Of a stretch of 64,000 nt of DNA, positions 1 through 64,000 are shown piece by piece; the first letter of the stretch is position 1; the number at the start of each line of letters is the position of its first letter. This stretch comes from a virus. Taxonomy: Duplodnaviria > Caudoviricetes. The notes below the pieces were generated by a model. The model saw only the letters and a list, made by a program, of their open reading frames with translations. It made no database searches and was not told the DNA's origin. The stretch is from positions 1 through 64,000 of the IMG/VR virus record IMGVR_UViG_3300032038_000035; one strand, written 5' to 3'. A program made the position numbers and the translations under genes.

Positions 1-3000
1 GATTTAGTTTAGTATACAGATCAGATATATGAATACTCATCTCATGATTTTCTACAGAGTTAAAGTCTTCAATATAAGTTCTTACATAATTGATAAATCT
101 GGACTTGAAATCAGATGCATCAACAAGTGCTCTAAGCTTAACACCAAATTTGAATCTGAGTGTTACGCTATCGAGCTGATACATTGTCTCATCATTAATG
201 CCATCATTATCAGCATCGATAATTCTATTATTACCTATAGTGAGATATCTGGATCTACCATATGTATTATAGAATTTCATATTGATAGTAAAGTTATTAT
301 CGAGAAGATTATATGCATCCGATATCCAATCATGATTGGTTTTGAGTATCTTAAATAAGTCATATACATTACCGGGATTTTTTGCCCATTCAGCTCTAAC
401 CAATGGAACTTCTCTAAGCTCAGTATATGTCTTAGTCACATCAACAGCTTGTAATGTATCAGGTGTGATTGTTGTGTATATTGACTTCTGATTTTTAGAT
501 ACAGATCTTATGAATCTATAAAGCTCTAAGAGTTTTACAGGATCAGTCTGTGGATTCTCATATACATTAGTAAGTGTATATCCATTTACATATTCCACAT
601 TTCGGTATATGCTCTGGGTAGAATCATTAGGATCAGAAGGAGGAATATTATCATCATCATATTTAACAAATATTCCTATATTAAAGAAACAATTCTCGGG
701 ATCTATAGCAATACCATCATCTATATCAGCAGTGAGTGAATTGAATATACCATCGTTTACTAATAATAGATCTTTTGTACTGATTTGATCTGTTGCTTTA
801 ATATATGCAGAATAATTATATGAGTCAAGAGCTTGGTCATATGACTCAAATATAAACGGGATATAGTAGTCATTGTTAACATCATTCTTATTCTTAAACA
901 TAGCGATTATTCTAACTTGCATAGAATCTCTAGGTCTAAGTGTAGCTATGATATTGCCTTGTATGAACTTACTACCTGCAATGAGATCTGTAGTATAAGA
1001 TAATTGCACATTAAATATCTTCTGGTCTAATACATCTTTGGAATATGTAACTGCACTACCAACACGTATACCTGTAATGAGAGAAGTCTCATACAGACTA
1101 CCTGTGAAGTTAGCATCAATATAATTCTTGAGATTAATATCTCCATTGAAATAATCTTCTGTCTTAGTTAACTCCATTGATTCGGTAGAACCAGCGAAGT
1201 ATCTGACTATCATATATACAGAACCAGATTTAGAATGTAATCCACCTGTAGTATCAGGAATGAATACAAATCTTTCAACTATTCCATCATATGCAGCATA
1301 AATATTATTAGATGCATTAGTAACATTAGTATCCGGTGCATTATCTACATATAATAATTCTTTGAGATTGATATCAGCTACAGAAGGTTGTATGCTTACT
1401 GTAAGCTTATAGAAATTCTCTCCAAATAATGCATTTCTAGATACAGTTAATCCAGATGCATTAAATTGGATAATAGAATTATCTTCAACATAGTTGAGGT
1501 CTAATGGATATACATCATTAAATGTATTCTTATAGTATGCACTAATACCAGTTCTTAAATTATATCTTAACAAATATGGATTTGTGTATGTATATACATT
1601 ATCCATTGCATTTACAAGTTCATCTATTCTCTCATTGAGATTAGATGCGATACCATCAACACCAGCTTCACTAAGAACAGCTCTAGCTTTTCTTAATTCT
1701 TCTTCTGTAGAATTAGGATCATTAATTATATCAACATATTTCTGGAGATAATCATGCATTATATTCCAACGGTCGTTGAGGCTAAGTGATGTAGATGTTA
1801 TGATATTATTTACAGTATCAGGATATACCATATATTTACGTAAATCGGTTGTAACTATATTACGATTATCTGTATATATAGCTTTACGTAAAACACCATA
1901 GTCTTGTATAATGTAGAATGGTGTATTCTGGTCATCTAATATCATATGACCTTCATCATCTACCACAAGAGTATTCTTTTTGCATACAGTGTATACAGTA
2001 ACTTGCTCACCATCTACTATCTTCTTAATAAGCTCATTCTCATTAAGAATATGAGTATCTATAACTAATCCATCTTCTCCAATATATTCAGAAGGTAATG
2101 CGTCATAGTCTATGATATATTCACCCGATTCTGTATCTATGACATTTCCATCTGTATCAATAAGTTTATCACTATATTCCATATAGCCTCTTATAAAATA
2201 GCAATATGGATTTATAATAGTTTTATAAATACCATCGGGAGTTGACATATATACAGGGACAAGATTACCTTCAGAATCTTCTTGAGTCAGATAATCAACT
2301 TGTCTGTATAATGGATTACCATCACCATCTACCTTATCAGTCTTTACATTACCAATAGGATCAGTTGAGAGATAATATGTGCCATCATCATTTGCAACGT
2401 AAATAGGTTCGAGATCATAATTTGACGGAGATACATCGTGATACTTCCATATAGTACCGGCTTTAATGATAATATCATTGTCATTAAAATAACCTATTTT
2501 ACTTATGGTACTACCATCATCCGCAGTTGTCTCTATATCATCATGGAAGAATTCACAAGTGATACTGTTAGTTGGTATAATATAGCCACTAGCATCTTTT
2601 ATCAATAAGAATGCATTATACATTCTCTCGAAGCAGTCATCTCTCTTTTTAGAGAAGATGATTCTATTTCTCGTCGTTCTAGCTGTCTTATCAAACATAA
2701 CTTGCAGATCTGAATCTGTAGTATATGTTTTATTAGTTGCATATGCAGCTATTACATCTCTCTTGAAATCATCAAGAGTTTTAACAGATGAACCACCTAT
2801 AGCAGAACCGATTATCTTACCAGTCATTCTAATAGAGTTATTGTAGAGATATTTCTCTGAATGTATTCTACAAGATAATGGTCCATCATATCTATCAAAG
2901 TTTCCATCTTCACCCAACGTTGTATATACATCGACAGTTATCTGTGAATTATATGTAGGATTAAAATAAGGATTATTCGGGAAGCACAATCTCAATGTTT

Positions 3001-3811
3001 CATCATCGAGCATTTGCCATTCGCAATATGCGCCCTTATAAGGATTAGAGTTTACCGGTAACTTCTGAAGTTGTTGCATAGATTGCTGATTAGCTTCTGT
3101 GTAATAAGCTTCAAAGTTACACATAAATTTACCAACATTAAAATCCATTGATAGATTTGAAATCAATGGACTTGCATTTATATATTGAGAGAACTGTGTT
3201 ATCATACATTGTCTCAATGTAACTTTAAGAAGTAATAAAGTCTCTGGTCCATTCTTGTATACCTTAGACTTGATGTACTTCATATATGAAGTATTGAGAC
3301 TGTTATTGGTTTCTTTATCATATCTGGCTGTATATACATATTTTACTTGAGATAATTTCTTTACAGATTTATATTCCTTAGCTGTTATAACTACAGGATA
3401 GTCTAACATGAAAGGTATACTACCTGCATAGAATACAGCAGTATTGTCGAGTACGAATGTATATATGCCAGTCTCATCATTGACTGTACCATATGTAAGA
3501 ATATCAGATTCTCTTAATATAAGAATAGCTGTTGCAGTTGCAGGATTGGGTAAAGGATATCCAATCTGCTGAAGTGCTGCCATCTTATAAAATGATTTTA
3601 AATATTTGGCATATGTAGGATAGAATTCACGTCTGGCTATAGATACAGCATGATGGGTATCGTTTTCAACTGTACCCATTACTTCATTTATATAACCAAA
3701 CTGTGATGTCATGTATAATTCAGATGCATCAAAATCAAAATAGTTCGGGGCTATTTCTTCTAGCCATTTTTGCATACTGACGTCTTTATCAGTATAATCT
3801 ATATAAGCCAT
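1..3811 (-). CDS. Baseplate wedge-like virion protein (T4 gp6-like), >1270 aa, runs off the window edge
   Basis: Missing from the ORF track, presumably because it has no stop in the window. ATG at 3811 with GAGGTG RBS; reads MAYIDYTDKDVSMQKWLEEIAPNYF...YTTLGEDGNF...IGGSSVKTLDDFKRDV...TTDSDL, a gp6/baseplate-J-like pattern; lies among structural genes. Confidence 0.65.
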   Translation of the reverse strand, partial: MAYIDYTDKDVSMQKWLEEIAPNYFDFDASELYMTSQFGYINEVMGTVENDTHHAVSIARREFYPTYAKYLKSFYKMAALQQIGYPLPNPATATAILILRESDILTYGTVNDETGIYTFVLDNTAVFYAGSIPFMLDYPVVITAKEYKSVKKLSQVKYVYTARYDKETNNSLNTSYMKYIKSKVYKNGPETLLLLKVTLRQCMITQFSQYINASPLISNLSMDFNVGKFMCNFEAYYTEANQQSMQQLQKLPVNSNPYKGAYCEWQMLDDETLRLCFPNNPYFNPTYNSQITVDVYTTLGEDGNFDRYDGPLSCRIHSEKYLYNNSIRMTGKIIGSAIGGSSVKTLDDFKRDVIAAYATNKTYTTDSDLQVMFDKTARTTRNRIIFSKKRDDCFERMYNAFLLIKDASGYIIPTNSITCEFFHDDIETTADDGSTISKIGYFNDNDIIIKAGTIWKYHDVSPSNYDLEPIYVANDDGTYYLSTDPIGNVKTDKVDGDGNPLYRQVDYLTQEDSEGNLVPVYMSTPDGIYKTIINPYCYFIRGYMEYSDKLIDTDGNVIDTESGEYIIDYDALPSEYIGEDGLVIDTHILNENELIKKIVDGEQVTVYTVCKKNTLVVDDEGHMILDDQNTPFYIIQDYGVLRKAIYTDNRNIVTTDLRKYMVYPDTVNNIITSTSLSLNDRWNIMHDYLQKYVDIINDPNSTEEELRKARAVLSEAGVDGIASNLNERIDELVNAMDNVYTYTNPYLLRYNLRTGISAYYKNTFNDVYPLDLNYVEDNSIIQFNASGLTVSRNALFGENFYKLTVSIQPSVADINLKELLYVDNAPDTNVTNASNNIYAAYDGIVERFVFIPDTTGGLHSKSGSVYMIVRYFAGSTESMELTKTEDYFNGDINLKNYIDANFTGSLYETSLITGIRVGSAVTYSKDVLDQKIFNVQLSYTTDLIAGSKFIQGNIIATLRPRDSMQVRIIAMFKNKNDVNNDYYIPFIFESYDQALDSYNYSAYIKATDQISTKDLLLVNDGIFNSLTADIDDGIAIDPENCFFNIGIFVKYDDDNIPPSDPNDSTQSIYRNVEYVNGYTLTNVYENPQTDPVKLLELYRFIRSVSKNQKSIYTTITPDTLQAVDVTKTYTELREVPLVRAEWAKNPGNVYDLFKILKTNHDWISDAYNLLDNNFTINMKFYNTYGRSRYLTIGNNRIIDADNDGINDETMYQLDSVTLRFKFGVKLRALVDASDFKSRFINYVRTYIEDFNSVENHEMSIHISDLYTKLN

Positions 3812-3839
3812 ATTTGTAGTCACCTCTTTTTAAGATGAT

Positions 3840-5108
3840 TTATCGTTCTTGCTGATTTTCGTTATTCAATCTGCTATTATAAGGACGTGGACGCCATCTC
3901 AATTTATAAACTTTGCGTAAGAAGTCAAATGTAATAAATGGTGCACCAACCATAGATGCTCCACTAGGAGTACCATCGACATCTGCAAATACTTGGGAAT
4001 GTGGTACATACCGAGGATTTGGCTGTAATATATTACCGGTTTCAGATTCATTGGTACCATTAGAACCAAGTATACCTGCATTGTAGTTGAAGTCTGCAAA
4101 TATTTGAGGAGTTAAAACCTCTGGCAATCCACCAGAAAATTGTATTTCAATACCATTATCCATTCTATCTTCCCAAGTAAATCTATAATTGGAATGAGGA
4201 ATAGTGGTAGGAAATGCTCCAGTTATTTTAGCCCAGTACAAAATATCAGTACCATCAGGCTTAGTTATTATTTCATATATCGATGTGGCATAGTCTATTA
4301 TAGAAGTGCCATAATAGAATCTAGCTGCAGCATAGTCATGATATGGTGATATAATACCATATGAAACTAAATCTATATATTTTATCCATGCATCAAATAA
4401 TGCAGTTATATCCATAGATTCATTTTCTCTAAATTGTACTTGTGTACTTTGATTAGTACGTACGCTGTTAGAGTTGCCTGCATATGATGTAGTAAATCCA
4501 GTAAACGGTTGATCTAATCTATATTCTTCTACTTGGAAATCGGGTAAAGAGAAATCCATTGCTCTAGGTGTTAGGAATGATATAAAATGATTATCCTCAT
4601 TTACACCTCCATTACCATCTTGACTCATGCCATATAAATCTACATGTGTTAAAGATTGTAATATATGTGGTTTAGTGACTAATAGATTTGAGAAGTACGG
4701 ATCTTTAGCTACTGCATCAAAAATGTTTAGATCTGGCTTTACTATAAAACAATATTTTTTACCATATGCGAGTTCATCACCCGGATATATAGTACGATAT
4801 CTATTAAAATATCTGGAATCATATGATACCATTTTATCATCTGTTTGCATACCTAATGCTTGCGACATATTATCTGCAAAATCTAATTGCTGTAATATAC
4901 CACTACCTGTAGCGGATTCATTACCAGAAAATATATTATACACTGCAGGGTTTAATGAATTATTTTCAAACTGTTGGCTCTCCCGAAGTGGTCGGCTAAC
5001 TGATGCATGTGTGTAATTATATAAACTCATGCCTGAATCATTTGTAGGTAAATTATTTACAATGCGATATGAATCGCTAACTTTTCGATCTAAAATACTT
5101 TCGCTCAA
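3840..5108 (-). CDS. Tail-tube-like / tube-initiator virion protein
   Basis: FRENESMDITALFDAWIKYI...YWAKITGAFPTTIP resembles the T4 gp19/gp48/gp54 tube fold; late-type promoter upstream. Confidence 0.5.
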   Translation of the reverse strand: MSESILDRKVSDSYRIVNNLPTNDSGMSLYNYTHASVSRPLRESQQFENNSLNPAVYNIFSGNESATGSGILQQLDFADNMSQALGMQTDDKMVSYDSRYFNRYRTIYPGDELAYGKKYCFIVKPDLNIFDAVAKDPYFSNLLVTKPHILQSLTHVDLYGMSQDGNGGVNEDNHFISFLTPRAMDFSLPDFQVEEYRLDQPFTGFTTSYAGNSNSVRTNQSTQVQFRENESMDITALFDAWIKYIDLVSYGIISPYHDYAAARFYYGTSIIDYATSIYEIITKPDGTDILYWAKITGAFPTTIPHSNYRFTWEDRMDNGIEIQFSGGLPEVLTPQIFADFNYNAGILGSNGTNESETGNILQPNPRYVPHSQVFADVDGTPSGASMVGAPFITFDFLRKVYKLRWRPRPYNSRLNNENQQER

Positions 5109-5137
5109 TGTTTATCACCTTGCTTTATGATAAAATC

Positions 5138-5151
5138 TTATAAAAGTGTCC
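5138..5151 (-). promoter_or_regulatory. Late-type phage promoter GGACA-N6-TAA
   Basis: GGACActtttaTAA upstream of the tube/baseplate operon; the motif recurs before most structural genes. Confidence 0.7.
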
Positions 5152-5165
5152 ATCGAGCGAAATTT

Positions 5166-5181
5166 ATATTTATATATACTA
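5166..5181 (+). promoter_or_regulatory. Early-type promoter ATATTTATATAT
   Basis: The exact 12-mer also precedes genes at 24203, 33137 and 47216; resembles the phiKZ early consensus TATATTAC. Confidence 0.6.
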
Positions 5182-5249
5182 ACAATGTAAAACTAAGAAG
5201 AAAATTGTTTCCAATATGATAAAGTGCTCACGAAAGGAGGAACTTAATC

Positions 5250-5948
5250 ATGGGAATCTTTAGTACAATTATTAGCGGCATTACCAAAGTAGCTGAATTT
5301 GTTGTTGGCACAGTAGCAGCAGCAATAGCTACTCCTACAGTTGGTACAGTTGTAGCAGCAGTTGCAACAGTCGGTGCTGTAATTGGTGGTGCGTATTTAA
5401 TATATAAAGGTGTATCTTATGTAGTTAATAAGTGCGATCAGTACATAACTTATAAGTGCAATCCTGATGAGGTATCAACAAGGTTCATGCTTCCCGGTGC
5501 AAAGACTAGGGATAATGCAATGAATAATGATGATATCGCAGCTGATGTTGCAACTGCAGTTTGCAGCAGCAATGCTACATCTGCTACATATACCAAGAGG
5601 TATTCAATCGATGATGATGTCATCGGTGAGACATTCGCATCTGTAAAGCCCAGATCTCATAAGCGTAAGGATAAGAAGTCTAAGGCTAAGAGAGCTAGGG
5701 ATTATAGAATCAGGTCATCTCATTCTGAGAAATCACTTAAGAGCTCTGCAATAGATGTGCCTTTTATAGAAGTTGCTGATGATATAAAGCGTGAAGACAA
5801 GCCCAAGAAGAAGAAGCTGTCTCTTAGGAAAATAAGAGACGTTGCTGAAGCTCATGGACTTCTGAAAGAAGATGGTCGTTGTGTAACACCCGACGAGTAT
5901 CTCGATAGTCTTCCCTTTATGAGAAGCAACATCACTTGCATCTGCTAA
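5250..5948 (+). CDS. Hypothetical protein, N-terminal hydrophobic A/V/G-rich segment and basic C-terminal half
   Basis: ORF with AGGAGG RBS, own promoter and downstream hairpin-T tract (~5958-5997). Confidence 0.75.
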   Translation: MGIFSTIISGITKVAEFVVGTVAAAIATPTVGTVVAAVATVGAVIGGAYLIYKGVSYVVNKCDQYITYKCNPDEVSTRFMLPGAKTRDNAMNNDDIAADVATAVCSSNATSATYTKRYSIDDDVIGETFASVKPRSHKRKDKKSKAKRARDYRIRSSHSEKSLKSSAIDVPFIEVADDIKREDKPKKKKLSLRKIRDVAEAHGLLKEDGRCVTPDEYLDSLPFMRSNITCIC

Positions 5949-6024
5949 GAATATCACCATAATGCCATTTAGAAATAAATGGCATTATGATTTTTTTGTT
6001 ATAATCGGCTATATATACGCACGA

Positions 6025-6038
6025 GAACAGATGATTAA
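6025..6038 (+). promoter_or_regulatory. Late-type promoter GAACA-N6-TAA
   Basis: GAACAgatgatTAA upstream of the 6069 gene. Confidence 0.65.
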
Positions 6039-6068
6039 TGTGTTTAATAACAAAGGAGTGAATCTAGC

Positions 6069-7454
6069 ATGAATGATATAGAGTTCAAATTTAATGAAGA
6101 TATTAGACCTATACTCATGGGCGCAAAAACTGCCCAAGATTACTATAGAAAGACTTCTGTATCCGCATTAGCTAGAGACCTCATTCTCCAGTATCCTGTT
6201 CTCATTAGTGCTGATATCGAATATGATGATGCTATTGTATTAACAAAAGCTCTTGAGCTTCAGTATGCATCATTACAGGTAATGGTACTCAGTGCAGATA
6301 CAGTATTTGGTGTAGACCCATCTACAACTGCTGGTGTTAGAGATCTCTTAGCTAGGTATCATTCTAATAATGATACACCCAATATGGTTAGCTATGCTGG
6401 TAATATGATCTACAATATAGGCTCTATTGTTAGCAGTATGCCTATGCCTTTAGAAAGTGCAGATACTGAAATCTCATTAACAAGTGCTAAGACAATAGAC
6501 TTTACTCATACAAGTGACTTCCTTGAGTCATTATGGGAAAAGCCTGTTAGTGCATCTGAGTCAACAACTTTAAATGATCTGTATAATCCTTCTAAGGCAT
6601 TAATAGATACTGTATCTAAAGTTGCTGAATCAGCTGAGAATATTGCATCTGCTAATGAGGCTGAAAACTTCTTCCAAGCTGCTCAACACATTAGCAATAC
6701 TGATACCCAGTTTAATGTACGTAAAGTTGCAGGTAGACCTCAGCCGGGTCATAGCATGTATGAAAAAGACCGTGATCTGAGACCGGGTGGCGATAAGCCC
6801 GCAGCTGCAATTCTTAAGATTGAGAAAGAGTATTCTAAGCTTGAACCTACTATGGTCGAACTCGAGTTCTTTGTAAAGAATGGTGATGATTCTGGTCTGA
6901 AGAAAGCCGTTATCGGTATTTCTGCTATGCCCAGAGCAATTCCTTCTGATGTAATGAGAACCAATATTATCAAGGCTATGCAGCATGATAATACTGGATT
7001 TAAATTTATCGCATGGACTCGTGGTGAGCAAAAAGTTGTTAAGGATTTCTTATTCAACGTAACTAGAATAAAAGAAGATGCAATGGCTAAGTCTAGATAT
7101 GATAAGTGGTTCGCGGCTCTTAGAAAACGTAAGAGAAATGCTAAAGCATTCAGAGGTTCTAGACAAGCTATCAATCCTCTTACATCTATTATTGTAACAA
7201 AGAATGATGTTGCTCTTATAAAGCAATCATCTGGATTTGATCTCTTAGATGAAGAAACAGCTACAAAGCTTATGGATTCTTTATATCTCTTATGCTTTAT
7301 GGTAGTTGATACTGATACAGGTCTTGTATCATCTCTCCTTGATGGTCAGAGATACTTCACTGAGACCACAGTAAATCATCTTAAGAAGAGCAATAAAGAT
7401 AAGAGCAATGATCTTACTAACGTAAGAGAAATGCTTAAACTTCTTGGAAGATAA
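6069..7454 (+). CDS. Probable virion head/internal protein
   Basis: Late promoter; cluster of A/S-x-E motifs (ASE, SAE, ANE) in a central linker. Confidence 0.5.
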   Translation: MNDIEFKFNEDIRPILMGAKTAQDYYRKTSVSALARDLILQYPVLISADIEYDDAIVLTKALELQYASLQVMVLSADTVFGVDPSTTAGVRDLLARYHSNNDTPNMVSYAGNMIYNIGSIVSSMPMPLESADTEISLTSAKTIDFTHTSDFLESLWEKPVSASESTTLNDLYNPSKALIDTVSKVAESAENIASANEAENFFQAAQHISNTDTQFNVRKVAGRPQPGHSMYEKDRDLRPGGDKPAAAILKIEKEYSKLEPTMVELEFFVKNGDDSGLKKAVIGISAMPRAIPSDVMRTNIIKAMQHDNTGFKFIAWTRGEQKVVKDFLFNVTRIKEDAMAKSRYDKWFAALRKRKRNAKAFRGSRQAINPLTSIIVTKNDVALIKQSSGFDLLDEETATKLMDSLYLLCFMVVDTDTGLVSSLLDGQRYFTETTVNHLKKSNKDKSNDLTNVREMLKLLGR

Positions 7455-7469
7455 GGAGGCGCACATATT

Positions 7470-8600
7470 ATGTACAATTACAGAGTATTTGGAGATGTAA
7501 ATGAAATTATACATGATATAATATCTGCTTCTCCTGCTAATGAAGCATCCAGCTTAAAGAAGACAATCTATAACGATTTAAACTTCAATAATATGCTGGA
7601 AGCTAATGAAGCATCTATTAACGAGAATACTGGTGTTGGTAAATTACTCGAAGTAATGCTCAATACTGTAGATGCTAATATGGATACGAAGTTTGATTAT
7701 GTTGGTAAATCAAGAGGCGATGTTACTAAGATAAAAGACTTCTATGCTGTAAATGCTTCAATCAATTACATAAATAAAATTGTAACTGATTATGGTGCAG
7801 CTAATGGAATGACACCAACTCCAAAGCTTAGTGTTTCACCTTTAGCGCCTACTAATTTAAATAGAATGAATGATGTTTATGATATTCTTAAATCACATAA
7901 ACAAGACTTTATGTATGGATATAAGATAGACAATAACATCATTAAGAATACATATGCATGCTTGGTATTTATTCTCATAGATATGACTTGTCTTAATATG
8001 GTTTATGTAACCGAATTTATGGAGGATATGACTAAGCACGATTTGCCTAATACAAATAGATTACCATTTGCTATACATCATAGTGTAACAAGGAATGGTA
8101 GATATCTGCATAATGTAGATAAGATGATAAAGTTATTCCATGATGGTTCATGGAATAAGGCTTTCAGTGTAATAAGACAATACAATGGTAAGAAAGCTAC
8201 AGAAGATGCAGTTGCAGTTGGTTTCTTAATTGCAATGATTGGTGCAATACCTATGGTTGCAGTTATGCTCATATATCTGATAAGATTCTTTATATGTTTC
8301 TATTTTGAAACGGCTGTCAATATTAGAAACAAATGCGGAGCTCTTGCTAAATATATAGACGAAGTATCTAAGACTGAAGAAGATCATGTTGCATTATATA
8401 GACAGACTAAAGCAGTAAAGATACTCTCTAATATATCTAACTTCATTACTACTAGCATTCTCAAAGAAGATACTAGAGGAATGGCAGCAGTTGCTCAAGC
8501 TGATAGAGAAATCAAAGAACAGGCATATGTATCTGATGCAAACTTCAACAAATTAACAAGTTCTAATGGAATATCTGCAAATGATATTGTGTTTGAATAA
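7470..8600 (+). CDS. Probable virion internal protein with one hydrophobic segment
   Basis: Co-transcribed with 6069; ANEAS twice near the N-terminus; ATE directly before a hydrophobic helix. Confidence 0.45.
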   Translation: MYNYRVFGDVNEIIHDIISASPANEASSLKKTIYNDLNFNNMLEANEASINENTGVGKLLEVMLNTVDANMDTKFDYVGKSRGDVTKIKDFYAVNASINYINKIVTDYGAANGMTPTPKLSVSPLAPTNLNRMNDVYDILKSHKQDFMYGYKIDNNIIKNTYACLVFILIDMTCLNMVYVTEFMEDMTKHDLPNTNRLPFAIHHSVTRNGRYLHNVDKMIKLFHDGSWNKAFSVIRQYNGKKATEDAVAVGFLIAMIGAIPMVAVMLIYLIRFFICFYFETAVNIRNKCGALAKYIDEVSKTEEDHVALYRQTKAVKILSNISNFITTSILKEDTRGMAAVAQADREIKEQAYVSDANFNKLTSSNGISANDIVFE

Positions 8601-8607
8601 GTAACGA

Positions 8608-8651
8608 AAAATTAGTTCTATACAGTAATTAAACTGTATAGAACTAATTTT
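8608..8651. terminator. Bidirectional intrinsic terminator
   Basis: aaaattagttctatacagt...actgtatagaactaatttt inverted repeat between convergent genes. Confidence 0.85.
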
Positions 8652-8895
8652 AAAACCGTACTACTAATCTATTATTTTTTATATCTGGTATGATATAAAT
8701 GTATTTCTCTAGTTTAACATTGAAACTTCTAGCTTTACTAAACTTATCAGATACTGATTGCTTAAATGTCTTGATATCAGTATACGGATCGTCTGATGGA
8801 ATACATACAAAGTCTTTCTTTTCTTGATACTCTTCTGTAATAATCTGTCTAATTTGATTTTTTATATCATGGTGCTTTACATATACGTTATCCAT
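8650..8895 (-). CDS. Hypothetical protein
   Basis: 81-aa ORF with AAGGATGTG RBS. Confidence 0.6.
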   Translation of the reverse strand: MDNVYVKHHDIKNQIRQIITEEYQEKKDFVCIPSDDPYTDIKTFKQSVSDKFSKARSFNVKLEKYIYIIPDIKNNRLVVRF

Positions 8896-8927
8896 AATAT
8901 CACATCCTTTGACAGAGTTATTTTATA

Positions 8928-9551
8928 CTATTTTTTATCACCAATTAATTTTTTATACATTGTGGTCGATTCAATACGTTTTTTATTATATTTCGAATCA
9001 TAGTCCACTTGATATTCGATGGTTATATCTACTCTTGGTTTTAAACAGTAATATTTTTCACTAGTACCACTAATTATGATGTTATCATTAATAATAAGAG
9101 TTCTTTGTATAGCATCCGAATATGTTTTACCTAAATTATCCCAATCTCCACCACCAACAGGTCTGATATATTTCATTTGAGCTAATATCTTTTCTGATGA
9201 ATTCATGGTACTAGGAATGGGATAATATGATTCTACTAATAATTTACATGCAGTATGTATAATCGGCGCATCCTGAATTATCTTGCTAACATAATTCCAG
9301 TTTTCTTTAGCGCCTTCTACATACACAACACCACTACCAGTAAACCTAGGTCTACATGCTGGTTGAGGTATTACATTAAATGAAAATTTTAATTTTTGCC
9401 ATTCTATATTCGTAATTATGTCTATTAGTCTTTGTACGTCGTCGTCATTAATACGATAATGTGATTTTATAAACTCTATTTGAGAATCATAATCATCCGG
9501 GAGATTATCATATAATTCTTTATAGCGTTTATTTAAAACAGACATTTTCAT
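8928..9551 (-). CDS. rusA: RusA-like Holliday junction resolvase
   Basis: PQPACRPRF and DWDNLGKTYSD...IND match the RusA DxDNxxK..D..(N/D)D catalytic pattern. Confidence 0.8.
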   Translation of the reverse strand: MKMSVLNKRYKELYDNLPDDYDSQIEFIKSHYRINDDDVQRLIDIITNIEWQKLKFSFNVIPQPACRPRFTGSGVVYVEGAKENWNYVSKIIQDAPIIHTACKLLVESYYPIPSTMNSSEKILAQMKYIRPVGGGDWDNLGKTYSDAIQRTLIINDNIIISGTSEKYYCLKPRVDITIEYQVDYDSKYNKKRIESTTMYKKLIGDKK

Positions 9552-9562
9552 GATATCACCAT

Positions 9563-11797
9563 TTAGAACGATAGACCACTAATGAAGCCTTTAAAGTTTT
9601 CTTCTGTAGCGTGTACTGCATCGTATGCAATTTCTCCAACGCCACCGCCTTGTATTAATGTTGCAACTACAGATTGTACCCATCTACCAGCATTGGATGA
9701 AATAGCATCATCTTCAACAAACGAGTATGCTTTAGCAACTGCACCTCTACCTTTCCATCCTTCCCAGATTTCAAGTGCAAGATCATATTTGTCATTACGC
9801 GCATCAAATGCAGCTATAGTTGACATATATTCTTGTAATCCTTTATTACGCATTATCCATTTTAGTCCATCATCTTCAGATGACATAACTAGGTTAGTTA
9901 ATAATGGCGTAACTTCGAAACTTACTGTAATAAGTTCTGCAGTTCCATTATATGACCATAATGCTTGGTCATTACCGCCTCTTTGTACACTAAAACTAGA
10001 GATAACTCCCATTTCTACATTAAATAATCCTCTACAGAATGCTTTAACTAAGAATGGAAAAGTATACATTTCAAGTGACGATTTAACTTGATGCGGCAAT
10101 ACAAATGCTAATAAATGGAAATATGGTACAAGTGTATTTAAGTATAATGCTTCTTCATCACCGTATAAACCAACAAACGTACATTCACATTGAATAGATT
10201 TGCCATAACTTGATTCCGTAATAATCTTAGGAAATACCAGTTTAGCGCCACCGATCATTTCAGCAATGTTGAAAACGCCGTTTAATGGCTTTACTCCATT
10301 AAGTGTATTTCCGTTAAATATTTCATCAAGTTTATTTTTGGCATCATCTATAAATGTACCATTCGTCCAATATGCAGTTTCTTTTAATGCAGCATTTACA
10401 GTATTTGCCAAACTGCCGAGTGTTGATTCTTCAACTTGTGTTTCAAAATTATCATTTGCATTAGTTGATCCAGACAAATAGAAGTTGATATAGTCAAATC
10501 TATCGCTACCGCCCATATCTTTACCAGCAGTACCAATAATTTGACCACCGATATTTATATAACCAGATGCTTTATCGTATCTTTCCCAGTTGATTTCCGA
10601 ATATTTTGTACTGGTATTGGGAACCATCCTTTGCGATAAAGGCGCAGGCATAGCATCAAGTTGTATACCACTGCTATGATATACTATTCTCGTTTCGCTA
10701 ACATTTTCTTTTGCTCTGGATAAAAAGATAGCGGCTATATATAATAACGCATTTACATATGTTATATAACCGTAACTTGCACTGTCACTTAAGTTACTAC
10801 TACTAAAGCAGGGCTCTATTGTATAAAACTTACTATCACGTCCAGAAAATAAATCTATAAGATCCGATGGATCTGCTGATTCATTATAATTCTCTACAGC
10901 ATCAACGAAACCATCAGTGCCTAACCATTCAGAATATTTAATATATCCGGGGGCTAGCTCTATGATAGTAGGGTTGGAAATTATTACCGTTGTATATCTT
11001 CGACCTAAAGCCACATTTATTTTACTTCGATTAAAGTTCTGACGGTTTAATACAGCACTTGCAGCACCGAAAACATCTCCTAATACATCTTTCGCAGATG
11101 TTCCGGGAGAATCCAAAGTAAGCGTATATATTCTTGGATCTACGTATCGTGTCCATTGTGGCGGAGTTCCATATGATGCTATTATCTTATCATATGCAGA
11201 TCGTTTTGCCGGAGTTAATGGCGGTATATCATATGGTACCACTCTTTCATTTTCATTCGTGTTATATGCATCAATTCTAACAGCCAATTGAGGAGCAGTT
11301 ATATCAATTGTGGTTTGAGGAGTTTCAGTCTGTTGAGATTCAGTTGCATATGCATTACTGCGTGCAATGTCATCATTTGCTTCTGCAACTAGTAAGTTAA
11401 AATTTGTCGCATTATCAGCACCGGGATCAAATTGTAATGTTGGATGACTATTTAACCATGCATTAGAAGCTGTTCCCTGTCCATTGATTGCGGCATCTGC
11501 GGTATTTGGCGCAGCTATAAATGCATAATAATTCCCATATTTAATTAAAAACATATCTGTATCATTTTGATTTCTACCAACTATAGTAAATGATGTACCG
11601 GTTTTGAAATCTACTAATTGGTTAATTTGTTTACCATCTTTATATGAATATAATTGTACGGATGTATCTTGTGTTACAAATATATCGGATTTTGTTGATC
11701 CGACATACATATTATATGGTGCTTGATCCACTTCATATCCAAGCATATAAAATTTTTTAAGAATGGATTCTGGATCGACATTAGGAATAACTGGCAT
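9563..11797 (-). CDS. Virion structural protein (tail/baseplate associated)
   Basis: Late promoter at 11827; adjacent to the tape-measure gene. Confidence 0.5.
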   Translation of the reverse strand: MPVIPNVDPESILKKFYMLGYEVDQAPYNMYVGSTKSDIFVTQDTSVQLYSYKDGKQINQLVDFKTGTSFTIVGRNQNDTDMFLIKYGNYYAFIAAPNTADAAINGQGTASNAWLNSHPTLQFDPGADNATNFNLLVAEANDDIARSNAYATESQQTETPQTTIDITAPQLAVRIDAYNTNENERVVPYDIPPLTPAKRSAYDKIIASYGTPPQWTRYVDPRIYTLTLDSPGTSAKDVLGDVFGAASAVLNRQNFNRSKINVALGRRYTTVIISNPTIIELAPGYIKYSEWLGTDGFVDAVENYNESADPSDLIDLFSGRDSKFYTIEPCFSSSNLSDSASYGYITYVNALLYIAAIFLSRAKENVSETRIVYHSSGIQLDAMPAPLSQRMVPNTSTKYSEINWERYDKASGYINIGGQIIGTAGKDMGGSDRFDYINFYLSGSTNANDNFETQVEESTLGSLANTVNAALKETAYWTNGTFIDDAKNKLDEIFNGNTLNGVKPLNGVFNIAEMIGGAKLVFPKIITESSYGKSIQCECTFVGLYGDEEALYLNTLVPYFHLLAFVLPHQVKSSLEMYTFPFLVKAFCRGLFNVEMGVISSFSVQRGGNDQALWSYNGTAELITVSFEVTPLLTNLVMSSEDDGLKWIMRNKGLQEYMSTIAAFDARNDKYDLALEIWEGWKGRGAVAKAYSFVEDDAISSNAGRWVQSVVATLIQGGGVGEIAYDAVHATEENFKGFISGLSF

Positions 11798-11826
11798 ATT
11801 ATCACCTCATTTATTATGTAGTGAAA

Positions 11827-11840
11827 TTATACGTATGTCC
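11827..11840 (-). promoter_or_regulatory. Late-type promoter GGACA-N6-TAA
   Basis: GGACAtacgtaTAA. Confidence 0.7.
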
Positions 11841-11894
11841 GTAAGCACAAAAAAATTCAGCTACCATATTATTTGGTAGCTGAATTTCATCAAC

Positions 11895-14800
11895 TTATAG
11901 ATGATTATAGTTTAAATTGGTTCTTGTACGTTTAGCTAATTTTGAATGTAACTGGGCTAATCTATCTTTCTGTCCGATACTGGATTGACCTTTCGTTGCT
12001 GACATGGTTGGTGCTTGTGCAGTATTAGGCTCGCCATGACCGATGCTATTTGATTTAGCATTAGATGGACCAGCTTGTGTTACTTCTTTAGGATTAACAG
12101 CAGAATCTATAAGCTCTATGAGTTTATCAATTCTAGATGTTACAGGAGAAGAATCCATTACAACGTGCATAGGATTATCTGCATCGCCCATATATACGTC
12201 ATTCGTATATATGTTATCATTGTCACGCATATTGTATCCTGCATCGCCGTTACCAATAGATGTTGGTATTAGATTCATATTAGAAGGTATAGAATTAATG
12301 ATATGAGCGGGTAAAGGATAGTAAACTCCATTCCATGGATTTTTACCATTACCTTCACTTGTAATCATACTATACATTCCGTTTATTCTGTTTCTCCAGC
12401 CTTTTCCATATTTACCATAATTAGAGAAGCCTGATATTGTATTAAACATTCCTTGTCTAACCTGATCTAACTCATTGCTAGCACCGGGACTTGTAACTGC
12501 AGAATAGAATGAAGGAACTGTTGCAGGAGCAACTCCAGCGAACTCAGCACCAAGTATAATAGATCTCGGGTCTTTCATGCCTCTCTTATTATACTGAGCT
12601 GCAGCTCTACTTATGTAATCCCATGCATATTCGTTCATCATTGCATCTTGTGCAGTAATAAGTGCAGGTTTCATATCAGGATACTGTGCAATATATGCTT
12701 TAATATCACTAGGATTTAATGAATGGTTGCCAATACCTGCTGCTATTGTATTCATTATGTTTCTAGTAGTTTCTGATAAATTAGGACTCTTAGCTGCAGT
12801 AGTAAATACAGTTTTAGCATTTGCATTATAGAAACCACCGCGTCCTATAGTTACACCAGACTCACCAGATAACCAAATAGGATTAAAGTAAATTTTATCT
12901 ATATCTGCAGGATTCTTAACATCGCCACCAGTCTCAGCTTTGGTCATAAGATCCATGAGATAATGTAATGTATTGGCTTCATTCCCTGCTGAAGGTATAC
13001 CATTACCAGCACTTGTCTTTGCCCAGCTAGGTAATAATGAGTACTCATCTGTAGGCTGGCCAGATGATATTTGCATACCTTTAATTTTATTATACATTTC
13101 GCTCGCTATATTATCTATAACAGCGCCAGTACCACCACTTGAATACTTGGATGCATATTGATACATCTTTTCATCAGGATACTGTGAGATTGCTTTCTGT
13201 GCAACCAACCATGTATAAATATTAGCAATAGTTTGTGTTACATATTTCTTATAATTAACAGATGCCGCAATATCTATCAGTAACTGATTGTATCTGGAAT
13301 CGGTAGTTAATGCTGAATAATTACCAGGATTAATTGTATATTTGCTAAGACCATTTTTATTGAATTCTGAATTAACTTCTGTATTACTTGAATAAGCAGA
13401 ATATGCAGAATCGATTGAAGATTTAACAAACGCCGCATCTATAATAAGCTGAGGATTGGTTATTGCTGCAGATGTATTATCGGTATTTGATGAATATCCA
13501 CCAGTACCGCCACCGCTTATACCAGAACCAGCGTCGGAATACGAACCAGTAGATCTAGATGAAGAATACAATAAACTTTTATCGCCAGATATTATCGATC
13601 CGATAAGATTGAATCCGAAATCGGTAAGATCGGATACCAAGTTAGCTATCCATTCTGAAACAGATTTAGCACCCTTTGATCCACCGGCATTTATATTTTG
13701 TGTCATTCCGCTAGCGAATATATTTCCAGAATCATAATTTACAGCCATTGGTGTATACGCAGTGCCGGTTGTAGTACCACCAGATGCATAAGTAGAATTA
13801 CTATTTGAACTCATTCCTTCGCTATATGTTTTAGCTAATTCAGGATGCGCTGATGCCCATGCCGAATATGTATCATATTTGTTACCGTCTGGGAATGTCT
13901 TTAAGAATGCTTCGCTTGCAGCGTCATTTGAAGCTGCAGCAGTTTTCATAGCTTTAAACATGTCCTCGGGCTTCTGCTTTACAAAATTACGTGTAGCTGG
14001 TTTAACTGCGCTTTTACCAAATATAACAACTCTGCGTATATCTGGATATGATGCAGTTGAAACTGCATTCCTAAACGTTTCCATCGGAACCGTATATATC
14101 TGATTACTCTTACCGTTGTATTCTGCACCAGTATTTGGGTTATCAACTACAACAAATTCTTCGCCAGCACTATTCTTATACAATCCAGCCAGTAAAACTC
14201 CATGCTGACTATTACTTTTTGCTTCATCTGGATTTGCAGTTCTACTAATAATTGGCTTCATTTTAGCACTTGTGCCATTATTTGAGCTAAATACGATAGG
14301 ATTACCTGCACTAAGATTAGCGTATAATAGTCTAAAGAAATCTTCCATTGATCCATTATATTTAACGCCATCCGCGCCTAAGAAATCATAATTAGATTCA
14401 CGCCATGGCACTTCCATGCCAAATATTTCAACTAATCGCTTATATGCATTATCATAAATAACCTGATGTGCGGAATTATTTACTTCAGGATGTTGTCTGA
14501 GTAATGTTGTTGGTGAAAATGATTTAGCAATATCAGAGAATTTTGTACTTCCACTGAGTATAGAATTCAGATATGCATTTACAAATGAATTATATACACA
14601 TCCTTCTGGTAATGCTCCAGTATAACCAAATGCACCGCCATTTCTGTTAAATGTTACATTACCATCTATGAGCTCATCGTCCCATGTTGAATATGGAGAA
14701 TTCGCATCGCCAACATGACGTCCATAACCAATAGCAGGTCCTCTTCCTATAGACCAAGCATGTGTCATGCCTTTAGTGAGTCTATTCATAGGAATATGTC

Positions 14801-17800
14801 TAGCGCCTCTCTTTAAAGGATCGTCCACTATAGCATTTCCTCTAGAATCTACACCACGTACTGACATGATATGACCAGCTCTTGTATAAGGGCCATTCTT
14901 TCCAGCTATGACAACGTTATTGCCGTGTCTAACGGAATTACCAATTGCATTGCCGCTCTTAGATATAGCTCTAGAAGCTAACCCGAGTTTACGTGCGCCA
15001 TTAGTAAATAATCCAGCAGATGTTCCGCCTTGTGCATTATAGCCATTAGACTGTGAGAATCTCGCCATTTGACCAGGGTTTACTTTTCTACCAGTAAGGT
15101 TAGAGTAAACATTAGCCATTGCGGTAGGACCGCATCCACCAGATCCAATTGTAGAACCACGTCCACTCTTAAAGCTACCATATGCTTGTCTAGCCCATCT
15201 AGGATCATTTTGAGTGTACCCATATCCAACATTACCGTATGCATTCATATTAACTTCATCATCGCTAGATAATTCATCATATGATTTAGCAGGTACTGGA
15301 TTGAGTACTTTATCATCTGTATTAAATACTGAATCTACGAAATTTAAAGCATCTCCGCGAATTCCAGTTGCGCCGTAATGCCCATATTTCATTAATGCGT
15401 CGTATGCTTTAACAAGTGTATTATTTCTTTTAACTAAAATGCTTAAGCCTTGTTTTACACGTGATGCTTTACCTTGTGAAAAACGCTCAGCGTCTTCTTT
15501 AGATGCGTATTCTTTTATATACCATGATTTTGTATCACTAGAGTATCCAAGTTTAACATTTGTAAGGTTTTGTGCAACTTTCGTAAATGCTTCCCTATCA
15601 TATACATTAGCACCTAGGCTATATTTTTCGATATACGCATATTCATCACTGGTAAGATAATTCTTTACACCGGTCTTAATTGTTTCACTACTAGTTCTTT
15701 CTAAATCCCGTTCAATAGCATTACCAAAAGGTAAACTTGTAACATCATCTAAATTCTTGGCAGAAGCATATGCAGCACCAAATTTCGTGACGTTTGCATA
15801 GTATTCTGAAAGTTGCGCAATAAACATTGGCTGATTATTGACGATATCATTAAGATATTTGGATTTATTGTCGCTTGAAATTCCGGATGCATCAACGTCT
15901 TTACTAATTTGTGTTTTTATTTGTGCGAAATCTTTAGAATTCTGAATAACGCTATTATCCGTTTGTGTAGCTTCAAGTTGTTTTCCGGTCGGTGTGTTTT
16001 CGAATATAGCTCCACCAACATGTACCCATGCTTCATGTATACCTCTACCAATAGCATGAATCGTGGTTTCGCCATCTTGTGCACCAGAAACGGTTCTAAT
16101 TACATTTGTAATCACATCACCGATGCCGTTTATAAGTCCGCCTTTACCATCTTCGCCAAATATCAATGGCTTTATGGTTGTAGTGAGTGTATCAAAAATC
16201 GGTTGAAGCAATGGTGCAAGCTTATCTATGATTTTAAGTACTGCGGGACCAAATAACACAATTCCGCCCAGTAAAGCAAGCGCTCTAGCTGCCAGTTTTC
16301 CAGTATCTATAGTACCATCAGGCTTTAACGGAATTAATCCAGAGCCCATTACGGCACCAGATATTTTCTGTCCAACTCCGGCAAAGCTTTCACCGATCTT
16401 ATCTAAGAAACTCTTCTTTTCTTCATCGGATCCAGTCTTATCTCCGGTGAATACATTTAATAATCCGCCGAGTTTCTCTTTCATTGAACTAAAGATTCCT
16501 TTAATTCCGCCTTCTTTTCCGTCTTCATCACCACCAAATAAATTAAATAATTTATTCGGCTTTTTAACGTCTCTACCTGAAAGAACTCTTAACGAAGCAC
16601 TAATATCATTAAGCGCATTAGAATCAAGACCACCTGTACCTATATTACGTCTGAAACTGTTAGCAGATTCAGGATCTAATACGATTTCACCTTTATGTAA
16701 TTTATAAAGACCATCTACGTCTATATTAGTTGCACCAGATGCTTTTGCAGGAATGAGTTGGAATGCATTCGTAATAAGTTCGCCGCCGGCTGGAATATTG
16801 CTGCTAACTTCTGGTGCACCTATCTGTGTAAACAGATCAGAGTAATCCACAGCACCGGGTTTCATTACATCCTGTACATCTTCATACGCATCGCTTACTT
16901 TATCAATTAAACCCTTGGTTTCTTTTTCGGGATTAGCCAATGATTCTTTTAATTTATCCTTAAGCTCATCTGAAGTATGCTCTGCAGTAGAATAGTTTTC
17001 ACCATCAAATGCATTCGCGGCCATATCTTCATTCTGTTTATGATAAAGATCGCCGCTAGCAGGTTTCTTTTCAAAGAATGCTTTCTTAAGGCCTTCGTAT
17101 ATATCTTTTATGGTTTGACCCATAACAGGTACTACATTAAGCAATGTCTCTCTGAAATTCTGCTCTTGTATAATGCTTTGGGTATCGCCATTACGTAAGA
17201 ATGCAACCATTTCTTGTGCAGTCTTGCCATTGAGAGCTTGCTCATTTTTCTCAAAGCCACTTTGCATTATCATTGCACGAAGTTCCTCGGGATAATCCAT
17301 AGCAGCATCAAGAGAGCCAAATCTCTTTATAACAGCATTTTTTAATTTCTTAAGTTCTTTATCTGCTTCAGCTTGGATTTTATTCATCTTACCAGTATCA
17401 GTAATACCCATTGATGCAAACATCTCTGGTGTAAGCCGTGATGATAATGTAGATTTAAAATCCAATGACGATTTAGCTAAATTAAAGTCATCGATTGAGA
17501 GATTATTTAATTTCTTAAGTGCACTTTTACCACGGCCATGCTTTATCGCAAAATCAGTCAGTCCGTTATTGCGCTTAAATCTATACCATTTACGATCGCC
17601 AGCTGTTGCAGTAAGTTCTTTAAGACGCTCTTTTTCTTCAGGCTTTAGATCCTTTTTATTTTTCAGTTTTTTGTATTCAGCGTCTTCGTTAAAAACTCTC
17701 TGCGCCTCTTCATCATCTACAGCAGATCTGTGACCCATCGATACGCTATCTTGTATGTCATTTATAAAATCACGTTCATCTGGAGTTAATTCAGATGGAT

Positions 17801-20800
17801 CTTTTTTCATAAGTTCGAAATAGCGCTGCTGTTCTTCGGTAGTATAACCAAGATCAGAAAGCATTCCGCCTCTATCAATGTGTGAGCCATGCATCATTCT
17901 ACGGAAATAGAATTTGCTGTCATCTATACCAAGACGTTCTTTCACAGCATGTACACGGTTTCCAATGAATTCGCCTATAGGCTTCGTTATGTTCTTAACA
18001 CGTCCACCAATCGCTTTAAGACCAGTAGAGAATATGCCAAGCATACCAGTACCAAGTATCTGTTTGAATATCGCATTAGCTGTTCCAGCAGCAAGCACTG
18101 ATCCAGCTAATATTGGGTGACCAGTTATTGCTAAAGGTGTAGCAAGAATAGCACCCATTAATCCACGTAAAATACTTTGACCATATTCACCTGTAAGTGC
18201 TTTACCGATACTTGAAATACCTTCGCTCATTTTATCAAATACGGTCTTACCTTTTTCTTTAACTTTATCGGCTGCAGTTGCAGCAGATGCGCCAAAGCGT
18301 TTCAATGGATTTACTACATAATCATCTATCATTCCGCTTCGTCCAAGCAGATGCGGAAGTTTACCCTGAGCTTTATAATAATGCTCATTTATGTATCCAA
18401 GTCTATCCCAACGATTAGCAATATTAGAAGGAAGATCACTAAGATATCCGCCTTTACCAAATATGTGACGTGTTCTATTTAATTTCTTATACGTTTCATT
18501 CTCTTCAGCAAGTCTATTTTGCAATGACGTCCATCCGTTAACAACGCCGCTCTTTATATCAGTAAACTTATTTTTTACGTCATTCTTTATTTTCGGAAAC
18601 ATCTTTGTTATGTCATGATCAGGATTTATACCAATGAGGCTATCGTTGAAGATCAGTTCTTTGTATATTTCCTTAAGCTGCTTTGATCTAGCTTCGCGTC
18701 TTTCTTTTTTCTTATCAGCTCTATATTCTTTGCCGCCAATTATACTAGCAAATACATTAAATGGTACAGAAGCAGCTTTAAACATTAATTTCGATCCAAT
18801 TGTAACTGCATCTATTGCTATATCAGTAGCGCCTTCTGCAACTCTTCCAACAGTATTTTTCAAACTATTAAGGAATCTTGTTACAATTGTACCATCCTTA
18901 CCGGTAATAACTTGCTCTAAGAATTTAGCTATACCATTACCAACAGAATCTTCATTTGAATTAGTAATCCTCTTTAAGAAGCTTTTAAATCCGAGTTTCA
19001 GATTATTGGTAACGTCAGAAAATGCAGATTTGAAATTCGTCTTTATATCTTCGCCAGCTTCAATTAGTCTATTGGTAAATCCACCAAATACACCGCCGGA
19101 TACATATTTGCGTCCATTAGAATCGGTTTCAACTTTGCCAAATATATACTCTCTTGTCTCTTTATTTCCAAGAGTGAAGCCGCCCATTATACCAATTGCA
19201 GAGCCAAGTACACCGGATAATGTTAATCCAATAAGACCGCCTTTAACTGCACCGGGAATGCCCTGAACCAAGCTATCGACAGTTTTTACATATGACCATG
19301 TCTGATCATTTGACCATCCCTGTGACTCTGCATATGCAAATGCATTCTCTTTAGCTTTGGTTCTTAATTGATCCATTATGTTTTTGGTTTCAGTTGCATT
19401 TTCGCCAGTTGCATGGTAACTCTTAAGACCAGCTCCTTCAATTATATTACCGGCTTCGTCTCTGGTATATCCTGTATATTTTTTGCCATCTATATACATG
19501 AAACGTTTATATCTGATATCGTCCACAATTTGATTATATGCATCAGATAATAAACCACCATGACGTAAATCACCTTCACCTTTATCACCAAGTAATAAAT
19601 TCTTTGCTTTACCGGTTTTCTCAAAGCCTCTTTCCCTATTTTCGCGTTCTGTAGTACCAAGAGCCGTTTGAGTCATAATGCCTAAGTTTATAGACATTTC
19701 AGTTAATTTCTTAACGAGAATAGATGCAGGATCATCGTTCTCATCTATATCAATAAAGCATAATGACTCATCACTAGGCTTAAGAGCCATTGATTTAATT
19801 GTCTCGGGGCTATATCTATCAACGACACGATTTACCGCTTTAACGACTTCCATTTCATGTCCTTTAAAGCGCTCATCAGAATCGCCAATGGCTTTAAGGA
19901 GTTTCTGTTGCCATTCTTCTGACATGCTATTGTAACCGCCATTATTAAGCATAGTTACGATGTCATCACGAACTTCTTGTGATAATGACTTATCGAGGAT
20001 CATTTCACCTTCATGGACTCTAGCTATCTGATCTGCATTAATTCGTGTCGCACCAGTAGCGAAGAAACCAATAGTATTCGGCTGTTTATATTGAGTTGGC
20101 GCATATAATTTGTCTTCATCATCAACCCAGCCTAACGCTGATTGTATACGATGAAGAATGCCCTCATTTGTGCTCTGTTCTTGCTCCTCTTTGATTTCTT
20201 TTGGAGTCTTATATCTAAATTGTCTAAAGTCGGTGTCATCAACTTGATCGTATCCATTCTTGATATTTTCATTCCAGATCTCATTAAACTTGGGATCATC
20301 TTCTAAAACACCTTCGCCGAATTTATCAACTTTAATGCGCTTTCCCCAATTATCTTTAGATTTGGAATATATGTAATACTCTATCGGCTCGCCATCATCG
20401 TTATAACGAATTTGATATTTCATGCCACTGCGATAGTCATCTGCACGGTCACGAATTTCGCTGAAAAACATAGATGGAGAAAACTCTTTAAATTTATCTA
20501 TAACGGCTCTTATACCGGAATCCCTAAATTCTTGTGCAAGATCCGATGAATATTCAAGCATTGCATCAACTGCTGCACTAACTCTATAATTGGCAAAATT
20601 TTTGCTTGCTACATGTTTTGATTCAGCCAATGCCATTTTATTATTATATGAAGACTGCATTCCTTTGAAGCGTCTATCGGCGTCTTCTTTAAGTGCTCTA
20701 TATGCTGGGTCGTCTTCATCTTCTTTAACTTGGCCACTTCGTATGGCATCAGTTAATGCGGCATCAGCAAATGCTCTAAACATATCAGTTGTATTTCTTA

Positions 20801-22988
20801 AACTTGAATTCCATTCATCATATTCAGTGCCAGCCGCTTCTGCACGTTCCTTGTGTCGTGTAGCATCTCTGATCAAATATGTTTGATCCGGGCCTATACC
20901 GAGAGCTTTTAATGCGGCTCTATCTCTAGATAAAGCTTGGTCGTAATTTGAAATCTCAGCTTTACGCTGTTCCGATACATCTACGACTAAAGAATATAAT
21001 GCATTCCTTTGATACGTCGTTAATGAATCAATTTGATATTTCTCTAACAGCTCATCAACTTGCGTTAATAATTTTTGTGCATCAATTTCTTCACGACTAC
21101 CATGCCATATACCCTGAACTAGTTTTTGGTATTCTTTATGGAACTCATTAAATTTCTCGACAGCTTTATTATACGCTTCTTTACGAGCTTTCGATGCTTT
21201 GTCATCTTTGTTTTCATTTTCCCAATCACTAAAACTGGAATCCATTACCGCAGCTTCATTCTTATCACCAATGATATACGAAGATACCTTATTCGAGAAC
21301 GCTTGCAAGCCAGTACCATATGCACGCTTTTCGGCTGTTTCAACTCTCTCAAGAATATCTTTCCTACTAGAAAGAGCTCCAGTTGATTCATCAAAAATCA
21401 AATCATTTGCTTCTGCGTATGCGTCTTCTTGTGATTTTACATTTGACCGTAGTTGTCTATTTCGTCTTCTAGATGTCAAATAATTTCTGTCAGCTAAGCG
21501 TTTTTGATTTTCAATATATGCAAGCGGCTCGTTGAGTTCATCACGTTCCCATTTAGAACCAGTACGCGCATAGTGCTTAAGCATATTATAATGGAAATCG
21601 AGCAGATGCCTATCGAGTTTTATATCATTGGCACCCATTTTATCAATCATTCCAATTAATGAGTCTATGCTTGAACGAATTCCAAATAAATGCTTATTTG
21701 CATCAGACAAATATTGAGGAATTACAGTTTGAAGTACTTCAGAATCTGAAGTCATCCACGAAGCTTCTTTATTCTCAAAAGTTTTTAGAGGTTTATATTC
21801 ATCTTCGTCTGTAAATAGTCTCATAAAAAATGAGCCTACCTTCGAGTCGTCCTTCCATAAACCGCCATGCGATTTATCTCTAGTAAGTTTCCTCTTAAAT
21901 GATTTGAACATTGTTTTTATGTTATTATCTATGCCCTTTAATCCAGAAAACCCGGGAAATAAATTCTCGAATATAATTTCAGCCGGATTAAATGTTTCAA
22001 CAAGCATAGATAAATCTCCCGTATACATTTCTTTTAAGAATTTAGGGAGATTTTCATCGCCGCCAACTGCAGCAGTTGCACCGAGCTTAATTAATGCAGG
22101 AAGTAAGCCCTGACCGCCAGCGAATTCAGTATCTGCCGATACGATAGCCTTTTTAAACAGGTTACCTAATCTAATTTTAGTACCGTCAAAGATTTTACTA
22201 TCGGCTATCTTTTTAAGACGCTCATTTTCGCGATCTTCATCGCTTTCATCTTCATCTGCATATCGTTTAGCTATCATATCCATGAATTGCTCAACTTTAT
22301 TAAAATGCACTGCAGTATTTTTAATAAAGTCATTCATGGTAGTATTATTATACTCTATCAGACTTGCCAAGTTTTCATTAATGCCTGAAATATTGTCATT
22401 TACAGTATTGAGCATTTGCATACTCTGTGCCATATTTGACATTTCAGTAGCGATAAGTCTATCGCCTAAAATATTATTGCTCTTGGCATTCATAAGAGCT
22501 AATTTATTGGTGGATATTTCAATGGCGCCAACGGTTGCCATTGTTGACTCGTATACACCTTGTGCATAATCCTCTGCAGTAAATGCTTCGGCTTCAGGCA
22601 TTTCGCCATTGTCTTCATCGTCAAAATCAAAATCGAAGTCAAAATCAAATTCTGATTGAGTATTTTTCTTTATGTAGTCAGTTAATCCCTGACGAGTACG
22701 ATCTAATGAAAGATTACCATGTGATAAGTCACTAAGGAAATTCTTCGAAGTATTGTATACTTTATTAGTAAACGTACGAAGTATACCGGATGAATTTCTA
22801 CTAGTCTTATCAGGTCTATTTTCATTTATGTAAGATCTAATATCGAATGCCGTATCGCTAGCATCTTGTAATAATTCAGATGTAAACGGCATATAACTAG
22901 CTATAGTACTTTTAGTTGCAGAAACAAATGATTTTGCAACACCACCTGCAAATTTTGCAGGATTGAAATTAATAGTTGACTCAGTCAT
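11895..22988 (-). CDS. Tape-measure / tail-associated lysin, 3697 aa, with two C39-like peptidase domains and a C-terminal lysozyme-like domain
   Basis: Long helical body; two TMP-type motifs (ATGATRINADQIARVHEGEMIL, ASGATNIDVDGLYKLHKGEIVL); YTQNDPRW...GCGPTAMA...GHIM...VDDP; second GCVYNS...HGVLL...VDNPN; AETGG...GVTIG...YGKGWRNRI. Confidence 0.8.
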   Translation of the reverse strand: MTESTINFNPAKFAGGVAKSFVSATKSTIASYMPFTSELLQDASDTAFDIRSYINENRPDKTSRNSSGILRTFTNKVYNTSKNFLSDLSHGNLSLDRTRQGLTDYIKKNTQSEFDFDFDFDFDDEDNGEMPEAEAFTAEDYAQGVYESTMATVGAIEISTNKLALMNAKSNNILGDRLIATEMSNMAQSMQMLNTVNDNISGINENLASLIEYNNTTMNDFIKNTAVHFNKVEQFMDMIAKRYADEDESDEDRENERLKKIADSKIFDGTKIRLGNLFKKAIVSADTEFAGGQGLLPALIKLGATAAVGGDENLPKFLKEMYTGDLSMLVETFNPAEIIFENLFPGFSGLKGIDNNIKTMFKSFKRKLTRDKSHGGLWKDDSKVGSFFMRLFTDEDEYKPLKTFENKEASWMTSDSEVLQTVIPQYLSDANKHLFGIRSSIDSLIGMIDKMGANDIKLDRHLLDFHYNMLKHYARTGSKWERDELNEPLAYIENQKRLADRNYLTSRRRNRQLRSNVKSQEDAYAEANDLIFDESTGALSSRKDILERVETAEKRAYGTGLQAFSNKVSSYIIGDKNEAAVMDSSFSDWENENKDDKASKARKEAYNKAVEKFNEFHKEYQKLVQGIWHGSREEIDAQKLLTQVDELLEKYQIDSLTTYQRNALYSLVVDVSEQRKAEISNYDQALSRDRAALKALGIGPDQTYLIRDATRHKERAEAAGTEYDEWNSSLRNTTDMFRAFADAALTDAIRSGQVKEDEDDPAYRALKEDADRRFKGMQSSYNNKMALAESKHVASKNFANYRVSAAVDAMLEYSSDLAQEFRDSGIRAVIDKFKEFSPSMFFSEIRDRADDYRSGMKYQIRYNDDGEPIEYYIYSKSKDNWGKRIKVDKFGEGVLEDDPKFNEIWNENIKNGYDQVDDTDFRQFRYKTPKEIKEEQEQSTNEGILHRIQSALGWVDDEDKLYAPTQYKQPNTIGFFATGATRINADQIARVHEGEMILDKSLSQEVRDDIVTMLNNGGYNSMSEEWQQKLLKAIGDSDERFKGHEMEVVKAVNRVVDRYSPETIKSMALKPSDESLCFIDIDENDDPASILVKKLTEMSINLGIMTQTALGTTERENRERGFEKTGKAKNLLLGDKGEGDLRHGGLLSDAYNQIVDDIRYKRFMYIDGKKYTGYTRDEAGNIIEGAGLKSYHATGENATETKNIMDQLRTKAKENAFAYAESQGWSNDQTWSYVKTVDSLVQGIPGAVKGGLIGLTLSGVLGSAIGIMGGFTLGNKETREYIFGKVETDSNGRKYVSGGVFGGFTNRLIEAGEDIKTNFKSAFSDVTNNLKLGFKSFLKRITNSNEDSVGNGIAKFLEQVITGKDGTIVTRFLNSLKNTVGRVAEGATDIAIDAVTIGSKLMFKAASVPFNVFASIIGGKEYRADKKKERREARSKQLKEIYKELIFNDSLIGINPDHDITKMFPKIKNDVKNKFTDIKSGVVNGWTSLQNRLAEENETYKKLNRTRHIFGKGGYLSDLPSNIANRWDRLGYINEHYYKAQGKLPHLLGRSGMIDDYVVNPLKRFGASAATAADKVKEKGKTVFDKMSEGISSIGKALTGEYGQSILRGLMGAILATPLAITGHPILAGSVLAAGTANAIFKQILGTGMLGIFSTGLKAIGGRVKNITKPIGEFIGNRVHAVKERLGIDDSKFYFRRMMHGSHIDRGGMLSDLGYTTEEQQRYFELMKKDPSELTPDERDFINDIQDSVSMGHRSAVDDEEAQRVFNEDAEYKKLKNKKDLKPEEKERLKELTATAGDRKWYRFKRNNGLTDFAIKHGRGKSALKKLNNLSIDDFNLAKSSLDFKSTLSSRLTPEMFASMGITDTGKMNKIQAEADKELKKLKNAVIKRFGSLDAAMDYPEELRAMIMQSGFEKNEQALNGKTAQEMVAFLRNGDTQSIIQEQNFRETLLNVVPVMGQTIKDIYEGLKKAFFEKKPASGDLYHKQNEDMAANAFDGENYSTAEHTSDELKDKLKESLANPEKETKGLIDKVSDAYEDVQDVMKPGAVDYSDLFTQIGAPEVSSNIPAGGELITNAFQLIPAKASGATNIDVDGLYKLHKGEIVLDPESANSFRRNIGTGGLDSNALNDISASLRVLSGRDVKKPNKLFNLFGGDEDGKEGGIKGIFSSMKEKLGGLLNVFTGDKTGSDEEKKSFLDKIGESFAGVGQKISGAVMGSGLIPLKPDGTIDTGKLAARALALLGGIVLFGPAVLKIIDKLAPLLQPIFDTLTTTIKPLIFGEDGKGGLINGIGDVITNVIRTVSGAQDGETTIHAIGRGIHEAWVHVGGAIFENTPTGKQLEATQTDNSVIQNSKDFAQIKTQISKDVDASGISSDNKSKYLNDIVNNQPMFIAQLSEYYANVTKFGAAYASAKNLDDVTSLPFGNAIERDLERTSSETIKTGVKNYLTSDEYAYIEKYSLGANVYDREAFTKVAQNLTNVKLGYSSDTKSWYIKEYASKEDAERFSQGKASRVKQGLSILVKRNNTLVKAYDALMKYGHYGATGIRGDALNFVDSVFNTDDKVLNPVPAKSYDELSSDDEVNMNAYGNVGYGYTQNDPRWARQAYGSFKSGRGSTIGSGGCGPTAMANVYSNLTGRKVNPGQMARFSQSNGYNAQGGTSAGLFTNGARKLGLASRAISKSGNAIGNSVRHGNNVVIAGKNGPYTRAGHIMSVRGVDSRGNAIVDDPLKRGARHIPMNRLTKGMTHAWSIGRGPAIGYGRHVGDANSPYSTWDDELIDGNVTFNRNGGAFGYTGALPEGCVYNSFVNAYLNSILSGSTKFSDIAKSFSPTTLLRQHPEVNNSAHQVIYDNAYKRLVEIFGMEVPWRESNYDFLGADGVKYNGSMEDFFRLLYANLSAGNPIVFSSNNGTSAKMKPIISRTANPDEAKSNSQHGVLLAGLYKNSAGEEFVVVDNPNTGAEYNGKSNQIYTVPMETFRNAVSTASYPDIRRVVIFGKSAVKPATRNFVKQKPEDMFKAMKTAAASNDAASEAFLKTFPDGNKYDTYSAWASAHPELAKTYSEGMSSNSNSTYASGGTTTGTAYTPMAVNYDSGNIFASGMTQNINAGGSKGAKSVSEWIANLVSDLTDFGFNLIGSIISGDKSLLYSSSRSTGSYSDAGSGISGGGTGGYSSNTDNTSAAITNPQLIIDAAFVKSSIDSAYSAYSSNTEVNSEFNKNGLSKYTINPGNYSALTTDSRYNQLLIDIAASVNYKKYVTQTIANIYTWLVAQKAISQYPDEKMYQYASKYSSGGTGAVIDNIASEMYNKIKGMQISSGQPTDEYSLLPSWAKTSAGNGIPSAGNEANTLHYLMDLMTKAETGGDVKNPADIDKIYFNPIWLSGESGVTIGRGGFYNANAKTVFTTAAKSPNLSETTRNIMNTIAAGIGNHSLNPSDIKAYIAQYPDMKPALITAQDAMMNEYAWDYISRAAAQYNKRGMKDPRSIILGAEFAGVAPATVPSFYSAVTSPGASNELDQVRQGMFNTISGFSNYGKYGKGWRNRINGMYSMITSEGNGKNPWNGVYYPLPAHIINSIPSNMNLIPTSIGNGDAGYNMRDNDNIYTNDVYMGDADNPMHVVMDSSPVTSRIDKLIELIDSAVNPKEVTQAGPSNAKSNSIGHGEPNTAQAPTMSATKGQSSIGQKDRLAQLHSKLAKRTRTNLNYNHL

Positions 22989-23028
22989 ATAAATATTTCA
23001 CCACTCTTTTATTTATAGTGATTTTGAT

Positions 23029-23042
23029 TTATAAAAATGTCC
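23029..23042 (-). promoter_or_regulatory. Late-type promoter GGACA-N6-TAA
   Basis: GGACAtttttaTAA upstream of the tape-measure gene. Confidence 0.7.
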
Positions 23043-23096
23043 ATTGGTTAAAATAGCAACAAAAAAAGAAACCCAGCCATTGGCTGGGTGTTGGGA

Positions 23097-23300
23097 CTAC
23101 AGCCAAGAGTCCCTAACGGCTTGTTTTTCTTCCTCGTCGCCGTATATAATTGCCGCATAATCATCATAATTTTTTATTTCTATATCTGAGTACCGCCACT
23201 CCTTTTCTGGGTTAAATGCAATTGCGTCGAAGAATTTATTGCGCTCTGTTTCTGTCATGGATTTAAGTGACTGGATGTAATATTTTTCATTAGACGTCAT
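23097..23300 (-). CDS. Hypothetical protein
   Basis: ORF with AGGAG RBS, followed by a terminator (~23060-23092). Confidence 0.65.
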   Translation of the reverse strand: MTSNEKYYIQSLKSMTETERNKFFDAIAFNPEKEWRYSDIEIKNYDDYAAIIYGDEEEKQAVRDSWL

Positions 23301-23312
23301 AGCATTTCTCCT

Positions 23313-24152
23313 TTACTCATTTTTGGTATTTGGATCAGATCTTGCCATTATCTTTTCAAGCGCCTCCATCGCATACTCAATGGCATATTCTTCTGTTGTG
23401 GTTGCTGCCAAGAACCTAGATATATGGCAGAAAGTCATGCCTTCCGGCAATTCCTTTGTCCATGCATAAGGCAGTGGATATTTACATGAACTTATTGTTT
23501 CTATACAATAACCCCCTCTTGATGACGGGTATACTGCCAAGATTACTTCGCTGTCAGTTCTATATTGCTTGATTACGTCTTTCCATGGTGCAAAAGAACT
23601 TAAGTGAATTATTCTGCCATCTATTACATCTGCTTCATCGAATGCCTTCACAGCCTTAGTTGTAGATCTTGCTTTTGACAAATACTTTTCAAGTACAGTA
23701 GTTGCAAAATCCACAGCTTCGTCGAACTTTTTACGACGATCTTCTTCGGTAGCTGGTTCATCCCAATTGGGATTCATAAACGTTACCAGCTTGGAAAGTA
23801 CAGAATTTCCATCGCCCATTCCGTTGTCGTGCTGGTCTATTGGTACAATCAGTGACTCGTCGATCATCTTCCAGCCTTCATCATCAACGAGCTCATGGCC
23901 GAATGCCCTCCAAAGTTTGCCAAGAGCAGCGTAGGGCTTAGTCTGCTCCTCATCGCGGTACTCCATCTCCTGATGATGATCATAGGGTCCGCCACCTATG
24001 TCATAGCAAATTTCAGTCTCACCAAGTTCAGGAACCTTGAGCGTCCTCACAATCTCAATGCCGGGACAAAGGATCTTAAGAAGTGCTGTGCTAAATACGT
24101 CGTCTGCGTGAAATACTGCGGAATGTACATAAGCTCTAGTTATTTTCATCAT
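23313..24152 (-). CDS. MYG1 (UPF0160) DHH-family exonuclease
   Basis: HSAVFHADDV, YDIGGGPYDHHQ, YAALGKLW, IDQHDNG and FCH motifs; start moved to 24152 behind GGAGG. Confidence 0.85.
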   Translation of the reverse strand: MMKITRAYVHSAVFHADDVFSTALLKILCPGIEIVRTLKVPELGETEICYDIGGGPYDHHQEMEYRDEEQTKPYAALGKLWRAFGHELVDDEGWKMIDESLIVPIDQHDNGMGDGNSVLSKLVTFMNPNWDEPATEEDRRKKFDEAVDFATTVLEKYLSKARSTTKAVKAFDEADVIDGRIIHLSSFAPWKDVIKQYRTDSEVILAVYPSSRGGYCIETISSCKYPLPYAWTKELPEGMTFCHISRFLAATTTEEYAIEYAMEALEKIMARSDPNTKNE

Positions 24153-24198
24153 AACGATTTCCTCCATATTAGACAAAAATGATTTATTATTCCACATA

Positions 24199-24214
24199 TA
24201 TAATATATAAATAT
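24199..24214 (-). promoter_or_regulatory. Early-type promoter ATATTTATATATTATA
   Basis: Exact ATATTTATATAT; CCGT lies 11 nt upstream of the TATATT core. Confidence 0.6.
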
Positions 24215-24273
24215 ATTCACGGTGTATTATCAAAAAAAATCAGCGTATCATAAACGATACGCTGATATGTTAA

Positions 24274-24492
24274 TTACTTCTTTTTTGTCGACTTGTTTGT
24301 ATTTACGTAGTCAGCTGAAATTTCGTCGAAAACATGTGCAGGTATGCACACAGTTTGTGGATAATTGTGATCCACAGGGTTACCACTTTCGTGATATAGT
24401 ACGAATTTAACTTTGCCCGTTTCTTTATCGGTGATAAAGTTATATTCATAAGTCCTTTCATAAGAGGACTTGTTATTTTTTGTCTTCATCAT
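24274..24492 (-). CDS. Hypothetical protein
   Basis: ORF in an overlapping small-gene operon. Confidence 0.6.
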   Translation of the reverse strand: MMKTKNNKSSYERTYEYNFITDKETGKVKFVLYHESGNPVDHNYPQTVCIPAHVFDEISADYVNTNKSTKKK

Positions 24493-24769
24493 TGTTCTCC
24501 TTTACTTCATATTTGTTATCATATTCTTCGATCATTGCATCTTCCAATGCATTGAAGAATTCATTTTCAAAATAGCTGGTAATAAGTTCTCCAGCTATTC
24601 TTCTTGCATCTTTGGCGAATAAGCTCTTCCTTGTGTCAAGCTCAAGCTTGTTTCTCTCAATAACAGCATCGACAAATGTGTCTAAACTGTCGATGTTATC
24701 GAGAATGTGGTCTCTCAATTCGTATGACATTACCCCTGTAAACATAGTGTTACCCACAATTTGGATCAT
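24473..24769 (-). CDS. Hypothetical protein, paralogue of 24750-25004
   Basis: Shares the HI/RI..D...D.VIE.N...D...F.KD...MIEEY pattern with its neighbour. Confidence 0.65.
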   Translation of the reverse strand: MIQIVGNTMFTGVMSYELRDHILDNIDSLDTFVDAVIERNKLELDTRKSLFAKDARRIAGELITSYFENEFFNALEDAMIEEYDNKYEVKENNDEDKK

Positions 24770-25004
24770 ACCCGTCTTGGTATTCTTCGATCATTATTCT
24801 TTCCAGTTCATCTGGAAAATCATCCTCGAGAACGCCTGCAATAGCTTCTTTTGCAAAACTAATAGAATCTTTAATAAACTTTCGTTTGTCATTTTTATCG
24901 AACTGAAAATTATTTTTCTCGATAATATCATCGATTAAATCTTCCGCCGACATAGCATCAAAAATTCTATTAATAAGCTGCTTAGATAATTTGCACTCAA
25001 CCAT
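24750..25004 (-). CDS. Hypothetical protein, paralogue of 24473-24769
   Basis: GGAGG RBS; MIEEY motif shared with the neighbour. Confidence 0.7.
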   Translation of the reverse strand: MVECKLSKQLINRIFDAMSAEDLIDDIIEKNNFQFDKNDKRKFIKDSISFAKEAIAGVLEDDFPDELERIMIEEYQDGYDPNCG

Positions 25005-25020
25005 AATTGCCTCCTAATAT

Positions 25021-25413
25021 CTAACGAAGTATACATGCTACTGCGGATGGTGTCGTTGCAGTAACCAACTCATCACGCTTAGCCAATATTCTACCATAAT
25101 GATCATATATGGTTTTTAAACGTGATTCTATATTGGATTCATTGAATACCCAATGTCTACATGTATGAGTCATTATCCAATTTCGTAGATTGATATTTGG
25201 TAAATCTTGTTTGATGCACAATAAAGATACGCCTAATATCTTTTCTTCCAAACCGGTGTTTAATAACGCCATGTTTGGAGCTTTATCTATCGTTATGAAC
25301 AATTGCCAATCTTGATCAATATCCAAGAATATCCGACGACTGTTGTCGTCGGATTCAACTTTCTCAGATATATCAAGGAGCTCTTTATAAGTCTTCCTCG
25401 GGATTATTTCCAT
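25021..25413 (-). CDS. Hypothetical protein
   Basis: GAGGTG RBS. Confidence 0.65.
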   Translation of the reverse strand: MEIIPRKTYKELLDISEKVESDDNSRRIFLDIDQDWQLFITIDKAPNMALLNTGLEEKILGVSLLCIKQDLPNINLRNWIMTHTCRHWVFNESNIESRLKTIYDHYGRILAKRDELVTATTPSAVACILR

Positions 25414-26314
25414 ATGTCACCTCATATCCTTCACCCAAGTGTTCAGCGAGCAATAGTATAGAATTGAAATATATTTCAACGAAACCACTATCAGTCTCAA
25501 AATGTGTAAGAAGTCCATTTACTGTATTATAAGCATCTTCGTGCATCTGATAAATTTCTTCACCTATGCATGTATGAATAGCTTCGCATAATTGATTTTC
25601 GGCATTTAACACTTCGTAACTACTCAAGGGATCATATAATATCTTAAATCGTGCTGACTCGTTGTCTTTATTTTCATAATATTTTGGGATTATATCAATC
25701 CGCACCAAACGTTCAGTTACCATGACATTTTGCACAGTAATTGCGTCATCGTCAATTATTACCTTCGGTGTACCGTCTAGATATGCATCATCTATGAAAA
25801 TATTACGAAGACACTCATTTGTATATTCTCCAGTAACATTTAATAGATAATTTCCATTGCTCATATGTTGAGCCATTTCTGTAATGTCCGTATAGAATTT
25901 CTGTAAGACGCCCTTACGATAAATCTTATACGGATTTGTAACTATAGTTTTTAGTTTGTCAAAAACCCTATGGCACATTTTTGCATTACTAATCTTTATA
26001 GTAGTGAATGCCTCTGACATTAATTTATAATATGCGTCCGATATAGATTCAACACCATTAAGATCAAACACATCATGTGCTAAATAGTAGTGCTTAGTAT
26101 TGGTTACATCTGGTGCTATACCAGCCACATTCATATAACCACGATTTTTTACATAAAATATGCCGATCTTGTCAGACTGCACGTATCTTCCTATGATACT
26201 TGAATCCTGTGTTATTCTCCATTCAACTTCTTTATACGCATCAGTTGCATATAAGTCATCGAAGTTCGGATGAATGACCATTGAGTCAATCATCTCTCTT
26301 GAATACTCAAGCAT
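25385..26314 (-). CDS. Hypothetical protein
   Basis: Long ORF; start moved to 26314 behind GGAGGT. Confidence 0.7.
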   Translation of the reverse strand: MLEYSREMIDSMVIHPNFDDLYATDAYKEVEWRITQDSSIIGRYVQSDKIGIFYVKNRGYMNVAGIAPDVTNTKHYYLAHDVFDLNGVESISDAYYKLMSEAFTTIKISNAKMCHRVFDKLKTIVTNPYKIYRKGVLQKFYTDITEMAQHMSNGNYLLNVTGEYTNECLRNIFIDDAYLDGTPKVIIDDDAITVQNVMVTERLVRIDIIPKYYENKDNESARFKILYDPLSSYEVLNAENQLCEAIHTCIGEEIYQMHEDAYNTVNGLLTHFETDSGFVEIYFNSILLLAEHLGEGYEVTYGNNPEEDL

Positions 26315-26372
26315 TTTGTTACCTCCAAAATAATCATAAGGGTGGATAGATTTCACCCTTATGATATATAAT

Positions 26373-28685
26373 TTAAATCCAATCGTTTATGTCAAATCCT
26401 TTATCTGATGTAGCGCTATATCCAATTATATCATCTAAGTCTTTATCTAATGCGGCATCATAATATGATGATGGATGATCTAACATATAATCATCTTCTT
26501 CACCAAGTGCTTGTTTTGCATATGATTCTCTTAGATTAGTCTTAGCAACTTCTATATCTAATTCTTTTCTATAATTAGCAGCATCTACTGCAGCTTTATC
26601 AACCATATTAAATTGAGATCTTACTGCAGCTGGTAAAGATTCTATTAATTCTTTAAGCTTATTGAGTTTCTCTTGTACAGTTAAAGGCTGCTTAGCTTTC
26701 TCTAATGGATCTATATTACCTGGAATTATTCCATAGTCTTCCATATTAGATGACATTCTTCTTACGCATATTCCTATTAGATATGCCATTACCATATCAT
26801 CATGTTTACCTTGAGCTGCTTCTATTCTACCAGTCCTAGTTCTCTCCAGGGCACATATAGAATCTACCAATAATTTAGCATTTAATTTATCTGGCTCTTC
26901 CGATACCATATTTTCTAATATACCAAATAGAATAGGTCTAGTTTTGGTATTGGTATTGAATCCCAATGCTTTCTCAGCACTTGTATCGACTTCACGCTTA
27001 TCTATAGATTCCTTATCGCCCAATTTATCTATATCATACCAGATGTTAGCTGCATACTTAGATTCTTGCAATAGATGCAATAGTTCTCTACCTTTGTTAT
27101 TCTCAACAACTATTACAGATTTGGGACAATAGTTATCCATAAATTTAACTATCATCTTAGCCATCTTAGGTTGAGTAATATAAGGAGTCTCAAATTCAGC
27201 TACAGCTTTTTCAGTATATGGGTTAATAAGAGACATTGCCATATTATCTCCCGATAATCCCTCAGCAGGGTCGACTACCAAGATATATGGAGTTCTTCTC
27301 TCTATCTTATCGTATATATAAATAGGAGATAGATTATCACTATAGTCTACAGTTTCTTTAGCTGTTAGCATATTACTAATAAGATACATTATGTCAGTTC
27401 TCTTAAATGGAGATTTAGATGTGCCTCTAAGTCTTTTTAGATTAATCTCTCTAGCTATTACTTCGGGATTATATCTAACGCCTTCACAAGCTTTTTCATA
27501 CCAGTCGTATGTTTTCTTAAGCTGTTGCCATGTATGCTCTACGAATACTATACCATTATATGATTTAGGTGAATGCACTACGTTATACAGTTTACGTATA
27601 TCCATATCAAACATAGTATCGTTCCACTTTAGCATTCCTCTAGCACCAGTCTCTTGATTACCATTGATGAATTCTTCTGCAGATTGCCCATCTCTAGAGT
27701 CTATATTACCGGGTGTAGATGTGAATAATCTTCCATATAATGATTTATTAGTCTTCGCATTAGCAGATGCAGTATTAAATGCAAATACAGAGCAATCTAT
27801 TATTTTTGTATTATATGGAGTCCAGTCAAACTCATCCCAGAGTTGTATACTAGATGTATAACCACGTCCTAGACCATCTGCTTTAGCTTCAGAGTTAGCT
27901 GTAGGAAGAAGTATGATGTTATTATTCGTTACAGGATTCTTCATTGAAGTAACGTTAGAAGTTTCCTTTAATATCTTAAGAGTTGCTATATCGAATATAT
28001 TCTTAGCTTGTAAATATATCGGAAGCATATCTCTTTGAGCTTTAAGTCTGGCTAAATTCATTTTATTAAGAGTTAAATCTTTATTAGCTAATGTAATAGT
28101 AGCAGCCAATGATCCAAAGTTATATGCATAATTTATCTTAGCTATAGCATCTTGTGTCTTCCCACACTGTCTAGGCTTAGATGCATATGTGTCAATACCA
28201 TTTAAGAATAAATACCATGTAGCTGCTGAATTTCTATCTATAATAAATGGAGATCCGCCGCCCGGAATTATTGGTTTACCATCCATTGGTATTCTAGCGA
28301 TTTCTCTTAAATAATACCATGGATTTCTAATTACTTCTCTAGCTATTCTAGCTTGCAATTCTAATGGTACAACAGGAGCAAATGGATCTACATTCTCCAA
28401 TGTTTTATCATATAGAGCTAAGAAGAATTTATTATTCTTTACTCCAAGAGTTTTTAGATCTTTATGTAAATCTATAAAAGATTTATTTTTTGTATTCCAT
28501 TGATAACTTTTCTTATCATGGATTTGCATAGCAGCATGTTTTAACTTAGCGTAGTTATCTGCTATATCTGAATTCATTCCGCCTGAATCATTTGTAAAAT
28601 CAACCTGCTGTTCGATTGTAGGTTCTTCAGCAGTAGGATGATAATCAACAAATATATTCATTGTATCGGTTGCGTTCATTATCAT
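26373..28685 (-). CDS. terL: Terminase large subunit
   Basis: Walker A KPRQCGKT, Walker B IQLWDEF, coupling motif TSTPG, RNase H-like VVDPAEG / VVENN / HDDMVMA. Confidence 0.92.
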   Translation of the reverse strand: MIMNATDTMNIFVDYHPTAEEPTIEQQVDFTNDSGGMNSDIADNYAKLKHAAMQIHDKKSYQWNTKNKSFIDLHKDLKTLGVKNNKFFLALYDKTLENVDPFAPVVPLELQARIAREVIRNPWYYLREIARIPMDGKPIIPGGGSPFIIDRNSAATWYLFLNGIDTYASKPRQCGKTQDAIAKINYAYNFGSLAATITLANKDLTLNKMNLARLKAQRDMLPIYLQAKNIFDIATLKILKETSNVTSMKNPVTNNNIILLPTANSEAKADGLGRGYTSSIQLWDEFDWTPYNTKIIDCSVFAFNTASANAKTNKSLYGRLFTSTPGNIDSRDGQSAEEFINGNQETGARGMLKWNDTMFDMDIRKLYNVVHSPKSYNGIVFVEHTWQQLKKTYDWYEKACEGVRYNPEVIAREINLKRLRGTSKSPFKRTDIMYLISNMLTAKETVDYSDNLSPIYIYDKIERRTPYILVVDPAEGLSGDNMAMSLINPYTEKAVAEFETPYITQPKMAKMIVKFMDNYCPKSVIVVENNKGRELLHLLQESKYAANIWYDIDKLGDKESIDKREVDTSAEKALGFNTNTKTRPILFGILENMVSEEPDKLNAKLLVDSICALERTRTGRIEAAQGKHDDMVMAYLIGICVRRMSSNMEDYGIIPGNIDPLEKAKQPLTVQEKLNKLKELIESLPAAVRSQFNMVDKAAVDAANYRKELDIEVAKTNLRESYAKQALGEEDDYMLDHPSSYYDAALDKDLDDIIGYSATSDKGFDINDWI

Positions 28686-28721
28686 ACGTATCACCTCAAA
28701 TTAAATATAGGTTAAATTAAC

Positions 28722-28749
28722 AAAAAAAATCAGGCACCCGAAGGTGCCT
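28722..28749 (-). terminator. Terminator with C(UUCG)G loop
   Basis: Minus strand ggcacc-ttcg-ggtgcc followed by a T tract. Confidence 0.8.
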
Positions 28750-28753
28750 AATG

Positions 28754-29119
28754 TCATGAGCGGTGCTTCCGCTCATGATGCTGTGGTTCATCCTTATCTA
28801 TTGGGGTGAGACCCCAGTGGGGATGATTCCCGCGGGTTCGTGAAATCCAAACCCTGTATTTTTTTACAGGGTTTGCTTTTACTGGCTCGCTAAGCCAGTA
28901 TTCGATGCCTCTTTCGGAGAGGTATCCTTTGAGCTCATTGAGCTCATCAGTGTTACAGATATCTGTAAGCTCTGCTTCTGCAGAACTCATCTCTGATATC
29001 TCACTCACGAGAACATCACTGAGATAAGACTCTTCTTCGGCAACTATAAGACTATCAATGTTATGCATGTTTAACATATTGAATTTCTCCTTATACTGCG
29101 CCCGCGATTTTGCTGGCAT
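28754..29119 (-). CDS. Hypothetical protein in a stand-alone promoter/terminator cassette
   Basis: ORF directly below a CCGT-N20-TATATTATA promoter; the true start may be internal (AAGGAG before MLNM). Confidence 0.65.
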   Translation of the reverse strand: MPAKSRAQYKEKFNMLNMHNIDSLIVAEEESYLSDVLVSEISEMSSAEAELTDICNTDELNELKGYLSERGIEYWLSEPVKANPVKKYRVWISRTRGNHPHWGLTPIDKDEPQHHERKHRS

Positions 29120-29137
29120 TATTTTTTATCCTGTTAT

Positions 29138-29170
29138 TATAATATACAAAAGAACCAAATTCGATTACGG
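29138..29170 (-). promoter_or_regulatory. Bipartite promoter CCGT-N20-TATATTATA
   Basis: Same spacing at 39549-39581 and 62965-62997. Confidence 0.7.
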
Positions 29171-29171
29171 A

Positions 29172-29204
29172 TAAAAAAAATTGGATACCCGAAGGTATCC
29201 AATT
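29172..29204 (-). terminator. Terminator with C(UUCG)G loop
   Basis: aattggatacc-ttcg-ggtatccaatt plus T tract. Confidence 0.85.
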
Positions 29205-29208
29205 AATA

Positions 29209-29550
29209 TTAAGTGCTATCCAAATCGTCCATCAAGAATGCACATAATCTACTCGTAAACTGATATTCTTTTGTACCTTTGCCAATTTCATCCTTTAGCT
29301 CTTTAACAGCTGCAAGCATTGTGCCGTCCCAATATTTGTGACTATCGTTGTGTCCCCATGATTTCAAATCTTTACTAATGGCATCCATAATCTGCCAAGA
29401 TTCTAAAACAGACGCCTCGTCCAACTTATGCTGCTGTGCATAATCAACGGCTTCAAGTAAAAACTCTTTGATTTTACCAATCTCCATGCGTTGATCTTGC
29501 GTTTCTGCATAGAGCTTTTTCAAATTGTCGAAATAATATTCATACTTCAT
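29209..29550 (-). CDS. Hypothetical protein
   Basis: ORF with RBS. Confidence 0.65.
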   Translation of the reverse strand: MKYEYYFDNLKKLYAETQDQRMEIGKIKEFLLEAVDYAQQHKLDEASVLESWQIMDAISKDLKSWGHNDSHKYWDGTMLAAVKELKDEIGKGTKEYQFTSRLCAFLMDDLDST

Positions 29551-29570
29551 TATGCATCATCCTTTTATAA

Positions 29571-29876
29571 TCACATCATGTCGATTGCTATCTTTCTGAC
29601 AATTTCGTCGTCACTCTTAACTAATACCCGACATGCATTCGACACGTACGTTGGATCAATCTCATTATCTGCACAGAATTTAGCTAAATCACTCTTAAGT
29701 GCATTGAGTACCATTTCATATGTTACGACACGTGCTCTTAACACATCTTGTGAGACTTCGGTTGCAACTAAAATGTAATTTATGATGCGATTGACATCAT
29801 TCTTTGCATCAGAATATATATCGCATAAATCATATAGCGATGGATACATTACTCTTGTATTCTGATCAAGTGCCAT
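29571..29876 (-). CDS. Hypothetical protein
   Basis: GGAGG RBS. Confidence 0.7.
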   Translation of the reverse strand: MALDQNTRVMYPSLYDLCDIYSDAKNDVNRIINYILVATEVSQDVLRARVVTYEMVLNALKSDLAKFCADNEIDPTYVSNACRVLVKSDDEIVRKIAIDMM

Positions 29877-29886
29877 AGTTATCCTC

Positions 29887-30183
29887 CTACTTAATTATTC
29901 TCCATTTTACAAGCATATTCCAATCTTCATTGGTAAGCATATGATAATCCTGCTTATTGGCGAGCATGTTCTTGACTGCAATCATGATGTTGTCTTCCTG
30001 AAAGTTCCTCGCTTGACATTCATTGACTACATCATTTATGATAGCATTAAATCTATCACTATCACTTATGATGTTAACTAGTGGATGAGAATCAACAATA
30101 AGGTTGTTGATTATTGCCTCTATTGCATTAACTTCCGCAATAGTAGATTCAAACCTTTTTAATAGTGCTTTAACACTTGCCAT
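29887..30183 (-). CDS. Hypothetical protein
   Basis: Start moved to MASVK behind AAGGAG. Confidence 0.65.
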   Translation of the reverse strand: MASVKALLKRFESTIAEVNAIEAIINNLIVDSHPLVNIISDSDRFNAIINDVVNECQARNFQEDNIMIAVKNMLANKQDYHMLTNEDWNMLVKWRIIK

Positions 30184-30239
30184 AATATATTTCTCCTTAA
30201 AATTATAAACTTTTAACAATAAGATATAACATAAAATGT

Positions 30240-30748
30240 TACACCGAGATCTCTTGTGTATAGACTAATGTGTTGGCACACGGTGTATGCTTTGCACATT
30301 ATATAAGATATCATCTTATATTAAAAACAATCTTATTATCATCATATATGGATATGGTCATATCTATATTATTGATGATACTATACGCAGAACTTTTTTA
30401 TTGACCGATCAATCAATATCTTAGTTCCATTGAGATCTTTCCCTTTCATTTTTCAAAAGATTATTCAATTTTTAGGATATGATCCTAGTCATCATTCCGT
30501 TACATATCTTTGAATATAAGGACTACAGACTTGCATATTATCGATGCGCAATGTGCACTTGTATACTGTGGCCATATCTTTTTTAAAGATACCGCCCTCT
30601 TTGTTATATGCGTAAGTGCGTGCTGCAAGTTGATTTTATATAGCCTGAAAATCCTCATATATAAGAAGATATGTTAACGGAATATATGACATTTTTAATC
30701 ATATCCGGTGTATTTACCCCCAAGGCAAATCCTTGGGGGTAAATTTTA
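30240..30748 (+). ncRNA. Candidate large structured non-coding RNA (~500 nt)
   Basis: Gap with no ORF of 60 aa or more, full of hairpins; long stem 30488-30510/30666-30690 with nested stems; G-U wobbles and the terminator T tract favour the plus strand. Confidence 0.55.
30712..30748 (+). terminator. Intrinsic terminator
   Basis: atttacccccaagg-caaat-ccttgggggtaaat-ttt; T tract only on the plus strand. Confidence 0.75.
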
Positions 30749-31330
30749 CTTCTTCTTAGAAGTTTTATTGTCGAGCTTATATCTGATATGGCTGCCAGTC
30801 TTATTCTTAGCAACTATCTCAGTGTGAGCTTCTGTCTTAACTGTATCGCCAGTAGGCTCTGTTACATAAACATCGCCTTTCTTGACGATCTTAGTTGTGT
30901 CAACAACCTTTTCGTCAACATGCTTTGTACCAAGAATAGTTCTGGAGCTATTCTTATCACCGGGCTCGATTGTATAGAATCTGCCAGTAGAAAGAGCATT
31001 CCTGATATGCATCCTAGCTGCATTAGAGAATGCTTCCGCTGTTGCCTTATTAAATTCGGTATCAACAACCTTATCAATATCTGCTGTGTCAATAACGCCT
31101 GCATTCTTGAGTGAAGTAGCTATACCTTTCCTAAGGTCTTCGATTGGCTTGGTTCTAGTCTCAGTGAGTTCGTTATTCTTTACCTTGAACTCTACGAATT
31201 CAAAATCAGTATCATTAAGCTCGTTATGAGCGAGTTCAATGTCTACTTTCTTTGAAGATGCTCTAGACTCTGAGCTCTTTTTTGTTTCGTCAAGAAAATT
31301 CTTGACATCATACTTGTTTTTCATTTTCAT
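30746..31330 (-). CDS. Lys/Thr-rich hypothetical protein
   Basis: GGAGGT RBS; basic termini. Confidence 0.75.
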   Translation of the reverse strand: MKMKNKYDVKNFLDETKKSSESRASSKKVDIELAHNELNDTDFEFVEFKVKNNELTETRTKPIEDLRKGIATSLKNAGVIDTADIDKVVDTEFNKATAEAFSNAARMHIRNALSTGRFYTIEPGDKNSSRTILGTKHVDEKVVDTTKIVKKGDVYVTEPTGDTVKTEAHTEIVAKNKTGSHIRYKLDNKTSKKK

Positions 31331-31424
31331 ATACCTCCGTTAGGCAATAAATTATAATGAAATTATAATTTAGTTTACTGGCTCATATTTTAACACTGCA
31401 AACATGAGCCAGATAAATAACATC

Positions 31425-32573
31425 TTATGTGGAATTAATTATTCCACCTTGGGTTTTGAGGAGATCCCCGCCTAACGGATTTGGCGGAAGTTCTTCCTCT
31501 CCCTCTACTTCGTCAGCATCTTCATCAGAATCTTCAAGAGATTCTCTGATGATGCTTATTACGTCATTGAGATCTTTGCGATCTTTTGCCTGATTGAGTG
31601 CAATCGTCTTGACAGATCTAGACAATGCATCCAGAGTTGTATTGATCCCTGAACTGATATCAGGATCTGGTTCTCTAGTCTGTCTTGCCGGTGACCTTAA
31701 GATATGAAGCTCATCATCTTCAGGCTCATAATAATCTTCATCATTTGAGCCAGATGTTTCGATTGCATCAATTCTGTCATTCAACTTTACCAATGCATCG
31801 GTGAGCTTACTTATCGTATCGGCAGTTGCACTTTCGAATTCATCAGCATCTCCATCATCGTCGTCATCGTCATATCTGTCTCTAATCATAGAAGAAGTTT
31901 TCCTCTTCTTCTTTGATCTCTTTCTACCCTCTACAGGCTCAACACCTCTGAGGATAGCATTGATGAAATCATCATCGTCATCAACATAGTCATCGTCATA
32001 ACGACGCTTATAGCTCTTTCTGCCATAGTCATAGAAACCAAAGTCGTCGTCATAGATGTCATATCCTCTTCTGTCATCATCGAAATCTCTATTCTTCTTC
32101 CTAAGAGATTTCAGCGGATTGTTGCGTGATGCAACGGACGATTTTGTCTTTATGCCATAGGTACGCTTGATTCTTTCGATTGTGTCCTGATACACAGATG
32201 CACATTCATCAAGCTTATCACGCTTGATATTAGTGTGAAGTGCATCATAATGAAGCTTAACGAGATCCTGAAGATCTTCATAAGTTTCAGGATTCGATAT
32301 CATGTCGATAAGGCGCTGTACACCAATCTTCTTGAATACCGAAACTCTGAAAGAATCTATACGTCTATCGCGTGTTCTTGATGCAAACGCGGTACCGATC
32401 TTGTCAATGCCAAATATGTCATAGAATACTCTATTGACTGATCTGACATATGTATGTCTGTCATCATAACCTCTTGTCAGTGCTTCAATGTCATTATAGC
32501 ATTCTCGCACTGCATCAGGGGTTATTTCGCTACGATCATCATAATCGTAACTAAAATCATCGAAATAACTCAT
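31425..32573 (-). CDS. Acidic low-complexity hypothetical protein
   Basis: D/Y/R-rich disordered centre; AAGGAG RBS. Confidence 0.75.
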   Translation of the reverse strand: MSYFDDFSYDYDDRSEITPDAVRECYNDIEALTRGYDDRHTYVRSVNRVFYDIFGIDKIGTAFASRTRDRRIDSFRVSVFKKIGVQRLIDMISNPETYEDLQDLVKLHYDALHTNIKRDKLDECASVYQDTIERIKRTYGIKTKSSVASRNNPLKSLRKKNRDFDDDRRGYDIYDDDFGFYDYGRKSYKRRYDDDYVDDDDDFINAILRGVEPVEGRKRSKKKRKTSSMIRDRYDDDDDDGDADEFESATADTISKLTDALVKLNDRIDAIETSGSNDEDYYEPEDDELHILRSPARQTREPDPDISSGINTTLDALSRSVKTIALNQAKDRKDLNDVISIIRESLEDSDEDADEVEGEEELPPNPLGGDLLKTQGGIINST

Positions 32574-32587
32574 AGAGTTTCTCCTTT

Positions 32588-33007
32588 CTAATCAAGCTCT
32601 TCGACGAAATCATCATCGTCATCGCTGTCTATGTCATCATCTTCAAAGACATCGCTATCATTAACATCTTCATCATCAGATGCAGTGAAATCGATCTCGT
32701 CGATGATGCCATCAACAATTGCCTGAACGTTTATGTCTGACTTATCTGCCACATCTTCATAAGCTTCACTAAACTTACGAATTGCATAAGCTCTGTCGGA
32801 GTCATTCAGATCGTATGAATCGATAGCATTCATTGCTATCTTAGATATTGCTGTCTTGACTGGCTTGTATCCTGCGACGTCATTGAAAGTTGTGTCAAAC
32901 TCATCGATGTTGAATTTGTCTTTGTAAGATTCTGCGAGAATCTTACTGAACCTTGCTTCCTTGGAATCTTTATCAAAGTTGCCAAGGATCAGATCGATTA
33001 ATTCCAT
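32588..33007 (-). CDS. Very acidic small protein
   Basis: GGAGGT RBS; Asp-rich tail. Confidence 0.75.
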   Translation of the reverse strand: MELIDLILGNFDKDSKEARFSKILAESYKDKFNIDEFDTTFNDVAGYKPVKTAISKIAMNAIDSYDLNDSDRAYAIRKFSEAYEDVADKSDINVQAIVDGIIDEIDFTASDDEDVNDSDVFEDDDIDSDDDDDFVEELD

Positions 33008-33132
33008 AATAATTACCTCCGTTTATGGATATATAGATAAATGGATATGTGTAAAACTAAATTGTTTCCAATATTGTTGGACACGTGAGCGTTACCTATT
33101 TCACGCACCCATCTCTTGCCTACCACTATCTA

Positions 33133-33148
33133 TATTATATATAAATAT
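33133..33148 (-). promoter_or_regulatory. Early-type promoter ATATTTATATAT
   Basis: Exact 12-mer at 33137-33148. Confidence 0.6.
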
Positions 33149-33150
33149 AA

Positions 33151-33711
33151 TTACTGTCCAGTAGATCCAAATCCACCTGTGCGCTTATCATTACGAACAA
33201 TGTCGATTTCATCTACAAAATAGGGCATAATTACACCCTGAACTATTCTGTCGCCAGTCTTAAATGCATAATCAGTTTTGGCAGTTTTTCTATCTACCAG
33301 TATCATTATATGACCTTCATTCTCAGCCATATAATAATCCATATCGATAACACCTACTTTATTGGTAAGTGAAAAGCCACAGTCTTTAGCTACACTACTT
33401 CTTGCAAACAGAAGAAGCACTTTATTAAATACAAATGACAATGCATCTTCATAACAATCAGCAGACTTAACCATATCATGCGAACTAATGCTCTTTTCAC
33501 AGTTCCATCTGATACCGGTCATGATAATATCTTTCTTAGCTGAGCCTAATGTAAAATCATATGGCATATAAAAGTCATATCCAGCTGAGAAAGAACTACC
33601 TCTAGTTGGTATCTTTATATTGTCATATGCCTTATCTATAAGCTCATCGGTAAAGAATGTGTTTTTCTGCATATCTTTTACCCATTGCTCTTTAGATATC
33701 TTTTCAAACAT
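33151..33711 (-). CDS. dut: Trimeric dUTPase
   Basis: All five motifs present: AGYDF, RSS, GVIDMDY, GDRIVQG, RTGGFGSTG. Confidence 0.95.
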   Translation of the reverse strand: MFEKISKEQWVKDMQKNTFFTDELIDKAYDNIKIPTRGSSFSAGYDFYMPYDFTLGSAKKDIIMTGIRWNCEKSISSHDMVKSADCYEDALSFVFNKVLLLFARSSVAKDCGFSLTNKVGVIDMDYYMAENEGHIMILVDRKTAKTDYAFKTGDRIVQGVIMPYFVDEIDIVRNDKRTGGFGSTGQ

Positions 33712-33962
33712 AAATTTCCCTCCTTAAAGAAAATTATAAGCATTTTATATGGTTTATAAAATATAATTACCCGTAGCCTATTAAAGCTACGGGTAATTAT
33801 ACTAAAAAGGATTGTGCTTGTAATTGGGATATAGATATAGAAGCAGTTTACTAATGTGTTATAAAAATACATACGTAGCTAATAGCTACGTATGTATTTT
33901 TACTGTTTACCACAAAGTCGTATGTATAAGGAGCAATATTTGCTATGAGATTAATATAATGT

Positions 33963-36900
33963 TTACCCGAAATAATCTTTTATTACTTTCCTCTTTAACT
34001 CTATAAGCACTTTATTACCAAATAGGTTAGTATAAACTGAAGGAGTCTTTCTAGCAAGTATAGACAAAGGAGATACAAATGCACTAACTTCTTCCTCAGG
34101 TCTAAACTCGCTCCAAGGTTCCTGTCCTTCTTCTATAACATGAGATACAACGCCCTTAAGAGCACAGAAGTTTGTGGTTTTATCACCCTTCTTTATTATA
34201 TCCTTATGCTTTATATAGAATTCAATGAGAATACCATCGCCAACTTCTTCACCTTTGACTTTACCATATTGAGTTGTACTCTTCTCGGCAGTTTCAGTTA
34301 AGAGTTGGCCACATTTATAGAAGTTATTATCTGTAGGATTCTTATACTTATCTAAGAACTTATCTTTCTTCTCTATCTTCTTATTATAGTCTTTAACTAT
34401 CTTCTGTAAAGAAGGAGACAATTCGGATATATCTACAGTGTAATACATCTTTATGTCTAATATCTCACCACTATCAGTTGCTTTCAGTGTCGTAGAGTTA
34501 GATTCTACTAAAGACTCTTGAAGATTATTCTCGCCTAATGCTTTAGAATATTCCTCTAAGAATTTAGCAACTTCTTCATCACCATTATGGTTGTCAAATA
34601 CTATAAGAGGATCACCAACGTTTACATGGTCTCCTATTTTAACCATTCTATCTACTTTAGAATTAGCAGGTAATGCTTTAGTCTTCTTTACTATAGCATA
34701 GTATGCTAATTGCTCAGACAGTTTCTTTGTCATAGGCTCGGAGTCTTCAAGAATATCGTCTATAGATGTAATAGCAACTTTAGCAAGTACACCGATATTC
34801 ATAGATGCACCAATGTCATCTGAATTCTTTGTAAATGCTCTCTTCTCAGCAGCTAGAACTTCATTCTTCTTAAACTTATCGCCGACTTTTAATTTCGTAC
34901 TAAATTCAAGCTCAACATACATTCCGTCTGCAGAGTTTTTCTTTATTACAGGTTTAGAGTCAAATGAGTCATGTGTGCCATCTTTATATTCAATGATATA
35001 AACACCATCTTGCTCATCTACAACTTTACCATCCTGCTTAGCTACAAAGCAGAATTCATTGTGCATGTGATAAGGAACGATAGATTCTACCTTATTGCCT
35101 ATAAGTACAGGGCTCATCTCATCTGTAAGCACCATATGTGCAGTTTGTCCTCTCATCATCGCTGATCTCTGAGGGTCATCGTGTCTTAATGAACCCGGAG
35201 TGAGGAGTTCTGCAGGTGTCATAAGCTGAGCCATGTTGAGTTCGTTTACTTCATCCATAGGAGTTATATCAACGTATCCATTAGTAGAAGTAATATTAGG
35301 CTCAAGAGTAAGAAGTCTTATAATACCATTATTACCAGCATGGTCGGTTGTAGCACCGAAGATACCAACCATTGAGTCATCATATGCTCTCTTAGCCATA
35401 GTATAGCCATCTGTCTTGTTTATACCGGACAGGGATATATTCTTGGCAGATGTTGATGCCTTGATATTAACTGAGTGAGTTTTATCAAGAGTCATTACAG
35501 GATTGAGTATCGACTCATCTTCTATAAGAGTTGCAGATGACAATGCAGACATTACCACATTAGGATTAACTGATATCTTAGTAGGATTCTTCTTATAAGC
35601 AGTCTTTCTATAATTACCATATGCGTTAACTACTGCCTGATATACGATCTGAGATACAACTTCGTTACCTCTTATACGCATATTAATAAGGTCATTAGAA
35701 GAAGCATATTGGTTATTAACAAGAAGCTTACATGTATAGAAGAATACGCCTATTAATGTATAAGGCATATTGAAATCTTTTAATATTTCAACAGTTTTGG
35801 GATCTAATAAGAAGTTTTTAAACTGATCGAGATTCATTGCCTGATTTGCACTTGAATAAAACATCGGGAGCATATCTATATATGTATCTCGACTATTAAG
35901 CTCAGCAAATGTATACTCTTCAAGAGGTAAACCATATGTGCCATTTAATAATAGCTGATTTTCAAATGGATATTTATCCCATACGATTACACAATCTTTG
36001 AGCTGAATTATTCCTTTGGAGAATCCATAATTCTTGCCATATTTAGCTATTACAGCTTTTTCATTATCAAGTCTCTCATAAGGAATTCCTGTTTCTTGCA
36101 TTACCTTATCGAAACCTTCGCAGAATAATAAGAAAAGAATTACAGGAATGAATTTATCAAGTACCTTTACTCTGGTATACGCTAATTGAGATTGTCCGGT
36201 CTTGGTATATTTTATCTGAGATCTGTCAGCTTCAGGTATTAAATCATATAATAGATCAGAAAAACTATTTCCTAATTCTATTGGTATGTATTTACCTGAA
36301 GAAACCTTATATCCAACAGGAATCTTTTCACCTTCTTCATAAGGTTTTACATCACAGCCATGCTCTTTAAGAAATCCAATAAGCTCAGTTATATCCAGAA
36401 TAAATACATTTTGTCCAATGTTAAACTTGGTAACAGATTTAGAAATATAATCGAAATCTAATGTAGTTGCATATTTAGTATTCTTTACTTTAGCATTACC
36501 ATATTTAACATGACACTTATCATTTGCCATAATATATTTCTTTATAGCAGCAGTCTTAGAGTCTACAGATTTACCATGTCTGAATACTGTACACTTCTTA
36601 TACATAGTACAGATCTGAACTTGGTCAGGACCTATCTTTACAACAGGCTTGAATATTCTTTGCTTGAGTATGTGTTTCTTACTACCGCCAATGAATACAT
36701 AGCAATCGTCTATGATGATAGGTACATCAAATCTGAGAGTATGTGTGTGATTGAATTCATCTCTAAGATGATAAGTAAGAGTCTTCTTCTGATTAAATAC
36801 ATCAGATGTATCTTCCTCTTCTATAGACTCTATGAATACTTTAATATCTGCATCTGCTAATGATGCTACTGCATTATTAATATCTCTCTTATATTTTTTC

Positions 36901-38306
36901 TCTGTATAAGATTTATCAAAGTTTACATACTTAGATGATTTGATATAAGGGTTATTGGTAACGATAGCATTAGTGTAGTCAGACTCATCTATTATCTTAG
37001 ATGCCATTTCTTCTACATCTTGAGATAATATTTCATTCTGTTTAGCTATACCGGCATCTATAAGCTTAAGAGCTTTCTTACTTCTCTCAGGCATATAGTT
37101 ATTAACAAAGACTTTCTCTTTAACTTCGTCTTCTATAATAGCACCAATTACTTCATCACTTTCACCAGATAAATCAGGATTATTGTCTAAGAAGTTATTT
37201 ACTGTATCAGATATTTCATCAGACAATTTATCTGTCATTGATACAGAATCATCTTCTTCCAATTCTTCTGCTTCAGCTATACTAAGCTCAGTATCAAGAT
37301 TGTACTTCTTCTTAGTAGGTTTAGCTTTTACAGAAACATCTGTGATTTCTTCTTTCTTTTCTGCATCAGAAGAAAGATCAGATCCTGTAAATCTTCTGAC
37401 CATAGTGTTAACTATAATCTGTCTTCTAAGTTCTTCCTCAGGAGGAACTTTCTCAGTCTGAATTATTTCTTCTTCATCTTCATCCACTGTATAAGTGTAT
37501 ATATGCATCCTTCTAAGTTGTGTCTTAAATTTAGCATATATCATTTTAGCAGCTCTCGGATCTAACATATCCGGAGTAAGCTTGAGCTTTAAGAACTCAT
37601 GCTCTTTTTCATTTACTATAATTATTTCAGCATTAAGATCTGTCAGTGGCTTTAATAAAGCTTGGAACCTATATAGGCATACTAATAATATAGATATAGG
37701 ATTATTCATAGAATCTTTGCTAAGACCTATAGTAGCTCCTGCCTTTCTCCATTCTGCATATGAGATATATACAATTTTAGTCTTATATCCATTTGCGAAC
37801 GGAAGTGTATTAGCTATTTTATTAGCAGTAAACTTTATATACTGATCGCACATTATTTGTATAGATCTATTAAGCCTATATTGGAAAAATAAATCTTGCC
37901 ATTCACTGATATCTTGTATCAGTGATGTATGTCTGGATGCAAGTGCTGCAACCATTTGAGGTCTTCGATAAGCTAGATATGAATCTAAGCTTTCACTATA
38001 CATCTTAGGCATCTCGTTTATGTAATTACGTTTTACGAGCTTTGTGCCAATTTTCTCTTTATATATGACATCCGCTGTCATATATTTTATTCCATATTTA
38101 CGCCACACTACAAAATCTGAATTAAGGCTCCTAACAGCGGCTTCCCTATTAGGGTTTAATATAATAACACCGGTTTCTTTTCCATGCGGTGAAGTAGGTA
38201 AAAATAAGTGTGGCTGATTCTTGTAATATCTATTATTTACAATAGAAGTGTAAGCAACTTCCATTGCTGGTGTATTACTAATCACAATATCACAACCTTT
38301 ACACAT
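33963..38306 (-). CDS. Phage multisubunit RNA polymerase beta-like subunit, probably the virion RNAP
   Basis: HDDPQRSAMMRGQTAH, GDKTTNFCALKGVVS and SPLSILARKT correspond to RpoB motifs; ends early like split phiKZ-type beta subunits; late promoter directly upstream (start may be GTG at 38285). Confidence 0.9.
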   Translation of the reverse strand: MCKGCDIVISNTPAMEVAYTSIVNNRYYKNQPHLFLPTSPHGKETGVIILNPNREAAVRSLNSDFVVWRKYGIKYMTADVIYKEKIGTKLVKRNYINEMPKMYSESLDSYLAYRRPQMVAALASRHTSLIQDISEWQDLFFQYRLNRSIQIMCDQYIKFTANKIANTLPFANGYKTKIVYISYAEWRKAGATIGLSKDSMNNPISILLVCLYRFQALLKPLTDLNAEIIIVNEKEHEFLKLKLTPDMLDPRAAKMIYAKFKTQLRRMHIYTYTVDEDEEEIIQTEKVPPEEELRRQIIVNTMVRRFTGSDLSSDAEKKEEITDVSVKAKPTKKKYNLDTELSIAEAEELEEDDSVSMTDKLSDEISDTVNNFLDNNPDLSGESDEVIGAIIEDEVKEKVFVNNYMPERSKKALKLIDAGIAKQNEILSQDVEEMASKIIDESDYTNAIVTNNPYIKSSKYVNFDKSYTEKKYKRDINNAVASLADADIKVFIESIEEEDTSDVFNQKKTLTYHLRDEFNHTHTLRFDVPIIIDDCYVFIGGSKKHILKQRIFKPVVKIGPDQVQICTMYKKCTVFRHGKSVDSKTAAIKKYIMANDKCHVKYGNAKVKNTKYATTLDFDYISKSVTKFNIGQNVFILDITELIGFLKEHGCDVKPYEEGEKIPVGYKVSSGKYIPIELGNSFSDLLYDLIPEADRSQIKYTKTGQSQLAYTRVKVLDKFIPVILFLLFCEGFDKVMQETGIPYERLDNEKAVIAKYGKNYGFSKGIIQLKDCVIVWDKYPFENQLLLNGTYGLPLEEYTFAELNSRDTYIDMLPMFYSSANQAMNLDQFKNFLLDPKTVEILKDFNMPYTLIGVFFYTCKLLVNNQYASSNDLINMRIRGNEVVSQIVYQAVVNAYGNYRKTAYKKNPTKISVNPNVVMSALSSATLIEDESILNPVMTLDKTHSVNIKASTSAKNISLSGINKTDGYTMAKRAYDDSMVGIFGATTDHAGNNGIIRLLTLEPNITSTNGYVDITPMDEVNELNMAQLMTPAELLTPGSLRHDDPQRSAMMRGQTAHMVLTDEMSPVLIGNKVESIVPYHMHNEFCFVAKQDGKVVDEQDGVYIIEYKDGTHDSFDSKPVIKKNSADGMYVELEFSTKLKVGDKFKKNEVLAAEKRAFTKNSDDIGASMNIGVLAKVAITSIDDILEDSEPMTKKLSEQLAYYAIVKKTKALPANSKVDRMVKIGDHVNVGDPLIVFDNHNGDEEVAKFLEEYSKALGENNLQESLVESNSTTLKATDSGEILDIKMYYTVDISELSPSLQKIVKDYNKKIEKKDKFLDKYKNPTDNNFYKCGQLLTETAEKSTTQYGKVKGEEVGDGILIEFYIKHKDIIKKGDKTTNFCALKGVVSHVIEEGQEPWSEFRPEEEVSAFVSPLSILARKTPSVYTNLFGNKVLIELKRKVIKDYFG

Positions 38307-38310
38307 AAAT

Positions 38311-38324
38311 TTAAAGAACTGTCC
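38311..38324 (-). promoter_or_regulatory. Late-type promoter GGACA-N6-TAA
   Basis: GGACAgttcttTAA. Confidence 0.7.
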
Positions 38325-38326
38325 AA

Positions 38327-39100
38327 GTGTTTATATCACACGAGTTAACAATTTTTAATAATCATGGTGGTGATAATATGGAAACTAGATTAACAATGGC
38401 TGAATATAATAAGATAATCTCGGCTAATAAAGATAAATACAATGAATATCAAAAACGCTATGCTGAAATAAAAAATAAAATACAAGTCAGATGGTATAAA
38501 TTACAGGATAATAAACATTTAGTCATGCATTTCAAAATACCTAGTGAAAAGACAAGACTAATGTATGATACACTAATAGAATTCTGCACTACTTATACAG
38601 ATGCAAACTCTATAAAACGATGTGAGCTAAAAGTATTCTCCAACTGTCCATCATGGGTATTTATGAATGCAAGAGCTGCTCATGAGAAAAGCATGGATAT
38701 AAGTTGGGCTAATAACTTATTCAATAAAGATACGCTAAAACCACCCGATGAAGGTAAAGAAGCTTCTAATGATATAAGATTGGAAAAAGGTTTATGCTTT
38801 GCAATCATATATCTAAAAGAATTAAATGAAATTACTCTTATGGGTAAAGCTAGGACTGCATTACCTATCAAAAGTGGTAATGACTTGGCAGTATTTATTC
38901 GTAATTCAGATTGGGTTATGGAAAAGAGAGGTCAATATAAATCTGAAGAAGATTTCAAAAAGTTATTGCAGAAATTCTCTCCTGTAAAGATATCCAATGC
39001 TCAGACTAAAAGAGCAGGAATGTCGACATCTAAAACTATAACTACTACTAAGACTACTTCTAGTAGAACCAGATCTGTTGCAAAGACAAAAAAAATATAA
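38327..39100 (+). CDS. Hypothetical protein with basic S/T/K-rich tail
   Basis: ORF; likely start 38378 (METRL) behind GGTGGTG. Confidence 0.7.
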   Translation: MFISHELTIFNNHGGDNMETRLTMAEYNKIISANKDKYNEYQKRYAEIKNKIQVRWYKLQDNKHLVMHFKIPSEKTRLMYDTLIEFCTTYTDANSIKRCELKVFSNCPSWVFMNARAAHEKSMDISWANNLFNKDTLKPPDEGKEASNDIRLEKGLCFAIIYLKELNEITLMGKARTALPIKSGNDLAVFIRNSDWVMEKRGQYKSEEDFKKLLQKFSPVKISNAQTKRAGMSTSKTITTTKTTSSRTRSVAKTKKI

Positions 39101-39144
39101 GCATCGCCAATTATGCTTATATTCCGGTGTGGTGTAACCTATAA

Positions 39145-39498
39145 TCAGGTTGCACCGCACCATTTGCAGGCATATCCCCCGCGAATCTGTCTCCCGCCAC
39201 AGCAGGGACAGGTTTCCGTGGTGAATATTATCTGCGGATAATATTCACCACTGTCGCGATCGAAATGCATCACAGTGAGACCAATGTCTCGCTGCTGGCA
39301 AATCGTCACGACCGCAAGGAGAGCAACCGTCAGCCCTGTGGCGTACAGGGTTAACTGGTCACAATCCTCGGGGAGCTCGCTGCGGACATGCTCAGTGAGC
39401 GCATCCACATCGAGGGGATTTACCTGAGTATCGAACAGAAAGTCCGACACATCAGGTATGTCGTGCCTGCCACGACATAATCCATATGTGTATTTCAT
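39145..39498 (-). CDS. Small alpha/beta protein (GRH motif) with C-terminal Zn ribbon, in a stand-alone cassette
   Basis: GLCRGRHDIP...LYATGLTVAL...HFDRDSGEYYPQ followed by CPCCG...CKWCG; GGAGGTG RBS; visibly higher GC than its flanks. Confidence 0.75.
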   Translation of the reverse strand: MKYTYGLCRGRHDIPDVSDFLFDTQVNPLDVDALTEHVRSELPEDCDQLTLYATGLTVALLAVVTICQQRDIGLTVMHFDRDSGEYYPQIIFTTETCPCCGGRQIRGGYACKWCGAT

Positions 39499-39548
39499 TA
39501 TATCACCTCCTTATGATAAACAACACACATTTTGTTGATTGGCACTAT

Positions 39549-39581
39549 TAGAATATACATATCATTATAAAATAAATACGG
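39549..39581 (-). promoter_or_regulatory. Bipartite promoter CCGT-N20-TATATTCTA
   Basis: Exact 20-nt spacer as at 29138 and 62965. Confidence 0.7.
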
Positions 39582-39658
39582 ATAACAATATGATAGTAAT
39601 TCATTATACAAATCCTTATACGGACCTAAAGTTTTATACCTCCAAGTTGAAACTGGTA

Positions 39659-39697
39659 GAAAATTATTCCATGGGTATTCCCCATGGAATAATTTTC
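39659..39697. terminator. Terminator hairpin
   Basis: gaaaattattccatggg-tattc-cccatggaataattttc. Confidence 0.75.
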
Positions 39698-39843
39698 CGC
39701 TTATTTATATAAAACGTATAACAAGTGCATAACTGACATTCAAAGTCAGCTCCTATTATTAACCTCTTTTTATTAAACGGAAACTTTCATTTTCACGGGA
39801 AAATAGCTCTATAGGTCCCCCTACCCTATAGAGTTATTTTTCG

Positions 39844-41145
39844 TCATGGCTTTATTGGATATCCTGTATATGATTTGCCATCGAGATTTTGTTGATCTGT
39901 TATGGTAATATCATTTACTGCAAATGAATTGTAATATGCAAGATTCAGATATATTATAAATCTATATGTCTTATATGGATCTGAATTCTTTATAGTCATT
40001 TCATACTTAGACCAATTTATAGAGAAGTCAGATTCATATTGACCATCTATATCATTCATAATAAGTCTAGGTATTAACAATAGTTGCATATCATTACCAT
40101 TGGCAATGATATCATCCATCACGCGTTTTAAATCTGGCTGTATACACTCAGTTATACTAAATGTATCATCTTTACCTTCATTTTGTTTTTCTGTCTTTAT
40201 TATATTAGAGCTATATAGAGTATAACCTTTCTCTATATATGGATGATCTTGGAATGTTCTCTCAAATGTATAGAGAGGTATATATGCACTATGATCCGAT
40301 TCATGGAGACATAACTTAAACTTCTTATGAAGAACTCGTCTAGTCCAAGCGTAATAAGATGCGATTGCATTAAATTCACATTCTATTTTAAATGTAACAT
40401 TCGTAGGGTCTTCTACCATATTTTTTCTATTCATCTCTTCACATTGAAGATCCGTGAATGTTGAAATAATATTCTGCGGATAAAATAAAAAGTACTCATC
40501 ACTACTAGTAGAATTTCTCATCTTATATGATATAGGATAAGATGCATGTTTTCTAAGGTAATGAGTCAATACAGGAATATTATTCTTATCATCTAAATTA
40601 ATACCAACTATTTCGCATACATGATATAATAATGCTTTGGGTATTAAAGATTCCAAAGATGTTGGTATATAGATAGATCTATTAAACACAAATGTATTAT
40701 TGAGATAATTATATAAATCTAATGCTGAATAATATGTATTACACTGAATCGCTATATCAAAATTTACTTTATATCTATTTATTTTGAATGCCAGTCCAAT
40801 GCCAAAATCATTATCGGAAAAGAAATTCTGTTTAGCAAGACCAGAACCACCTGCTACACCCTGATGCCATACTATCTGAGTGCCTGATAAAAAATCATTG
40901 GATGTTGCGTTATCATAATTCTCTACAGTGGGTCTTATTATCATAAACGGTCTTTGCTTAGCTTCAAATTCTTTATGTGTATGTAAATAACGTCTAAAGT
41001 ATCTAAATGACGTTTTTGTACTTATGCTTCTATCTGCAAGAAAACCTTTTGGCATATTATGCTCCAGATACATCTGTACTGCATTAATAACATTGCCATA
41101 CATTTGTGATATAGAGGTAGCTGCAACGAAGAAAATTTTATCCAT
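39844..41145 (-). CDS. Probable virion structural protein (neck/tail-completion-like)
   Basis: Late promoter at 41166; fold not confidently recognised. Confidence 0.45.
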   Translation of the reverse strand: MDKIFFVAATSISQMYGNVINAVQMYLEHNMPKGFLADRSISTKTSFRYFRRYLHTHKEFEAKQRPFMIIRPTVENYDNATSNDFLSGTQIVWHQGVAGGSGLAKQNFFSDNDFGIGLAFKINRYKVNFDIAIQCNTYYSALDLYNYLNNTFVFNRSIYIPTSLESLIPKALLYHVCEIVGINLDDKNNIPVLTHYLRKHASYPISYKMRNSTSSDEYFLFYPQNIISTFTDLQCEEMNRKNMVEDPTNVTFKIECEFNAIASYYAWTRRVLHKKFKLCLHESDHSAYIPLYTFERTFQDHPYIEKGYTLYSSNIIKTEKQNEGKDDTFSITECIQPDLKRVMDDIIANGNDMQLLLIPRLIMNDIDGQYESDFSINWSKYEMTIKNSDPYKTYRFIIYLNLAYYNSFAVNDITITDQQNLDGKSYTGYPIKP

Positions 41146-41165
41146 TTCATTAACACCTCCTAGAA

Positions 41166-41208
41166 TTAACGATTTGTCCTAGTGCATATCGTGAGAACAT
41201 TATATTAA
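41166..41208. promoter_or_regulatory. Divergent pair of late-type promoters
   Basis: GGACAaatcgtTAA (minus, 41166-41179) and GAACAttatatTAA (plus, 41195-41208). Confidence 0.7.
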
Positions 41209-41225
41209 ACTCTTCATATCTGGGG

Positions 41226-41693
41226 GTGTTTAAATTGAAGCCGATATCTAATGACATCTATAATTTATTAGACTTTTTATTTAAGTTTGCCTTAGTGTAT
41301 ATTCCTTGTGTAATGGGTGCTATTTGTGGCATCTATTTTAAAACCGAGTATTTACATAAGAATGAAAGGTCTAGAAAGCGTAGGCATGTATTATCCGATT
41401 TCGGATTATCATTATCTTCGTCTATAGTTCCGTCTTTAGTAATACTCATAGCTGAATACTTATTACCAGAGCATACTCAAACTAATCACATCTTAAAATA
41501 TGGTATCGCTATGTTATTTGGCTTTATTGGCTCTGATAGAATAACTGAATATCTTATGAATATGACAAACTTATTTAAAGTCTTAAAAGCAATTTCAGAA
41601 GGAATGAGTGGACTATCAAAATTATCAGGTGAGGCAGAAACATTGAATAGTATGAAATCTCTAACGGATGACACAAAAAAGAAGAATGAGTAG
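41226..41693 (+). CDS. Holin-like membrane protein
   Basis: Three hydrophobic segments, charged C-terminus, late promoter. Confidence 0.5.
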   Translation: MFKLKPISNDIYNLLDFLFKFALVYIPCVMGAICGIYFKTEYLHKNERSRKRRHVLSDFGLSLSSSIVPSLVILIAEYLLPEHTQTNHILKYGIAMLFGFIGSDRITEYLMNMTNLFKVLKAISEGMSGLSKLSGEAETLNSMKSLTDDTKKKNE

Positions 41694-41721
41694 AGATGAT
41701 TTATTCTCATCTCTACTCATT

Positions 41722-42090
41722 TTAAAGTACTTTTGAATTTAAATAGACCATAATCTCTCTAGATATCATACTATAGAAACTATCTTTATTAAGATAGACA
41801 GTAACATGATTTACTAAGTCATCTGATAAAGATCCTAACACATTTCTAAAAATGTCTTTATAGTAGTTATCGTAAGATGCCTTGTCTATTATCTTACCAC
41901 CATTATCAAATATATTACGTTCATATAGAGAAATTTCATTATTGATAATAATGTTAATTATCTCAAATAGTTCTTCAAATGTTAATTCGTCTAATTTACT
42001 TTTTTGTGGTTTATTAAGTATATTTGGTAATAGTGATGCAATTAATAATAGTAATATGCATAATAAGCATATGAAGATTGCTACTAACAT
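41722..42090 (-). CDS. N-terminally membrane-anchored protein
   Basis: Hydrophobic first 20 aa; ACA-N6-TAA at 42108-42119; convergent with the holin-like gene. Confidence 0.7.
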   Translation of the reverse strand: MLVAIFICLLCILLLLIASLLPNILNKPQKSKLDELTFEELFEIINIIINNEISLYERNIFDNGGKIIDKASYDNYYKDIFRNVLGSLSDDLVNHVTVYLNKDSFYSMISREIMVYLNSKVL

Positions 42091-42226
42091 TTAAATCACC
42101 TTCCTAGTTATTTTAATGTGATAGAGCGCAAAAAAATAAGCAGTGCCCGTGCAAAGGCACTGCTTATTTTGATGTAAGAAAGGAGAATTATTGATGATTA
42201 CAATATAGTTCAAGCGAATTATATTT

Positions 42227-42808
42227 TTACTCTTCTTTGTTAGCTACCTTTTCATCATCTGATTTGTTTCCGCCATCCATTATTCTATGGTGATCAACTT
42301 CGTCATTGTACTCAGGTATTTGCTTATTTACATCAAAGTCGAAATCATATACCTTAAAGCCGCCACTGTGTCCTATAAATTCTTCATCATCGTCATATAT
42401 TTCTTCATAATGTCTGGTGTCATCAAGTTTGATTTCGCCATTCACTATTATATAGTGCTCCGCGAAACCCATGCCGTCTTCTTCAGTATACAGCTCGATA
42501 GAGATATCATCTTTAATCTCTAATAATGAGGGCAATGTTTTACGCTCATCGATTATTTCCTTGAGTAGTGCATCTATGTCTTCACCAAAAAGTTCATCAA
42601 ATGGCGCATACTTGTCAAGATTCCATGCAGAAGTTGCTGACCATTTACACCAACCGTGCGCATATACATCTCTCATTTTACCATCTTCAGAAAGTTTCTC
42701 ATCGTGCACTTCGTATTCAGGTGAATGACTCTTGATGAACTCCATAGCTTTATTAACGGTTTCGGTTTTACCATATGCACGTAAATCATAATAACAACAG
42801 TTAGCCAT
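42227..42808 (-). CDS. YubB/DUF1281-like ferredoxin-fold protein
   Basis: MANCC start, GWCKWS, YTEEDGMGFAEH. Confidence 0.5.
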   Translation of the reverse strand: MANCCYYDLRAYGKTETVNKAMEFIKSHSPEYEVHDEKLSEDGKMRDVYAHGWCKWSATSAWNLDKYAPFDELFGEDIDALLKEIIDERKTLPSLLEIKDDISIELYTEEDGMGFAEHYIIVNGEIKLDDTRHYEEIYDDDEEFIGHSGGFKVYDFDFDVNKQIPEYNDEVDHHRIMDGGNKSDDEKVANKEE

Positions 42809-42825
42809 ATCGATTCCTCCCAAAA

Positions 42826-43293
42826 TTAATCGTATAGTTCGTCATCCTGAGATTGCTCATATGCATTATACATATATCTGCAATAGAATAACTTAAACTG
42901 CTCATCGGGAATATAATCCACAATAGTAGCAGCCATGAAATCTGTTATAGCATCATTAACTTTATTTAGTTTATCTTCGGTTTCTATATCAGATTCATTA
43001 ATCGCCATTATTATATAATTTCTAGAAGATGCATCAACTTCTAGATTATTACCGATCATAAAAATTAATCCGGATAATGGTGATAATAATTCGGATCTAC
43101 AAATAATTGCGTAGACCTTATATGAATTCTTTATTTCATACCGTTCCCTACAGTTTGCAGGTAATAATGTATTGAAATTTCTAAATATATCGCAAATGGT
43201 TATGTTTGCGGTATCCAAATCGATCTGGATTATCTCCACGTCTTTTGGAGGCGGAGATAATAGACCTTTTATAAAAGCTTTCTTGTCGTACAT
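42826..43293 (-). CDS. Hypothetical protein
   Basis: AAGGAG RBS. Confidence 0.65.
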   Translation of the reverse strand: MYDKKAFIKGLLSPPPKDVEIIQIDLDTANITICDIFRNFNTLLPANCRERYEIKNSYKVYAIICRSELLSPLSGLIFMIGNNLEVDASSRNYIIMAINESDIETEDKLNKVNDAITDFMAATIVDYIPDEQFKLFYCRYMYNAYEQSQDDELYD

Positions 43294-43306
43294 AGATGAT
43301 GCTCCT

Positions 43307-44044
43307 TTATAACAATAATCTTATTAATGGTAAGATTATATTAATATAGTTATATGAAATATCGCATGATGAATCTAATATCTCATACGAGATATCATCC
43401 ATCATGACCATTATGCCATCAATGCAACATTTATACTGAGACCTAGAGTTAAATTCTCTATACGCCTCTATTGATAACTTTTTGTTTTTATATAACTTTA
43501 CCAATTCAGAAAGATATTCGTTTGGATCACCATTCTGCTCTAAATTGTCTACCAATGATTGTATCATTAGTAATATACCATCTTTATGTTGTCTATAGCT
43601 ATCACCAATACCTTTTACATCTATATAGTCTGAAGCTATATAGAATTCTAGTTTATTGATATTGATAAATGCATGATAAACATTTTTTGGTATAAATTCA
43701 ACTGGTCCGAATTTAGTCTGTGTAACTTTATGATTTATTACATAGACTGCGTCTTTCTTTATCGATAAAACATCCATTAGAATATCTAGATCATTTGCTT
43801 CTAGGAATTCTTTTACGATTTTATTAAAAGATTCCTCTAGGCTCTTAGATAAATTCGGATTCTTCCTAAGAAGTAATCCGAATTTAACTTCACGATCTTT
43901 CTTTGGCAATGCGTCTAATGTATCGAGATACTCAAAATCTTTATATAGATTGTAGTATTTCGATACATTAATATTCGCATGCTTTATATCATATTCTATA
44001 ATTGATGAATTATATGACAATTGTCTATCATTTAAGTAATTCAT
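43307..44044 (-). CDS. Small divergent family-B DNA polymerase palm-like protein
   Basis: IIEYDIKHAN (motif A-like) and VLSIKKDAVYV (motif C-like); no exonuclease domain. Confidence 0.55.
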   Translation of the reverse strand: MNYLNDRQLSYNSSIIEYDIKHANINVSKYYNLYKDFEYLDTLDALPKKDREVKFGLLLRKNPNLSKSLEESFNKIVKEFLEANDLDILMDVLSIKKDAVYVINHKVTQTKFGPVEFIPKNVYHAFININKLEFYIASDYIDVKGIGDSYRQHKDGILLMIQSLVDNLEQNGDPNEYLSELVKLYKNKKLSIEAYREFNSRSQYKCCIDGIMVMMDDISYEILDSSCDISYNYINIILPLIRLLL

Positions 44045-44778
44045 TCTTGTGCCTTACTACTATACTTCTTGACAAACTTTGCCATTGCCTTCAGTTGCTT
44101 CTTGGTATATTTCGCATATCTAATAAAGAGCTCTCTTATCTCTTTATTAGAAGTCGAATCCTCAAGAATCTCAGCAATATTCTTATTGTCAAGATATATG
44201 TCATATTCATCGTCTTCCAAATCCATATATGAATCATAGAATGGATTTTTCTTTTCGTCGTTCCATTTGTCAACATCGAACTCATCGAGTTCTTTCTTAA
44301 CCTGAGCTTCCAATGTGTTCTTCATATTTTCTGCACTATTCCAAGTGTAGAAAATCTTGTTGTCAAATATAGGATTCTCAAAGAAGTCATTTATTGTCGA
44401 GCTATACTTGTCGATATACCTCTCATATGCGAGATCCTCGAGAATGATGTATATATTGTCATCCGGGTGTTTGATCTGATATGCAGTTATCATAACTGTG
44501 AGATCGACAAAGTCAACACTCGCAAATGTCTGTGTGACTAGTTCGTTCCTACGTCTTATAGGAACATTCTCGTCAAATACTCTGTCATTGAGTTGATATG
44601 CCAGAGACTTTATACTGGACATCCTAAGGCCATCCTCATCTCTGACATGCTCTGCCATTACATTAGGCAAATCCCTTACTTTCGGTAAGGTGGTTGCGTT
44701 AACTATTACGAAGTTCCTAAATGGGAAGATCTTCTTCCTCTTCTTATAGAACTTTGTTACGGGTATCATGATAATCAT
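44041..44778 (-). CDS. Hypothetical protein
   Basis: ATGA overlaps with both neighbours. Confidence 0.75.
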   Translation of the reverse strand: MIIMIPVTKFYKKRKKIFPFRNFVIVNATTLPKVRDLPNVMAEHVRDEDGLRMSSIKSLAYQLNDRVFDENVPIRRRNELVTQTFASVDFVDLTVMITAYQIKHPDDNIYIILEDLAYERYIDKYSSTINDFFENPIFDNKIFYTWNSAENMKNTLEAQVKKELDEFDVDKWNDEKKNPFYDSYMDLEDDEYDIYLDNKNIAEILEDSTSNKEIRELFIRYAKYTKKQLKAMAKFVKKYSSKAQE

Positions 44779-45071
44779 TCTTGGTTCCTCCTTGTAAAAA
44801 ATGGACGTTGTTTATACCATTCAATGAATTCCTCACGAGTTTTAGGTTTAGCCTGAAGATCTTCCTCCAGTTCCTCCAGTTCCTCGTCAGTGTATGCTCG
44901 TAAACGCGATTCATCAGAATCTTGCTTTAGCATAGACTTTAGCATAGACCTAGTCCTGATAAGGCTGTATAGTGCCCTCTCAGCATTTCGTGAATGCTTC
45001 CAATAGGTTAAGTAATCCGCGTACGCTCTATCGCACTCTTCCTCACTTGGTATCTCTCTAATATCTTCCAT
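44775..45071 (-). CDS. Hypothetical protein
   Basis: GGAGG RBS. Confidence 0.7.
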   Translation of the reverse strand: MEDIREIPSEEECDRAYADYLTYWKHSRNAERALYSLIRTRSMLKSMLKQDSDESRLRAYTDEELEELEEDLQAKPKTREEFIEWYKQRPFFTRRNQE

Positions 45072-45085
45072 ATCCGTCCTCCATT

Positions 45086-46087
45086 TTATAACTTTAAAGA
45101 TTGATACGGGTCTTTCTTAACATTGTCATCATCGTCATTGTCATTCCAATACGATTCTATATCTGTAACGATATTTACAGAGGATGCATCAAATGATGTT
45201 GCATCCTTATAGGAAGATAGAAGTTGCTCAGCTTCTGTCTTTTCTATCGTTTGGACTTCGCCTGTGTTTACACCTGATACTTTGATATACTTCTCAGTAC
45301 CATCTGCCTCTAAGAATCTTATTGCTTCTTCATCTTCGGCATCATAGTCAAACCTTGACATATTCAAAATCTCTGGTACATTATACTTCATAGAACATGC
45401 AGAGTTCTTGCATCGATAATACGTAAAGTCATCAGATGGAACTATCTTTCCTCCACATGCACATGTAATCATATCCATATTTCTTATTGGATAGAAATAT
45501 GCAATATCAATCAATACCAAAGATTCAGAACCGTCACTATTGGTTCTGATACCCCAATTGCAATAATTCTTAGTTGTTAGTCCTACATCGTCCATGATAT
45601 AATAGTTTGACAATATGTCAAGAATAGCACGTATCTCATTTCGATGTGCTACGAAATATGGTTCCGATACTAACTCAACATACTCTCCTACTATTATTTG
45701 TCTATTTGTTTCATAGACTTTATAGAAATATTGAGGAAACTCAATACTTCTTTTATACTCGGAGATATTGTCTATCCATCCTCTTTCGTCAAGAGCTACT
45801 TTGAAAACATAATTGTGTTTTCTAAATGCGATTCGATTTGTACCGCAGCCTATCTCAACAAAACCCAAATCAAACATTATCTTTTTTATCATGTCTGCTT
45901 TTAGATTGCAGTCAGTTATAGAGAAATCTGATGTGATTTTATATAAGGCGGCTTTCGCTTCAGCAGGAATATCTCGCTCTATCCTCGAGAATATTTTTGG
46001 TTGTTTCTCTCCATTCATTTTGGATAAGAGCTGATTAATATACTTGGGATTTACTATTTGTAATCCCCTGTGTTTCTTCTTTCCCAT
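45086..46087 (-). CDS. Protein-kinase-like protein with C-terminal Zn ribbon
   Basis: IGCGTNR (Gly loop), VFKVA, NISE, DVG...NWG, VLIDIAY; CACGG...CKNSAC. Confidence 0.7.
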   Translation of the reverse strand: MGKKKHRGLQIVNPKYINQLLSKMNGEKQPKIFSRIERDIPAEAKAALYKITSDFSITDCNLKADMIKKIMFDLGFVEIGCGTNRIAFRKHNYVFKVALDERGWIDNISEYKRSIEFPQYFYKVYETNRQIIVGEYVELVSEPYFVAHRNEIRAILDILSNYYIMDDVGLTTKNYCNWGIRTNSDGSESLVLIDIAYFYPIRNMDMITCACGGKIVPSDDFTYYRCKNSACSMKYNVPEILNMSRFDYDAEDEEAIRFLEADGTEKYIKVSGVNTGEVQTIEKTEAEQLLSSYKDATSFDASSVNIVTDIESYWNDNDDDDNVKKDPYQSLKL

Positions 46088-46088
46088 A

Positions 46089-47138
46089 TCAATCGTCTCC
46101 TATTCCTAGCATCCTCGAAACTCTGCTTTTAGACGTTAGCATTGTTTGCAACGCTCTATCGGCATTAGCTCTATGCTTTGCATAGGTATCCTCATAGCGT
46201 TTCTTTTCTTTGTCTCTTTGCTTCATAAGCTTCTCGGATTTCTTAACGAGTTTGCGCATATGCTTATAATCATATACGTTCTCTGCACCCAAGTACGCAG
46301 TAAGTCTTCTCTTCTCTGCATCAGACAACGTTTTACGACGTGCTTCAGGTATCGGGTTCATACCTGAATTGAGCATTATCTTCTTTACCAATATATCTAT
46401 TGGTATTTTCTGACTATCCGTCAAGATATATTTAGGTGTATTTACTACACCATTACTTGCTATAGCACTTATCTCGGCATCTGTCAGTAGCTCATCTTGT
46501 TCTTTATGACGTTTATCATATAATGCCAAATGCTCTTCACATGACAAACGACCAACGTTATTCTGTTCGTTTTCACTCTCGGATGCATAATTGCCATCTC
46601 TGATTTGAGATATTATATCTGTATCAAATACCACTGTACTTGCTACATGATTCCTCTTGGCTATAACAGATCTTAATGCTCTCTTCAGAGATCTTGTTAC
46701 GTAAGGAATTTCTTCACCTGCAGGATTGCCGTCTTCTCCGAAACGACCTTTATCCCACTCGATCTGTTCATCAGGAGTTATTGGATCATAATATCTACCA
46801 ACTCCATAGAACGTTCCTTGCATATATTTTTCTCTAAGCTTTCCTTTAAGCTTAGGCGGTTTGATAATTCCTATAGGAATTGTGTCAAACTCGTCGATTA
46901 TGAAATCTATGGCTTTCTCTCCGCCATAATAATTAATAATCTTGGGCTCATACTTATTGTACAAGTCTAGAGCATCTTCATAATCTGATATGTCTGAATA
47001 CTTCTTGCCTATAGAAGTTATCGCTTCATATGCCTCAGGCATATCTTCTTGAAGTGACAAATCCCAATAGTTGTCGTCGTCGAATTCGTTAATTAAAACT
47101 TGGAAATTCCATGCAGGAATTTCGGTGATTTCGCCCAT
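46089..47138 (-). CDS. Hypothetical protein
   Basis: GGAGGT RBS; first gene behind the promoter at 47216. Confidence 0.75.
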   Translation of the reverse strand: MGEITEIPAWNFQVLINEFDDDNYWDLSLQEDMPEAYEAITSIGKKYSDISDYEDALDLYNKYEPKIINYYGGEKAIDFIIDEFDTIPIGIIKPPKLKGKLREKYMQGTFYGVGRYYDPITPDEQIEWDKGRFGEDGNPAGEEIPYVTRSLKRALRSVIAKRNHVASTVVFDTDIISQIRDGNYASESENEQNNVGRLSCEEHLALYDKRHKEQDELLTDAEISAIASNGVVNTPKYILTDSQKIPIDILVKKIMLNSGMNPIPEARRKTLSDAEKRRLTAYLGAENVYDYKHMRKLVKKSEKLMKQRDKEKKRYEDTYAKHRANADRALQTMLTSKSRVSRMLGIGDD

Positions 47139-47211
47139 ATCGATTACCTCCCATTATAAAAATTAATGTTAGTGTAGACTTTTTGCCTACACTAACATTT
47201 GTTATCATCAT

Positions 47212-47227
47212 TATTATATATAAATAT
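47212..47227 (-). promoter_or_regulatory. Early-type promoter ATATTTATATAT
   Basis: Exact 12-mer at 47216-47227, heading the kinase/PolB-like operon. Confidence 0.6.
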
Positions 47228-47229
47228 TT

Positions 47230-48201
47230 TTATACTGCTGAATAGATTCTATACAGATATACGTTTGTAGAAGGTTCTTGTACAGATACATTGTTAAAGT
47301 TAACTACAGAGAAGAGTCGTACACCCACATAGTCATAGTATGTAGAAGTGATCTCTTTCTTTACACCTGTAAAGAGACCAATCTGGTTAAATCTTGCATT
47401 TGTAAGATTACCAGCAGCTACAAAGTATTCTCTAAAGTCATCTTCAGTGATTGTAAGCATGCATTCACCAAAGCATTCAATGAGGTCTGTACGCTGTTTC
47501 TGGCTATCAGTAAGAGTTGATCCTGTGATTTCTGTACCATCATCAGAAGGATCAAGTGTATCTTGCCATAAGCACTTAATAGGTACTACAGGAGTATTAG
47601 ATATTTCCTTAAGATACCAAGCATAGCCTCTATTCTGTCCAGAACTAAGAGCTATAGGCATTCTAAAGAAATAATTTGTAGGTACATTACCAGTCTCATC
47701 AGGAGATATTGTAGCACTATTGGAAACTCTGAAAGGTATCCATGTGCCACCTGTTGACATTGAAGTACCATTAGCTATAGGATTACCTAACGAATACATC
47801 TTGAAGTCAGGATCTGATACAGAACCCCACTCAAGATCTGAACCTCCTATACCACAGCCAAACAGAGCAATCCTTGTTTCACTATCTGAATACTGTATAG
47901 ATGAGTTTATATTAAACTGTGCATTGAGAGTCTGAGGCATAAATCCTATATCAGTAGTAGCTGTATCATTGCCATAGAATAATTTCTCAAGTGCAAGTAC
48001 AGCTCCACCTATTACAACGGTATTTTCATTTACAAATTCAAATATAGGTCTGCCATATTTGTCAAGATTCTGATCTATAGACCCTTTATGACAAAACAGC
48101 TTGCCTTTAAACAGAGGTATACCATGATTTCTGGCAGCTTTCTCTTTGCTACCACTAACAACTTCCATCAAAGGAAGACTATCTTTTATAATTTGCGGCA
48201 T
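47230..48201 (-). CDS. Probable baseplate/tail structural protein
   Basis: Start moved to MPQII behind GAGGAGG; NTVVIGG...FGCGIGG...FNQIGLF pattern; late operon. Confidence 0.5.
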   Translation of the reverse strand: MPQIIKDSLPLMEVVSGSKEKAARNHGIPLFKGKLFCHKGSIDQNLDKYGRPIFEFVNENTVVIGGAVLALEKLFYGNDTATTDIGFMPQTLNAQFNINSSIQYSDSETRIALFGCGIGGSDLEWGSVSDPDFKMYSLGNPIANGTSMSTGGTWIPFRVSNSATISPDETGNVPTNYFFRMPIALSSGQNRGYAWYLKEISNTPVVPIKCLWQDTLDPSDDGTEITGSTLTDSQKQRTDLIECFGECMLTITEDDFREYFVAAGNLTNARFNQIGLFTGVKKEITSTYYDYVGVRLFSVVNFNNVSVQEPSTNVYLYRIYSAV

Positions 48202-48214
48202 TTTAATACCCTCC

Positions 48215-51200
48215 TCATATACTAATATTTTCGCTAGAGTTATATAGCTCTCCAAAATATTGCCACCATTTTGCTTTATCATTAGCATATAGCCAATCTC
48301 GATATTCATCATCTGATTCGAATACCACAGGAATTCGATTATTATTCTCATCCAATTTATAAGGATAAATCTTGTTGCCATGTTCATCCGTTGTATATGG
48401 TTGAGTTAAATCAAATTCATATACTACACGTTTTACTAATTGTAATGTATCGGTATGGGCTACCTTATCGATACTATATGCTTCATTATATGATATTTCA
48501 GGCATACGTATGATATTATTAGTTTCGTATTTTCTAATCTTATCTATTGCAGATATATCACTATCTGATGCATTATATGGTTTTTGTGCATCAGGATGTA
48601 AACTAGGTATATTCCAATTACCGGAGCGTCCTATATATCTTATAGAAGCATTATGCTTCATATAATCATATAGATGGTAATTAAGATCCGATGCTTCCAC
48701 TTGAGAATGTGTATGTGATACTATCTGATCCATCATATAATTAGCCGAGAATAGATTTTTGTATTTACCAATAGCTAACAGTGCATCCGAGAATGTAAGT
48801 TTAATAGACTTATCTATATTAAGTCTAGTAGTGATCTCATGCATTGCAGCAACATCAGTCATTCTCCATTGATCCGGAGTAACTTTGGTTTCTGTATTAA
48901 GCTTAGTCAATTCAGACATATATTTCATTAAGTTATCAGTTTTATCATCAACTCTAAACTCTAATGCATAATGCAATAAATCGACTTTAGCTGACTTAAA
49001 GAAGTATATCATCTTCCAGATGTATGACAATATCTTCTTCATATTAAATCCACCATATGCATGCAGATATAATAGGTCATCACTTATCTTATCAAGATAC
49101 GATAATGAGTACTCAAGCTCAGTTATACGTTGCTTTTCTGTCATATTATCTATTCTAAGAGTAAGCATTGGGTTGATAGAGTCTAAGAGATCTTTATAAG
49201 ATTCAGCAACAGTATCGCTTCCCTTTAGTTTATATACATCCTGTGCATATTTAGTAGTCATTAGCATCTTATTGAGTCTACGCATAGCATGAAATGCTTT
49301 AGGATTCTTAATACCCCAAGTAAGCTTGGTAAACTCATTATGTAATTCTACTATTGCATTATATGAAGATTGAAGTTTACTCCAATCCTTATCAACACCT
49401 CTGCCAATTCCTATAGAAATTTCATAATCATTGATATCAGATATATTTCTATCTGCATCTATTATATCTCTTATATGATTCTTGATGTAATCAAATACAT
49501 TAATAGGCTTATGTGTTATCGGGTCAAGTACTTGCGTCATAGTATCATTCATATATGAGTATGCAACATTAGCTCTATTATTCTGATAACCTTCTTGTGT
49601 ACTTGAATGCCTATAAGAAAATTCAGACATATATCGAGCATTGTCATATAAGAAGAAATCATCTATCGTCTTAGACAATTCGGATGTAGTTTTAGTCTTA
49701 TCTAAGAAATAATATCTCAGATACAATGCTATCCATCTAATATCATCTATGCAAGTATAATAAGCATTATTAGGATCTAATACAATCGGTGTCAGTTCTT
49801 CTATCTGATCGGATATGAATAGTCTGAATTCTCTCTTAGTACGTAATCCAACTAGAGCATTATACATATTAAGCTCTATTAAGATTTGACCAATCGTAGT
49901 TTCTTCAGACCAAATATAATCCTCAGAGAATAGATCAATATCTTCATCACAATCTATGAACTCAGATATTACTCCTATAAGATAATATAATGAATGAGTA
50001 TAATTGTATTGATTGTGGTGTACAAGATCTCGTTGCTCTTGCATTTCTTCATCTGTGTATGCAGATGGATCTATTTCCTTCTCTGCTTCCATTTCAGCTA
50101 AACGCTTAGAAGATGCTTCATATGCAACTCGAGCTTTAACACCCTCAGTCATCATATAACACCATTCATCATATGTAACATTTACATTTCTGTATTTTAT
50201 ATCAACGATGTCATTAACTTTATAACTGATCTTCTTATTTATAAGAATCTGATGATATCTAACAACAAGTTCATCCGGTGGTTCAACATCATATGTCGAA
50301 CTTAAGATATCTACTACTTTAGCTTCATCTACACTAATAACAGTCTGACCAGATCTATGCTCAAGTCTTACAGTATTACCGGGTAATACATTTGATACAT
50401 CGCCAAGTACATAAATGATATCTGTATCATCTCTGTCAAATGCAATGTATTCTGTAAGGCTTTCATTCATATCAATAACATCTTGTGGATATGTATTAAA
50501 TCTGCGTATTATAGTTACTATAAACGGATTTATTAATTCGTAATTAGTAACGAACTCAGCATATACTTGATTTCTAAATATTTTATCTTCTGTATCTTTA
50601 GATGTATCTATTTCTTTTACACTAGGAATACGACCTCTCATATCTCTGAGAAGAGGTCCATTACCATCAAGATAATCATGATTAGAGTAACATGCAGTAT
50701 TATGGCAATACTCAAATTGATTAGTCAAATCTTCTCTAGGTACACCACAGAAACTGCATACACTATCGGAATAATATACTTTTACGAATCTGAAATCTAA
50801 GAGATTCTTCATCTTAGCTTCTTCATCAGTATAGCTTTCTAATAAATGCTTAATACCATTGAATGCTATAGCCAATTTGGTTCTTATTCTCTCAGCCTCA
50901 CTAGCCTCTGGGAAATTACCCATAGTTATAGGCTTTAAATAACCTATAGAGATATATTCCAGCACGTACTGATAGAATCCTGTGAAATCATCATTATTGA
51001 CATCAAGTTTATTCAATTCTGCTTCTTTCTCAGTATTATACAGTACTACTGAATTTGCATTTGCTGGTGTATATCCTTCATAGCTAACTGGCTTAAAATA
51101 GTATGAGCCGTCAGTTTCTTTTACTATAATTCCGGGTTTATAGTTATAGATAAATTGCCTAGATAAATAACCATATACCACAGTTAAATCTTCGATGAAA

Positions 51201-53074
51201 TTGAATCCGTATATATTAGATAATTTAATTGGATCCGTTAATGGTTTTAAACTACCACCTTTGGATAATCCAAATTCTTTACCTACAATATACATGATAT
51301 ATAGCACAAGAGTGTATACATCAATTTCTATACCGAGATTACCATGATATACAGTGAGTTGATTTGTACCATTGTTACCACTGGTCTTATTATCCAGTAG
51401 CATTCTCATAATATATTCTGTCTCTATAGTAAATCTTGTCAAACTAAATGCCATTTCTATTCCGATATATTTCGTTTCTAAGAAATTATATTCAGAATGA
51501 TATAGCTTGTATAATAAATCATCATCATTCAACCAATATGTATCTGGTTCTGTTACTCCATAATAATTCAGATAATTCATAGAGTCTATTATATAAGAAT
51601 ATGGATTTTCTCCTATATCAGCTTTGACTATACGAACATCATACATTTGCTCAGGTACTTCATTACCATTATCATCATAATAGTACATGGGTGTACCATT
51701 TCCAGTAAGTTTCTGAGTCTTAAGTATGTAGTATTGATACATATTAAGAGTTGAGTATCCGAATATTGCAAAGATATCTTTAAAGCAAGCATTAGATCCT
51801 TTCTTAGACAAGAGGATATTTATTGCTTTAATTATCTTAGTATGATATGTAACAGGAATATCATCATAGAAAGGTACAGAATACGCGTTATAAACAACTT
51901 CTATTGATTCCAAATCATAGAAGTCGCGTGTGATATCGGTTTCCAGATATTTAGCCTGCATTCTCTGTAACGCCATAAATAAAATTGATAAGCCAATAAA
52001 ACCTTCATATTCTTTATACTGATTTCTGAATGCTTCTGTGTAATATCTATATTTCATATATAGCCTACACTCTTCATATACTTCTCTGAAGTCTTTGCCA
52101 AGTGCAGCTATATCAGCATCTTGTATATACAAAATTTCAAATCTATCAGATAATCTAGCTACGAATGGATGAATCTTTGCATATGTTAAATGCTTCAGAT
52201 ATCTATAATGTCTATCATAAGTTACTTTCTCTAAGCAATCTTTAATAAACGTAGTTGAAAACTCTGCATATATTCTTTCTTTAAGAGGCTGGAGATAGAT
52301 ATATACAAGAGGATTGTATTCCATTCTTATCTGTTTACCATTAGCGTCTTTAGCATTTGTATAAGATGCTCCATCTTTTGGGTATTCTTCTTTAAGAGTA
52401 CCTTCTTCATTCTGAGTAGGATAAACCCAGTCAGTAGTAAGATCTCTATATATAGGACCACGATTCCATTCTGTATTGACAGGCTTATTAGTATACTTAG
52501 GGAATAAAGCTATACCTGAATACATAGATGGCGCAGTATGAGTTGGATCTATATTATTAGATCCACATTTAGGACAGACACTACCATTAGTATATCCGTG
52601 CCATTCATTTTCACATGTATTACAATGAGCTATTGTACCAGCATATGCAGGTAAACCATATAGCTCTCTGTAATATGTATTCTTCTCTTCATATTTTTTA
52701 TGATATCCAACTCTGGATCTATCTACTATAAGTAATCCCGTTAAAGGATCACGATCATATTCAATTTTAGTGCCATAATAAAACATGTCCCAATAGGGCA
52801 TATTTGTATTTGCATCAGGAGATGTAAATTCGAGTTCTCTATAACTCATGTATTCATCTTCTGACATATTTTCAACGTTTTCCAAATCGGTGCGTTTATA
52901 TGTCATTAATAAATGCCTCGCACCTGTCAGGTAAGTATCGACTTCAACCGCATCGACATATCTATCTTCTGTATCATATTTATCGCCAAGATACTTGTTA
53001 TGCCAAACTAATGTCGAAACCATTTCTCTAAGGCTGTTTTCAAACAAACGACCCGAAATTGAAGTCTGTGCCAT
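48215..53074 (-). CDS. Large virion/baseplate protein with two Cys-cluster inserts
   Basis: Start MAQT behind GAGGTG; CNTC/CPKC and CSFC/CHNTAC; late-like promoter GGACA-N7-TAA at 53105-53119. Confidence 0.55.
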   Translation of the reverse strand: MAQTSISGRLFENSLREMVSTLVWHNKYLGDKYDTEDRYVDAVEVDTYLTGARHLLMTYKRTDLENVENMSEDEYMSYRELEFTSPDANTNMPYWDMFYYGTKIEYDRDPLTGLLIVDRSRVGYHKKYEEKNTYYRELYGLPAYAGTIAHCNTCENEWHGYTNGSVCPKCGSNNIDPTHTAPSMYSGIALFPKYTNKPVNTEWNRGPIYRDLTTDWVYPTQNEEGTLKEEYPKDGASYTNAKDANGKQIRMEYNPLVYIYLQPLKERIYAEFSTTFIKDCLEKVTYDRHYRYLKHLTYAKIHPFVARLSDRFEILYIQDADIAALGKDFREVYEECRLYMKYRYYTEAFRNQYKEYEGFIGLSILFMALQRMQAKYLETDITRDFYDLESIEVVYNAYSVPFYDDIPVTYHTKIIKAINILLSKKGSNACFKDIFAIFGYSTLNMYQYYILKTQKLTGNGTPMYYYDDNGNEVPEQMYDVRIVKADIGENPYSYIIDSMNYLNYYGVTEPDTYWLNDDDLLYKLYHSEYNFLETKYIGIEMAFSLTRFTIETEYIMRMLLDNKTSGNNGTNQLTVYHGNLGIEIDVYTLVLYIMYIVGKEFGLSKGGSLKPLTDPIKLSNIYGFNFIEDLTVVYGYLSRQFIYNYKPGIIVKETDGSYYFKPVSYEGYTPANANSVVLYNTEKEAELNKLDVNNDDFTGFYQYVLEYISIGYLKPITMGNFPEASEAERIRTKLAIAFNGIKHLLESYTDEEAKMKNLLDFRFVKVYYSDSVCSFCGVPREDLTNQFEYCHNTACYSNHDYLDGNGPLLRDMRGRIPSVKEIDTSKDTEDKIFRNQVYAEFVTNYELINPFIVTIIRRFNTYPQDVIDMNESLTEYIAFDRDDTDIIYVLGDVSNVLPGNTVRLEHRSGQTVISVDEAKVVDILSSTYDVEPPDELVVRYHQILINKKISYKVNDIVDIKYRNVNVTYDEWCYMMTEGVKARVAYEASSKRLAEMEAEKEIDPSAYTDEEMQEQRDLVHHNQYNYTHSLYYLIGVISEFIDCDEDIDLFSEDYIWSEETTIGQILIELNMYNALVGLRTKREFRLFISDQIEELTPIVLDPNNAYYTCIDDIRWIALYLRYYFLDKTKTTSELSKTIDDFFLYDNARYMSEFSYRHSSTQEGYQNNRANVAYSYMNDTMTQVLDPITHKPINVFDYIKNHIRDIIDADRNISDINDYEISIGIGRGVDKDWSKLQSSYNAIVELHNEFTKLTWGIKNPKAFHAMRRLNKMLMTTKYAQDVYKLKGSDTVAESYKDLLDSINPMLTLRIDNMTEKQRITELEYSLSYLDKISDDLLYLHAYGGFNMKKILSYIWKMIYFFKSAKVDLLHYALEFRVDDKTDNLMKYMSELTKLNTETKVTPDQWRMTDVAAMHEITTRLNIDKSIKLTFSDALLAIGKYKNLFSANYMMDQIVSHTHSQVEASDLNYHLYDYMKHNASIRYIGRSGNWNIPSLHPDAQKPYNASDSDISAIDKIRKYETNNIIRMPEISYNEAYSIDKVAHTDTLQLVKRVVYEFDLTQPYTTDEHGNKIYPYKLDENNNRIPVVFESDDEYRDWLYANDKAKWWQYFGELYNSSENISI

Positions 53075-53104
53075 GTCTCTATCACCTCGATTTTGCAAGG
53101 TATT

Positions 53105-53155
53105 TTACTAAATTTGTCCTGCCTTTATGATTTTTAAAACTGGACATTTGATTAA
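53105..53155. promoter_or_regulatory. Divergent pair of late-type promoters
   Basis: GGACA-N7-TAA (minus, 53105-53119) and GGACAtttgatTAA (plus, 53142-53155). Confidence 0.6.
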
Positions 53156-53183
53156 AAATAATATCCGAAAGCGAGGCTTTATT

Positions 53184-54272
53184 ATGCGCGATGCTATGGG
53201 TTTAATAGGCGTTTACAACGCCTCTAACTTAAGATCAGATATATCATCGGTATATATGATTTCAGATTCAAGTACATCCTCATTATTCGTGTTTGTATTA
53301 TTTCCCGGTGCTTTCCATGATGTATATGAGATTGCATCTCTCACGATGTATCAAAACATTTTCATTATTCCTATCTCAATTTATCCTGAATATATCTCCG
53401 ATCTGTATAGATTAGTATTAGAGTTAACTAAGATCAAATCAGTAGTAAAAGTCATGTCTCCTGACATGCTTCTTCCTTCTGTTAAGAATAAGCTCAACTC
53501 TATGTTTTTAAATTCCCTCGTTAAGGGAACTGCTAAATCTACATACGTATATTCGGATAATGGATTTATTGCATTTGACTGGAATGATGGTGATGGTGTT
53601 GCACCTTCCGGAAATACATGGCCCGATAACTTCCATGATATCTATTGTACCTTTGGCGATAAGAGAATTCTTCTCACTGTTAGCAAAGTAGATATTCCTA
53701 GAATAAAGGCTCTTCTCAGACAAGATCTTGTGGACTATGTATATATTCCATGGCAAAACCCTTCATATATGAGTACGATGTTTGCAACATTCGTAGATGT
53801 ATATGAAGCGGTAGACAAAATGGATAAAGAATACCATACTGAGTATATCAATAAACTCGTAATATATGGTTTCCCGAATGATGCAGCAATACAGCTTGCT
53901 AGTGAAGTATATGGCAATAACTTCCCGATCAATGCACGTCAATTATTCTTAAGTGATGCACCTACTACAGATGAGTGGTTAGAATGCATTACATTTGGCG
54001 AAGCAGTTAAGGTTGCTACAGAAGATTGGCATCTTACTCCCGTACACTGCTGCTGCAATACAAATCGATATCATCCTGTATGGCCTAGGCCTTACAATCC
54101 AATGATGTATGCACCTCCGATTCATCATCCAATGCCTTGCAGACATTACGATAGAGATAAACACACTATCGAATGCCCTGTATGTGGACAATATGTTTGG
54201 GTAAAAGAAATAACGGTTTCTACTATTGAAGGTGCTACAATGACCGTAACCGATAACGAACCAGAAGATTAA
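53184..54272 (+). CDS. Hypothetical protein with Cys/His/Pro-rich C-terminus
   Basis: Start moved downstream of the promoter (MRDAMG); HCCC...HHPMPC...CPVC. Confidence 0.7.
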   Translation: MRDAMGLIGVYNASNLRSDISSVYMISDSSTSSLFVFVLFPGAFHDVYEIASLTMYQNIFIIPISIYPEYISDLYRLVLELTKIKSVVKVMSPDMLLPSVKNKLNSMFLNSLVKGTAKSTYVYSDNGFIAFDWNDGDGVAPSGNTWPDNFHDIYCTFGDKRILLTVSKVDIPRIKALLRQDLVDYVYIPWQNPSYMSTMFATFVDVYEAVDKMDKEYHTEYINKLVIYGFPNDAAIQLASEVYGNNFPINARQLFLSDAPTTDEWLECITFGEAVKVATEDWHLTPVHCCCNTNRYHPVWPRPYNPMMYAPPIHHPMPCRHYDRDKHTIECPVCGQYVWVKEITVSTIEGATMTVTDNEPED

Positions 54273-54285
54273 TTCGTAAAGGTGG

Positions 54286-54615
54286 TTGAGTATTATGGGC
54301 GACTGGAGTCCTTATAATATTAACGAAAAGATTGATTCTACTAAAAGATCACTCAATGATGCGATCGCACTTAGAACGCGATACAATAACGATATATCAA
54401 CATTAAATTTACAATTGAAGAATGTCATGAATAATGATTATAGTCCTGAAAGGATTCCTCGTATAAATAATATAAAATCATCTATAAGTAATCTTGAGTT
54501 TGCTTTAAGAGGTATATGCTCTAATGTAAGAGCAATGGAATTAAGATTAAAGCGACTGGAGGATGAAAAGCGTGACTCCTGTTATTACAATGAAACCGGG
54601 AACTGCAATACGTAG
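54286..54615 (+). CDS. Coiled-coil hypothetical protein
   Basis: Heptad-like pattern. Confidence 0.6.
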   Translation: MSIMGDWSPYNINEKIDSTKRSLNDAIALRTRYNNDISTLNLQLKNVMNNDYSPERIPRINNIKSSISNLEFALRGICSNVRAMELRLKRLEDEKRDSCYYNETGNCNT

Positions 54616-55339
54616 TAAGAAGACTATAAATATCTCTGTAGATGAAAAGCCTCAGAGAGTTGTACATCTTATTACAAATAACAGGTCCAGAGATAAGTTT
54701 ATCAAACAGATTGAAAAGCTTATCAGAGGATCTGAAGAATATAAAGAATATATCAAATTCTTAAAGACTAAAATGCACATGGATAGATGCTATATCAATC
54801 CAACTATAATGAGTGCTAATGGAAAGAAATATTCTATAGAGCTCCATCATGAGCCATTTACTCTATACGACTTAGTTGATATAGAGATAATGCGTAGAGA
54901 AAGTGAAGATGACAGTCTTGACAAATTCGCTATAGCAGAAACAGTAATGTCTCTGCATTATGATGGATTAGTTGGATTGATTCCTCTTAGTAAGACACAG
55001 CATGAACTAGTGCATTCTAGTAAGGTATTTATTCCATTACAGCATATATATCAAGATTTCTATAAATACTATGAGATATATGCCGACATAATTGAATCCG
55101 AAGAATGCTCGCATATAAAACAAAAAATAGATACTAAGATAGCTCTTAGTTTAAAATGCGATAATATACAATCTGATGTCAATACACCTGAGTTTGTATA
55201 TATAGACGTTGATGGATTCTGTGTACCTCAAGTTCCTGAGGAATGGAAAAATATCGTTATGCAGACTAGAGAAGATCTAGCTGAAGCTGAAAAGCAACAA
55301 GAAAAAGAAGCAAAGAAATTAGAAAAGACGAAAAAATAA
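54563..55339 (+). CDS. HNH-like protein A
   Basis: DRC...IELHHEPFTLYD...IPLSKTQHELVH. Confidence 0.6.
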   Translation: MKSVTPVITMKPGTAIRSKKTINISVDEKPQRVVHLITNNRSRDKFIKQIEKLIRGSEEYKEYIKFLKTKMHMDRCYINPTIMSANGKKYSIELHHEPFTLYDLVDIEIMRRESEDDSLDKFAIAETVMSLHYDGLVGLIPLSKTQHELVHSSKVFIPLQHIYQDFYKYYEIYADIIESEECSHIKQKIDTKIALSLKCDNIQSDVNTPEFVYIDVDGFCVPQVPEEWKNIVMQTREDLAEAEKQQEKEAKKLEKTKK

Positions 55340-55364
55340 ATTAAATCATACAGGATGATTTTAC

Positions 55365-55517
55365 TCATCCTGTATGATCTATATTTTTGTATTCTTCATA
55401 TGAATGTTTCATATCCGCAATAGCATCGTAAAGAAAGTCGATTAATAAATGCATAAAGTGACGCATTGATATGATAAATATTGCTACCAATATTATACCT
55501 ATTATAGTATCAATCAT
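55365..55517 (-). CDS. 50-aa membrane peptide (not in the ORF track)
   Basis: GAGGA RBS; MIDTIIGIILVAIFIISMRHF... Confidence 0.55.
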   Translation of the reverse strand: MIDTIIGIILVAIFIISMRHFMHLLIDFLYDAIADMKHSYEEYKNIDHTG

Positions 55518-55527
55518 GGCTATTTCC

Positions 55528-56163
55528 TCATAATGTTACAAGTTTCTTTACCTTCTCTGTATCAAAGATATTATTGTCAAAAGAATCGGTAGATTCGCAT
55601 AGATCCAAGTATTTCCATATACGATATTTCTGGTTGTCACTTAGATACTTATTATATTTCTCTATGAAGCCAGATACATCTCCGAAACCTTGTTTTATAT
55701 TCAAGAAGATATCTCTATTATGTACAGCTTCATGGTTAGTCACAGCAAGCATTACTACTTGTACATGTAAATCATAATGCTCTTGTATAAGCTGATTTGT
55801 AATCCTGTATGTAGTTATCTTCTTACCGGTTTCTATAAACTCTTCTAGTATAATAGATGCATAATCGTATAATGTAAATAGAGGACCATGGTGCATTTCA
55901 ATTGTAGCATCTGTACTAAATATCTGTGATGATACCTGACAGAAATCTATACCAATTATATTGGTTACATACTTTACAAAGCCTGCATAGTCTTCATCGG
56001 ATCTACACATCTTCTCACATGATTTTACAAATTTATTACGATTATCTGCCATGACGAAAAAGTCTATCGGTTTATATAAAACTATATTATCAAATGCGTC
56101 ATCTTCAGCTTGAATCTCTTTCTCGTAATTTCCGATGTATTTTATATTAGGAATTCCTATCAT
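55528..56163 (-). CDS. HNH-like protein B, paralogue of A
   Basis: DFC...IEMHHGPLFTLYD...VMLAVTNHEAVH; GACA-N6-TAA promoter at 56180-56192. Confidence 0.6.
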   Translation of the reverse strand: MIGIPNIKYIGNYEKEIQAEDDAFDNIVLYKPIDFFVMADNRNKFVKSCEKMCRSDEDYAGFVKYVTNIIGIDFCQVSSQIFSTDATIEMHHGPLFTLYDYASIILEEFIETGKKITTYRITNQLIQEHYDLHVQVVMLAVTNHEAVHNRDIFLNIKQGFGDVSGFIEKYNKYLSDNQKYRIWKYLDLCESTDSFDNNIFDTEKVKKLVTL

Positions 56164-56286
56164 ACTTAAACACCTTCTTTTAAATGGTTGTCGGATTTAC
56201 GGAAAAATCTTACGGCAAATGATGGTTAATTTGCCGTAAGTATATGAAATAATAACCGTTCCCGTAGGCTGGTTATTATATTGCCA

Positions 56287-56781
56287 TTACATTGTTTTCT
56301 GTATCTTAATAATACCATTTACAACTTCGTTATAGAAATTAGTCATATTTGGCATAGGAGCTATAGACTTTGGTACATATCTCTTTATAGCTGCAGTATC
56401 AGCAACCTTGTTTATAGGAACTTCATCTAAATTATCATCCAGATAAACTTCTTCAAACTGAACTGTGTTCATAGGATATACTGCTGCTATAGAATATGTT
56501 TTGGGATCGTTTAATACAGCAGCCTTAATAACTAATATGTTATACAAAGGATATACTGTATAAATGCCATTATTATAATCTGCTATAAGATCTCCGGTAT
56601 GGGAGAACGGTATATAGAGTTTAAAATCTCTTACAAAGGTTTTTGTATACAAACCCGAAGAATTGAATATAAGTGCATTGTTTTCGTACTTATAGTCATT
56701 TACAAATACATCAGGCTTTAGCTTTATATTACTAGGTTGACCCGATAATATCTGGTATAGTGTCTTGGTAGATTCTATCAT
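56287..56781 (-). CDS. Hypothetical protein
   Basis: ATGA overlap with the upstream gene. Confidence 0.7.
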   Translation of the reverse strand: MIESTKTLYQILSGQPSNIKLKPDVFVNDYKYENNALIFNSSGLYTKTFVRDFKLYIPFSHTGDLIADYNNGIYTVYPLYNILVIKAAVLNDPKTYSIAAVYPMNTVQFEEVYLDDNLDEVPINKVADTAAIKRYVPKSIAPMPNMTNFYNEVVNGIIKIQKTM

Positions 56782-57266
56782 GATATAGCCTCCAATATAA
56801 AAAAATTATTAAATACTATTGCTGCAAGTATAGCCCACACTACAGCTATTATAGCCATTACAATAAATATCTTTTCCAAAATATGAATTACATATATGGC
56901 ATTTTGTAATTTACCTTTCATACAAGATAATTCTCTTGTAGAGTAATATACGTCCGATATATTCACATCGTATATATCATAGTCTTGTCCAAATGCTATT
57001 TTCCCAACTTGTTTTAGATTACATTCTTTATGTAGCTTCCTAAGTGTATTATTCATATATAGATTTATGAATATCAATGTAGCTACAAGAAGTGGAATAT
57101 TAGCTAATACAGACAAACAGAATATAGTAGCACATATATTAAATATAATTAATGATTGTACATGAAGTCTCGTATATTCCATTAGTAGTTTTCTTACATT
57201 TTCAAACTCTTGCTCTAATATAATAACCATAGAGTTGTTTGTGTTTAATGATGATACTCCAGACAT
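56778..57266 (-). CDS. Membrane protein
   Basis: About three hydrophobic segments; start MSGV; ACA-N6-TAA at 57283-57294. Confidence 0.65.
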   Translation of the reverse strand: MSGVSSLNTNNSMVIILEQEFENVRKLLMEYTRLHVQSLIIFNICATIFCLSVLANIPLLVATLIFINLYMNNTLRKLHKECNLKQVGKIAFGQDYDIYDVNISDVYYSTRELSCMKGKLQNAIYVIHILEKIFIVMAIIAVVWAILAAIVFNNFFILEAIS

Positions 57267-57347
57267 TTTATCACATCCTTTGTTAATATTCTGTATAGAG
57301 TACATCAAAAAAATATCATGATACACATATGTGTATCATGATTTATC

Positions 57348-58544
57348 TCACCATGGTAAGATATAACCTTCAATATCCTTTATGAAACTACCATATATAT
57401 CTAAGCGATATATATCAGATTCATTCATGAATACGAAGTCCTTGACATAATGTCCACCATAATTACCCTCAATATATACGTATCCCTTATCGTCGAATGA
57501 ACCAGATGGCGCATAAGGAGTTAGTTTGAAATTGTATGAAAAATATGGTACTGTTGATTCTCCAAACGGAATCAAACCATAGTCAATCGATGGATATAAT
57601 CCATTAGTGTTAATCATAGATAATAGCTTATGAGTTACCCTTAGAATAGATACAGCCATCTTGGTATAAATCGTAAAATCAATGAGACTTAGAGCATTTC
57701 TGGTGCTTGTTCTCTTGGGTATAAAGCCAGATGTATCTGATGGATCTGTCCAATCATCATTCTTAAACACATTACCATATCCATATTCTACAACACCACT
57801 TTCAAAGAACGGAGTTGCATCTTTTATCATGATCCATTCCTCTTTTGATATGAATGTGTGAATTGGAATATCTTGCATCAATGATTTTGATATTATGGCA
57901 TCTTTACATGCATCCAGAGTTATGTTTACTTCAGATGTATGCTTAACGACTTTTGCACGTTTATCATCATATATAACTAATGAGAACTTAGATATCAGTT
58001 TAGATAGATCCATGTCATATATAATACATAAATCACTTATAACATGATCTAATCCATATATGGATTTAGGCTTAGCTCCATCTATAGAATATGATGATAT
58101 ATTGTATGCATACAATGGACCGGTTGGATTTAATTGAGAATGCTCATTTATCTTCGTTTCTATGTTGAATACGACATTGAAAATGATCAATTCTTCAAGA
58201 TTAAATAAGAACGTGAATAATGAGTGTGGGGTATCTATATTAACACTCATATCTTGAGAATGTATCACATTATTACCTGAATATCCAACACTTCTGAGCA
58301 ATTCCAATTTGTATTTTACATGAATTTTTTGGAAAATCTTAGGCAATACTTCTCTTGGTAATATGAAGTATAAATTCTCAAATGCAGATACAGGAATTGC
58401 GACATATCTTATCTCAGTATCAGATACATACTTATGATAATTACTATTGAATTTCTCTATAGTAATATACTTCGCTTTTAGTTCGTAATCTGATTCACCT
58501 TTTAGTAAAGCCAGATTAGCTTCAGGCTTAAATTTGTCTTTCAT
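57348..58544 (-). CDS. Hypothetical protein
   Basis: GGAGG RBS, 398 aa. Confidence 0.75.
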   Translation of the reverse strand: MKDKFKPEANLALLKGESDYELKAKYITIEKFNSNYHKYVSDTEIRYVAIPVSAFENLYFILPREVLPKIFQKIHVKYKLELLRSVGYSGNNVIHSQDMSVNIDTPHSLFTFLFNLEELIIFNVVFNIETKINEHSQLNPTGPLYAYNISSYSIDGAKPKSIYGLDHVISDLCIIYDMDLSKLISKFSLVIYDDKRAKVVKHTSEVNITLDACKDAIISKSLMQDIPIHTFISKEEWIMIKDATPFFESGVVEYGYGNVFKNDDWTDPSDTSGFIPKRTSTRNALSLIDFTIYTKMAVSILRVTHKLLSMINTNGLYPSIDYGLIPFGESTVPYFSYNFKLTPYAPSGSFDDKGYVYIEGNYGGHYVKDFVFMNESDIYRLDIYGSFIKDIEGYILPW

Positions 58545-58555
58545 GCTATATCCTC

Positions 58556-59740
58556 CTACATACGACTCTTTATAGAAACTTTTACATCAGATATTAACAT
58601 GGATAAGAAATCCAAATTATCTGTCTTAATGAGATTGCTTGTTATAGAATCTCCAATTAATGCATTATGTGCGAAATTATCTGTCATATTTATATTACAA
58701 GTATAGCACACAGATATATCGTCATCAAAAAGTAAATTGTTATCAATCTCAGTCATCAGTACATCATTTATATCTGCTATGCCTGTAGCAATAAATAGAA
58801 ATTGCTTAATTGAGTACATGTAGATCGTATCGTCAAACTGTATATTGTATAAATAATCGGATAACTCATACAATGTGCTACAACTTATATCATGCTCATC
58901 TAAATAATCTTCATCATTAGGTAACTCTAGTTTAGAGTATACACAATATGATAAATCATATCTACGGCATCCACATAGCATCATATATTCTTTAAATAAT
59001 ATCGTCATATATAGAGGCGTACCTGTTGTCATTAGTAATAGAGTCTTATCGGATGATGTCACAAAATTTGTCTTTGTAGTATATGTAACATACTCATCAT
59101 TATCAAATATCATATAGTCTTCATTACTGCCATTTAAACTGTCATATCTAGAGTCTTTATATGATATAGTATTCTCTATATAGTGTATTAATTCGCCAAT
59201 GTGTATTGCATTAAAATCTGACCCATATACTATAGATGCTTTAGCATAACTATTTCCGGATTCTGCTAATTCGTTTATACTATTAGCAAATAATTCAGGA
59301 TCTAATTTATACTCACATCCATCTACGCTAATATGGACTTCAAAGTTTATAAAGTATGGCTCAATATTATGATATTCTGTATACAATTCTTCACAACATA
59401 ATTCCAAATTATATAGAGATCCTATTAAAGAATATGAACTAGCTATATCATTAGACTCTAAATGAATCGCATTGGAATATCCATAATCCAGTCCATCATC
59501 TGTAGGTGTACATAATAACATCTGTGCATCTATAGTTATCTTTATAGGAGATATTATTACTTTAGCGTCTTCTTTATAATATCTGGTAGAGTTCTTTCCA
59601 TATACAGGAAAGAACATAAATTTTACGTGATCTTTCTTAGCATAAGATAATATACTTGCATCTGTATTATCTATAAACTTATATGAATTATCGTCATATA
59701 ATACAAATATATCTTTATTTACGTAATCCAATTTATACAC
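58556..59740 (-). CDS. Hypothetical protein, Tyr/Asp-rich
   Basis: 394-aa ORF; TATATATTATA motif upstream (~59759-59769). Confidence 0.7.
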   Translation of the reverse strand: MYKLDYVNKDIFVLYDDNSYKFIDNTDASILSYAKKDHVKFMFFPVYGKNSTRYYKEDAKVIISPIKITIDAQMLLCTPTDDGLDYGYSNAIHLESNDIASSYSLIGSLYNLELCCEELYTEYHNIEPYFINFEVHISVDGCEYKLDPELFANSINELAESGNSYAKASIVYGSDFNAIHIGELIHYIENTISYKDSRYDSLNGSNEDYMIFDNDEYVTYTTKTNFVTSSDKTLLLMTTGTPLYMTILFKEYMMLCGCRRYDLSYCVYSKLELPNDEDYLDEHDISCSTLYELSDYLYNIQFDDTIYMYSIKQFLFIATGIADINDVLMTEIDNNLLFDDDISVCYTCNINMTDNFAHNALIGDSITSNLIKTDNLDFLSMLISDVKVSIKSRM

Positions 59741-59814
59741 CTCCTCAATTACTTTCCATATAATATATAATTCATTTTTACTATATTTAACTTAGAGATA
59801 AAAAATATACTATT

Positions 59815-60330
59815 ATGGAGGTAATAGATATGAAGAATAAAGAACGTTTTGATATGATGGATATTACTAGGAGAGCTATATTAACAGATAGAAAAGAAGT
59901 AATAAAGCATATCTTACATATAGTAGTTAAGGATTTTGGTCTTAGTGTCATATTTGCTTATCTTAATCCTAACTTTGGTGAATTAACTGACTATATTATT
60001 ATAACTAAGAAACCTAATACTGATACTATGGTATTATTTAGTGCTATAGCATATGGTGAATGCTCTACTACTCAGTTTGACTTATTTGCATCTAAGAATA
60101 AGATAGAAGATTTTAAAAATAATCTTATTAATAATGCTACTCAATATCCGGTTAAACTATTTGATGAATCTCTTAGAGAGAAAGGTCTTTCTACTAATCC
60201 TAAGTCTGACAACTATTGGTTGGATACTAAATTAGAATCTAATCAGAAAGTTATTAAGATATTAGAAGAACTCTTCCCTGAGTTATCTAATAAGAAGAGA
60301 ATTGTATCTTCCAGACTTGGTAAGAGATAA
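59815..60330 (+). CDS. Hypothetical protein
   Basis: ORF with GGAGGT RBS before the internal MKNKE. Confidence 0.7.
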   Translation: MEVIDMKNKERFDMMDITRRAILTDRKEVIKHILHIVVKDFGLSVIFAYLNPNFGELTDYIIITKKPNTDTMVLFSAIAYGECSTTQFDLFASKNKIEDFKNNLINNATQYPVKLFDESLREKGLSTNPKSDNYWLDTKLESNQKVIKILEELFPELSNKKRIVSSRLGKR

Positions 60331-60364
60331 AAAATATATGGATGGTTTAAACCATCCATATATT

Positions 60365-60787
60365 TTATGTCAATAATCCAACTATCAGTATTAACACCGT
60401 TAATACTGATATAACAGTAGTGATTATATTTATCACTGCTGTATAGGTTCCTATCTTTAATACACTCATACTATCATCTATATAATCTTCATTAGTAGTA
60501 TATGATTTATCATCGGGATGACTCTCATAAAATACATTTACCTTTTTCATAAATATACTTCTACTAATGATAGTTGATACTAATAATATTATAGCAGCTG
60601 ACATCATAATTATGGTTAAATATGATGCTACTCCACTATATATTAGTAATAATATAGATAATACTATTAACTCTGCACTAAATAGGATACCATCCTTAAT
60701 ACATTTATCCATTGTTAGTTTTGCATTCTTTGCGCCTTTAATATATGAAGATATAGATATAGTATTCATGATATTCACTTCTCTCAT
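60365..60787 (-). CDS. Membrane protein
   Basis: Three hydrophobic segments. Confidence 0.65.
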   Translation of the reverse strand: MREVNIMNTISISSYIKGAKNAKLTMDKCIKDGILFSAELIVLSILLLIYSGVASYLTIIMMSAAIILLVSTIISRSIFMKKVNVFYESHPDDKSYTTNEDYIDDSMSVLKIGTYTAVINIITTVISVLTVLILIVGLLT

Positions 60788-60795
60788 ATATTTTA

Positions 60796-61212
60796 TTATA
60801 TAAAAGTTCTTTTCAAATTCTCATAATCTATATCTAACTCACATAGTCTATCTAATTTATCTCTATAACTAATATATTCATCTATATTAGTTATATTAAA
60901 TATAGGATGACTATATATAAATTGATATAGACTATATCTATTATATATATGTGGATTATTTTCATATAGTATATTTAATATTCTATATTCTATAGTAGTC
61001 ATATACATATCTTTATAAGGAGATATTAGTATATAATCTAAATCATTATCTGTTATATAGTCTATATCTTCTATATGTATATTAGATATATTATCATCGG
61101 ATATATTATTGAATATACTTCTTGTATTAATAAATTCTTTTATATCTTCTTTACTATATGTAACTAATAATATATCTCTCTTATATAATACTCTATACTT
61201 ATTATAATACAT
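60796..61212 (-). CDS. Hypothetical protein, extremely AT-rich
   Basis: GAGGGGG RBS; TATATATAATA motif upstream. Confidence 0.55.
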   Translation of the reverse strand: MYYNKYRVLYKRDILLVTYSKEDIKEFINTRSIFNNISDDNISNIHIEDIDYITDNDLDYILISPYKDMYMTTIEYRILNILYENNPHIYNRYSLYQFIYSHPIFNITNIDEYISYRDKLDRLCELDIDYENLKRTFI

Positions 61213-61309
61213 ATATGTATCCCCCTCTTTCTGTTTATTAATCTTATTATATATAAACCATTATATCTTTAATATAAATCCGGATTTATAATAACTCTAA
61301 GGGGAATTT

Positions 61310-61340
61310 GAAAATTAGGGACCTTTGGTCCCTAATTTTC
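61310..61340. terminator. Terminator-like hairpin
   Basis: gaaaattagggacc-ttt-ggtccctaattttc. Confidence 0.7.
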
Positions 61341-61439
61341 TGTAATAGTGCAGGTTAAGTTTAGAGTATTTGATAGTATTGACATAAACTGGTATTTTAA
61401 AGTATTGGTAGGTTAGACTTTGTATTATATATAGAAGAA

Positions 61440-61720
61440 AAAATAAGTGGGAGACCCTTAGGCCTCTCATGTGTTGGTCTTATTGTCTTTTATGTATCTC
61501 TTAATTCTCTCTATTTTCTGGTCGTTTTTGGTCTCGGATGTGTTTGTGGGGCGGACCGCCCCCCTGAAAATTCGCTCCGCTCATTCTTTTTTTCTCCGAC
61601 CTTCGGTCTCTAATAGGAAGCCCTACCTGACAATACGCTTCAGTTTCCCTAAACTCCGGATTTAGCCACTACCCCTTAAGGTCTGTTATCCTCACGTCTA
61701 GTCCCCCTGGCAACATCATT
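61440..61720. other. Strand-asymmetric non-coding element: candidate replication origin or second late ncRNA
   Basis: Pyrimidine-rich plus strand, five GGTC sites, GGGGCGG-A-CCGCCCC palindrome (61548-61562), promoter at 61719-61731. Confidence 0.4.
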
Positions 61721-61731
61721 ACGTTATTGTT
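61719..61731 (-). promoter_or_regulatory. Late-type promoter AACA-N6-TAA with no downstream CDS
   Basis: aaaaatatAACAataacgTAA; the upstream context is shared with 62249-62261. Confidence 0.65.
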
Positions 61732-61744
61732 ATATTTTTTTTTA

Positions 61745-62250
61745 AAAAAAAATAATTTATATTTTTATCTTTTTGGATAGAGATAAATCTATAAATTGGA
61801 TATAGCAATATGTAACAATGCAACGTCTTGTTGAGTAATATCTAGAGAATTTAAAGTGAGCTCATGTAATGAAAGACATACAAATGAACGTATTAGATAC
61901 GGGTGAGCTTAGATCGAAATCAATAAGCTCTTATGCTACAATCATTACGGTGAACGAACTTTCAAGCTAAGCCTGACTCATAATCATGAGATTAACCTTT
62001 CTTCAGTGAACGTCTAGAAACCCCCTCCCTGGTGGTTAGCGTAGTGAGTTCAGGGGTAATCGAGTCTTTCGACAAGCCTACTTTTCATTCATAGTTTTAC
62101 ACCCTATTCGCATAATGTACTTTCGTACTTCTGTTTTTCACACTATCATATGTACACCTTTTGAGCATACAAAGGACATGACTGTTCCATTCCCGCGGTC
62201 ATATCCAGACAATCACCTTGCCATGTACTCGCGTACCTAGATTCCGGTTT
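61745..62250 (-). ncRNA. Large ornate structured ncRNA (~500 nt; core 61840-62242)
   Basis: Own late promoter, terminal hairpin plus T tract, ten nested helices, and GCGA/GAAA/GAAA/UUCG tetraloops and G-U pairs all on the minus strand; no ORF. Confidence 0.75.
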
Positions 62251-62261
62251 AACTATATGTT
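62249..62261 (-). promoter_or_regulatory. Late-type promoter AACA-N6-TAA driving the ncRNA
   Basis: aaaaatatAACAtatagtTAA. Confidence 0.7.
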
Positions 62262-62273
62262 ATATTTTTATTT

Positions 62274-62315
62274 AAAAAAATATAGTGAATACCAAAATTT
62301 GGTATTCACTATATT
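62274..62315 (-). terminator. Intrinsic terminator
   Basis: aatatagtgaataccaaa/tttggtattcactatatt plus T tract. Confidence 0.85.
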
Positions 62316-62318
62316 ATG

Positions 62319-62696
62319 CTATATAGCATAGCCTACTTTATCTATATTGTAAGTATAGACACCTTTACCTGAATAGGTAACTGATATAGCATACATATCA
62401 CCAGATACAAATTCAGGTTTTAGTTTCTTAGTAGTATCTCCTGTTATGTAATTACACCAAGGAAGTATTCCTCTATTATATAAAGCTTCATCTATAGCTT
62501 CATATAATAGAGTACATTCTCTACCAGTGCCTTGGTATACTATAGCAGTACTATGTGTGTTATAGCATTTATACTCTATGCTCTCATATAGATCTGGCCA
62601 TATATGCTTCTGTTGTTCATACCATGTTTCATATAATGCTTTGGATTGACCTATAGCATTATCTACTAAAACAGAAATTTCATTAGGCTCTACCAT
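62319..62696 (-). CDS. Hypothetical protein located between two ncRNAs
   Basis: AAGGAGTG RBS, TATATTATA motif upstream, own terminator. Confidence 0.7.
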   Translation of the reverse strand: MVEPNEISVLVDNAIGQSKALYETWYEQQKHIWPDLYESIEYKCYNTHSTAIVYQGTGRECTLLYEAIDEALYNRGILPWCNYITGDTTKKLKPEFVSGDMYAISVTYSGKGVYTYNIDKVGYAI

Positions 62697-62759
62697 AATG
62701 AATCACTCCTTTCTTATATAGATATAATATACATTCCAAAAAAATATCATATTAGAGCA

Positions 62760-62960
62760 AAAAATAAATCATCAATAGATGATTTATTTTATTCATGGCT
62801 ATTGCCATAGTATTCCTCCTTCCGGAGCTGTAGACGTCAGTCACTTCGCCTCCACTATTGCAGAGACCACGCTCTCACGAGCAGGCTGACATCCATATAG
62901 GCATTACATACATCACGTGGTGTATGTAACGTTTTCCCTATATGTCTACGTTTATTATTA
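62760..62960 (-). ncRNA. Candidate ~200-nt multi-branch ncRNA or structured leader
   Basis: Bipartite promoter, closing stem GTAGAC/GTCTAC, nested stems, GUGA and GGAA tetraloops, terminator at 62759-62790. Confidence 0.65.
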
Positions 62961-62964
62961 CTTA

Positions 62965-62997
62965 TAGAATATATAAAGCAACATACGTAATTTACGG
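62965..62997 (-). promoter_or_regulatory. Bipartite promoter CCGT-N20-TATATTCTA
   Basis: Third exact-spacing copy. Confidence 0.7.
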
Positions 62998-63008
62998 GGG
63001 GTACGTAC

Positions 63009-63042
63009 AAAAAATATAGCCACCCGAAGGTGGCTATATTTT
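63009..63042 (-). terminator. Terminator with C(UUCG)G loop
   Basis: aaaatatagccacc-ttcg-ggtggctatatttttt. Confidence 0.85.
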
Positions 63043-63050
63043 AATCGGAA

Positions 63051-63530
63051 TCAGTTATTGGGTTCAACCGAAGTGGGCATGTTAGGTAACGGGTATTCAA
63101 ATTCTAGAGTCTGTGGATTGATCTGCGGATTTGGACGACTATTTTCGAGATACCGTATAAGTTTGGACACTATATGCTTTCTTTTAATTGTTGATATCGA
63201 GCTAGTATCCACTCTCAAATATATATTGGATTCCAACTTATAAGCAGCATCCAATATTAATTCCGGTGGCACATGCCCAGATTCTGCAAGGCTAAGCAGA
63301 ATCTGTTTTGCTGCAGCTGCTTCATCAACATATTCCATCACTTCACGATCTTCAAAGTATCTGAAGAAGTTGTTTATCTTATCTACTATAAGATAAACAA
63401 CCGCGTCGTGTATCTCTTCTTGTCTTGCTGCTTCTTCTATAGATTTTTTCTTGTCAAGCGCATCTTGATATATATCCATGTAATCAATTTCGAAATCTTC
63501 GTTGATATTATAATACTTATTTTTATTCAT
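63051..63530 (-). CDS. Hypothetical protein
   Basis: GGAGGT RBS. Confidence 0.7.
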   Translation of the reverse strand: MNKNKYYNINEDFEIDYMDIYQDALDKKKSIEEAARQEEIHDAVVYLIVDKINNFFRYFEDREVMEYVDEAAAAKQILLSLAESGHVPPELILDAAYKLESNIYLRVDTSSISTIKRKHIVSKLIRYLENSRPNPQINPQTLEFEYPLPNMPTSVEPNN

Positions 63531-63742
63531 GATATACCTCCATATGATGTATCGATTAATTGCATGTGTCCAGATTCATCGAGACCCCAATGCTCTGGAT
63601 CAGGTATATTTGTAACATACATTTCTCCAATCCTTATCAAATCTTCTTTGGTCATTTCTGTAATAGGACGTAATTCGTCACCTTCTTTTGCGAAGTACTT
63701 CTTAATATTATCATCCAGCTTATCGAATTCTTCTTTTGTCAT
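63527..63742 (-). CDS. 71-aa hypothetical protein
   Basis: GGAGGT RBS; PDPEHWGLDESGHMQLID. Confidence 0.65.
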   Translation of the reverse strand: MTKEEFDKLDDNIKKYFAKEGDELRPITEMTKEDLIRIGEMYVTNIPDPEHWGLDESGHMQLIDTSYGGIS

Positions 63743-63752
63743 AAGATACCTC

Positions 63753-64000
63753 CTATGCGTTGTTGTTGGAATAAATGCTTACCCAACATTTTTCTTGTCC
63801 ACACGGGTGTTTTGATGTGGTATTATTATATCTCCTCTCTTCTTCCTTAGGACATTTGTAACATTTGTAAACGTTATCTCTATTATTCATAAATGCATTG
63901 TAGGCATAGAGATAACTCTTGCCTATTCCTTTATAGGTTTCTCCATTAGCGTCGGGGAAGTCTTCATATAAAGACCGCCAATACTTTATGTTTTCGTACA
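63753..64000 (-). CDS. Cys-rich hypothetical protein (5' end outside the window)
   Basis: Open frame ...NVYKCYKCP...HPCGQEKCWV...; not in the ORF track. Confidence 0.6.
   Translation of the reverse strand, partial: YENIKYWRSLYEDFPDANGETYKGIGKSYLYAYNAFMNNRDNVYKCYKCPKEEERRYNNTTSKHPCGQEKCWVSIYSNNNA

Follow-up and report, generated by a model that had tools for sequence, protein, structure and literature searches.

The window, as we call the whole stretch of 64,000 nucleotides analysed here, belongs to a 102,742-bp contig that covers ~41% of the genome of an uncultured rumen jumbo phage. Its minus-strand island at 61440-63010 contains one coding gene only, encoding a 125-aa protein, set among three non-coding units:

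61308..61342, both directions: second terminator hairpin, two-way, separating the RNA genes from a 138-aa gene
61441..61720, minus strand: unit 1 RNA, read below as a 3' half, with a purine-rich 5' part and an A/C-rich tail
61466-61451, minus strand: unit 1 terminator hairpin with U-tract
61720..61754, minus strand: second late-type promoter, an internal copy (T9A9 tract, AACA at 61731-61728, predicted +1 A at 61720)
61812..62250, minus strand: unit 2 RNA, read below as the 5' half of a large RNA, on the evidence of RNA contigs, covariation and identity in close relatives
62250..62284, minus strand: late-type promoter of unit 2 (T/A tracts, AACA at 62261-62258, N6, TA, predicted +1 A at 62250)
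62272..62315, minus strand: intrinsic terminator of the 125-aa gene (17-bp stem and U-tract; hairpin 62315-62279)
62319..62696, minus strand: 125-aa gene, of no known family
62757..62817, minus strand: variable 3' part of unit 3 (CUCC-GGAA-GGAG and AUGGC-AAUA-GCCAU hairpins, 18-codon frame)
~62793-62765, minus strand: AU-rich terminator hairpin of unit 3, with U-tract
62818..62951, minus strand: structured core of unit 3, a long hairpin and a three-way junction with GUGA-capped and AAUA-capped hairpins
62950..62999, minus strand: early-type promoter of unit 3 (CCCCGTAAAT box at 62999-62990, core TATATATTCTAT at 62975-62964, then AAGTAATAATAAAC)

Six-frame translation finds no open frame in 61430-61730, 61740-62270 or 62740-63010, and recoding cannot rescue a coding reading, because every frame of the island carries stops of all three kinds. 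ARAGORN finds no tRNA in the island and no tmRNA. At gathering score, Rfam has no match in the 64-kb window, and a comparison with Rfam 15 that took in GOLLD, ROOL, group I and II introns, phi29 pRNA, 6S, tmRNA and hammerhead gave nothing but noise at E<=10 (10-24 bits against cut-offs of 50-110). An earlier reading of the locus, made from the sequence only, had taken the units to be non-coding, and in this it stands; its view that hairpins bound them holds for 62315-62279, 61466-61451 and ~62793-62765 but not for unit 2, which lacks a canonical terminator. The island has no blastn match in phage GenBank. Protein and pattern scans of IMG/VR returned no true relative, the 26 matches of one scan being chance, and a JGI protein scan returned none either; the JGI pattern scan yields only L014 and L018, both near L007. 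The lineage comparison below comprises seven lineages, several of common ancestry; L007 is counted to the window's own clade and in presence counts is named beside it.

The sequence ATATAACA-N6-TAA occurs at exactly two sites in the contig, 61719-61735 and 62249-62265, both on the minus strand, and the two surrounding contexts are identical at 28 of 31 positions, a score that 0 of 300 shuffles reach, confirming the earlier claim of a promoter context common to units 1 and 2. At 61731-61720 and 62261-62250 both sites have the late promoter form of the Bacillus jumbo phage AR9, AACA-N6-T-A/G(+1) (PMC5312081), in both cases as AACA-N6-TA. This element of the RNA's promoter is retained in all seven lineages. 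In intergenic DNA as a whole, AACA-N6-TR is no commoner than expected (17 observed, ~20 expected by a rough estimate). For unit 3, a bipartite promoter had been placed at 62965, and a promoter-like element is indeed found at 62975-62964. Its TATATATTCTAT class recurs in ~8 near-identical copies with common flanks, mostly before minus-strand genes at 65-90 kb, and the unit 3 copy is kept in L003 and L007. As an extended, conserved, AT-rich recurring box it is similar to the AR9 early promoter, AAATATATATTAT-N6-G (PMC5312081), but not identical, since here the box is TATATATTCTAT with an upstream CCGTA box. As in AR9, the contig encodes RNA polymerase beta'- and beta-like proteins, the beta'-like domain (genome 81340-81768) scoring above and the beta-like domain (genome 34113-34682) below the Pfam cut-off. 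By analogy with AR9, unit 3 would be early and units 1 and 2 late, both late-type promoters being read late in infection by the phage's own multisubunit RNA polymerase; in these uncultured jumbo phages of the rumen, an early/late scheme of promoters like that of AR9 would then gain non-coding genes. The notion of non-coding transcription units behind phage-type promoters is supported.

In two rumen metatranscriptome studies, RNA contigs fall on unit 2 and hardly anywhere else between 56 and 64 kb. Contig X16 (61812-62236) runs from end to end of the unit, X17 covers 61813-62064 and 62076-62238, and X18 covers 61835-62082; the 5' ends of X16 and X17, at 62236-62238, lie 12-14 nt downstream of the +1 predicted at 62250, and the contigs finish at 61812-61835, although true RNA ends, strand and timing are not readable from such contigs. 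The 5' half accumulates as a ~425-nt RNA in rumen metatranscriptomes. One further contig, X20 (61703-61918), joins the last part of unit 2 to the internal promoter, pointing to possible read-through or a single long transcript. Unit 3, and unit 1 beyond 61703, have no RNA contig, an absence that by itself proves nothing.

Within units 2 and 1 we distinguish the following elements, all on the minus strand:

62249-62246 with 61997-61994: P1, whose pairing varies across lineages
62236-62225: GCGA-capped hairpin
62223-62216: UGGCAAGG
62215-62007: clade-specific insert of ~210 nt
61990-61977: Ha
61975-61963: Hb
61952..61966: CUUGAAAGUUCGUUC, the strand that unit 2 gives to the long-range helix as its 5' side
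61951 to ~61835: 3' domain of unit 2
61577-61563: 3' strand of the long-range helix, in unit 1
~61564-61547: G-run and GGUCCG hairpin of unit 1

Single-sequence folding of units 1 and 2 is not better than that of shuffles (z of +1.1 and +0.2, and near 0 to +1 on both strands), which does not speak against structure because covariation is present. Ha and Hb covary, with 98% of cells paired, as in 0 of 500 shuffles; P1 appears among the lineages as AACC/GGUU, AACU/AGUU and AUCC/GGAU; and the hairpin that follows UCUAG varies both in length and in sequence, yet its cap is of the GNRA type in three of the lineages (GCGA, GCAA, GAAA), with a longer hairpin taking its place in L005. Among close relatives unit 2 is 98-100% identical, against 90-93% (nucleotide) for the adjacent 125-aa gene, and unit 1 is 99-100% identical in L053. 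The block GAGCGGAGCGAAUUUUCAGGGGGG.GGUCCG of unit 1 is conserved in all lineages.

What ties the two units together is the duplex of 61966-61952 with 61577-61563. These 15 bp form the best contiguous helix between units 1 and 2, matched or beaten in 1 of 300 shuffles (we used a contiguous-helix scan, as whole-length RNAduplex gave meaningless full-length duplexes). Compared across the lineages, 12 of 12 pairs form in six of the seven and 11 of 12 in L052, even as 8 of the 12 positions have changed on both sides among the seven, and a full partner turns up in only 0-4 of 500 shuffles. The minimum-energy cofold of the window's units includes the helix, with a gain of -18 kcal/mol over the separate folds. 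Furthermore, L007, L021, L022, L023 and L052 each have one AACA-N6-TA promoter followed by a single RNA gene in which the unit-2 core and the unit-1 block are found together. This one-piece RNA consists of a 5' core (P1, Ha, Hb) and a long-range helix of 12-19 bp around a variable inner domain, followed on the 3' side by the G-run, a GRUCCG hairpin and an A/C-rich tail; in L021 and L023 the minimum-energy fold of the single RNA contains the long-range helix. The window clade and L006 share a conserved second promoter copy within the inner domain, between the halves, and no such copy is found in L007, L021, L022, L023 or L052. Units 2 and 1 are shown to be halves, 5' and 3' respectively, of a single phage-specific family of large structured non-coding RNA of rumen jumbo phages, which is in no catalogue and has no Rfam family. 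The earlier idea that units 1 and 2 belong together survives, on the grounds of the covarying helix and of common descent from one RNA gene, but not by way of the CTAGACGT motif: the CCAGGG..CTAGACGT strings do exist where they had been reported, but their similarity (score 18) is equalled by 211 of 300 shuffles, and the motif is absent from L006, L007, L021, L022, L023 and L052.

Unit 3, preceded by an early-type promoter, is an independent small RNA of ~200 nt with a structure of its own, supported by covariation and confined to two lineages. Its core folds with z = -6.7 (0 of 200 shuffles), and 6 of its 41 pairs have changes on both sides. Covariance-model matches occur only in the window, L003, L004 and L007; within the flanks covered, the same model finds none in L006, L021, L022 and L023. 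In L007 it precedes a different, unrelated gene (155 aa) in place of the 125-aa gene. A riboswitch or attenuator leader would call for a constant gene downstream and an antiterminator alternative; unit 3 does have promoter, fold, terminator and ribosome-binding site in that order, its downstream gene changes as just described, and inspection by eye revealed no antiterminator. We considered a type I toxin-antitoxin or dual-function small RNA, for which a conserved small hydrophobic frame after a Shine-Dalgarno sequence would be expected, and rejected it; the L007 peptide is unrelated, and in L004 the small frame meets a stop after 4 codons, yet the AUG-bearing hairpin is kept. The proposed ACGTCTA link is likewise at shuffle level, complementarity of unit 3 to units 1 and 2 being equalled in 144 and 251 of 300 shuffles, with the ACGUCUA match outside the top five helices.

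The 125-aa protein, once suggested as a common partner of the RNAs, belongs to a family restricted to the window clade together with L006 and L007, and is counted as missing in four of the seven lineages that have the RNA. A comparison of upstream genes that covered L021, L022 and L023 finds the family absent there and an unrelated one in front of the RNA. It has no significant Pfam or PHROG match, an XAP5 Pfam match being far below cut-off, and its AF2 model (pLDDT 54) is unusable. The gene is a passenger or neighbour rather than a conserved partner. The 138-aa neighbour, whose identical protein also occurs on a 236-kb contig, has a good AF2 model (pLDDT 87), with which neither Foldseek at E<1 nor VIA-align at Z>=5 finds any match. 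The RNA has no conserved protein neighbour of known fold. Taken as a whole, the earlier observation is partly confirmed and its interpretation partly supported.

We think that the best explanation, and a reasonably probable one, is a single large RNA split by an internal promoter, with the halves re-pairing in trans, and with unit 3 and the 125-aa gene being separate matters. In this scenario the 3' half would also be transcribed alone and would dock onto the 5' half via the 15-bp helix, opening Hb, so that the ancestral fold is rebuilt from two pieces. The assembled RNA might then work in trans late in infection; an architectural or protein-binding late RNA is the most likely role, and this is the weakest step of the model. 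Pairing, covariation, one-piece relatives and the internal promoter are observed, and the separateness of the transcripts is what we infer. In its fullest form, in which a late promoter was duplicated inside the gene, the halves are made separately and the 15-bp helix displaces a local hairpin to give an ornate RNA heterodimer whose late role is architectural or catalytic, we put the proposal forward only tentatively.

Perhaps, instead, one long late primary transcript is the single working molecule, just as in the more distant relatives, the internal promoter topping up the 3' half or being a recent duplication, and the 425-nt species being a product of processing or termination. X20, bridging 61918-61703 over the internal promoter, would fit such a transcript, as would the missing canonical terminator of unit 2 and the single promoter of five lineages. 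However, L006 keeps the internal copy near-identical across ~45 nt where the flanks have diverged beyond alignment, and in both studies the RNA contigs go no further than 61812-61835, short of that promoter, which is a weak hint in the same direction. We regard the long transcript as rather unlikely.

An improbable alternative is a cis-acting leader, which would either act on the polymerase or be a terminated late-operon leader, controlling read-through of 61466-61451 and 61342-61308 into the ~60-kb minus-strand virion block. Both kinds have precedents: the put RNA of HK022 acts in cis on the transcribing polymerase, and the 6S transcript from lambda PR' is a terminated late-operon leader. In all seven lineages the 138-aa gene and a syntenic block follow immediately downstream of the RNA on the same strand, an arrangement toward which the anchor-gene search is biased, and two or three terminators intervene. 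The 138-aa gene, however, has what by eye is its own early-like promoter element just upstream, and known leader elements do not resemble the RNA in its size of 400-800 nt, its expansion domains or its split form. The hairpin at 61308..61342 is also visible in weak Rfam alignments, and its inverted match in L053 is 100% identical.

A DNA-level element, whether a transcription-activated origin or a packaging site, with a unit-1 R-loop beside AT-rich DNA and ACCAA repeats, could draw on the strong A-over-T skew of the RNA strand, the invariant G-run, the T9A9 tract, the ACCAA-type motifs at ~10-12 nt spacing in several tails and a 280-bp array in L007 nearly free of G+C. We nevertheless consider it highly improbable, as covarying helices and GNRA-capped hairpins indicate selection on RNA structure, cumulative GC skew shows no inflection at 61-63 kb (we dropped a replication origin on the same ground), and the AT array is limited to the L007 lineage. 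Scarcely credible, and largely refuted by its own criteria, is the original model of three staged RNAs joined by the CTAGACGT and ACGTCTA motifs and a 125-aa partner; the strings and both promoter types are there, but the motif similarity and the unit 3 complementarity are at chance level, the motif is in no distant lineage, and neither unit 3 (L006, L021, L022, L023, within the flanks covered) nor the 125-aa family (L021, L022, L023) accompanies the large RNA.

Several catalogued identities were rejected. Neither side shows the open frame or split gene of a group I intron, and Intron_gpI gives no match. A hammerhead ribozyme has invariant CUGANGA and GAA around stem II; the CUGAAGA ... GAAA of the unit-2 core recalls it, but in place of GAAA L007 has GUAA, and L021 and L023 have AAUC, and no Rfam match exists. 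Retron, DGR and omega-RNA readings were dropped with no reverse transcriptase and no TnpB/Cas12f-like partner found, the sole trace of the latter being a 13.7-bit zinc-ribbon match in a small GC-rich ORF at 39.1 kb. A sponge of the CsrB kind was also set aside, since GGA, by a rough estimate, occurs about as often as the base composition would lead one to expect.

The RNA most resembles GOLLD and ROOL, large ornate phage-associated RNAs (Weinberg et al., 2017, PMC5737381; cryo-EM, bioRxiv 10.1101/2024.12.08.627333), in its 400-800 nt, its phage association, its many helices and its lack of an assigned function or protein partner, and it shares a rumen source with ROOL. Unlike them, it matches neither Rfam model even at E<=10, has no adjoining tRNAs (ARAGORN), and is split by an internal promoter. 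Large phage RNAs of this sort are an open problem, to which the RNA described here adds another uncatalogued family.

In the two-piece tmRNA of alpha-proteobacteria and cyanobacteria, an ancestral single RNA is made as two base-pairing pieces. There, as in our model, base-pairing of two pieces rebuilds the fold, the two-piece state being inferred in our case; the tmRNA split arose by gene permutation and processing, whereas here an internal promoter duplicate would be responsible. The Pseudomonas jumbo phages phiKZ and 201phi2-1 reportedly make non-coding intergenic small RNAs from phage-polymerase promoters, a likeness in kind of transcript, promoter and host phage that we draw by description only. 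The split version offers an experimental handle, as the halves can be made, mixed and mutated independently. The evolution of the RNA can be traced from a minimal ~350-nt form (the one-piece RNA of the L021 or L023 type has ~360-400 nt) through expanded forms to the probable two-piece form, and this series separates a core of P1, Ha, Hb, the long-range helix and the G-run with its hairpin from the dispensable parts.

Units 2 and 1, which the sequence-only reading took for two separately promoted RNAs, are in our confident view the 5' and 3' halves of a single RNA family that has a covarying long-range helix and whose 5' half is expressed. The elements concerned are as follows.

61812-62250 (-), unit 2, the 5' half
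61966-61952 (-), long-range helix strand in unit 2
61441-61720 (-), unit 1, the 3' half
61577-61563 (-), long-range helix strand in unit 1, completing a 15-bp duplex
61720-61754 (-), internal promoter, the second late-type copy, heading unit 1
62319-62696 (-), 125-aa gene
62757-62951 (-), unit 3

Relatives' contigs at several distances were found through homologues of the 125-aa protein and of the 138-aa protein encoded downstream of unit 1, and are graded here by the latter.

L003, L004, L005, L053: close relatives (window clade)
L006, L007 (plus L014, L018): ~57% identical
L021, L022, L023, L052: 34-43% identical

DNA identity among the close relatives is 98.4-100% for unit 2 and 99-100% for unit 1, against only 90-93% for the 125-aa gene; unit 2 of L005 differs chiefly through insertions that lengthen hairpins. 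The four most distant relatives have a single promoter (TTTTTTTATAAACAAA.ATAACATA.A.GTAA) and a single non-coding stretch of ~350-400 nt, with the unit-2 core at its start and the unit-1 block at its end. The common plan begins with helix P1 (AACC/GGUU; AACU/AGUU in L007; AUCC/GGAU in L052), a UAAUC linker and hairpins Ha and Hb (the latter CAGG..CCUG or CGGG..CCCG). It continues with a variable inner domain lying between the 5' and 3' strands of the long-range helix, and closes with an invariant GGGG..G.UCCG element with its hairpin, an A/C-rich tail and a terminator. Pairing in Ha and Hb is kept at 98% despite changes in both strands (0/500 shuffles). All 12 positions of the long-range helix are paired in six lineages, L052 having 11/12; both-side changes affect 8 of the 12, and a full partner for its strand arose in 0-4/500 shuffles per lineage; minimum-energy folds of the L021 and L023 RNAs include it, extended up to 17 bp. 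In the window the 15-bp duplex is the top contiguous helix between units 1 and 2 (1/300 shuffles); it also forms when the two are cofolded at minimum energy, which gains -18 kcal/mol relative to folding them apart. Because the 3' strand of Hb supplies one side of the first four pairs of the duplex, Hb and the helix extension are mutually exclusive. The three strands covary as a set (CAGG/CCUG/CAGG versus CGGG/CCCG/CGGG), which is only suggestive of strand exchange between Hb and the helix extension because the three-strand change is a single evolutionary event.

The P1 loop is enlarged in the clade that unites the window with L006 and L007, where it runs through UCUAG, a hairpin of varying sequence with a GNRA-type cap (GCGA, GCAA or GAAA), UGGCAAGG, another variable domain and CUGAAGA. 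That domain comprises ~210 nt with several GNRA hairpins in the window and a short hairpin in L006; the rumen metatranscriptome contig X17, in which 117 nt of the unit-2 insert (within 62009-62127) are exchanged for 182 other letters, represents a strain whose expansion domain differs. The second promoter copy lies within the inner domain in the window clade and L006 only, nearly unchanged between them over ~45 nt while the flanks are no longer alignable; the neighbour-protein tree does not decide whether it was gained once. In the unit-1 tail (61524-61533), GACCAAAAAC / GACCAGAAAA stand in tandem, one copy being deleted in L053, and ACCAA-type motifs at ~10-12 nt spacing recur in the RNA tails of L006, L021 and L023. 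The L007 lineage alone has, between the RNA and the next gene (L007 5390-5670), a ~280-bp array of ATATAATAT-like units with nearly no G+C.

For expression, 56000-64000 was compared with four assembled rumen metatranscriptomes (two studies). Their contigs, which give no exact ends, strand or timing, match 61812-62236 end to end (one of 426 nt), 61813-62064, 62076-62238 and 61835-62082, and one (61703-61918) spans into the internal promoter. Cover is confined to unit 2 besides two short patches at 56.0-56.5 kb, its absence on units 1 and 3 being uninformative. DNA carry-over would give even phage cover; unit 2 is therefore present as RNA at far higher levels than its neighbours. One patch (56000-56170) lies at the 5' end of a conserved 211-aa gene (55528-56163), the other (56424-56456) shortly upstream of it, a 33-nt partial match loose at both ends.

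The contig, of which the window is the first 64 kb, is linear, viral, 102,742 bp long and 34% G+C, with a CheckV completeness of ~41%. Jumbo phages (Bacillus BpSp, phiKZ-like) have the large terminases nearest to its own, a beta'-like RNA polymerase domain exceeding the Pfam cut-off is encoded at genome 81340-81768, a 1447-aa ORF (33963-38306, -) with a beta-like segment is possibly a fused virion polymerase subunit, and near-identical DNA occurs in gut metagenomes of cattle, goat and sheep (12 studies); the contig is thus part of an uncultured rumen jumbo phage that probably makes multisubunit polymerases of its own. A 3697-aa ORF (11895-22988, -) bears a C39-like peptidase domain, and the anaerobic ribonucleotide reductase NrdD (genome 65327-68656, +) is interrupted by a LAGLIDADG intein, likewise in L006 and L007.

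The three islands stand at 45-53% G+C amid ~25% surroundings, and none holds an open frame or a tRNA. The late-promoter context claimed to be common to units 1 and 2 was borne out: 28/31 positions are identical (0/300 shuffles), and the contig has exactly two copies of ATATAACA-N6-TAA, one heading each unit. Terminator hairpins do lie where bounding hairpins had been placed, but unit 2 has no canonical terminator; the CCAGGG..CTAGACGT string of both units exists but is at chance level (211/300 shuffles equal). In the published model for such phages, AR9 has early promoters AAATATATATTAT-N6-G and late ones AACA-N6-T-A/G(+1) (PMC5312081). By analogy with AR9, the phage polymerase probably transcribes units 1 and 2 late. 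Whether the 3' half is separately synthesized and assembled in trans with the 5' half is, to us, an even call. An architectural or protein-binding role would follow such assembly; a trans-acting role of this kind is tentative and the least supported of our claims.

This trans-acting reading is nevertheless favoured. A cis leader ranks below it; the 138-aa gene is the sole constant neighbour of the RNA, but was the search anchor. An origin or R-loop element is also less favoured, the GC skew having no inflection, as is an intron, ribozyme, retron or guide RNA, since no Rfam family was matched in the islands even at E<=10, no reverse transcriptase turned up, and the only TnpB-type match, to a zinc ribbon, is under cut-off. 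That match (13.7 bits, Cas12f1-like/TnpB family) is in a small ORF of ~121 aa (39130-39500, -) which, at 61% G+C versus 34% genome-wide, was probably acquired from another source. The 125-aa protein, proposed as a possible common partner, does not fit that part: L021, L022 and L023 lack its family and have an unrelated one in the upstream position. Its AF2 model is poor; the 138-aa protein, with a good model, had no PDB match.

Unit 3 had been tentatively grouped with units 1 and 2, which we do not uphold, since its covariance-model matches are restricted to the window clade and L007, and its complementarity to them is at chance level (144/300 and 251/300 shuffles). An independent early small RNA, or possibly a leader, is the best reading of it; in L007 it sits ahead of an unrelated 155-aa gene. 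Folding of its core (62951-62818) far exceeds shuffles (z = -6.7), 41 pairs are kept across four sequences, 6 with double changes, and the sequence of the long hairpin is wholly re-written in L003, L004 and L007. In L004 the 18-codon frame that follows the Shine-Dalgarno sequence of unit 3 is interrupted, the RNA hairpin being retained. The unit-3 promoter belongs to ~8 copies of an extended box (upstream CCGTA, then TATATATTCTAT, then TAATAATAAA), mostly preceding minus-strand genes at 65-90 kb. This phage-specific class, similar to the AR9 early promoter, is laid out as a CCGTA box, ~18 nt, TATATATT(C/A)TAT, 4-5 nt and (T)AATAATAAA.

Window 24198, 59758, 62964 (-): CCGTA-box promoters
Genome 65200, 69556, 69894, 75744, 90073 (-): CCGTA-box promoters

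By eye, TTATATATAATAAGATTAATAAAC immediately upstream of the 138-aa gene (61213-61260, -) seems a variant early box. Outside the window, genome 69190-69556 (-; L001 9190-9556), ~350 nt without a long ORF, preceded by an early-type promoter (TATATATTCTAA) and ending in a terminator, is possibly a further early non-coding RNA.

Follow-up and report, generated by a model that had tools for sequence, protein, structure and literature searches.

Large structured RNAs of unassigned role are rare, and they have repeatedly been associated with unusual biochemistry. Among them, ROOL and GOLLD are large ornate RNAs of Firmicutes and their phages, often phage-borne and encoded by stand-alone genes; ROOL was first found in rumen metagenomes. 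Two-piece (permuted) tmRNAs and split rRNAs consist of separate pieces that assemble by base pairing. Late transcription in Bacillus phage AR9 is carried out by a non-virion RNA polymerase from promoters of the form AACA-(6N)-TA/G, the last base of which is the transcription start (Lavysh et al., PMC5312081). The 5′ UTRs of AR9 reach up to 491 nt, and some of its genes possess both early and late promoters (PMC5312081).

The window analysed here, a stretch of 64 kb, belongs to an IMG/VR record of 102.7 kb with an estimated completeness of 41%. The phage encodes an RNA polymerase beta-like gene of the multisubunit type at 33963-38306, as well as a large terminase and virion proteins. Among cultured phages it is closest to Bacillus phage BpSp and the Staphylococcus S6-like phages, with a virion protein about 27% identical, and the stretch is present in public bovine, goat and sheep gut metagenome runs from 12 studies. 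The original prediction, made from the sequence of the window, of an AR9-like jumbo phage thus holds for a distant, uncultured AR9/PBS1-like phage of the ruminant gut.

On the minus strand of the window, a single conserved gene of about 810 nt fills the ORF-free gap from 62250 to 61440 and encodes a large structured non-coding RNA. In kind this RNA is closest to ROOL and GOLLD, with which it shares a length of several hundred nucleotides, intricate folding and a phage-borne gene, and with ROOL also the rumen habitat. By covariance model it is unrelated to either: cmscan finds no match in seven lineages, the conserved core is small and arranged in two blocks, and two lineages carry an internal promoter predicted to split the gene. 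Taken as a whole, the locus is probably best explained by a conserved RNA gene transcribed in two pieces, the product of which we guess to serve as a scaffold or decoy in trans.

Gene boundaries and transcription signals

No ORF longer than 51 aa occurs between 62318 and 61213; the longest ORF in the gap has 51 aa, so the original prediction was right to report none in the stretch 61745-62261. Two small genes follow downstream at 60796-61212 and 60365-60787, on the same strand as the RNA. Homologues of the downstream 138-aa protein were found down to 37% identity, and the upstream protein has more distant ones. Contigs carrying homologues of the flanking proteins supplied six further lineages, each with a gene-free gap in the same position, and in all lineages the RNA gene stands just upstream of the same small-gene pair and on the same strand. 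The comparison covers seven lineages: the window, L011, L012 (with L018 and L020), L022, L023, L024 (5′ part only) and L025. Three further relatives, L005, L006 and L007, were compared with the window directly. The signals that delimit the gene in the window are as follows.

62319-62696, minus strand: upstream neighbour, a gene of 125 aa, its stop codon followed by a 17-bp terminator hairpin
62279-62315, minus strand: intrinsic terminator of this gene, a 17-bp hairpin and then a U run, conserved in L005-L007
62250-62278, minus strand: promoter box 1, with AACA at 62261-62258 after an A/T tract, then a spacer of six bases, T at 62251 and A at 62250 as the predicted start
61812-62250, minus strand: 5′ piece (unit 1), about 439 nt, its 3′ end placed between 61812 and the U run at 61744
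61744-61797, minus strand: possible unit 1 terminator, an A/U-rich hairpin with U9 behind it; conserved in L005 and L006
61720-61743, minus strand: promoter box 2, with AACA at 61731-61728 after A9, then a spacer of six bases, a T and A at 61720 as the predicted start
61440-61720, minus strand: 3′ piece (unit 2), about 280 nt, with the 3′ strands of P6 and P4, the Z element and a terminator; homologous stretches in all lineages
61439-61466, minus strand: terminator-like hairpin GAGGCC-UAAG-GGUCUC followed by a U run, from the terminator scan

The pattern ATATAACA-N6-TAA has exactly two matches in the 64-kb window, which are boxes 1 and 2 with starts at 62250 and 61720. Both fit the AR9 late consensus, and the 5′ ends given here are predicted from the sequence. 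The AACA-N6-TA box at 62261-62250 had been proposed as a late promoter, and it equals the AR9 consensus. The resemblance to AR9 late units extends to the last A as the start and to the use of intrinsic terminators; unlike them, the product in the window is a non-coding RNA, and AR9, BpSp, S6 and LPJP1 give no match to the model of the RNA core. The transcript of the window is inferred to be late and made by the multisubunit non-virion polymerase of the phage. In all seven lineages (7/7), the gap opens with AACAUAUA-N-(G/U)UAAAC.

The A/U-rich hairpin with U9 at 61744-61797 was missed by the terminator scan, which requires G+C. Hairpins equivalent to the terminator of the window lie directly after Z in L022, L023 and L025, and 75 nt after Z in L011. 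The boundaries proposed at first were too narrow: the conserved RNA extends to about 61440, and the stretch 61745-62261 constitutes its 5′ part only. A partner strand and a 3′ domain, located 390 nt further on beyond the second promoter box, had been overlooked.

The families of the 138-aa and 125-aa proteins have predicted folds with pLDDT of 80-81 and no PDB fold match at E<=0.001, and searches of Pfam and PHROGs with the neighbour proteins were empty apart from a sub-threshold Trans_reg_C match. The finding adds to signs that annotation misses many non-coding RNA genes in AR9-like gut jumbo phages.

Sequence conservation and RNA-library contigs

The gap contains a real, conserved RNA gene. 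Unit 1 is 98.9% identical in L005 and 99.5% in L006, against 89.7% and 93.1% for the adjacent 125-aa gene. Identity so far above that of the adjacent gene indicates that the RNA stretch is under strong selection, with a sequence constraint about ten times stronger than that on the protein gene. The three substitutions of L005 fall in the P3 loop, in a G-C pair that becomes G-U, and in a UUCG loop. The flanking protein of L007 is 82% identical; in this relative, insertions lie in both GUAC hairpins, and GUAUC/GAUAC takes the place of GUAUGC/GUGUAC, a compensatory change.

Contigs assembled from cattle-gut RNA libraries cover the 5′ piece. The whole of the 426-nt contig X16 corresponds to 61812-62236, contigs X17 from the same study to 61813-62064 and 62076-62238, and contig X18 from a second cattle study to 61835-62082; these contigs show neither strand nor ends, and an RNA library may contain DNA. 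Another X17 contig matches either side of 62009-62127 with 182 different letters between, so that a diverged relative is present in that RNA library too. X16, X17 and X18 include no contig on the flanking genes or unit 2, and a part that is left uncovered in this way proves nothing on abundance or absence.

No match was obtained with the gap itself by blastn on 50,697 phage records, nor with either downstream protein by tblastn on phages. Related-locus searches found nothing with the flanking proteins and one relative with the terminase. Pattern scans yielded nothing or chance matches in viral contigs, L018 and L020 of the L012 lineage plus chance matches in metagenome contigs, and nothing in genome contigs. 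The core model matches the phage's own record once and does not match AR9, BpSp, S6, LPJP1 or the one IMG/VR relative.

The conserved core

In L022, L023 and L025 the core follows one order: P1, an AAU linker, P2 and P3 come first, then the two strands of P4 with a variable middle between them, and finally Z and the terminator hairpin. The window carries P1, AAU, P2, P3, P4 and Z in this order, upstream of a gene of the 138-aa family. The core elements of the window are listed below.

62246-62249, minus strand: P1 5′ strand AACC (RNA nt 2-5), pairing with GGUU at 61997-61994; C-G is replaced by U-A in L012 and L023
61991-61997, minus strand: P1 3′ strand GGUU and the conserved linker AAU
61977-61990, minus strand: P2 hairpin CUCAU-GAUU-AUGAG, with two compensatory columns (U-A/C-G and C-G/U-A)
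61962-61976, minus strand: P3 hairpin UCAGGC-UUA-GCUUGA, with A-U replaced by G-C or G-U across lineages
61952-61966, minus strand: P4 5′ strand CUUGAAAGUUCGUUC, 15 of 15 bases paired with 61577-61563
61563-61577, minus strand: P4 3′ strand GAGCGAAUUUUCAGG, the longest complementary run between units 1 and 2 in the window and in L011
61550-61566, minus strand: Z element, here CAGGGGGGCGGUCCGCC and in the family consensus CRGGRG-N3-4-GRKCCGYC, starting with the same bases as the P3 5′ arm

P4, 11-19 bp long, is fully paired in six of the six lineages that reach it and contains 9 compensatory columns, next to two in P2 and one each in P3 and P1. MAFFT misaligned the 3′ strands of P4, and its pairs were counted with our own script instead. 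Folding without constraints to the minimum free energy (MFE) yields P4 in the window, L011, L012 and L025, and a repeat finder detects it as an inverted repeat of 19 nt in L022 and 17 nt in L023. The covariance model was built from the 5′ core, and its alignment of all lineages includes a probable false match, L017 (E=0.01). In this model-based alignment, 97% of the P2 and P3 cells pair, against 18-42% in slid controls, and none of 500 shuffles reaches the observed covariation score.

The compensatory changes include G-U pairs that fit an RNA of the minus strand only, the strand assigned in the original prediction. The A/T-rich tracts and inverted repeats of the gap could also belong to an element acting as DNA, such as an origin, a packaging site or a regulatory region. 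The G-U pairs speak against such an element, as do the late promoter and terminators that frame the gene and the RNA-library contigs that cover it, and we regard it as extremely unlikely.

Two separated blocks make up the conserved core, about 130 nt in total, and flank a hypervariable middle domain of 190-450 nt, which P4 encloses. The loops of P2 and P3 vary freely, the P2 loop having acquired insertions of 15 nt in L012 and L024, and the linker, the stems and Z are retained. In L022, L023 and L025 the RNA is compact, with 317-399 nt to the terminator and P1 reduced to a hairpin of 4-5 bp. Natural minimal forms (about 320 nt, L022 and L023) thus stand beside the expanded form of the window (about 810 nt), and the minimal ones suit structure work. 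The RNA is seen in cattle-gut RNA libraries, and its core, compact and backed by covariation, is open to direct probing.

The P4 5′ strand has its first four bases and the next A, five in all, in common with the 3′ arm of P3. Z and the P3 5′ arm start alike in every lineage, over five bases that read UCAGG in both or UCGGG in both. Thus, P3 and a P4 extended by 4-5 bp are mutually exclusive. The sequence shared by Z and the P3 arm occurs in two states only (A or G), which amounts to few independent events. Z has no consistent pairing partner; it is purine-rich and could pair with CCUCC-like sequences, its likeness to a Shine-Dalgarno sequence being loose, with GGAGG present in 3 of 6 lineages.

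The expansion segment and the ten-helix fold

Between the P1 strands and within the middle domain, the window contains further elements of more restricted distribution.

62225-62236, minus strand: hairpin GUAC-GCGA-GUAC, longer in L007 (GUAUG...CAUGC); variable hairpins at this place in L011, L012 and L024
62006-62216, minus strand: lineage-specific expansion of about 210 nt, closed by GUGAUUGUCU/AGACGUUCAC and containing four side hairpins and most of the 5′ arms of the ten-helix fold
61866-61948, minus strand: local domain closed by GUAAUGA/UCAUUAC, also containing CGUAU-CUA-AUACG; the closing helix is identical in L011
61905-61930, minus strand: inner hairpin GAGCUUA..UUCG..UAAGCUC, covarying, with GGUCUA/UAGACU as the counterpart of GAGCUUA/UAAGCUC; L005 changes C to U (G-U pair) and the loop
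61844-61861, minus strand: P6 5′ strand GCUCACUUUAAAUUCUCU, predicted to pair with 61597-61578 in the MFE structure of the 812-nt RNA

The P6 pairing has a counterpart in L011, where a 10-bp helix of different letters, UUUUCAACUU/AGGUUGAAAA, occupies both P6 places. In place of the expansion, L011 has 18 nt, L024 has 14 nt and L012 has 38 nt, and in L022, L023 and L025 the entire 5′ domain is a loop of 5-6 nt. The ornate look of the stretch is the look of this 210-nt expansion in the P1 domain, which is private to the window lineage. Within that lineage the expansion is under strong constraint, and its internal fold is supported for its hairpins. A proposed origin by partial duplication of the core was set aside, as the similarity (z about 3) is too weak to claim.

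The original prediction saw in this region one RNA of about 500 nt (62250-61745) with ten nested helices and side hairpins, structural or catalytic in function and perhaps tied to the virion or to packaging. Much of the observation was accurate. All the 5′ and 3′ arms are present in the order described and can pair over 4-8 bp, the late promoter box is real, and the side hairpins exist and covary (GUAUGC/GUGUAC, GAGCUUA/UAAGCUC). The fold itself fails. The best structure that contains all ten helices has an energy of -84.0 kcal/mol against -102.1 kcal/mol for the MFE structure, about 18 kcal/mol worse; with the comparative helices imposed and the P4 strand kept free, the energy is -90.2 kcal/mol. 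Nor is the folding energy better than that of shuffles (z of -0.23 for the minus strand, +0.14 for the plus strand and -0.99 for the expansion alone), although for an A/U-rich RNA these non-significant z-scores are not taken as evidence against a structure.

Comparison with relatives contradicts the ten-helix fold more directly. Eight of the ten 5′ arms lie within 62216-62006, the segment missing from L011, L012, L022, L023, L024 and L025. The 3′ arms of the fold have other roles: GGUUAAUC provides the P1 3′ strand with the linker, CAGGCUUA belongs to P3, UUCGUUCA forms the P4 5′ strand, and UUUCA overlaps the 3′ strand of GUAAUGA/UCAUUAC. The ten-helix fold is unsupported because relatives devoid of the 5′ arms keep these 3′ arms in other, covarying helices. 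Individual pairings break down as well. The U-to-A change of L005, which sits in the P3 loop, disrupts the proposed TAGGCTTG/CAGGCTTA helix; a change in L005 breaks the pairing UAGGCUUG/CAGGCUUA; GAUUACC reads GUACAUC in L007; and the outer partner CUAGAU is absent from L011 and L012, though UCUAG is conserved. Covariation among homologues upholds the side hairpins together with P1-P4, and we consider the ten-helix model very improbable. A competing helix between UGAAGAA and UUCGUUCA, alternative to P4, was dropped, being missing from L024.

One transcript or two

In the window, P4 spans the second promoter box, joining 61966-61952 to 61577-61563. The internal box is found in the window and L011, and not in L012, L022, L023 or L025. 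Box 2 and its A/T tract are nearly identical in the window and L011, two sequences that are otherwise strongly different in this part. From this second late-promoter box inside the middle domain it follows that in the window and L011 the gene is probably transcribed as two RNAs, of about 440-500 nt and about 280 nt. The two RNAs would assemble in trans through P4 (15 bp) and P6, and a read-through form of about 810 nt may exist alongside them.

The same data can be read as a single continuous transcript of about 810 nt, with the internal box inactive or yielding a shorter 3′ isoform and with P4 formed in cis. The family can do without the split, since P4 folds in cis in L012, L022, L023 and L025, each with one box only; the MFE structure of the 812-nt RNA is coherent; and contig X20 bridges 61918-61703, from unit 1 across box 2, so that an unbroken molecule is present, if only as DNA or read-through. 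Against a continuous transcript stand the near-identity of the internal box and its A/T tract between the window and L011, the A/U hairpin with U9 that precedes this box and, as a weak hint, the ends of an X16 and an X17 contig, from one study, at 61812 and 61813. We consider a continuous transcript less likely than not.

Two transcripts in the window would bring the RNA close to two-piece tmRNA and split rRNAs, in that a fold continuous in relatives would come as two transcripts joined by conserved helices. Unlike those RNAs, to which it bears no relation of sequence or structure, the window RNA would owe its split to an inserted promoter and not to permutation or processing. Such an apparent passage from a one-piece to a two-piece RNA would, if true, be an unusual route of RNA gene evolution.

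Relation to known RNA families

The RNA represents a family not in Rfam, found in seven lineages of uncultured AR9-like jumbo phages of the ruminant gut. With 4227 Rfam models, cmscan reports nothing at gathering score on the 64 kb, no relevant family at E<=10 on 61200-62500, and no match at E<=1 on L011, L012 and L022-L025. The families named for comparison in the original prediction (ROOL, GOLLD, OLE, HEARO, RNase P, tmRNA and introns) are all among those without a match, and its statement that hallmarks of RNase P, tmRNA and introns are missing agrees with cmscan and with ARAGORN, which finds no tRNA or tmRNA. The raiA covariance model likewise gives no match.

The rumen origin, the large size and the phage-borne gene, all as in ROOL, might suggest a divergent form of some catalogued RNA (ROOL, GOLLD, 6S, T-box, group I intron, RNase P or tmRNA), as might Z, which loosely resembles the T-box sequence GGGUGGUACCGCG. 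The cmscan and ARAGORN results argue against all of these. For 6S RNA, the absence of an Rfam match is joined by a middle of P4 that is hypervariable, and branched in L022 and L023. For group I and II introns, the upstream gene ends in a stop codon and a terminator, and the RNA contig X16 is colinear, that is unspliced, through the expansion. A T-box leader finds no match in the covariance search, and the genes downstream encode small proteins without a family. Membership in a catalogued family accordingly seems most improbable.

Possible functions

Our proposal for the function is a guess made with low confidence: the RNA may be a late scaffold or decoy acting in trans. As a stable RNA it would act late in infection, and the surfaces recognised would be the cluster of P1, P2 and P3 and the purine-rich, Shine-Dalgarno-like strand of Z. 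The mutual exclusivity of P3 and the extended P4 could switch Z between an exposed and a paired state. A more elaborate version, in which the two halves of the split gene assemble through the 15-bp helix and the switchable Shine-Dalgarno-like strand acts on translation or on C-rich regulatory RNAs late in infection, appears decidedly unlikely. Pairing of Z with two C-rich small-RNA candidates (39595-39845) was examined in this connection and rejected, the duplex energy being no better than for shuffles (p about 0.06).

The main functional rival to a scaffold or decoy is a leader or attenuator in cis: late read-through into the small genes downstream would then be controlled by the RNA together with its terminator. 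The RNA precedes the gene pair on the same strand in all lineages, and about 70 nt separate the end of the terminator from the start codon in L023. The exclusive pairings of P3 and the extended P4 and the repeated arms beside the terminator resemble attenuators, and long 5′ UTRs and genes with early and late promoters are known from AR9. However, 230-600 nt of A/T-rich DNA separate the RNA from the gene in the window, L011 and L012, an interval with additional terminator-like hairpins (61337-61310), and early-type A/T boxes also precede the gene. No conserved antiterminator pairing was found with the 5′ arm of the terminator, and unit 1 of the window is parted from the genes by another promoter and two terminators. 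A cis-acting leader is on these grounds unlikely, and the trans-acting scaffold or decoy is our preferred guess.

Two further candidates were considered. The conserved CUGAAGA resembles the hammerhead motif CUGANGA, but it reads CUUGAAGA in L024 and is absent from L022, L023 and L025, and a hammerhead was rejected. The same CUGAAGA could pair with the conserved UCUAG, a pairing that is invariant. A CsrA-type sponge was rejected as a trait of the family, as the enrichment of GGA and ACUGGAR is confined to the middle domains of L011 and L025 and does not extend to the window.

Variation and repeats in the middle domain

The middle domain of the RNA, which is enclosed by the long-range helix P4, is repetitive in some of the related phage lineages. 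The motif ACUGGA(A/G) occurs six times in the middle domain of L011 (about 4300-4470) and in 3-5 copies in that of L025 (about 3060-3140), against about 0.3-1 expected, and L025 additionally carries GUGACUC heptamers in tandem. The lineage of the window displays neither repetition of ACUGGA(A/G) nor tandem GUGACUC heptamers.

In two relatives, a portion of this variable domain shows complementarity to DNA past the RNA terminator and upstream of the next gene: 4330-4414 with 4683-4767 in L011 (85 nt at 79%), and 3526-3545 with 3727-3746 in L022 (20 nt at 85%). No counterpart of this complementarity was seen in the window. If formed intramolecularly, the pairing would cross P4; the partner stretch could be a site in the leader downstream that the RNA targets.

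In the lineage-specific expansion of the RNA, one contig from the cattle-gut RNA library X17 matches both flanks of window 62009-62127 but replaces 117 letters with 182 others, which indicates a relative with a different expansion in the RNA library of the same cattle sample. The expansion part GGGUGUAAAACUAUGAAUGAAAAGUAGGCUUGUCGAAAG (window 62130-62070) aligns weakly to the core segment GGUUAAUC-P2-P3-GAAAG (61998-61950), with a score about 3 sd above shuffles. Judged from this alignment, the expansion may have originated by partial duplication of the core.

Spacer downstream of the RNA

The spacer that separates the RNA from the next gene contains a second terminator-like hairpin with perfect pairing:

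61310-61337, minus strand: AUUAGGGACC-AAA-GGUCCCUAAU followed by a U run

A 51-aa ORF at 61315-61470 (minus strand) has two terminators within its span and is probably spurious.

Late-promoter boxes and candidate small RNAs

Across the whole window, 16 of the 55 predicted AACA-N6-TR starts lie in non-coding DNA, about twice the chance expectation, with non-coding DNA making up 14.7% of the sequence. Boxes of the ATAACA-N6-TA form accompany the following features:

33849, minus strand: intergenic box, UUUAUAACACAUUAGUAAACUG, closely resembling the RNA's own promoter
30226, plus strand: intergenic box
39595-39715, plus strand: short unit with box and strong terminator hairpin, without an ORF
39731-39845, plus strand: second short unit with box and strong terminator hairpin, without an ORF

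The first unit contains ACCUCC and the terminator loop of the second reads UCCCCCUACC. With these C-rich motifs, which resemble an anti-Shine-Dalgarno sequence, both units are candidates for small late RNAs. The predicted duplex between the C-rich units (39595-39845) and the G-rich strand Z of the RNA core was no better than shuffles (p about 0.06).

Other genes

The region 39130-39497 (minus strand) has a G+C content far above that of its surroundings, and a perfect AAGGAGGUGAUAU ribosome site precedes an ATG (about 39497); the region probably represents a small gene whose composition is foreign. Upstream of the RNA locus in L011 (1-1062) and the related lineage L023 (1-1374), precomputed Pfam matches reveal LAGLIDADG and intein-type insertions in an anaerobic ribonucleotide reductase gene.

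Follow-up and report, generated by a model that had tools for sequence, protein, structure and literature searches.

Giant phages are known to produce small RNAs that derive from 5' untranslated regions by premature termination, such as sRNA005 of 201phi2-1 and the sRNA located upstream of gp182 in phiKZ (PMC11512511). Here we describe a putative RNA of about 200 nt on the minus strand of a 64,000-nt stretch of viral DNA (referred to as the window throughout) and compare it with these and other known systems. Like the giant-phage sRNAs, it belongs to a jumbo phage with multisubunit polymerases, it forms a short unit running from transcription start to terminator upstream of a co-oriented gene, and its predicted secondary structure is conserved among relatives. 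The giant-phage sRNAs differ in that they are found in Pseudomonas phages, upstream of a tail gene, and the two were compared by description only. In contrast to them, the RNA of the window is preceded by an early-type promoter and combines a 120-nt multi-branch domain with a mini-ORF whose ribosome site is conserved.

Several other systems share parts of this layout. In leaders of the E. coli pyrBI type (position effects are described in PMC4824070), a leader ORF with a Shine-Dalgarno sequence (SD) and AUG abuts or crosses an intrinsic terminator before the structural genes. As in such attenuators, the peptide sequence of the window RNA seems irrelevant and a ribosome footprint would block folding of the terminator hairpin. 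On the other hand, the ORF of the window RNA has only 4 to 23 codons, its terminator lies about 20 nt past the AUG with no known pause element, and the RNA combines a large upstream fold with a phage polymerase and a possible second promoter past the terminator. Riboswitches similarly have a covarying multi-helix domain that immediately precedes a ribosome site and intrinsic terminator, with co-oriented genes next, but the window RNA belongs to no Rfam class, shows no conserved, mutually exclusive antiterminator or anti-SD pairing, and is followed by genes that differ by lineage. Type I toxin mRNAs such as fst and txpA are likewise structured, measure about 200 nt, enclose the SD in a hairpin and encode a short hydrophobic peptide whose ORF stops at the terminator, whereas the peptide of the window RNA is not conserved and in some copies consists of just 4 residues. 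Finally, phi29 pRNA, HK022 put and B. subtilis EAR are phage or Firmicute multi-helix-junction RNAs that lie close to an early promoter and act as RNA. Those RNAs carry no ribosome site, and the RNA described here has no Rfam match.

The source phage and the predicted transcription unit

The window corresponds to the initial 64 kb of an IMG/VR virus record that is 102.7 kb long and has a GC content of 34% and a CheckV completeness of 41%; a 236-kb contig carries an identical copy of one of the window's proteins. The best relatives of the terminase are those of the Bacillus jumbo phages vB_BpuM-BpSp (33% identity) and Goe21 (29%), both of the genus Takahashivirus, a relationship that we take to point to the AR9/PBS1 group. 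Since the record encodes a beta'-like RNA polymerase segment (PF00623, 46.5 bits, 81340-81768) as well as a weak beta-like RNA polymerase match within a 1447-aa ORF, the phage has multisubunit RNA polymerases of its own. By these sequence relationships the source is an AR9/PBS1-like jumbo phage with multisubunit RNA polymerase genes. Phages of the PBS1 type have multisubunit polymerases but no chimallin (bioRxiv 10.1101/2023.02.24.529968), so that no phage nucleus would be expected between transcription and translation. A single ORF of 3697 codons occupies positions 11895-22988 on the minus strand of the window, and very long ORFs of 1274, 1447 and 1627 codons gave no Pfam match.

An early-class promoter is predicted on the minus strand at 62959-62973. 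Its core, TATATTCT (62973-62966), is followed by six nucleotides, a purine at 62959 that represents the inferred start, and then AATAATAAAC. The motif is near-invariant in the homologues and resembles the early consensus recognized by the virion polymerase of AR9, AAATATATATTAT-N6-G(+1) (PMC5312081). A search with TATATT[AC]T..ATAA.A.A detected eight copies in the 102.7-kb record, all on the minus strand (90082, 75753, 69903, 65209, 62973, 62731, 29146 and 24207), and the seven others precede genes with an SD and ATG. A purine stands 7 nt past the core in 8/8 copies. At several of these sites a short GC-rich 5' hairpin comes next, before the SD. The sequence-only reading of this locus had called the RNA early, and the promoter motif agrees with that label as far as sequence can tell; it is reasonable to infer that the RNA is transcribed early from 62973-62959.

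At its other end, the unit is delimited by a predicted intrinsic terminator at 62759-62788 (minus strand), with an 11-bp AU-rich stem (62788-62778/62773-62763), a UAUU loop and a U6 tract (62764-62759). The RNA thereby appears to have both its own promoter and its own terminator. Upstream, a 159-aa gene ends in a strong terminator at 63009-63042 (minus strand; GC-rich stem, UUCG loop, -19.8 kcal/mol), which would insulate the RNA unit from upstream transcription. Downstream lies a 125-aa gene (62319-62696, minus strand), separated from the RNA by a spacer (62697-62758, minus strand; 59 nt from GCTC to ATG) that contains TATATTAT at 62731-62724, a purine at 62717 and the SD AAAGGAG. This spacer is the best-conserved stretch of the locus, with a mean pairwise identity of 97.6%, the RNA reaching 90.2% and the coding sequence 89.2%. 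Its TATATTAT-N6-A is one of the eight promoter-like copies of the record and sits between the RNA terminator and the 125-aa gene, so that read-through may be dispensable for this gene. At the equivalent spot of the distant homologue L032, described below, the sequence is TATATCAT, with a single core mismatch at a position where all 12 good copies agree; the two genes that follow have no motif in front of them. An intact TATATT[AC]T is therefore missing before each of the downstream genes of L032 (155, 228 and 119 aa), the nearest one upstream being that of the RNA itself.

Fold and covariation of the RNA

All helices listed in the sequence-only reading were recovered, on the minus strand and between 62949 and 62755. 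The 120-nt multi-branch core domain (62830-62949) consists of P1 or an alternative extension of P3, of P2a/P2b, and of P3 bearing P3a and P3b. P1 pairs GTAGAC (62949-62944) with GTCTAC (62835-62830). P2a (ATATAGG, 62943-62937, with CCTATAT, 62901-62895) and P2b (62930-62921 with 62912-62903) form one long hairpin with an A-rich bulge. P3 joins GTCAG (62890-62886) to CTGAC (62840-62836) and carries P3a (GCTC-gtga-GAGC, 62882-62871) and P3b ((T)CTCTGC-aata-GTGGAG(G), 62866-62849). Past the domain, P4 (CUCC-GGAA-GGAG, 62827-62816 within an element at 62815-62827; -4.5 kcal/mol) contains the SD AGGAGG at 62820-62815, and P5 (AUGGC-AAUA-GCCAU, 62795-62808) contains the AUG at 62808-62806. Overall, the minimum free energy of a 221-nt stretch is -76.1 kcal/mol, compared with -48.0 +/- 4.2 kcal/mol in 200 dinucleotide shuffles, none of which folds as well (z = -6.68; 0/200).

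The sole alternative pairing met in the RNA concerns P1. GGAU (62893-62890) can pair with (C)GUCU and lengthen P3, a fold favored by both RNAfold and RNAalifold (-75.2 kcal/mol versus -71.7 kcal/mol with P1 enforced). Because this alternative is preferred, and because P1 never covaries and contains a U.U mismatch in L032, the closing helix GUAGAC/GUCUAC is plausible but unproven. Two further structural candidates were rejected. A kissing loop via the palindromic CACGUG loop of P2b was discarded since the changes in L005, L022 and L024 fit a plain hairpin extension, and a hammerhead-like junction was discarded because the junction strands do not match. A plus-strand terminator called by pattern scan at 62904-62929 corresponds to the complement of P2b plus a weak T run, with no plus-strand gene nearby.

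Nine homologues were retrieved from metagenome contigs, giving ten copies with the window, all from one narrow clade. Eight of them (L004, L005 and L020-L025) are on contigs of relatives of the 125-aa protein and make up, together with the window, the nine close copies. The distant tenth, L032, is on a contig reached via P0018, a remote relative of the 125-aa protein found by profile search. A covariance model built from the nine close copies (R1) located the core in L032 at 1507-1639 with 97 bits (E = 8e-22), and the core is thus retained there despite different flanking genes. The length of the RNA is 195-197 nt across the nine copies.

Compensatory changes were assessed in two alignments. 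In a plain MAFFT alignment of the nine copies, 97.9% of pair cells are standard, five pairs show changes on both sides, and the covariation score is attained by 0/500 shuffles. In the alignment of all ten copies fitted to the model, standard pairs account for 99.5% of pair cells and double compensatory changes occur in 10 pairs (1 in P2a, 7 in P2b and 2 in P3a); 0/500 shuffles attain any of five measures and slid controls fall to 28-48% paired. In P3a the helix is swapped, GCUC-GUGA-GAGC being replaced by UGCC-UACG-GGCA in L024 and by a GCCU/AGGC stem in L032. P3 and P3b show one-sided changes only, and no compensatory double changes are present in P1, P3b, P4 or the terminator. The mean pairwise identity of the RNA (90.2%) equals that of the neighboring coding sequence (89.2%), and its changes are located in loops, in linkers and in stems where they are compensated. 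The linkers and the A-rich bulge contain indels of 1-2 nt that break reading frames, which excludes a coding reading of the RNA, and no ORF is conserved throughout.

These data support the view that the RNA is real, conserved, structured and non-coding. The structured RNA proposed from the single sequence is therefore borne out by homologue covariation in P2a, P2b and P3a, while the possibility raised at the time that it is the decayed 5' end of a protein gene is ruled out by the compensatory changes and the frame-breaking indels. As read from the alignments, the structure is under selection, with covariation mainly in P2 and P3a and not in the parts nearest the ribosome site.

Searches for known families and further relatives were largely negative. 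A cmscan run of the whole window against Rfam 15, whose families include riboswitches, ribozymes, T-box, 6S, tmRNA, pRNA, EAR and known sRNAs, gave 0 matches at gathering thresholds; at a permissive E-value the best hits scored 12-21 bits against cut-offs of 49-100 bits and covered terminators only. As regards a ribozyme or a known riboswitch, the earlier suggestion of a riboswitch/ribozyme-like leader gains no support from these empty scans, and on reading the sequences we saw neither a conserved antiterminator nor an anti-SD pairing to the 120-nt domain. ARAGORN detected neither tRNA nor tmRNA. The locus had no blastn match among 50,697 phage records, and neither the two flanking proteins nor a profile built for the 125-aa family retrieved a related locus from IMG/VR. 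Pattern scans, exact as well as degenerate, revealed no further copy in IMG/VR or GTDB genomes, and the 13 matches of a JGI metagenome pattern scan were all due to chance (e.g. CRISPR repeats). Model R1 likewise had no hit in the Bacillus phages BpSp and Goe21 or in the single related contig of IMG/VR, and within the record of the phage itself it detected no copy besides the known one. Judged by these searches, the RNA family is new and absent from Rfam; its general kind, a phage leader or sRNA, is known, and its layout is unusual.

Ribosome site, mini-ORF and possible modes of action

In the window, the mini-ORF (62752-62808, minus strand) runs for 18 codons from the ATG at 62808 to a TAA at 62754-62752 and encodes MAIAMNKINHLLMIYFLL. 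In the nine close copies it has 18, 18, 4, 7, 7, 11, 7, 4 and 7 codons, and in L032 it has 23 (read by eye). Frames and sequences differ among close relatives, two copies encode merely MAMP and MVQP, and the common residues K-I-N ... I-Y-F are the A tract and U tract of the terminator translated in frame. The 18-aa peptide noted in the sequence-only reading is, on this comparison of ten copies, not a conserved product. A small-protein gene, for example one for a hydrophobic peptide of the type I toxin kind whose translation is limited by a long structured 5' UTR, would explain the strong SD and AUG, their position within hairpins in nine copies and the hydrophobic character of the window's peptide. 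It is nonetheless largely refuted by the homologues and appears very improbable, given products of 4 to 23 residues in differing frames and shared residues that merely translate terminator tracts. Since its length and frame vary, the peptide itself cannot be what counts, whereas being translated might be.

The ribosome site itself is conserved. AGGAGGA followed by AUG is present in 10/10 copies, with an SD-to-AUG spacing of 6 to 9 nt in the nine close ones. The P4 stem is invariant in the nine close copies (loop GGAA, GAAA or AAAA), and the P5 stem is kept in them with variable loops and one C-to-U change resulting in U.G. In L032 the 5' arm of P4 and all of P5 are missing, and the 3' part outside these motifs is not alignable; AGGAGGA-UAUU-AUG, with the AUG 4 nt after AGGAGGA, is kept there without either sequestering hairpin and before different genes. 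Since AGGAGGA and AUG survive in L032 without P4/P5, the site seems to be kept as a ribosome site and not as helix material, and it looks selected as such. The burial of SD and AUG described in the sequence-only reading therefore holds for the nine close copies, the window among them, and is not general; with the SD open in L032, sequestration cannot be the conserved control point and is, on this comparison, a clade feature. Relative to the start of the terminator stem, the stop codon of the mini-ORF lies at -6 to +34 nt in the nine close copies and beyond the terminator in L032. A ribosome at the stop codon would thus stand at most 6 nt from the hairpin, or within it, in all nine. A stop beyond the terminator T tract, as had been noted, is present in the window but in only 3/10 copies.

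We consider the best reading, with a probability of roughly 0.4, to be an early leader or attenuator cassette in which a ribosome-loaded mini-ORF lies beside a terminator. Transcription by the virion-type RNA polymerase would start near 62959, and most transcripts would probably end at 62759-62764 to give the RNA of about 200 nt. A ribosome positioned on AGGAGG/AUG would, once it has translated at least 4 codons, shield the 5' arm of the terminator, and the polymerase could then read on into one or more genes downstream. How easily ribosomes load would be set by the folded domain just 5' of their site, through its own stability or by binding a protein or small molecule, with help from P4/P5 in the window's clade. 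This reading is favored by the stable and covarying fold (z -6.7; 10 double-change pairs against 0/500 shuffles) and by the universal AGGAGGA and AUG (10/10 copies) in front of a mini-ORF that is indifferent to its peptide. The terminator is likewise suited to such control. At -12.5 kcal/mol it is weaker than those of two neighboring genes (about -20 kcal/mol), and none of the others among the 40 terminators found by script in the record is spanned by a short SD-ATG ORF (at most 60 codons). Its stem is invariant and its loop variable in the nine close copies, and in L032 this position is taken by a stem of different sequence. The stop codon falls near or inside the hairpin in the nine close copies and the ORF passes through the terminator in L032, where no intact promoter motif precedes the three downstream genes. 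In a phage of the PBS1 type lacking chimallin, no nucleus is expected to part transcription from translation. In E. coli, full folding of a hairpin needs 10-15 nt of free RNA, and a terminator located a few bp past a stop codon is almost fully repressed by ribosomes (PMC4824070).

Some observations sit less well with an attenuator. In E. coli, a terminator that lies no more than 100 bp into an ORF is efficient unless the polymerase pauses and thereby couples to the ribosome, and a terminator about 20 nt past the AUG should accordingly work efficiently without pausing (PMC4824070). A promoter-like motif follows the terminator in the window's clade, with a one-mismatch version in L032, no antiterminator helix was seen on reading the sequences, and the SD is open in L032. 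The ten copies moreover come from one narrow clade, with covariation mainly in P2 and P3a. To our knowledge, no pause signal has been described for phage multisubunit polymerases. A stand-alone early sRNA, a terminated RNA of about 200 nt acting in trans, for example as a protein scaffold or decoy or as a base-pairing regulator, is in our view nearly as likely as the leader. Its promoter belongs to a class that otherwise serves separate genes, it has a terminator of its own whose position 20 nt past the AUG should make it efficient (PMC4824070), and a strong upstream terminator insulates it. The promoter-like motif past the terminator and its near-copy in L032 fit an independent unit, as does the absence of a fixed downstream gene, which is the 125-aa gene in nine copies and a 155-aa gene of a paralogous family in L032. 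The domain is compact and larger than leader-peptide attenuators require, and giant Pseudomonas phages make short transcription units of such a type (PMC11512511). A free sRNA leaves unexplained why the ribosome site and AUG are kept in 10/10 copies even without hairpins; on this reading they would be either a second ribosome-binding feature or a stabilizer of the RNA. Nor was conserved complementarity to phage RNAs detected. The one 14-nt perfect complement, on the plus strand at 80052, pairs with a stretch of the RNA that differs from copy to copy, chance alone predicting about 0.16 matches of this kind, and full-length duplex energies with the two neighboring non-coding blocks and the 125-aa mRNA leader were no better than those of shuffled controls. 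The leader and sRNA readings, both of which were among the options of the sequence-only reading, are not mutually exclusive.

Two other explanations carry less weight. A cis-acting RNA that modifies the phage polymerase for processive antitermination, similar to HK022 put or B. subtilis EAR, would account for a conserved compact fold placed directly past an early-type promoter and before a terminator and co-oriented operon. We consider it improbable, because the conserved SD and AUG would have no role in it and no Rfam family was matched; EAR is among the Rfam families. We know of no such polymerase-modifying RNA for phage multisubunit polymerases. The lack of a match to any known family might also be expected of a functionless sequence, be it the remnant of a decayed gene or a chance intergenic fold, but this is scarcely credible in view of 10 double-change pairs, a z of -6.7, a near-constant length in nine copies and a core that scores 97 bits in a relative with other flanking genes.

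A narrower version of the leader reading is that the 120-nt domain senses a metabolite or a protein, of phage or host, and gates ribosome loading on the peptide-indifferent mini-ORF at a weak terminator. We regard this version as unlikely. If true, it would represent the first attenuator or riboswitch-like switch for a non-canonical multisubunit polymerase of a jumbo phage, and possibly one of several in this genome, since its layout recurs in a unit at 69548-69170. Transcription in jumbo phages of the AR9/phiKZ type relies on polymerases of their own, and control at the RNA level is almost uncharted there. An attenuator would show coupling of translation and termination for a non-canonical polymerase, and a free RNA would be a candidate early host-takeover or anti-defense RNA. 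With an uncultured phage and no more than ten known copies, all closely related, the RNA is of limited practical importance at present.

Neighboring genes and other candidate RNA elements

The 125-aa protein has 17 near-identical homologues in metagenome assemblies and 3 remote ones found by profile search; it gave no PHROG match, no Atlas lead and, with an AlphaFold2 model (pLDDT 78), no PDB fold match. Its gene adjoins the RNA in nine copies, and in L032 two genes intervene, the order being promoter, RNA, terminator, 155-aa gene, 228-aa gene and 119-aa homologue. Linkage of the RNA to this gene is not strict. The 159-aa protein encoded upstream of the RNA in the window (63051-63530, minus strand) shares 28% identity over 74 residues with the 155-aa protein of L032 (E = 0.001), in an alignment centered on K-I-N-x-F-F and V-P-x-x-L-I-x-x-A-A. 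By eye, the same motifs are found in the 135-aa and 228-aa proteins of L032 (L032 loci at 610-1017, 1751-2218 and 2297-2983). The 159-, 155-, 135- and 228-aa proteins look like a small paralogous family whose copy number and order vary by lineage around the RNA; the family weakly matches phrog_36231, which has no known function. On L024, a few genes upstream of the RNA and on the opposite strand (1-819), an anaerobic ribonucleotide reductase gene (NRDD) has LAGLIDADG and Hom_end matches, which suggests an intein or a homing endonuclease insertion.

Two non-coding blocks were observed further downstream on the minus strand. A block of about 390 nt (61860-62262) after the terminator of the 125-aa gene is conserved in 7 relatives. 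In front of it stands TTTTTTTAAA(T)AAAAATATAACA-N6-TA, in agreement with AACA-N6-TA/G, the late consensus of AR9. In the L020-L022 lineage, its GNRA-capped hairpins GUAC-GCGA-GUAC and GUAC-GAAA-GUAC are replaced by far longer hairpins, and a reduced version is present in L032. It has no Rfam match and its minimum free energy is not above that of shuffles (z 0.3); from these comparisons it looks like a large structured RNA with variable peripheral helices. The second block (61440-61735) lies behind the only other copy of the late-type promoter context and is far more divergent from lineage to lineage. AGCGAAUUUUCAGGGGGG..GGUCCGC is nevertheless retained, in L032 as well, and the block closes with a hairpin and U tract; Rfam gave no match, and the z of the fold is 0.3-0.7. 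CCAGGG..UAGACGU, common to both blocks, was considered as a partner of ACGUCUA in the RNA and rejected because it is not conserved in the L020-L022 lineage.

Finally, a second early-type unit is located outside the window, at 69170-69565 on the minus strand of the same record (G000). The roughly 380 nt that come after TATATTCT at 69565 contain no long ORF and fold well (z -4.8 versus mononucleotide shuffles). The unit ends with AAAGGAG, an AUG and a 29-codon ORF that passes through a 13-bp hairpin, after which the next gene follows, a layout that matches that of the RNA in the window.
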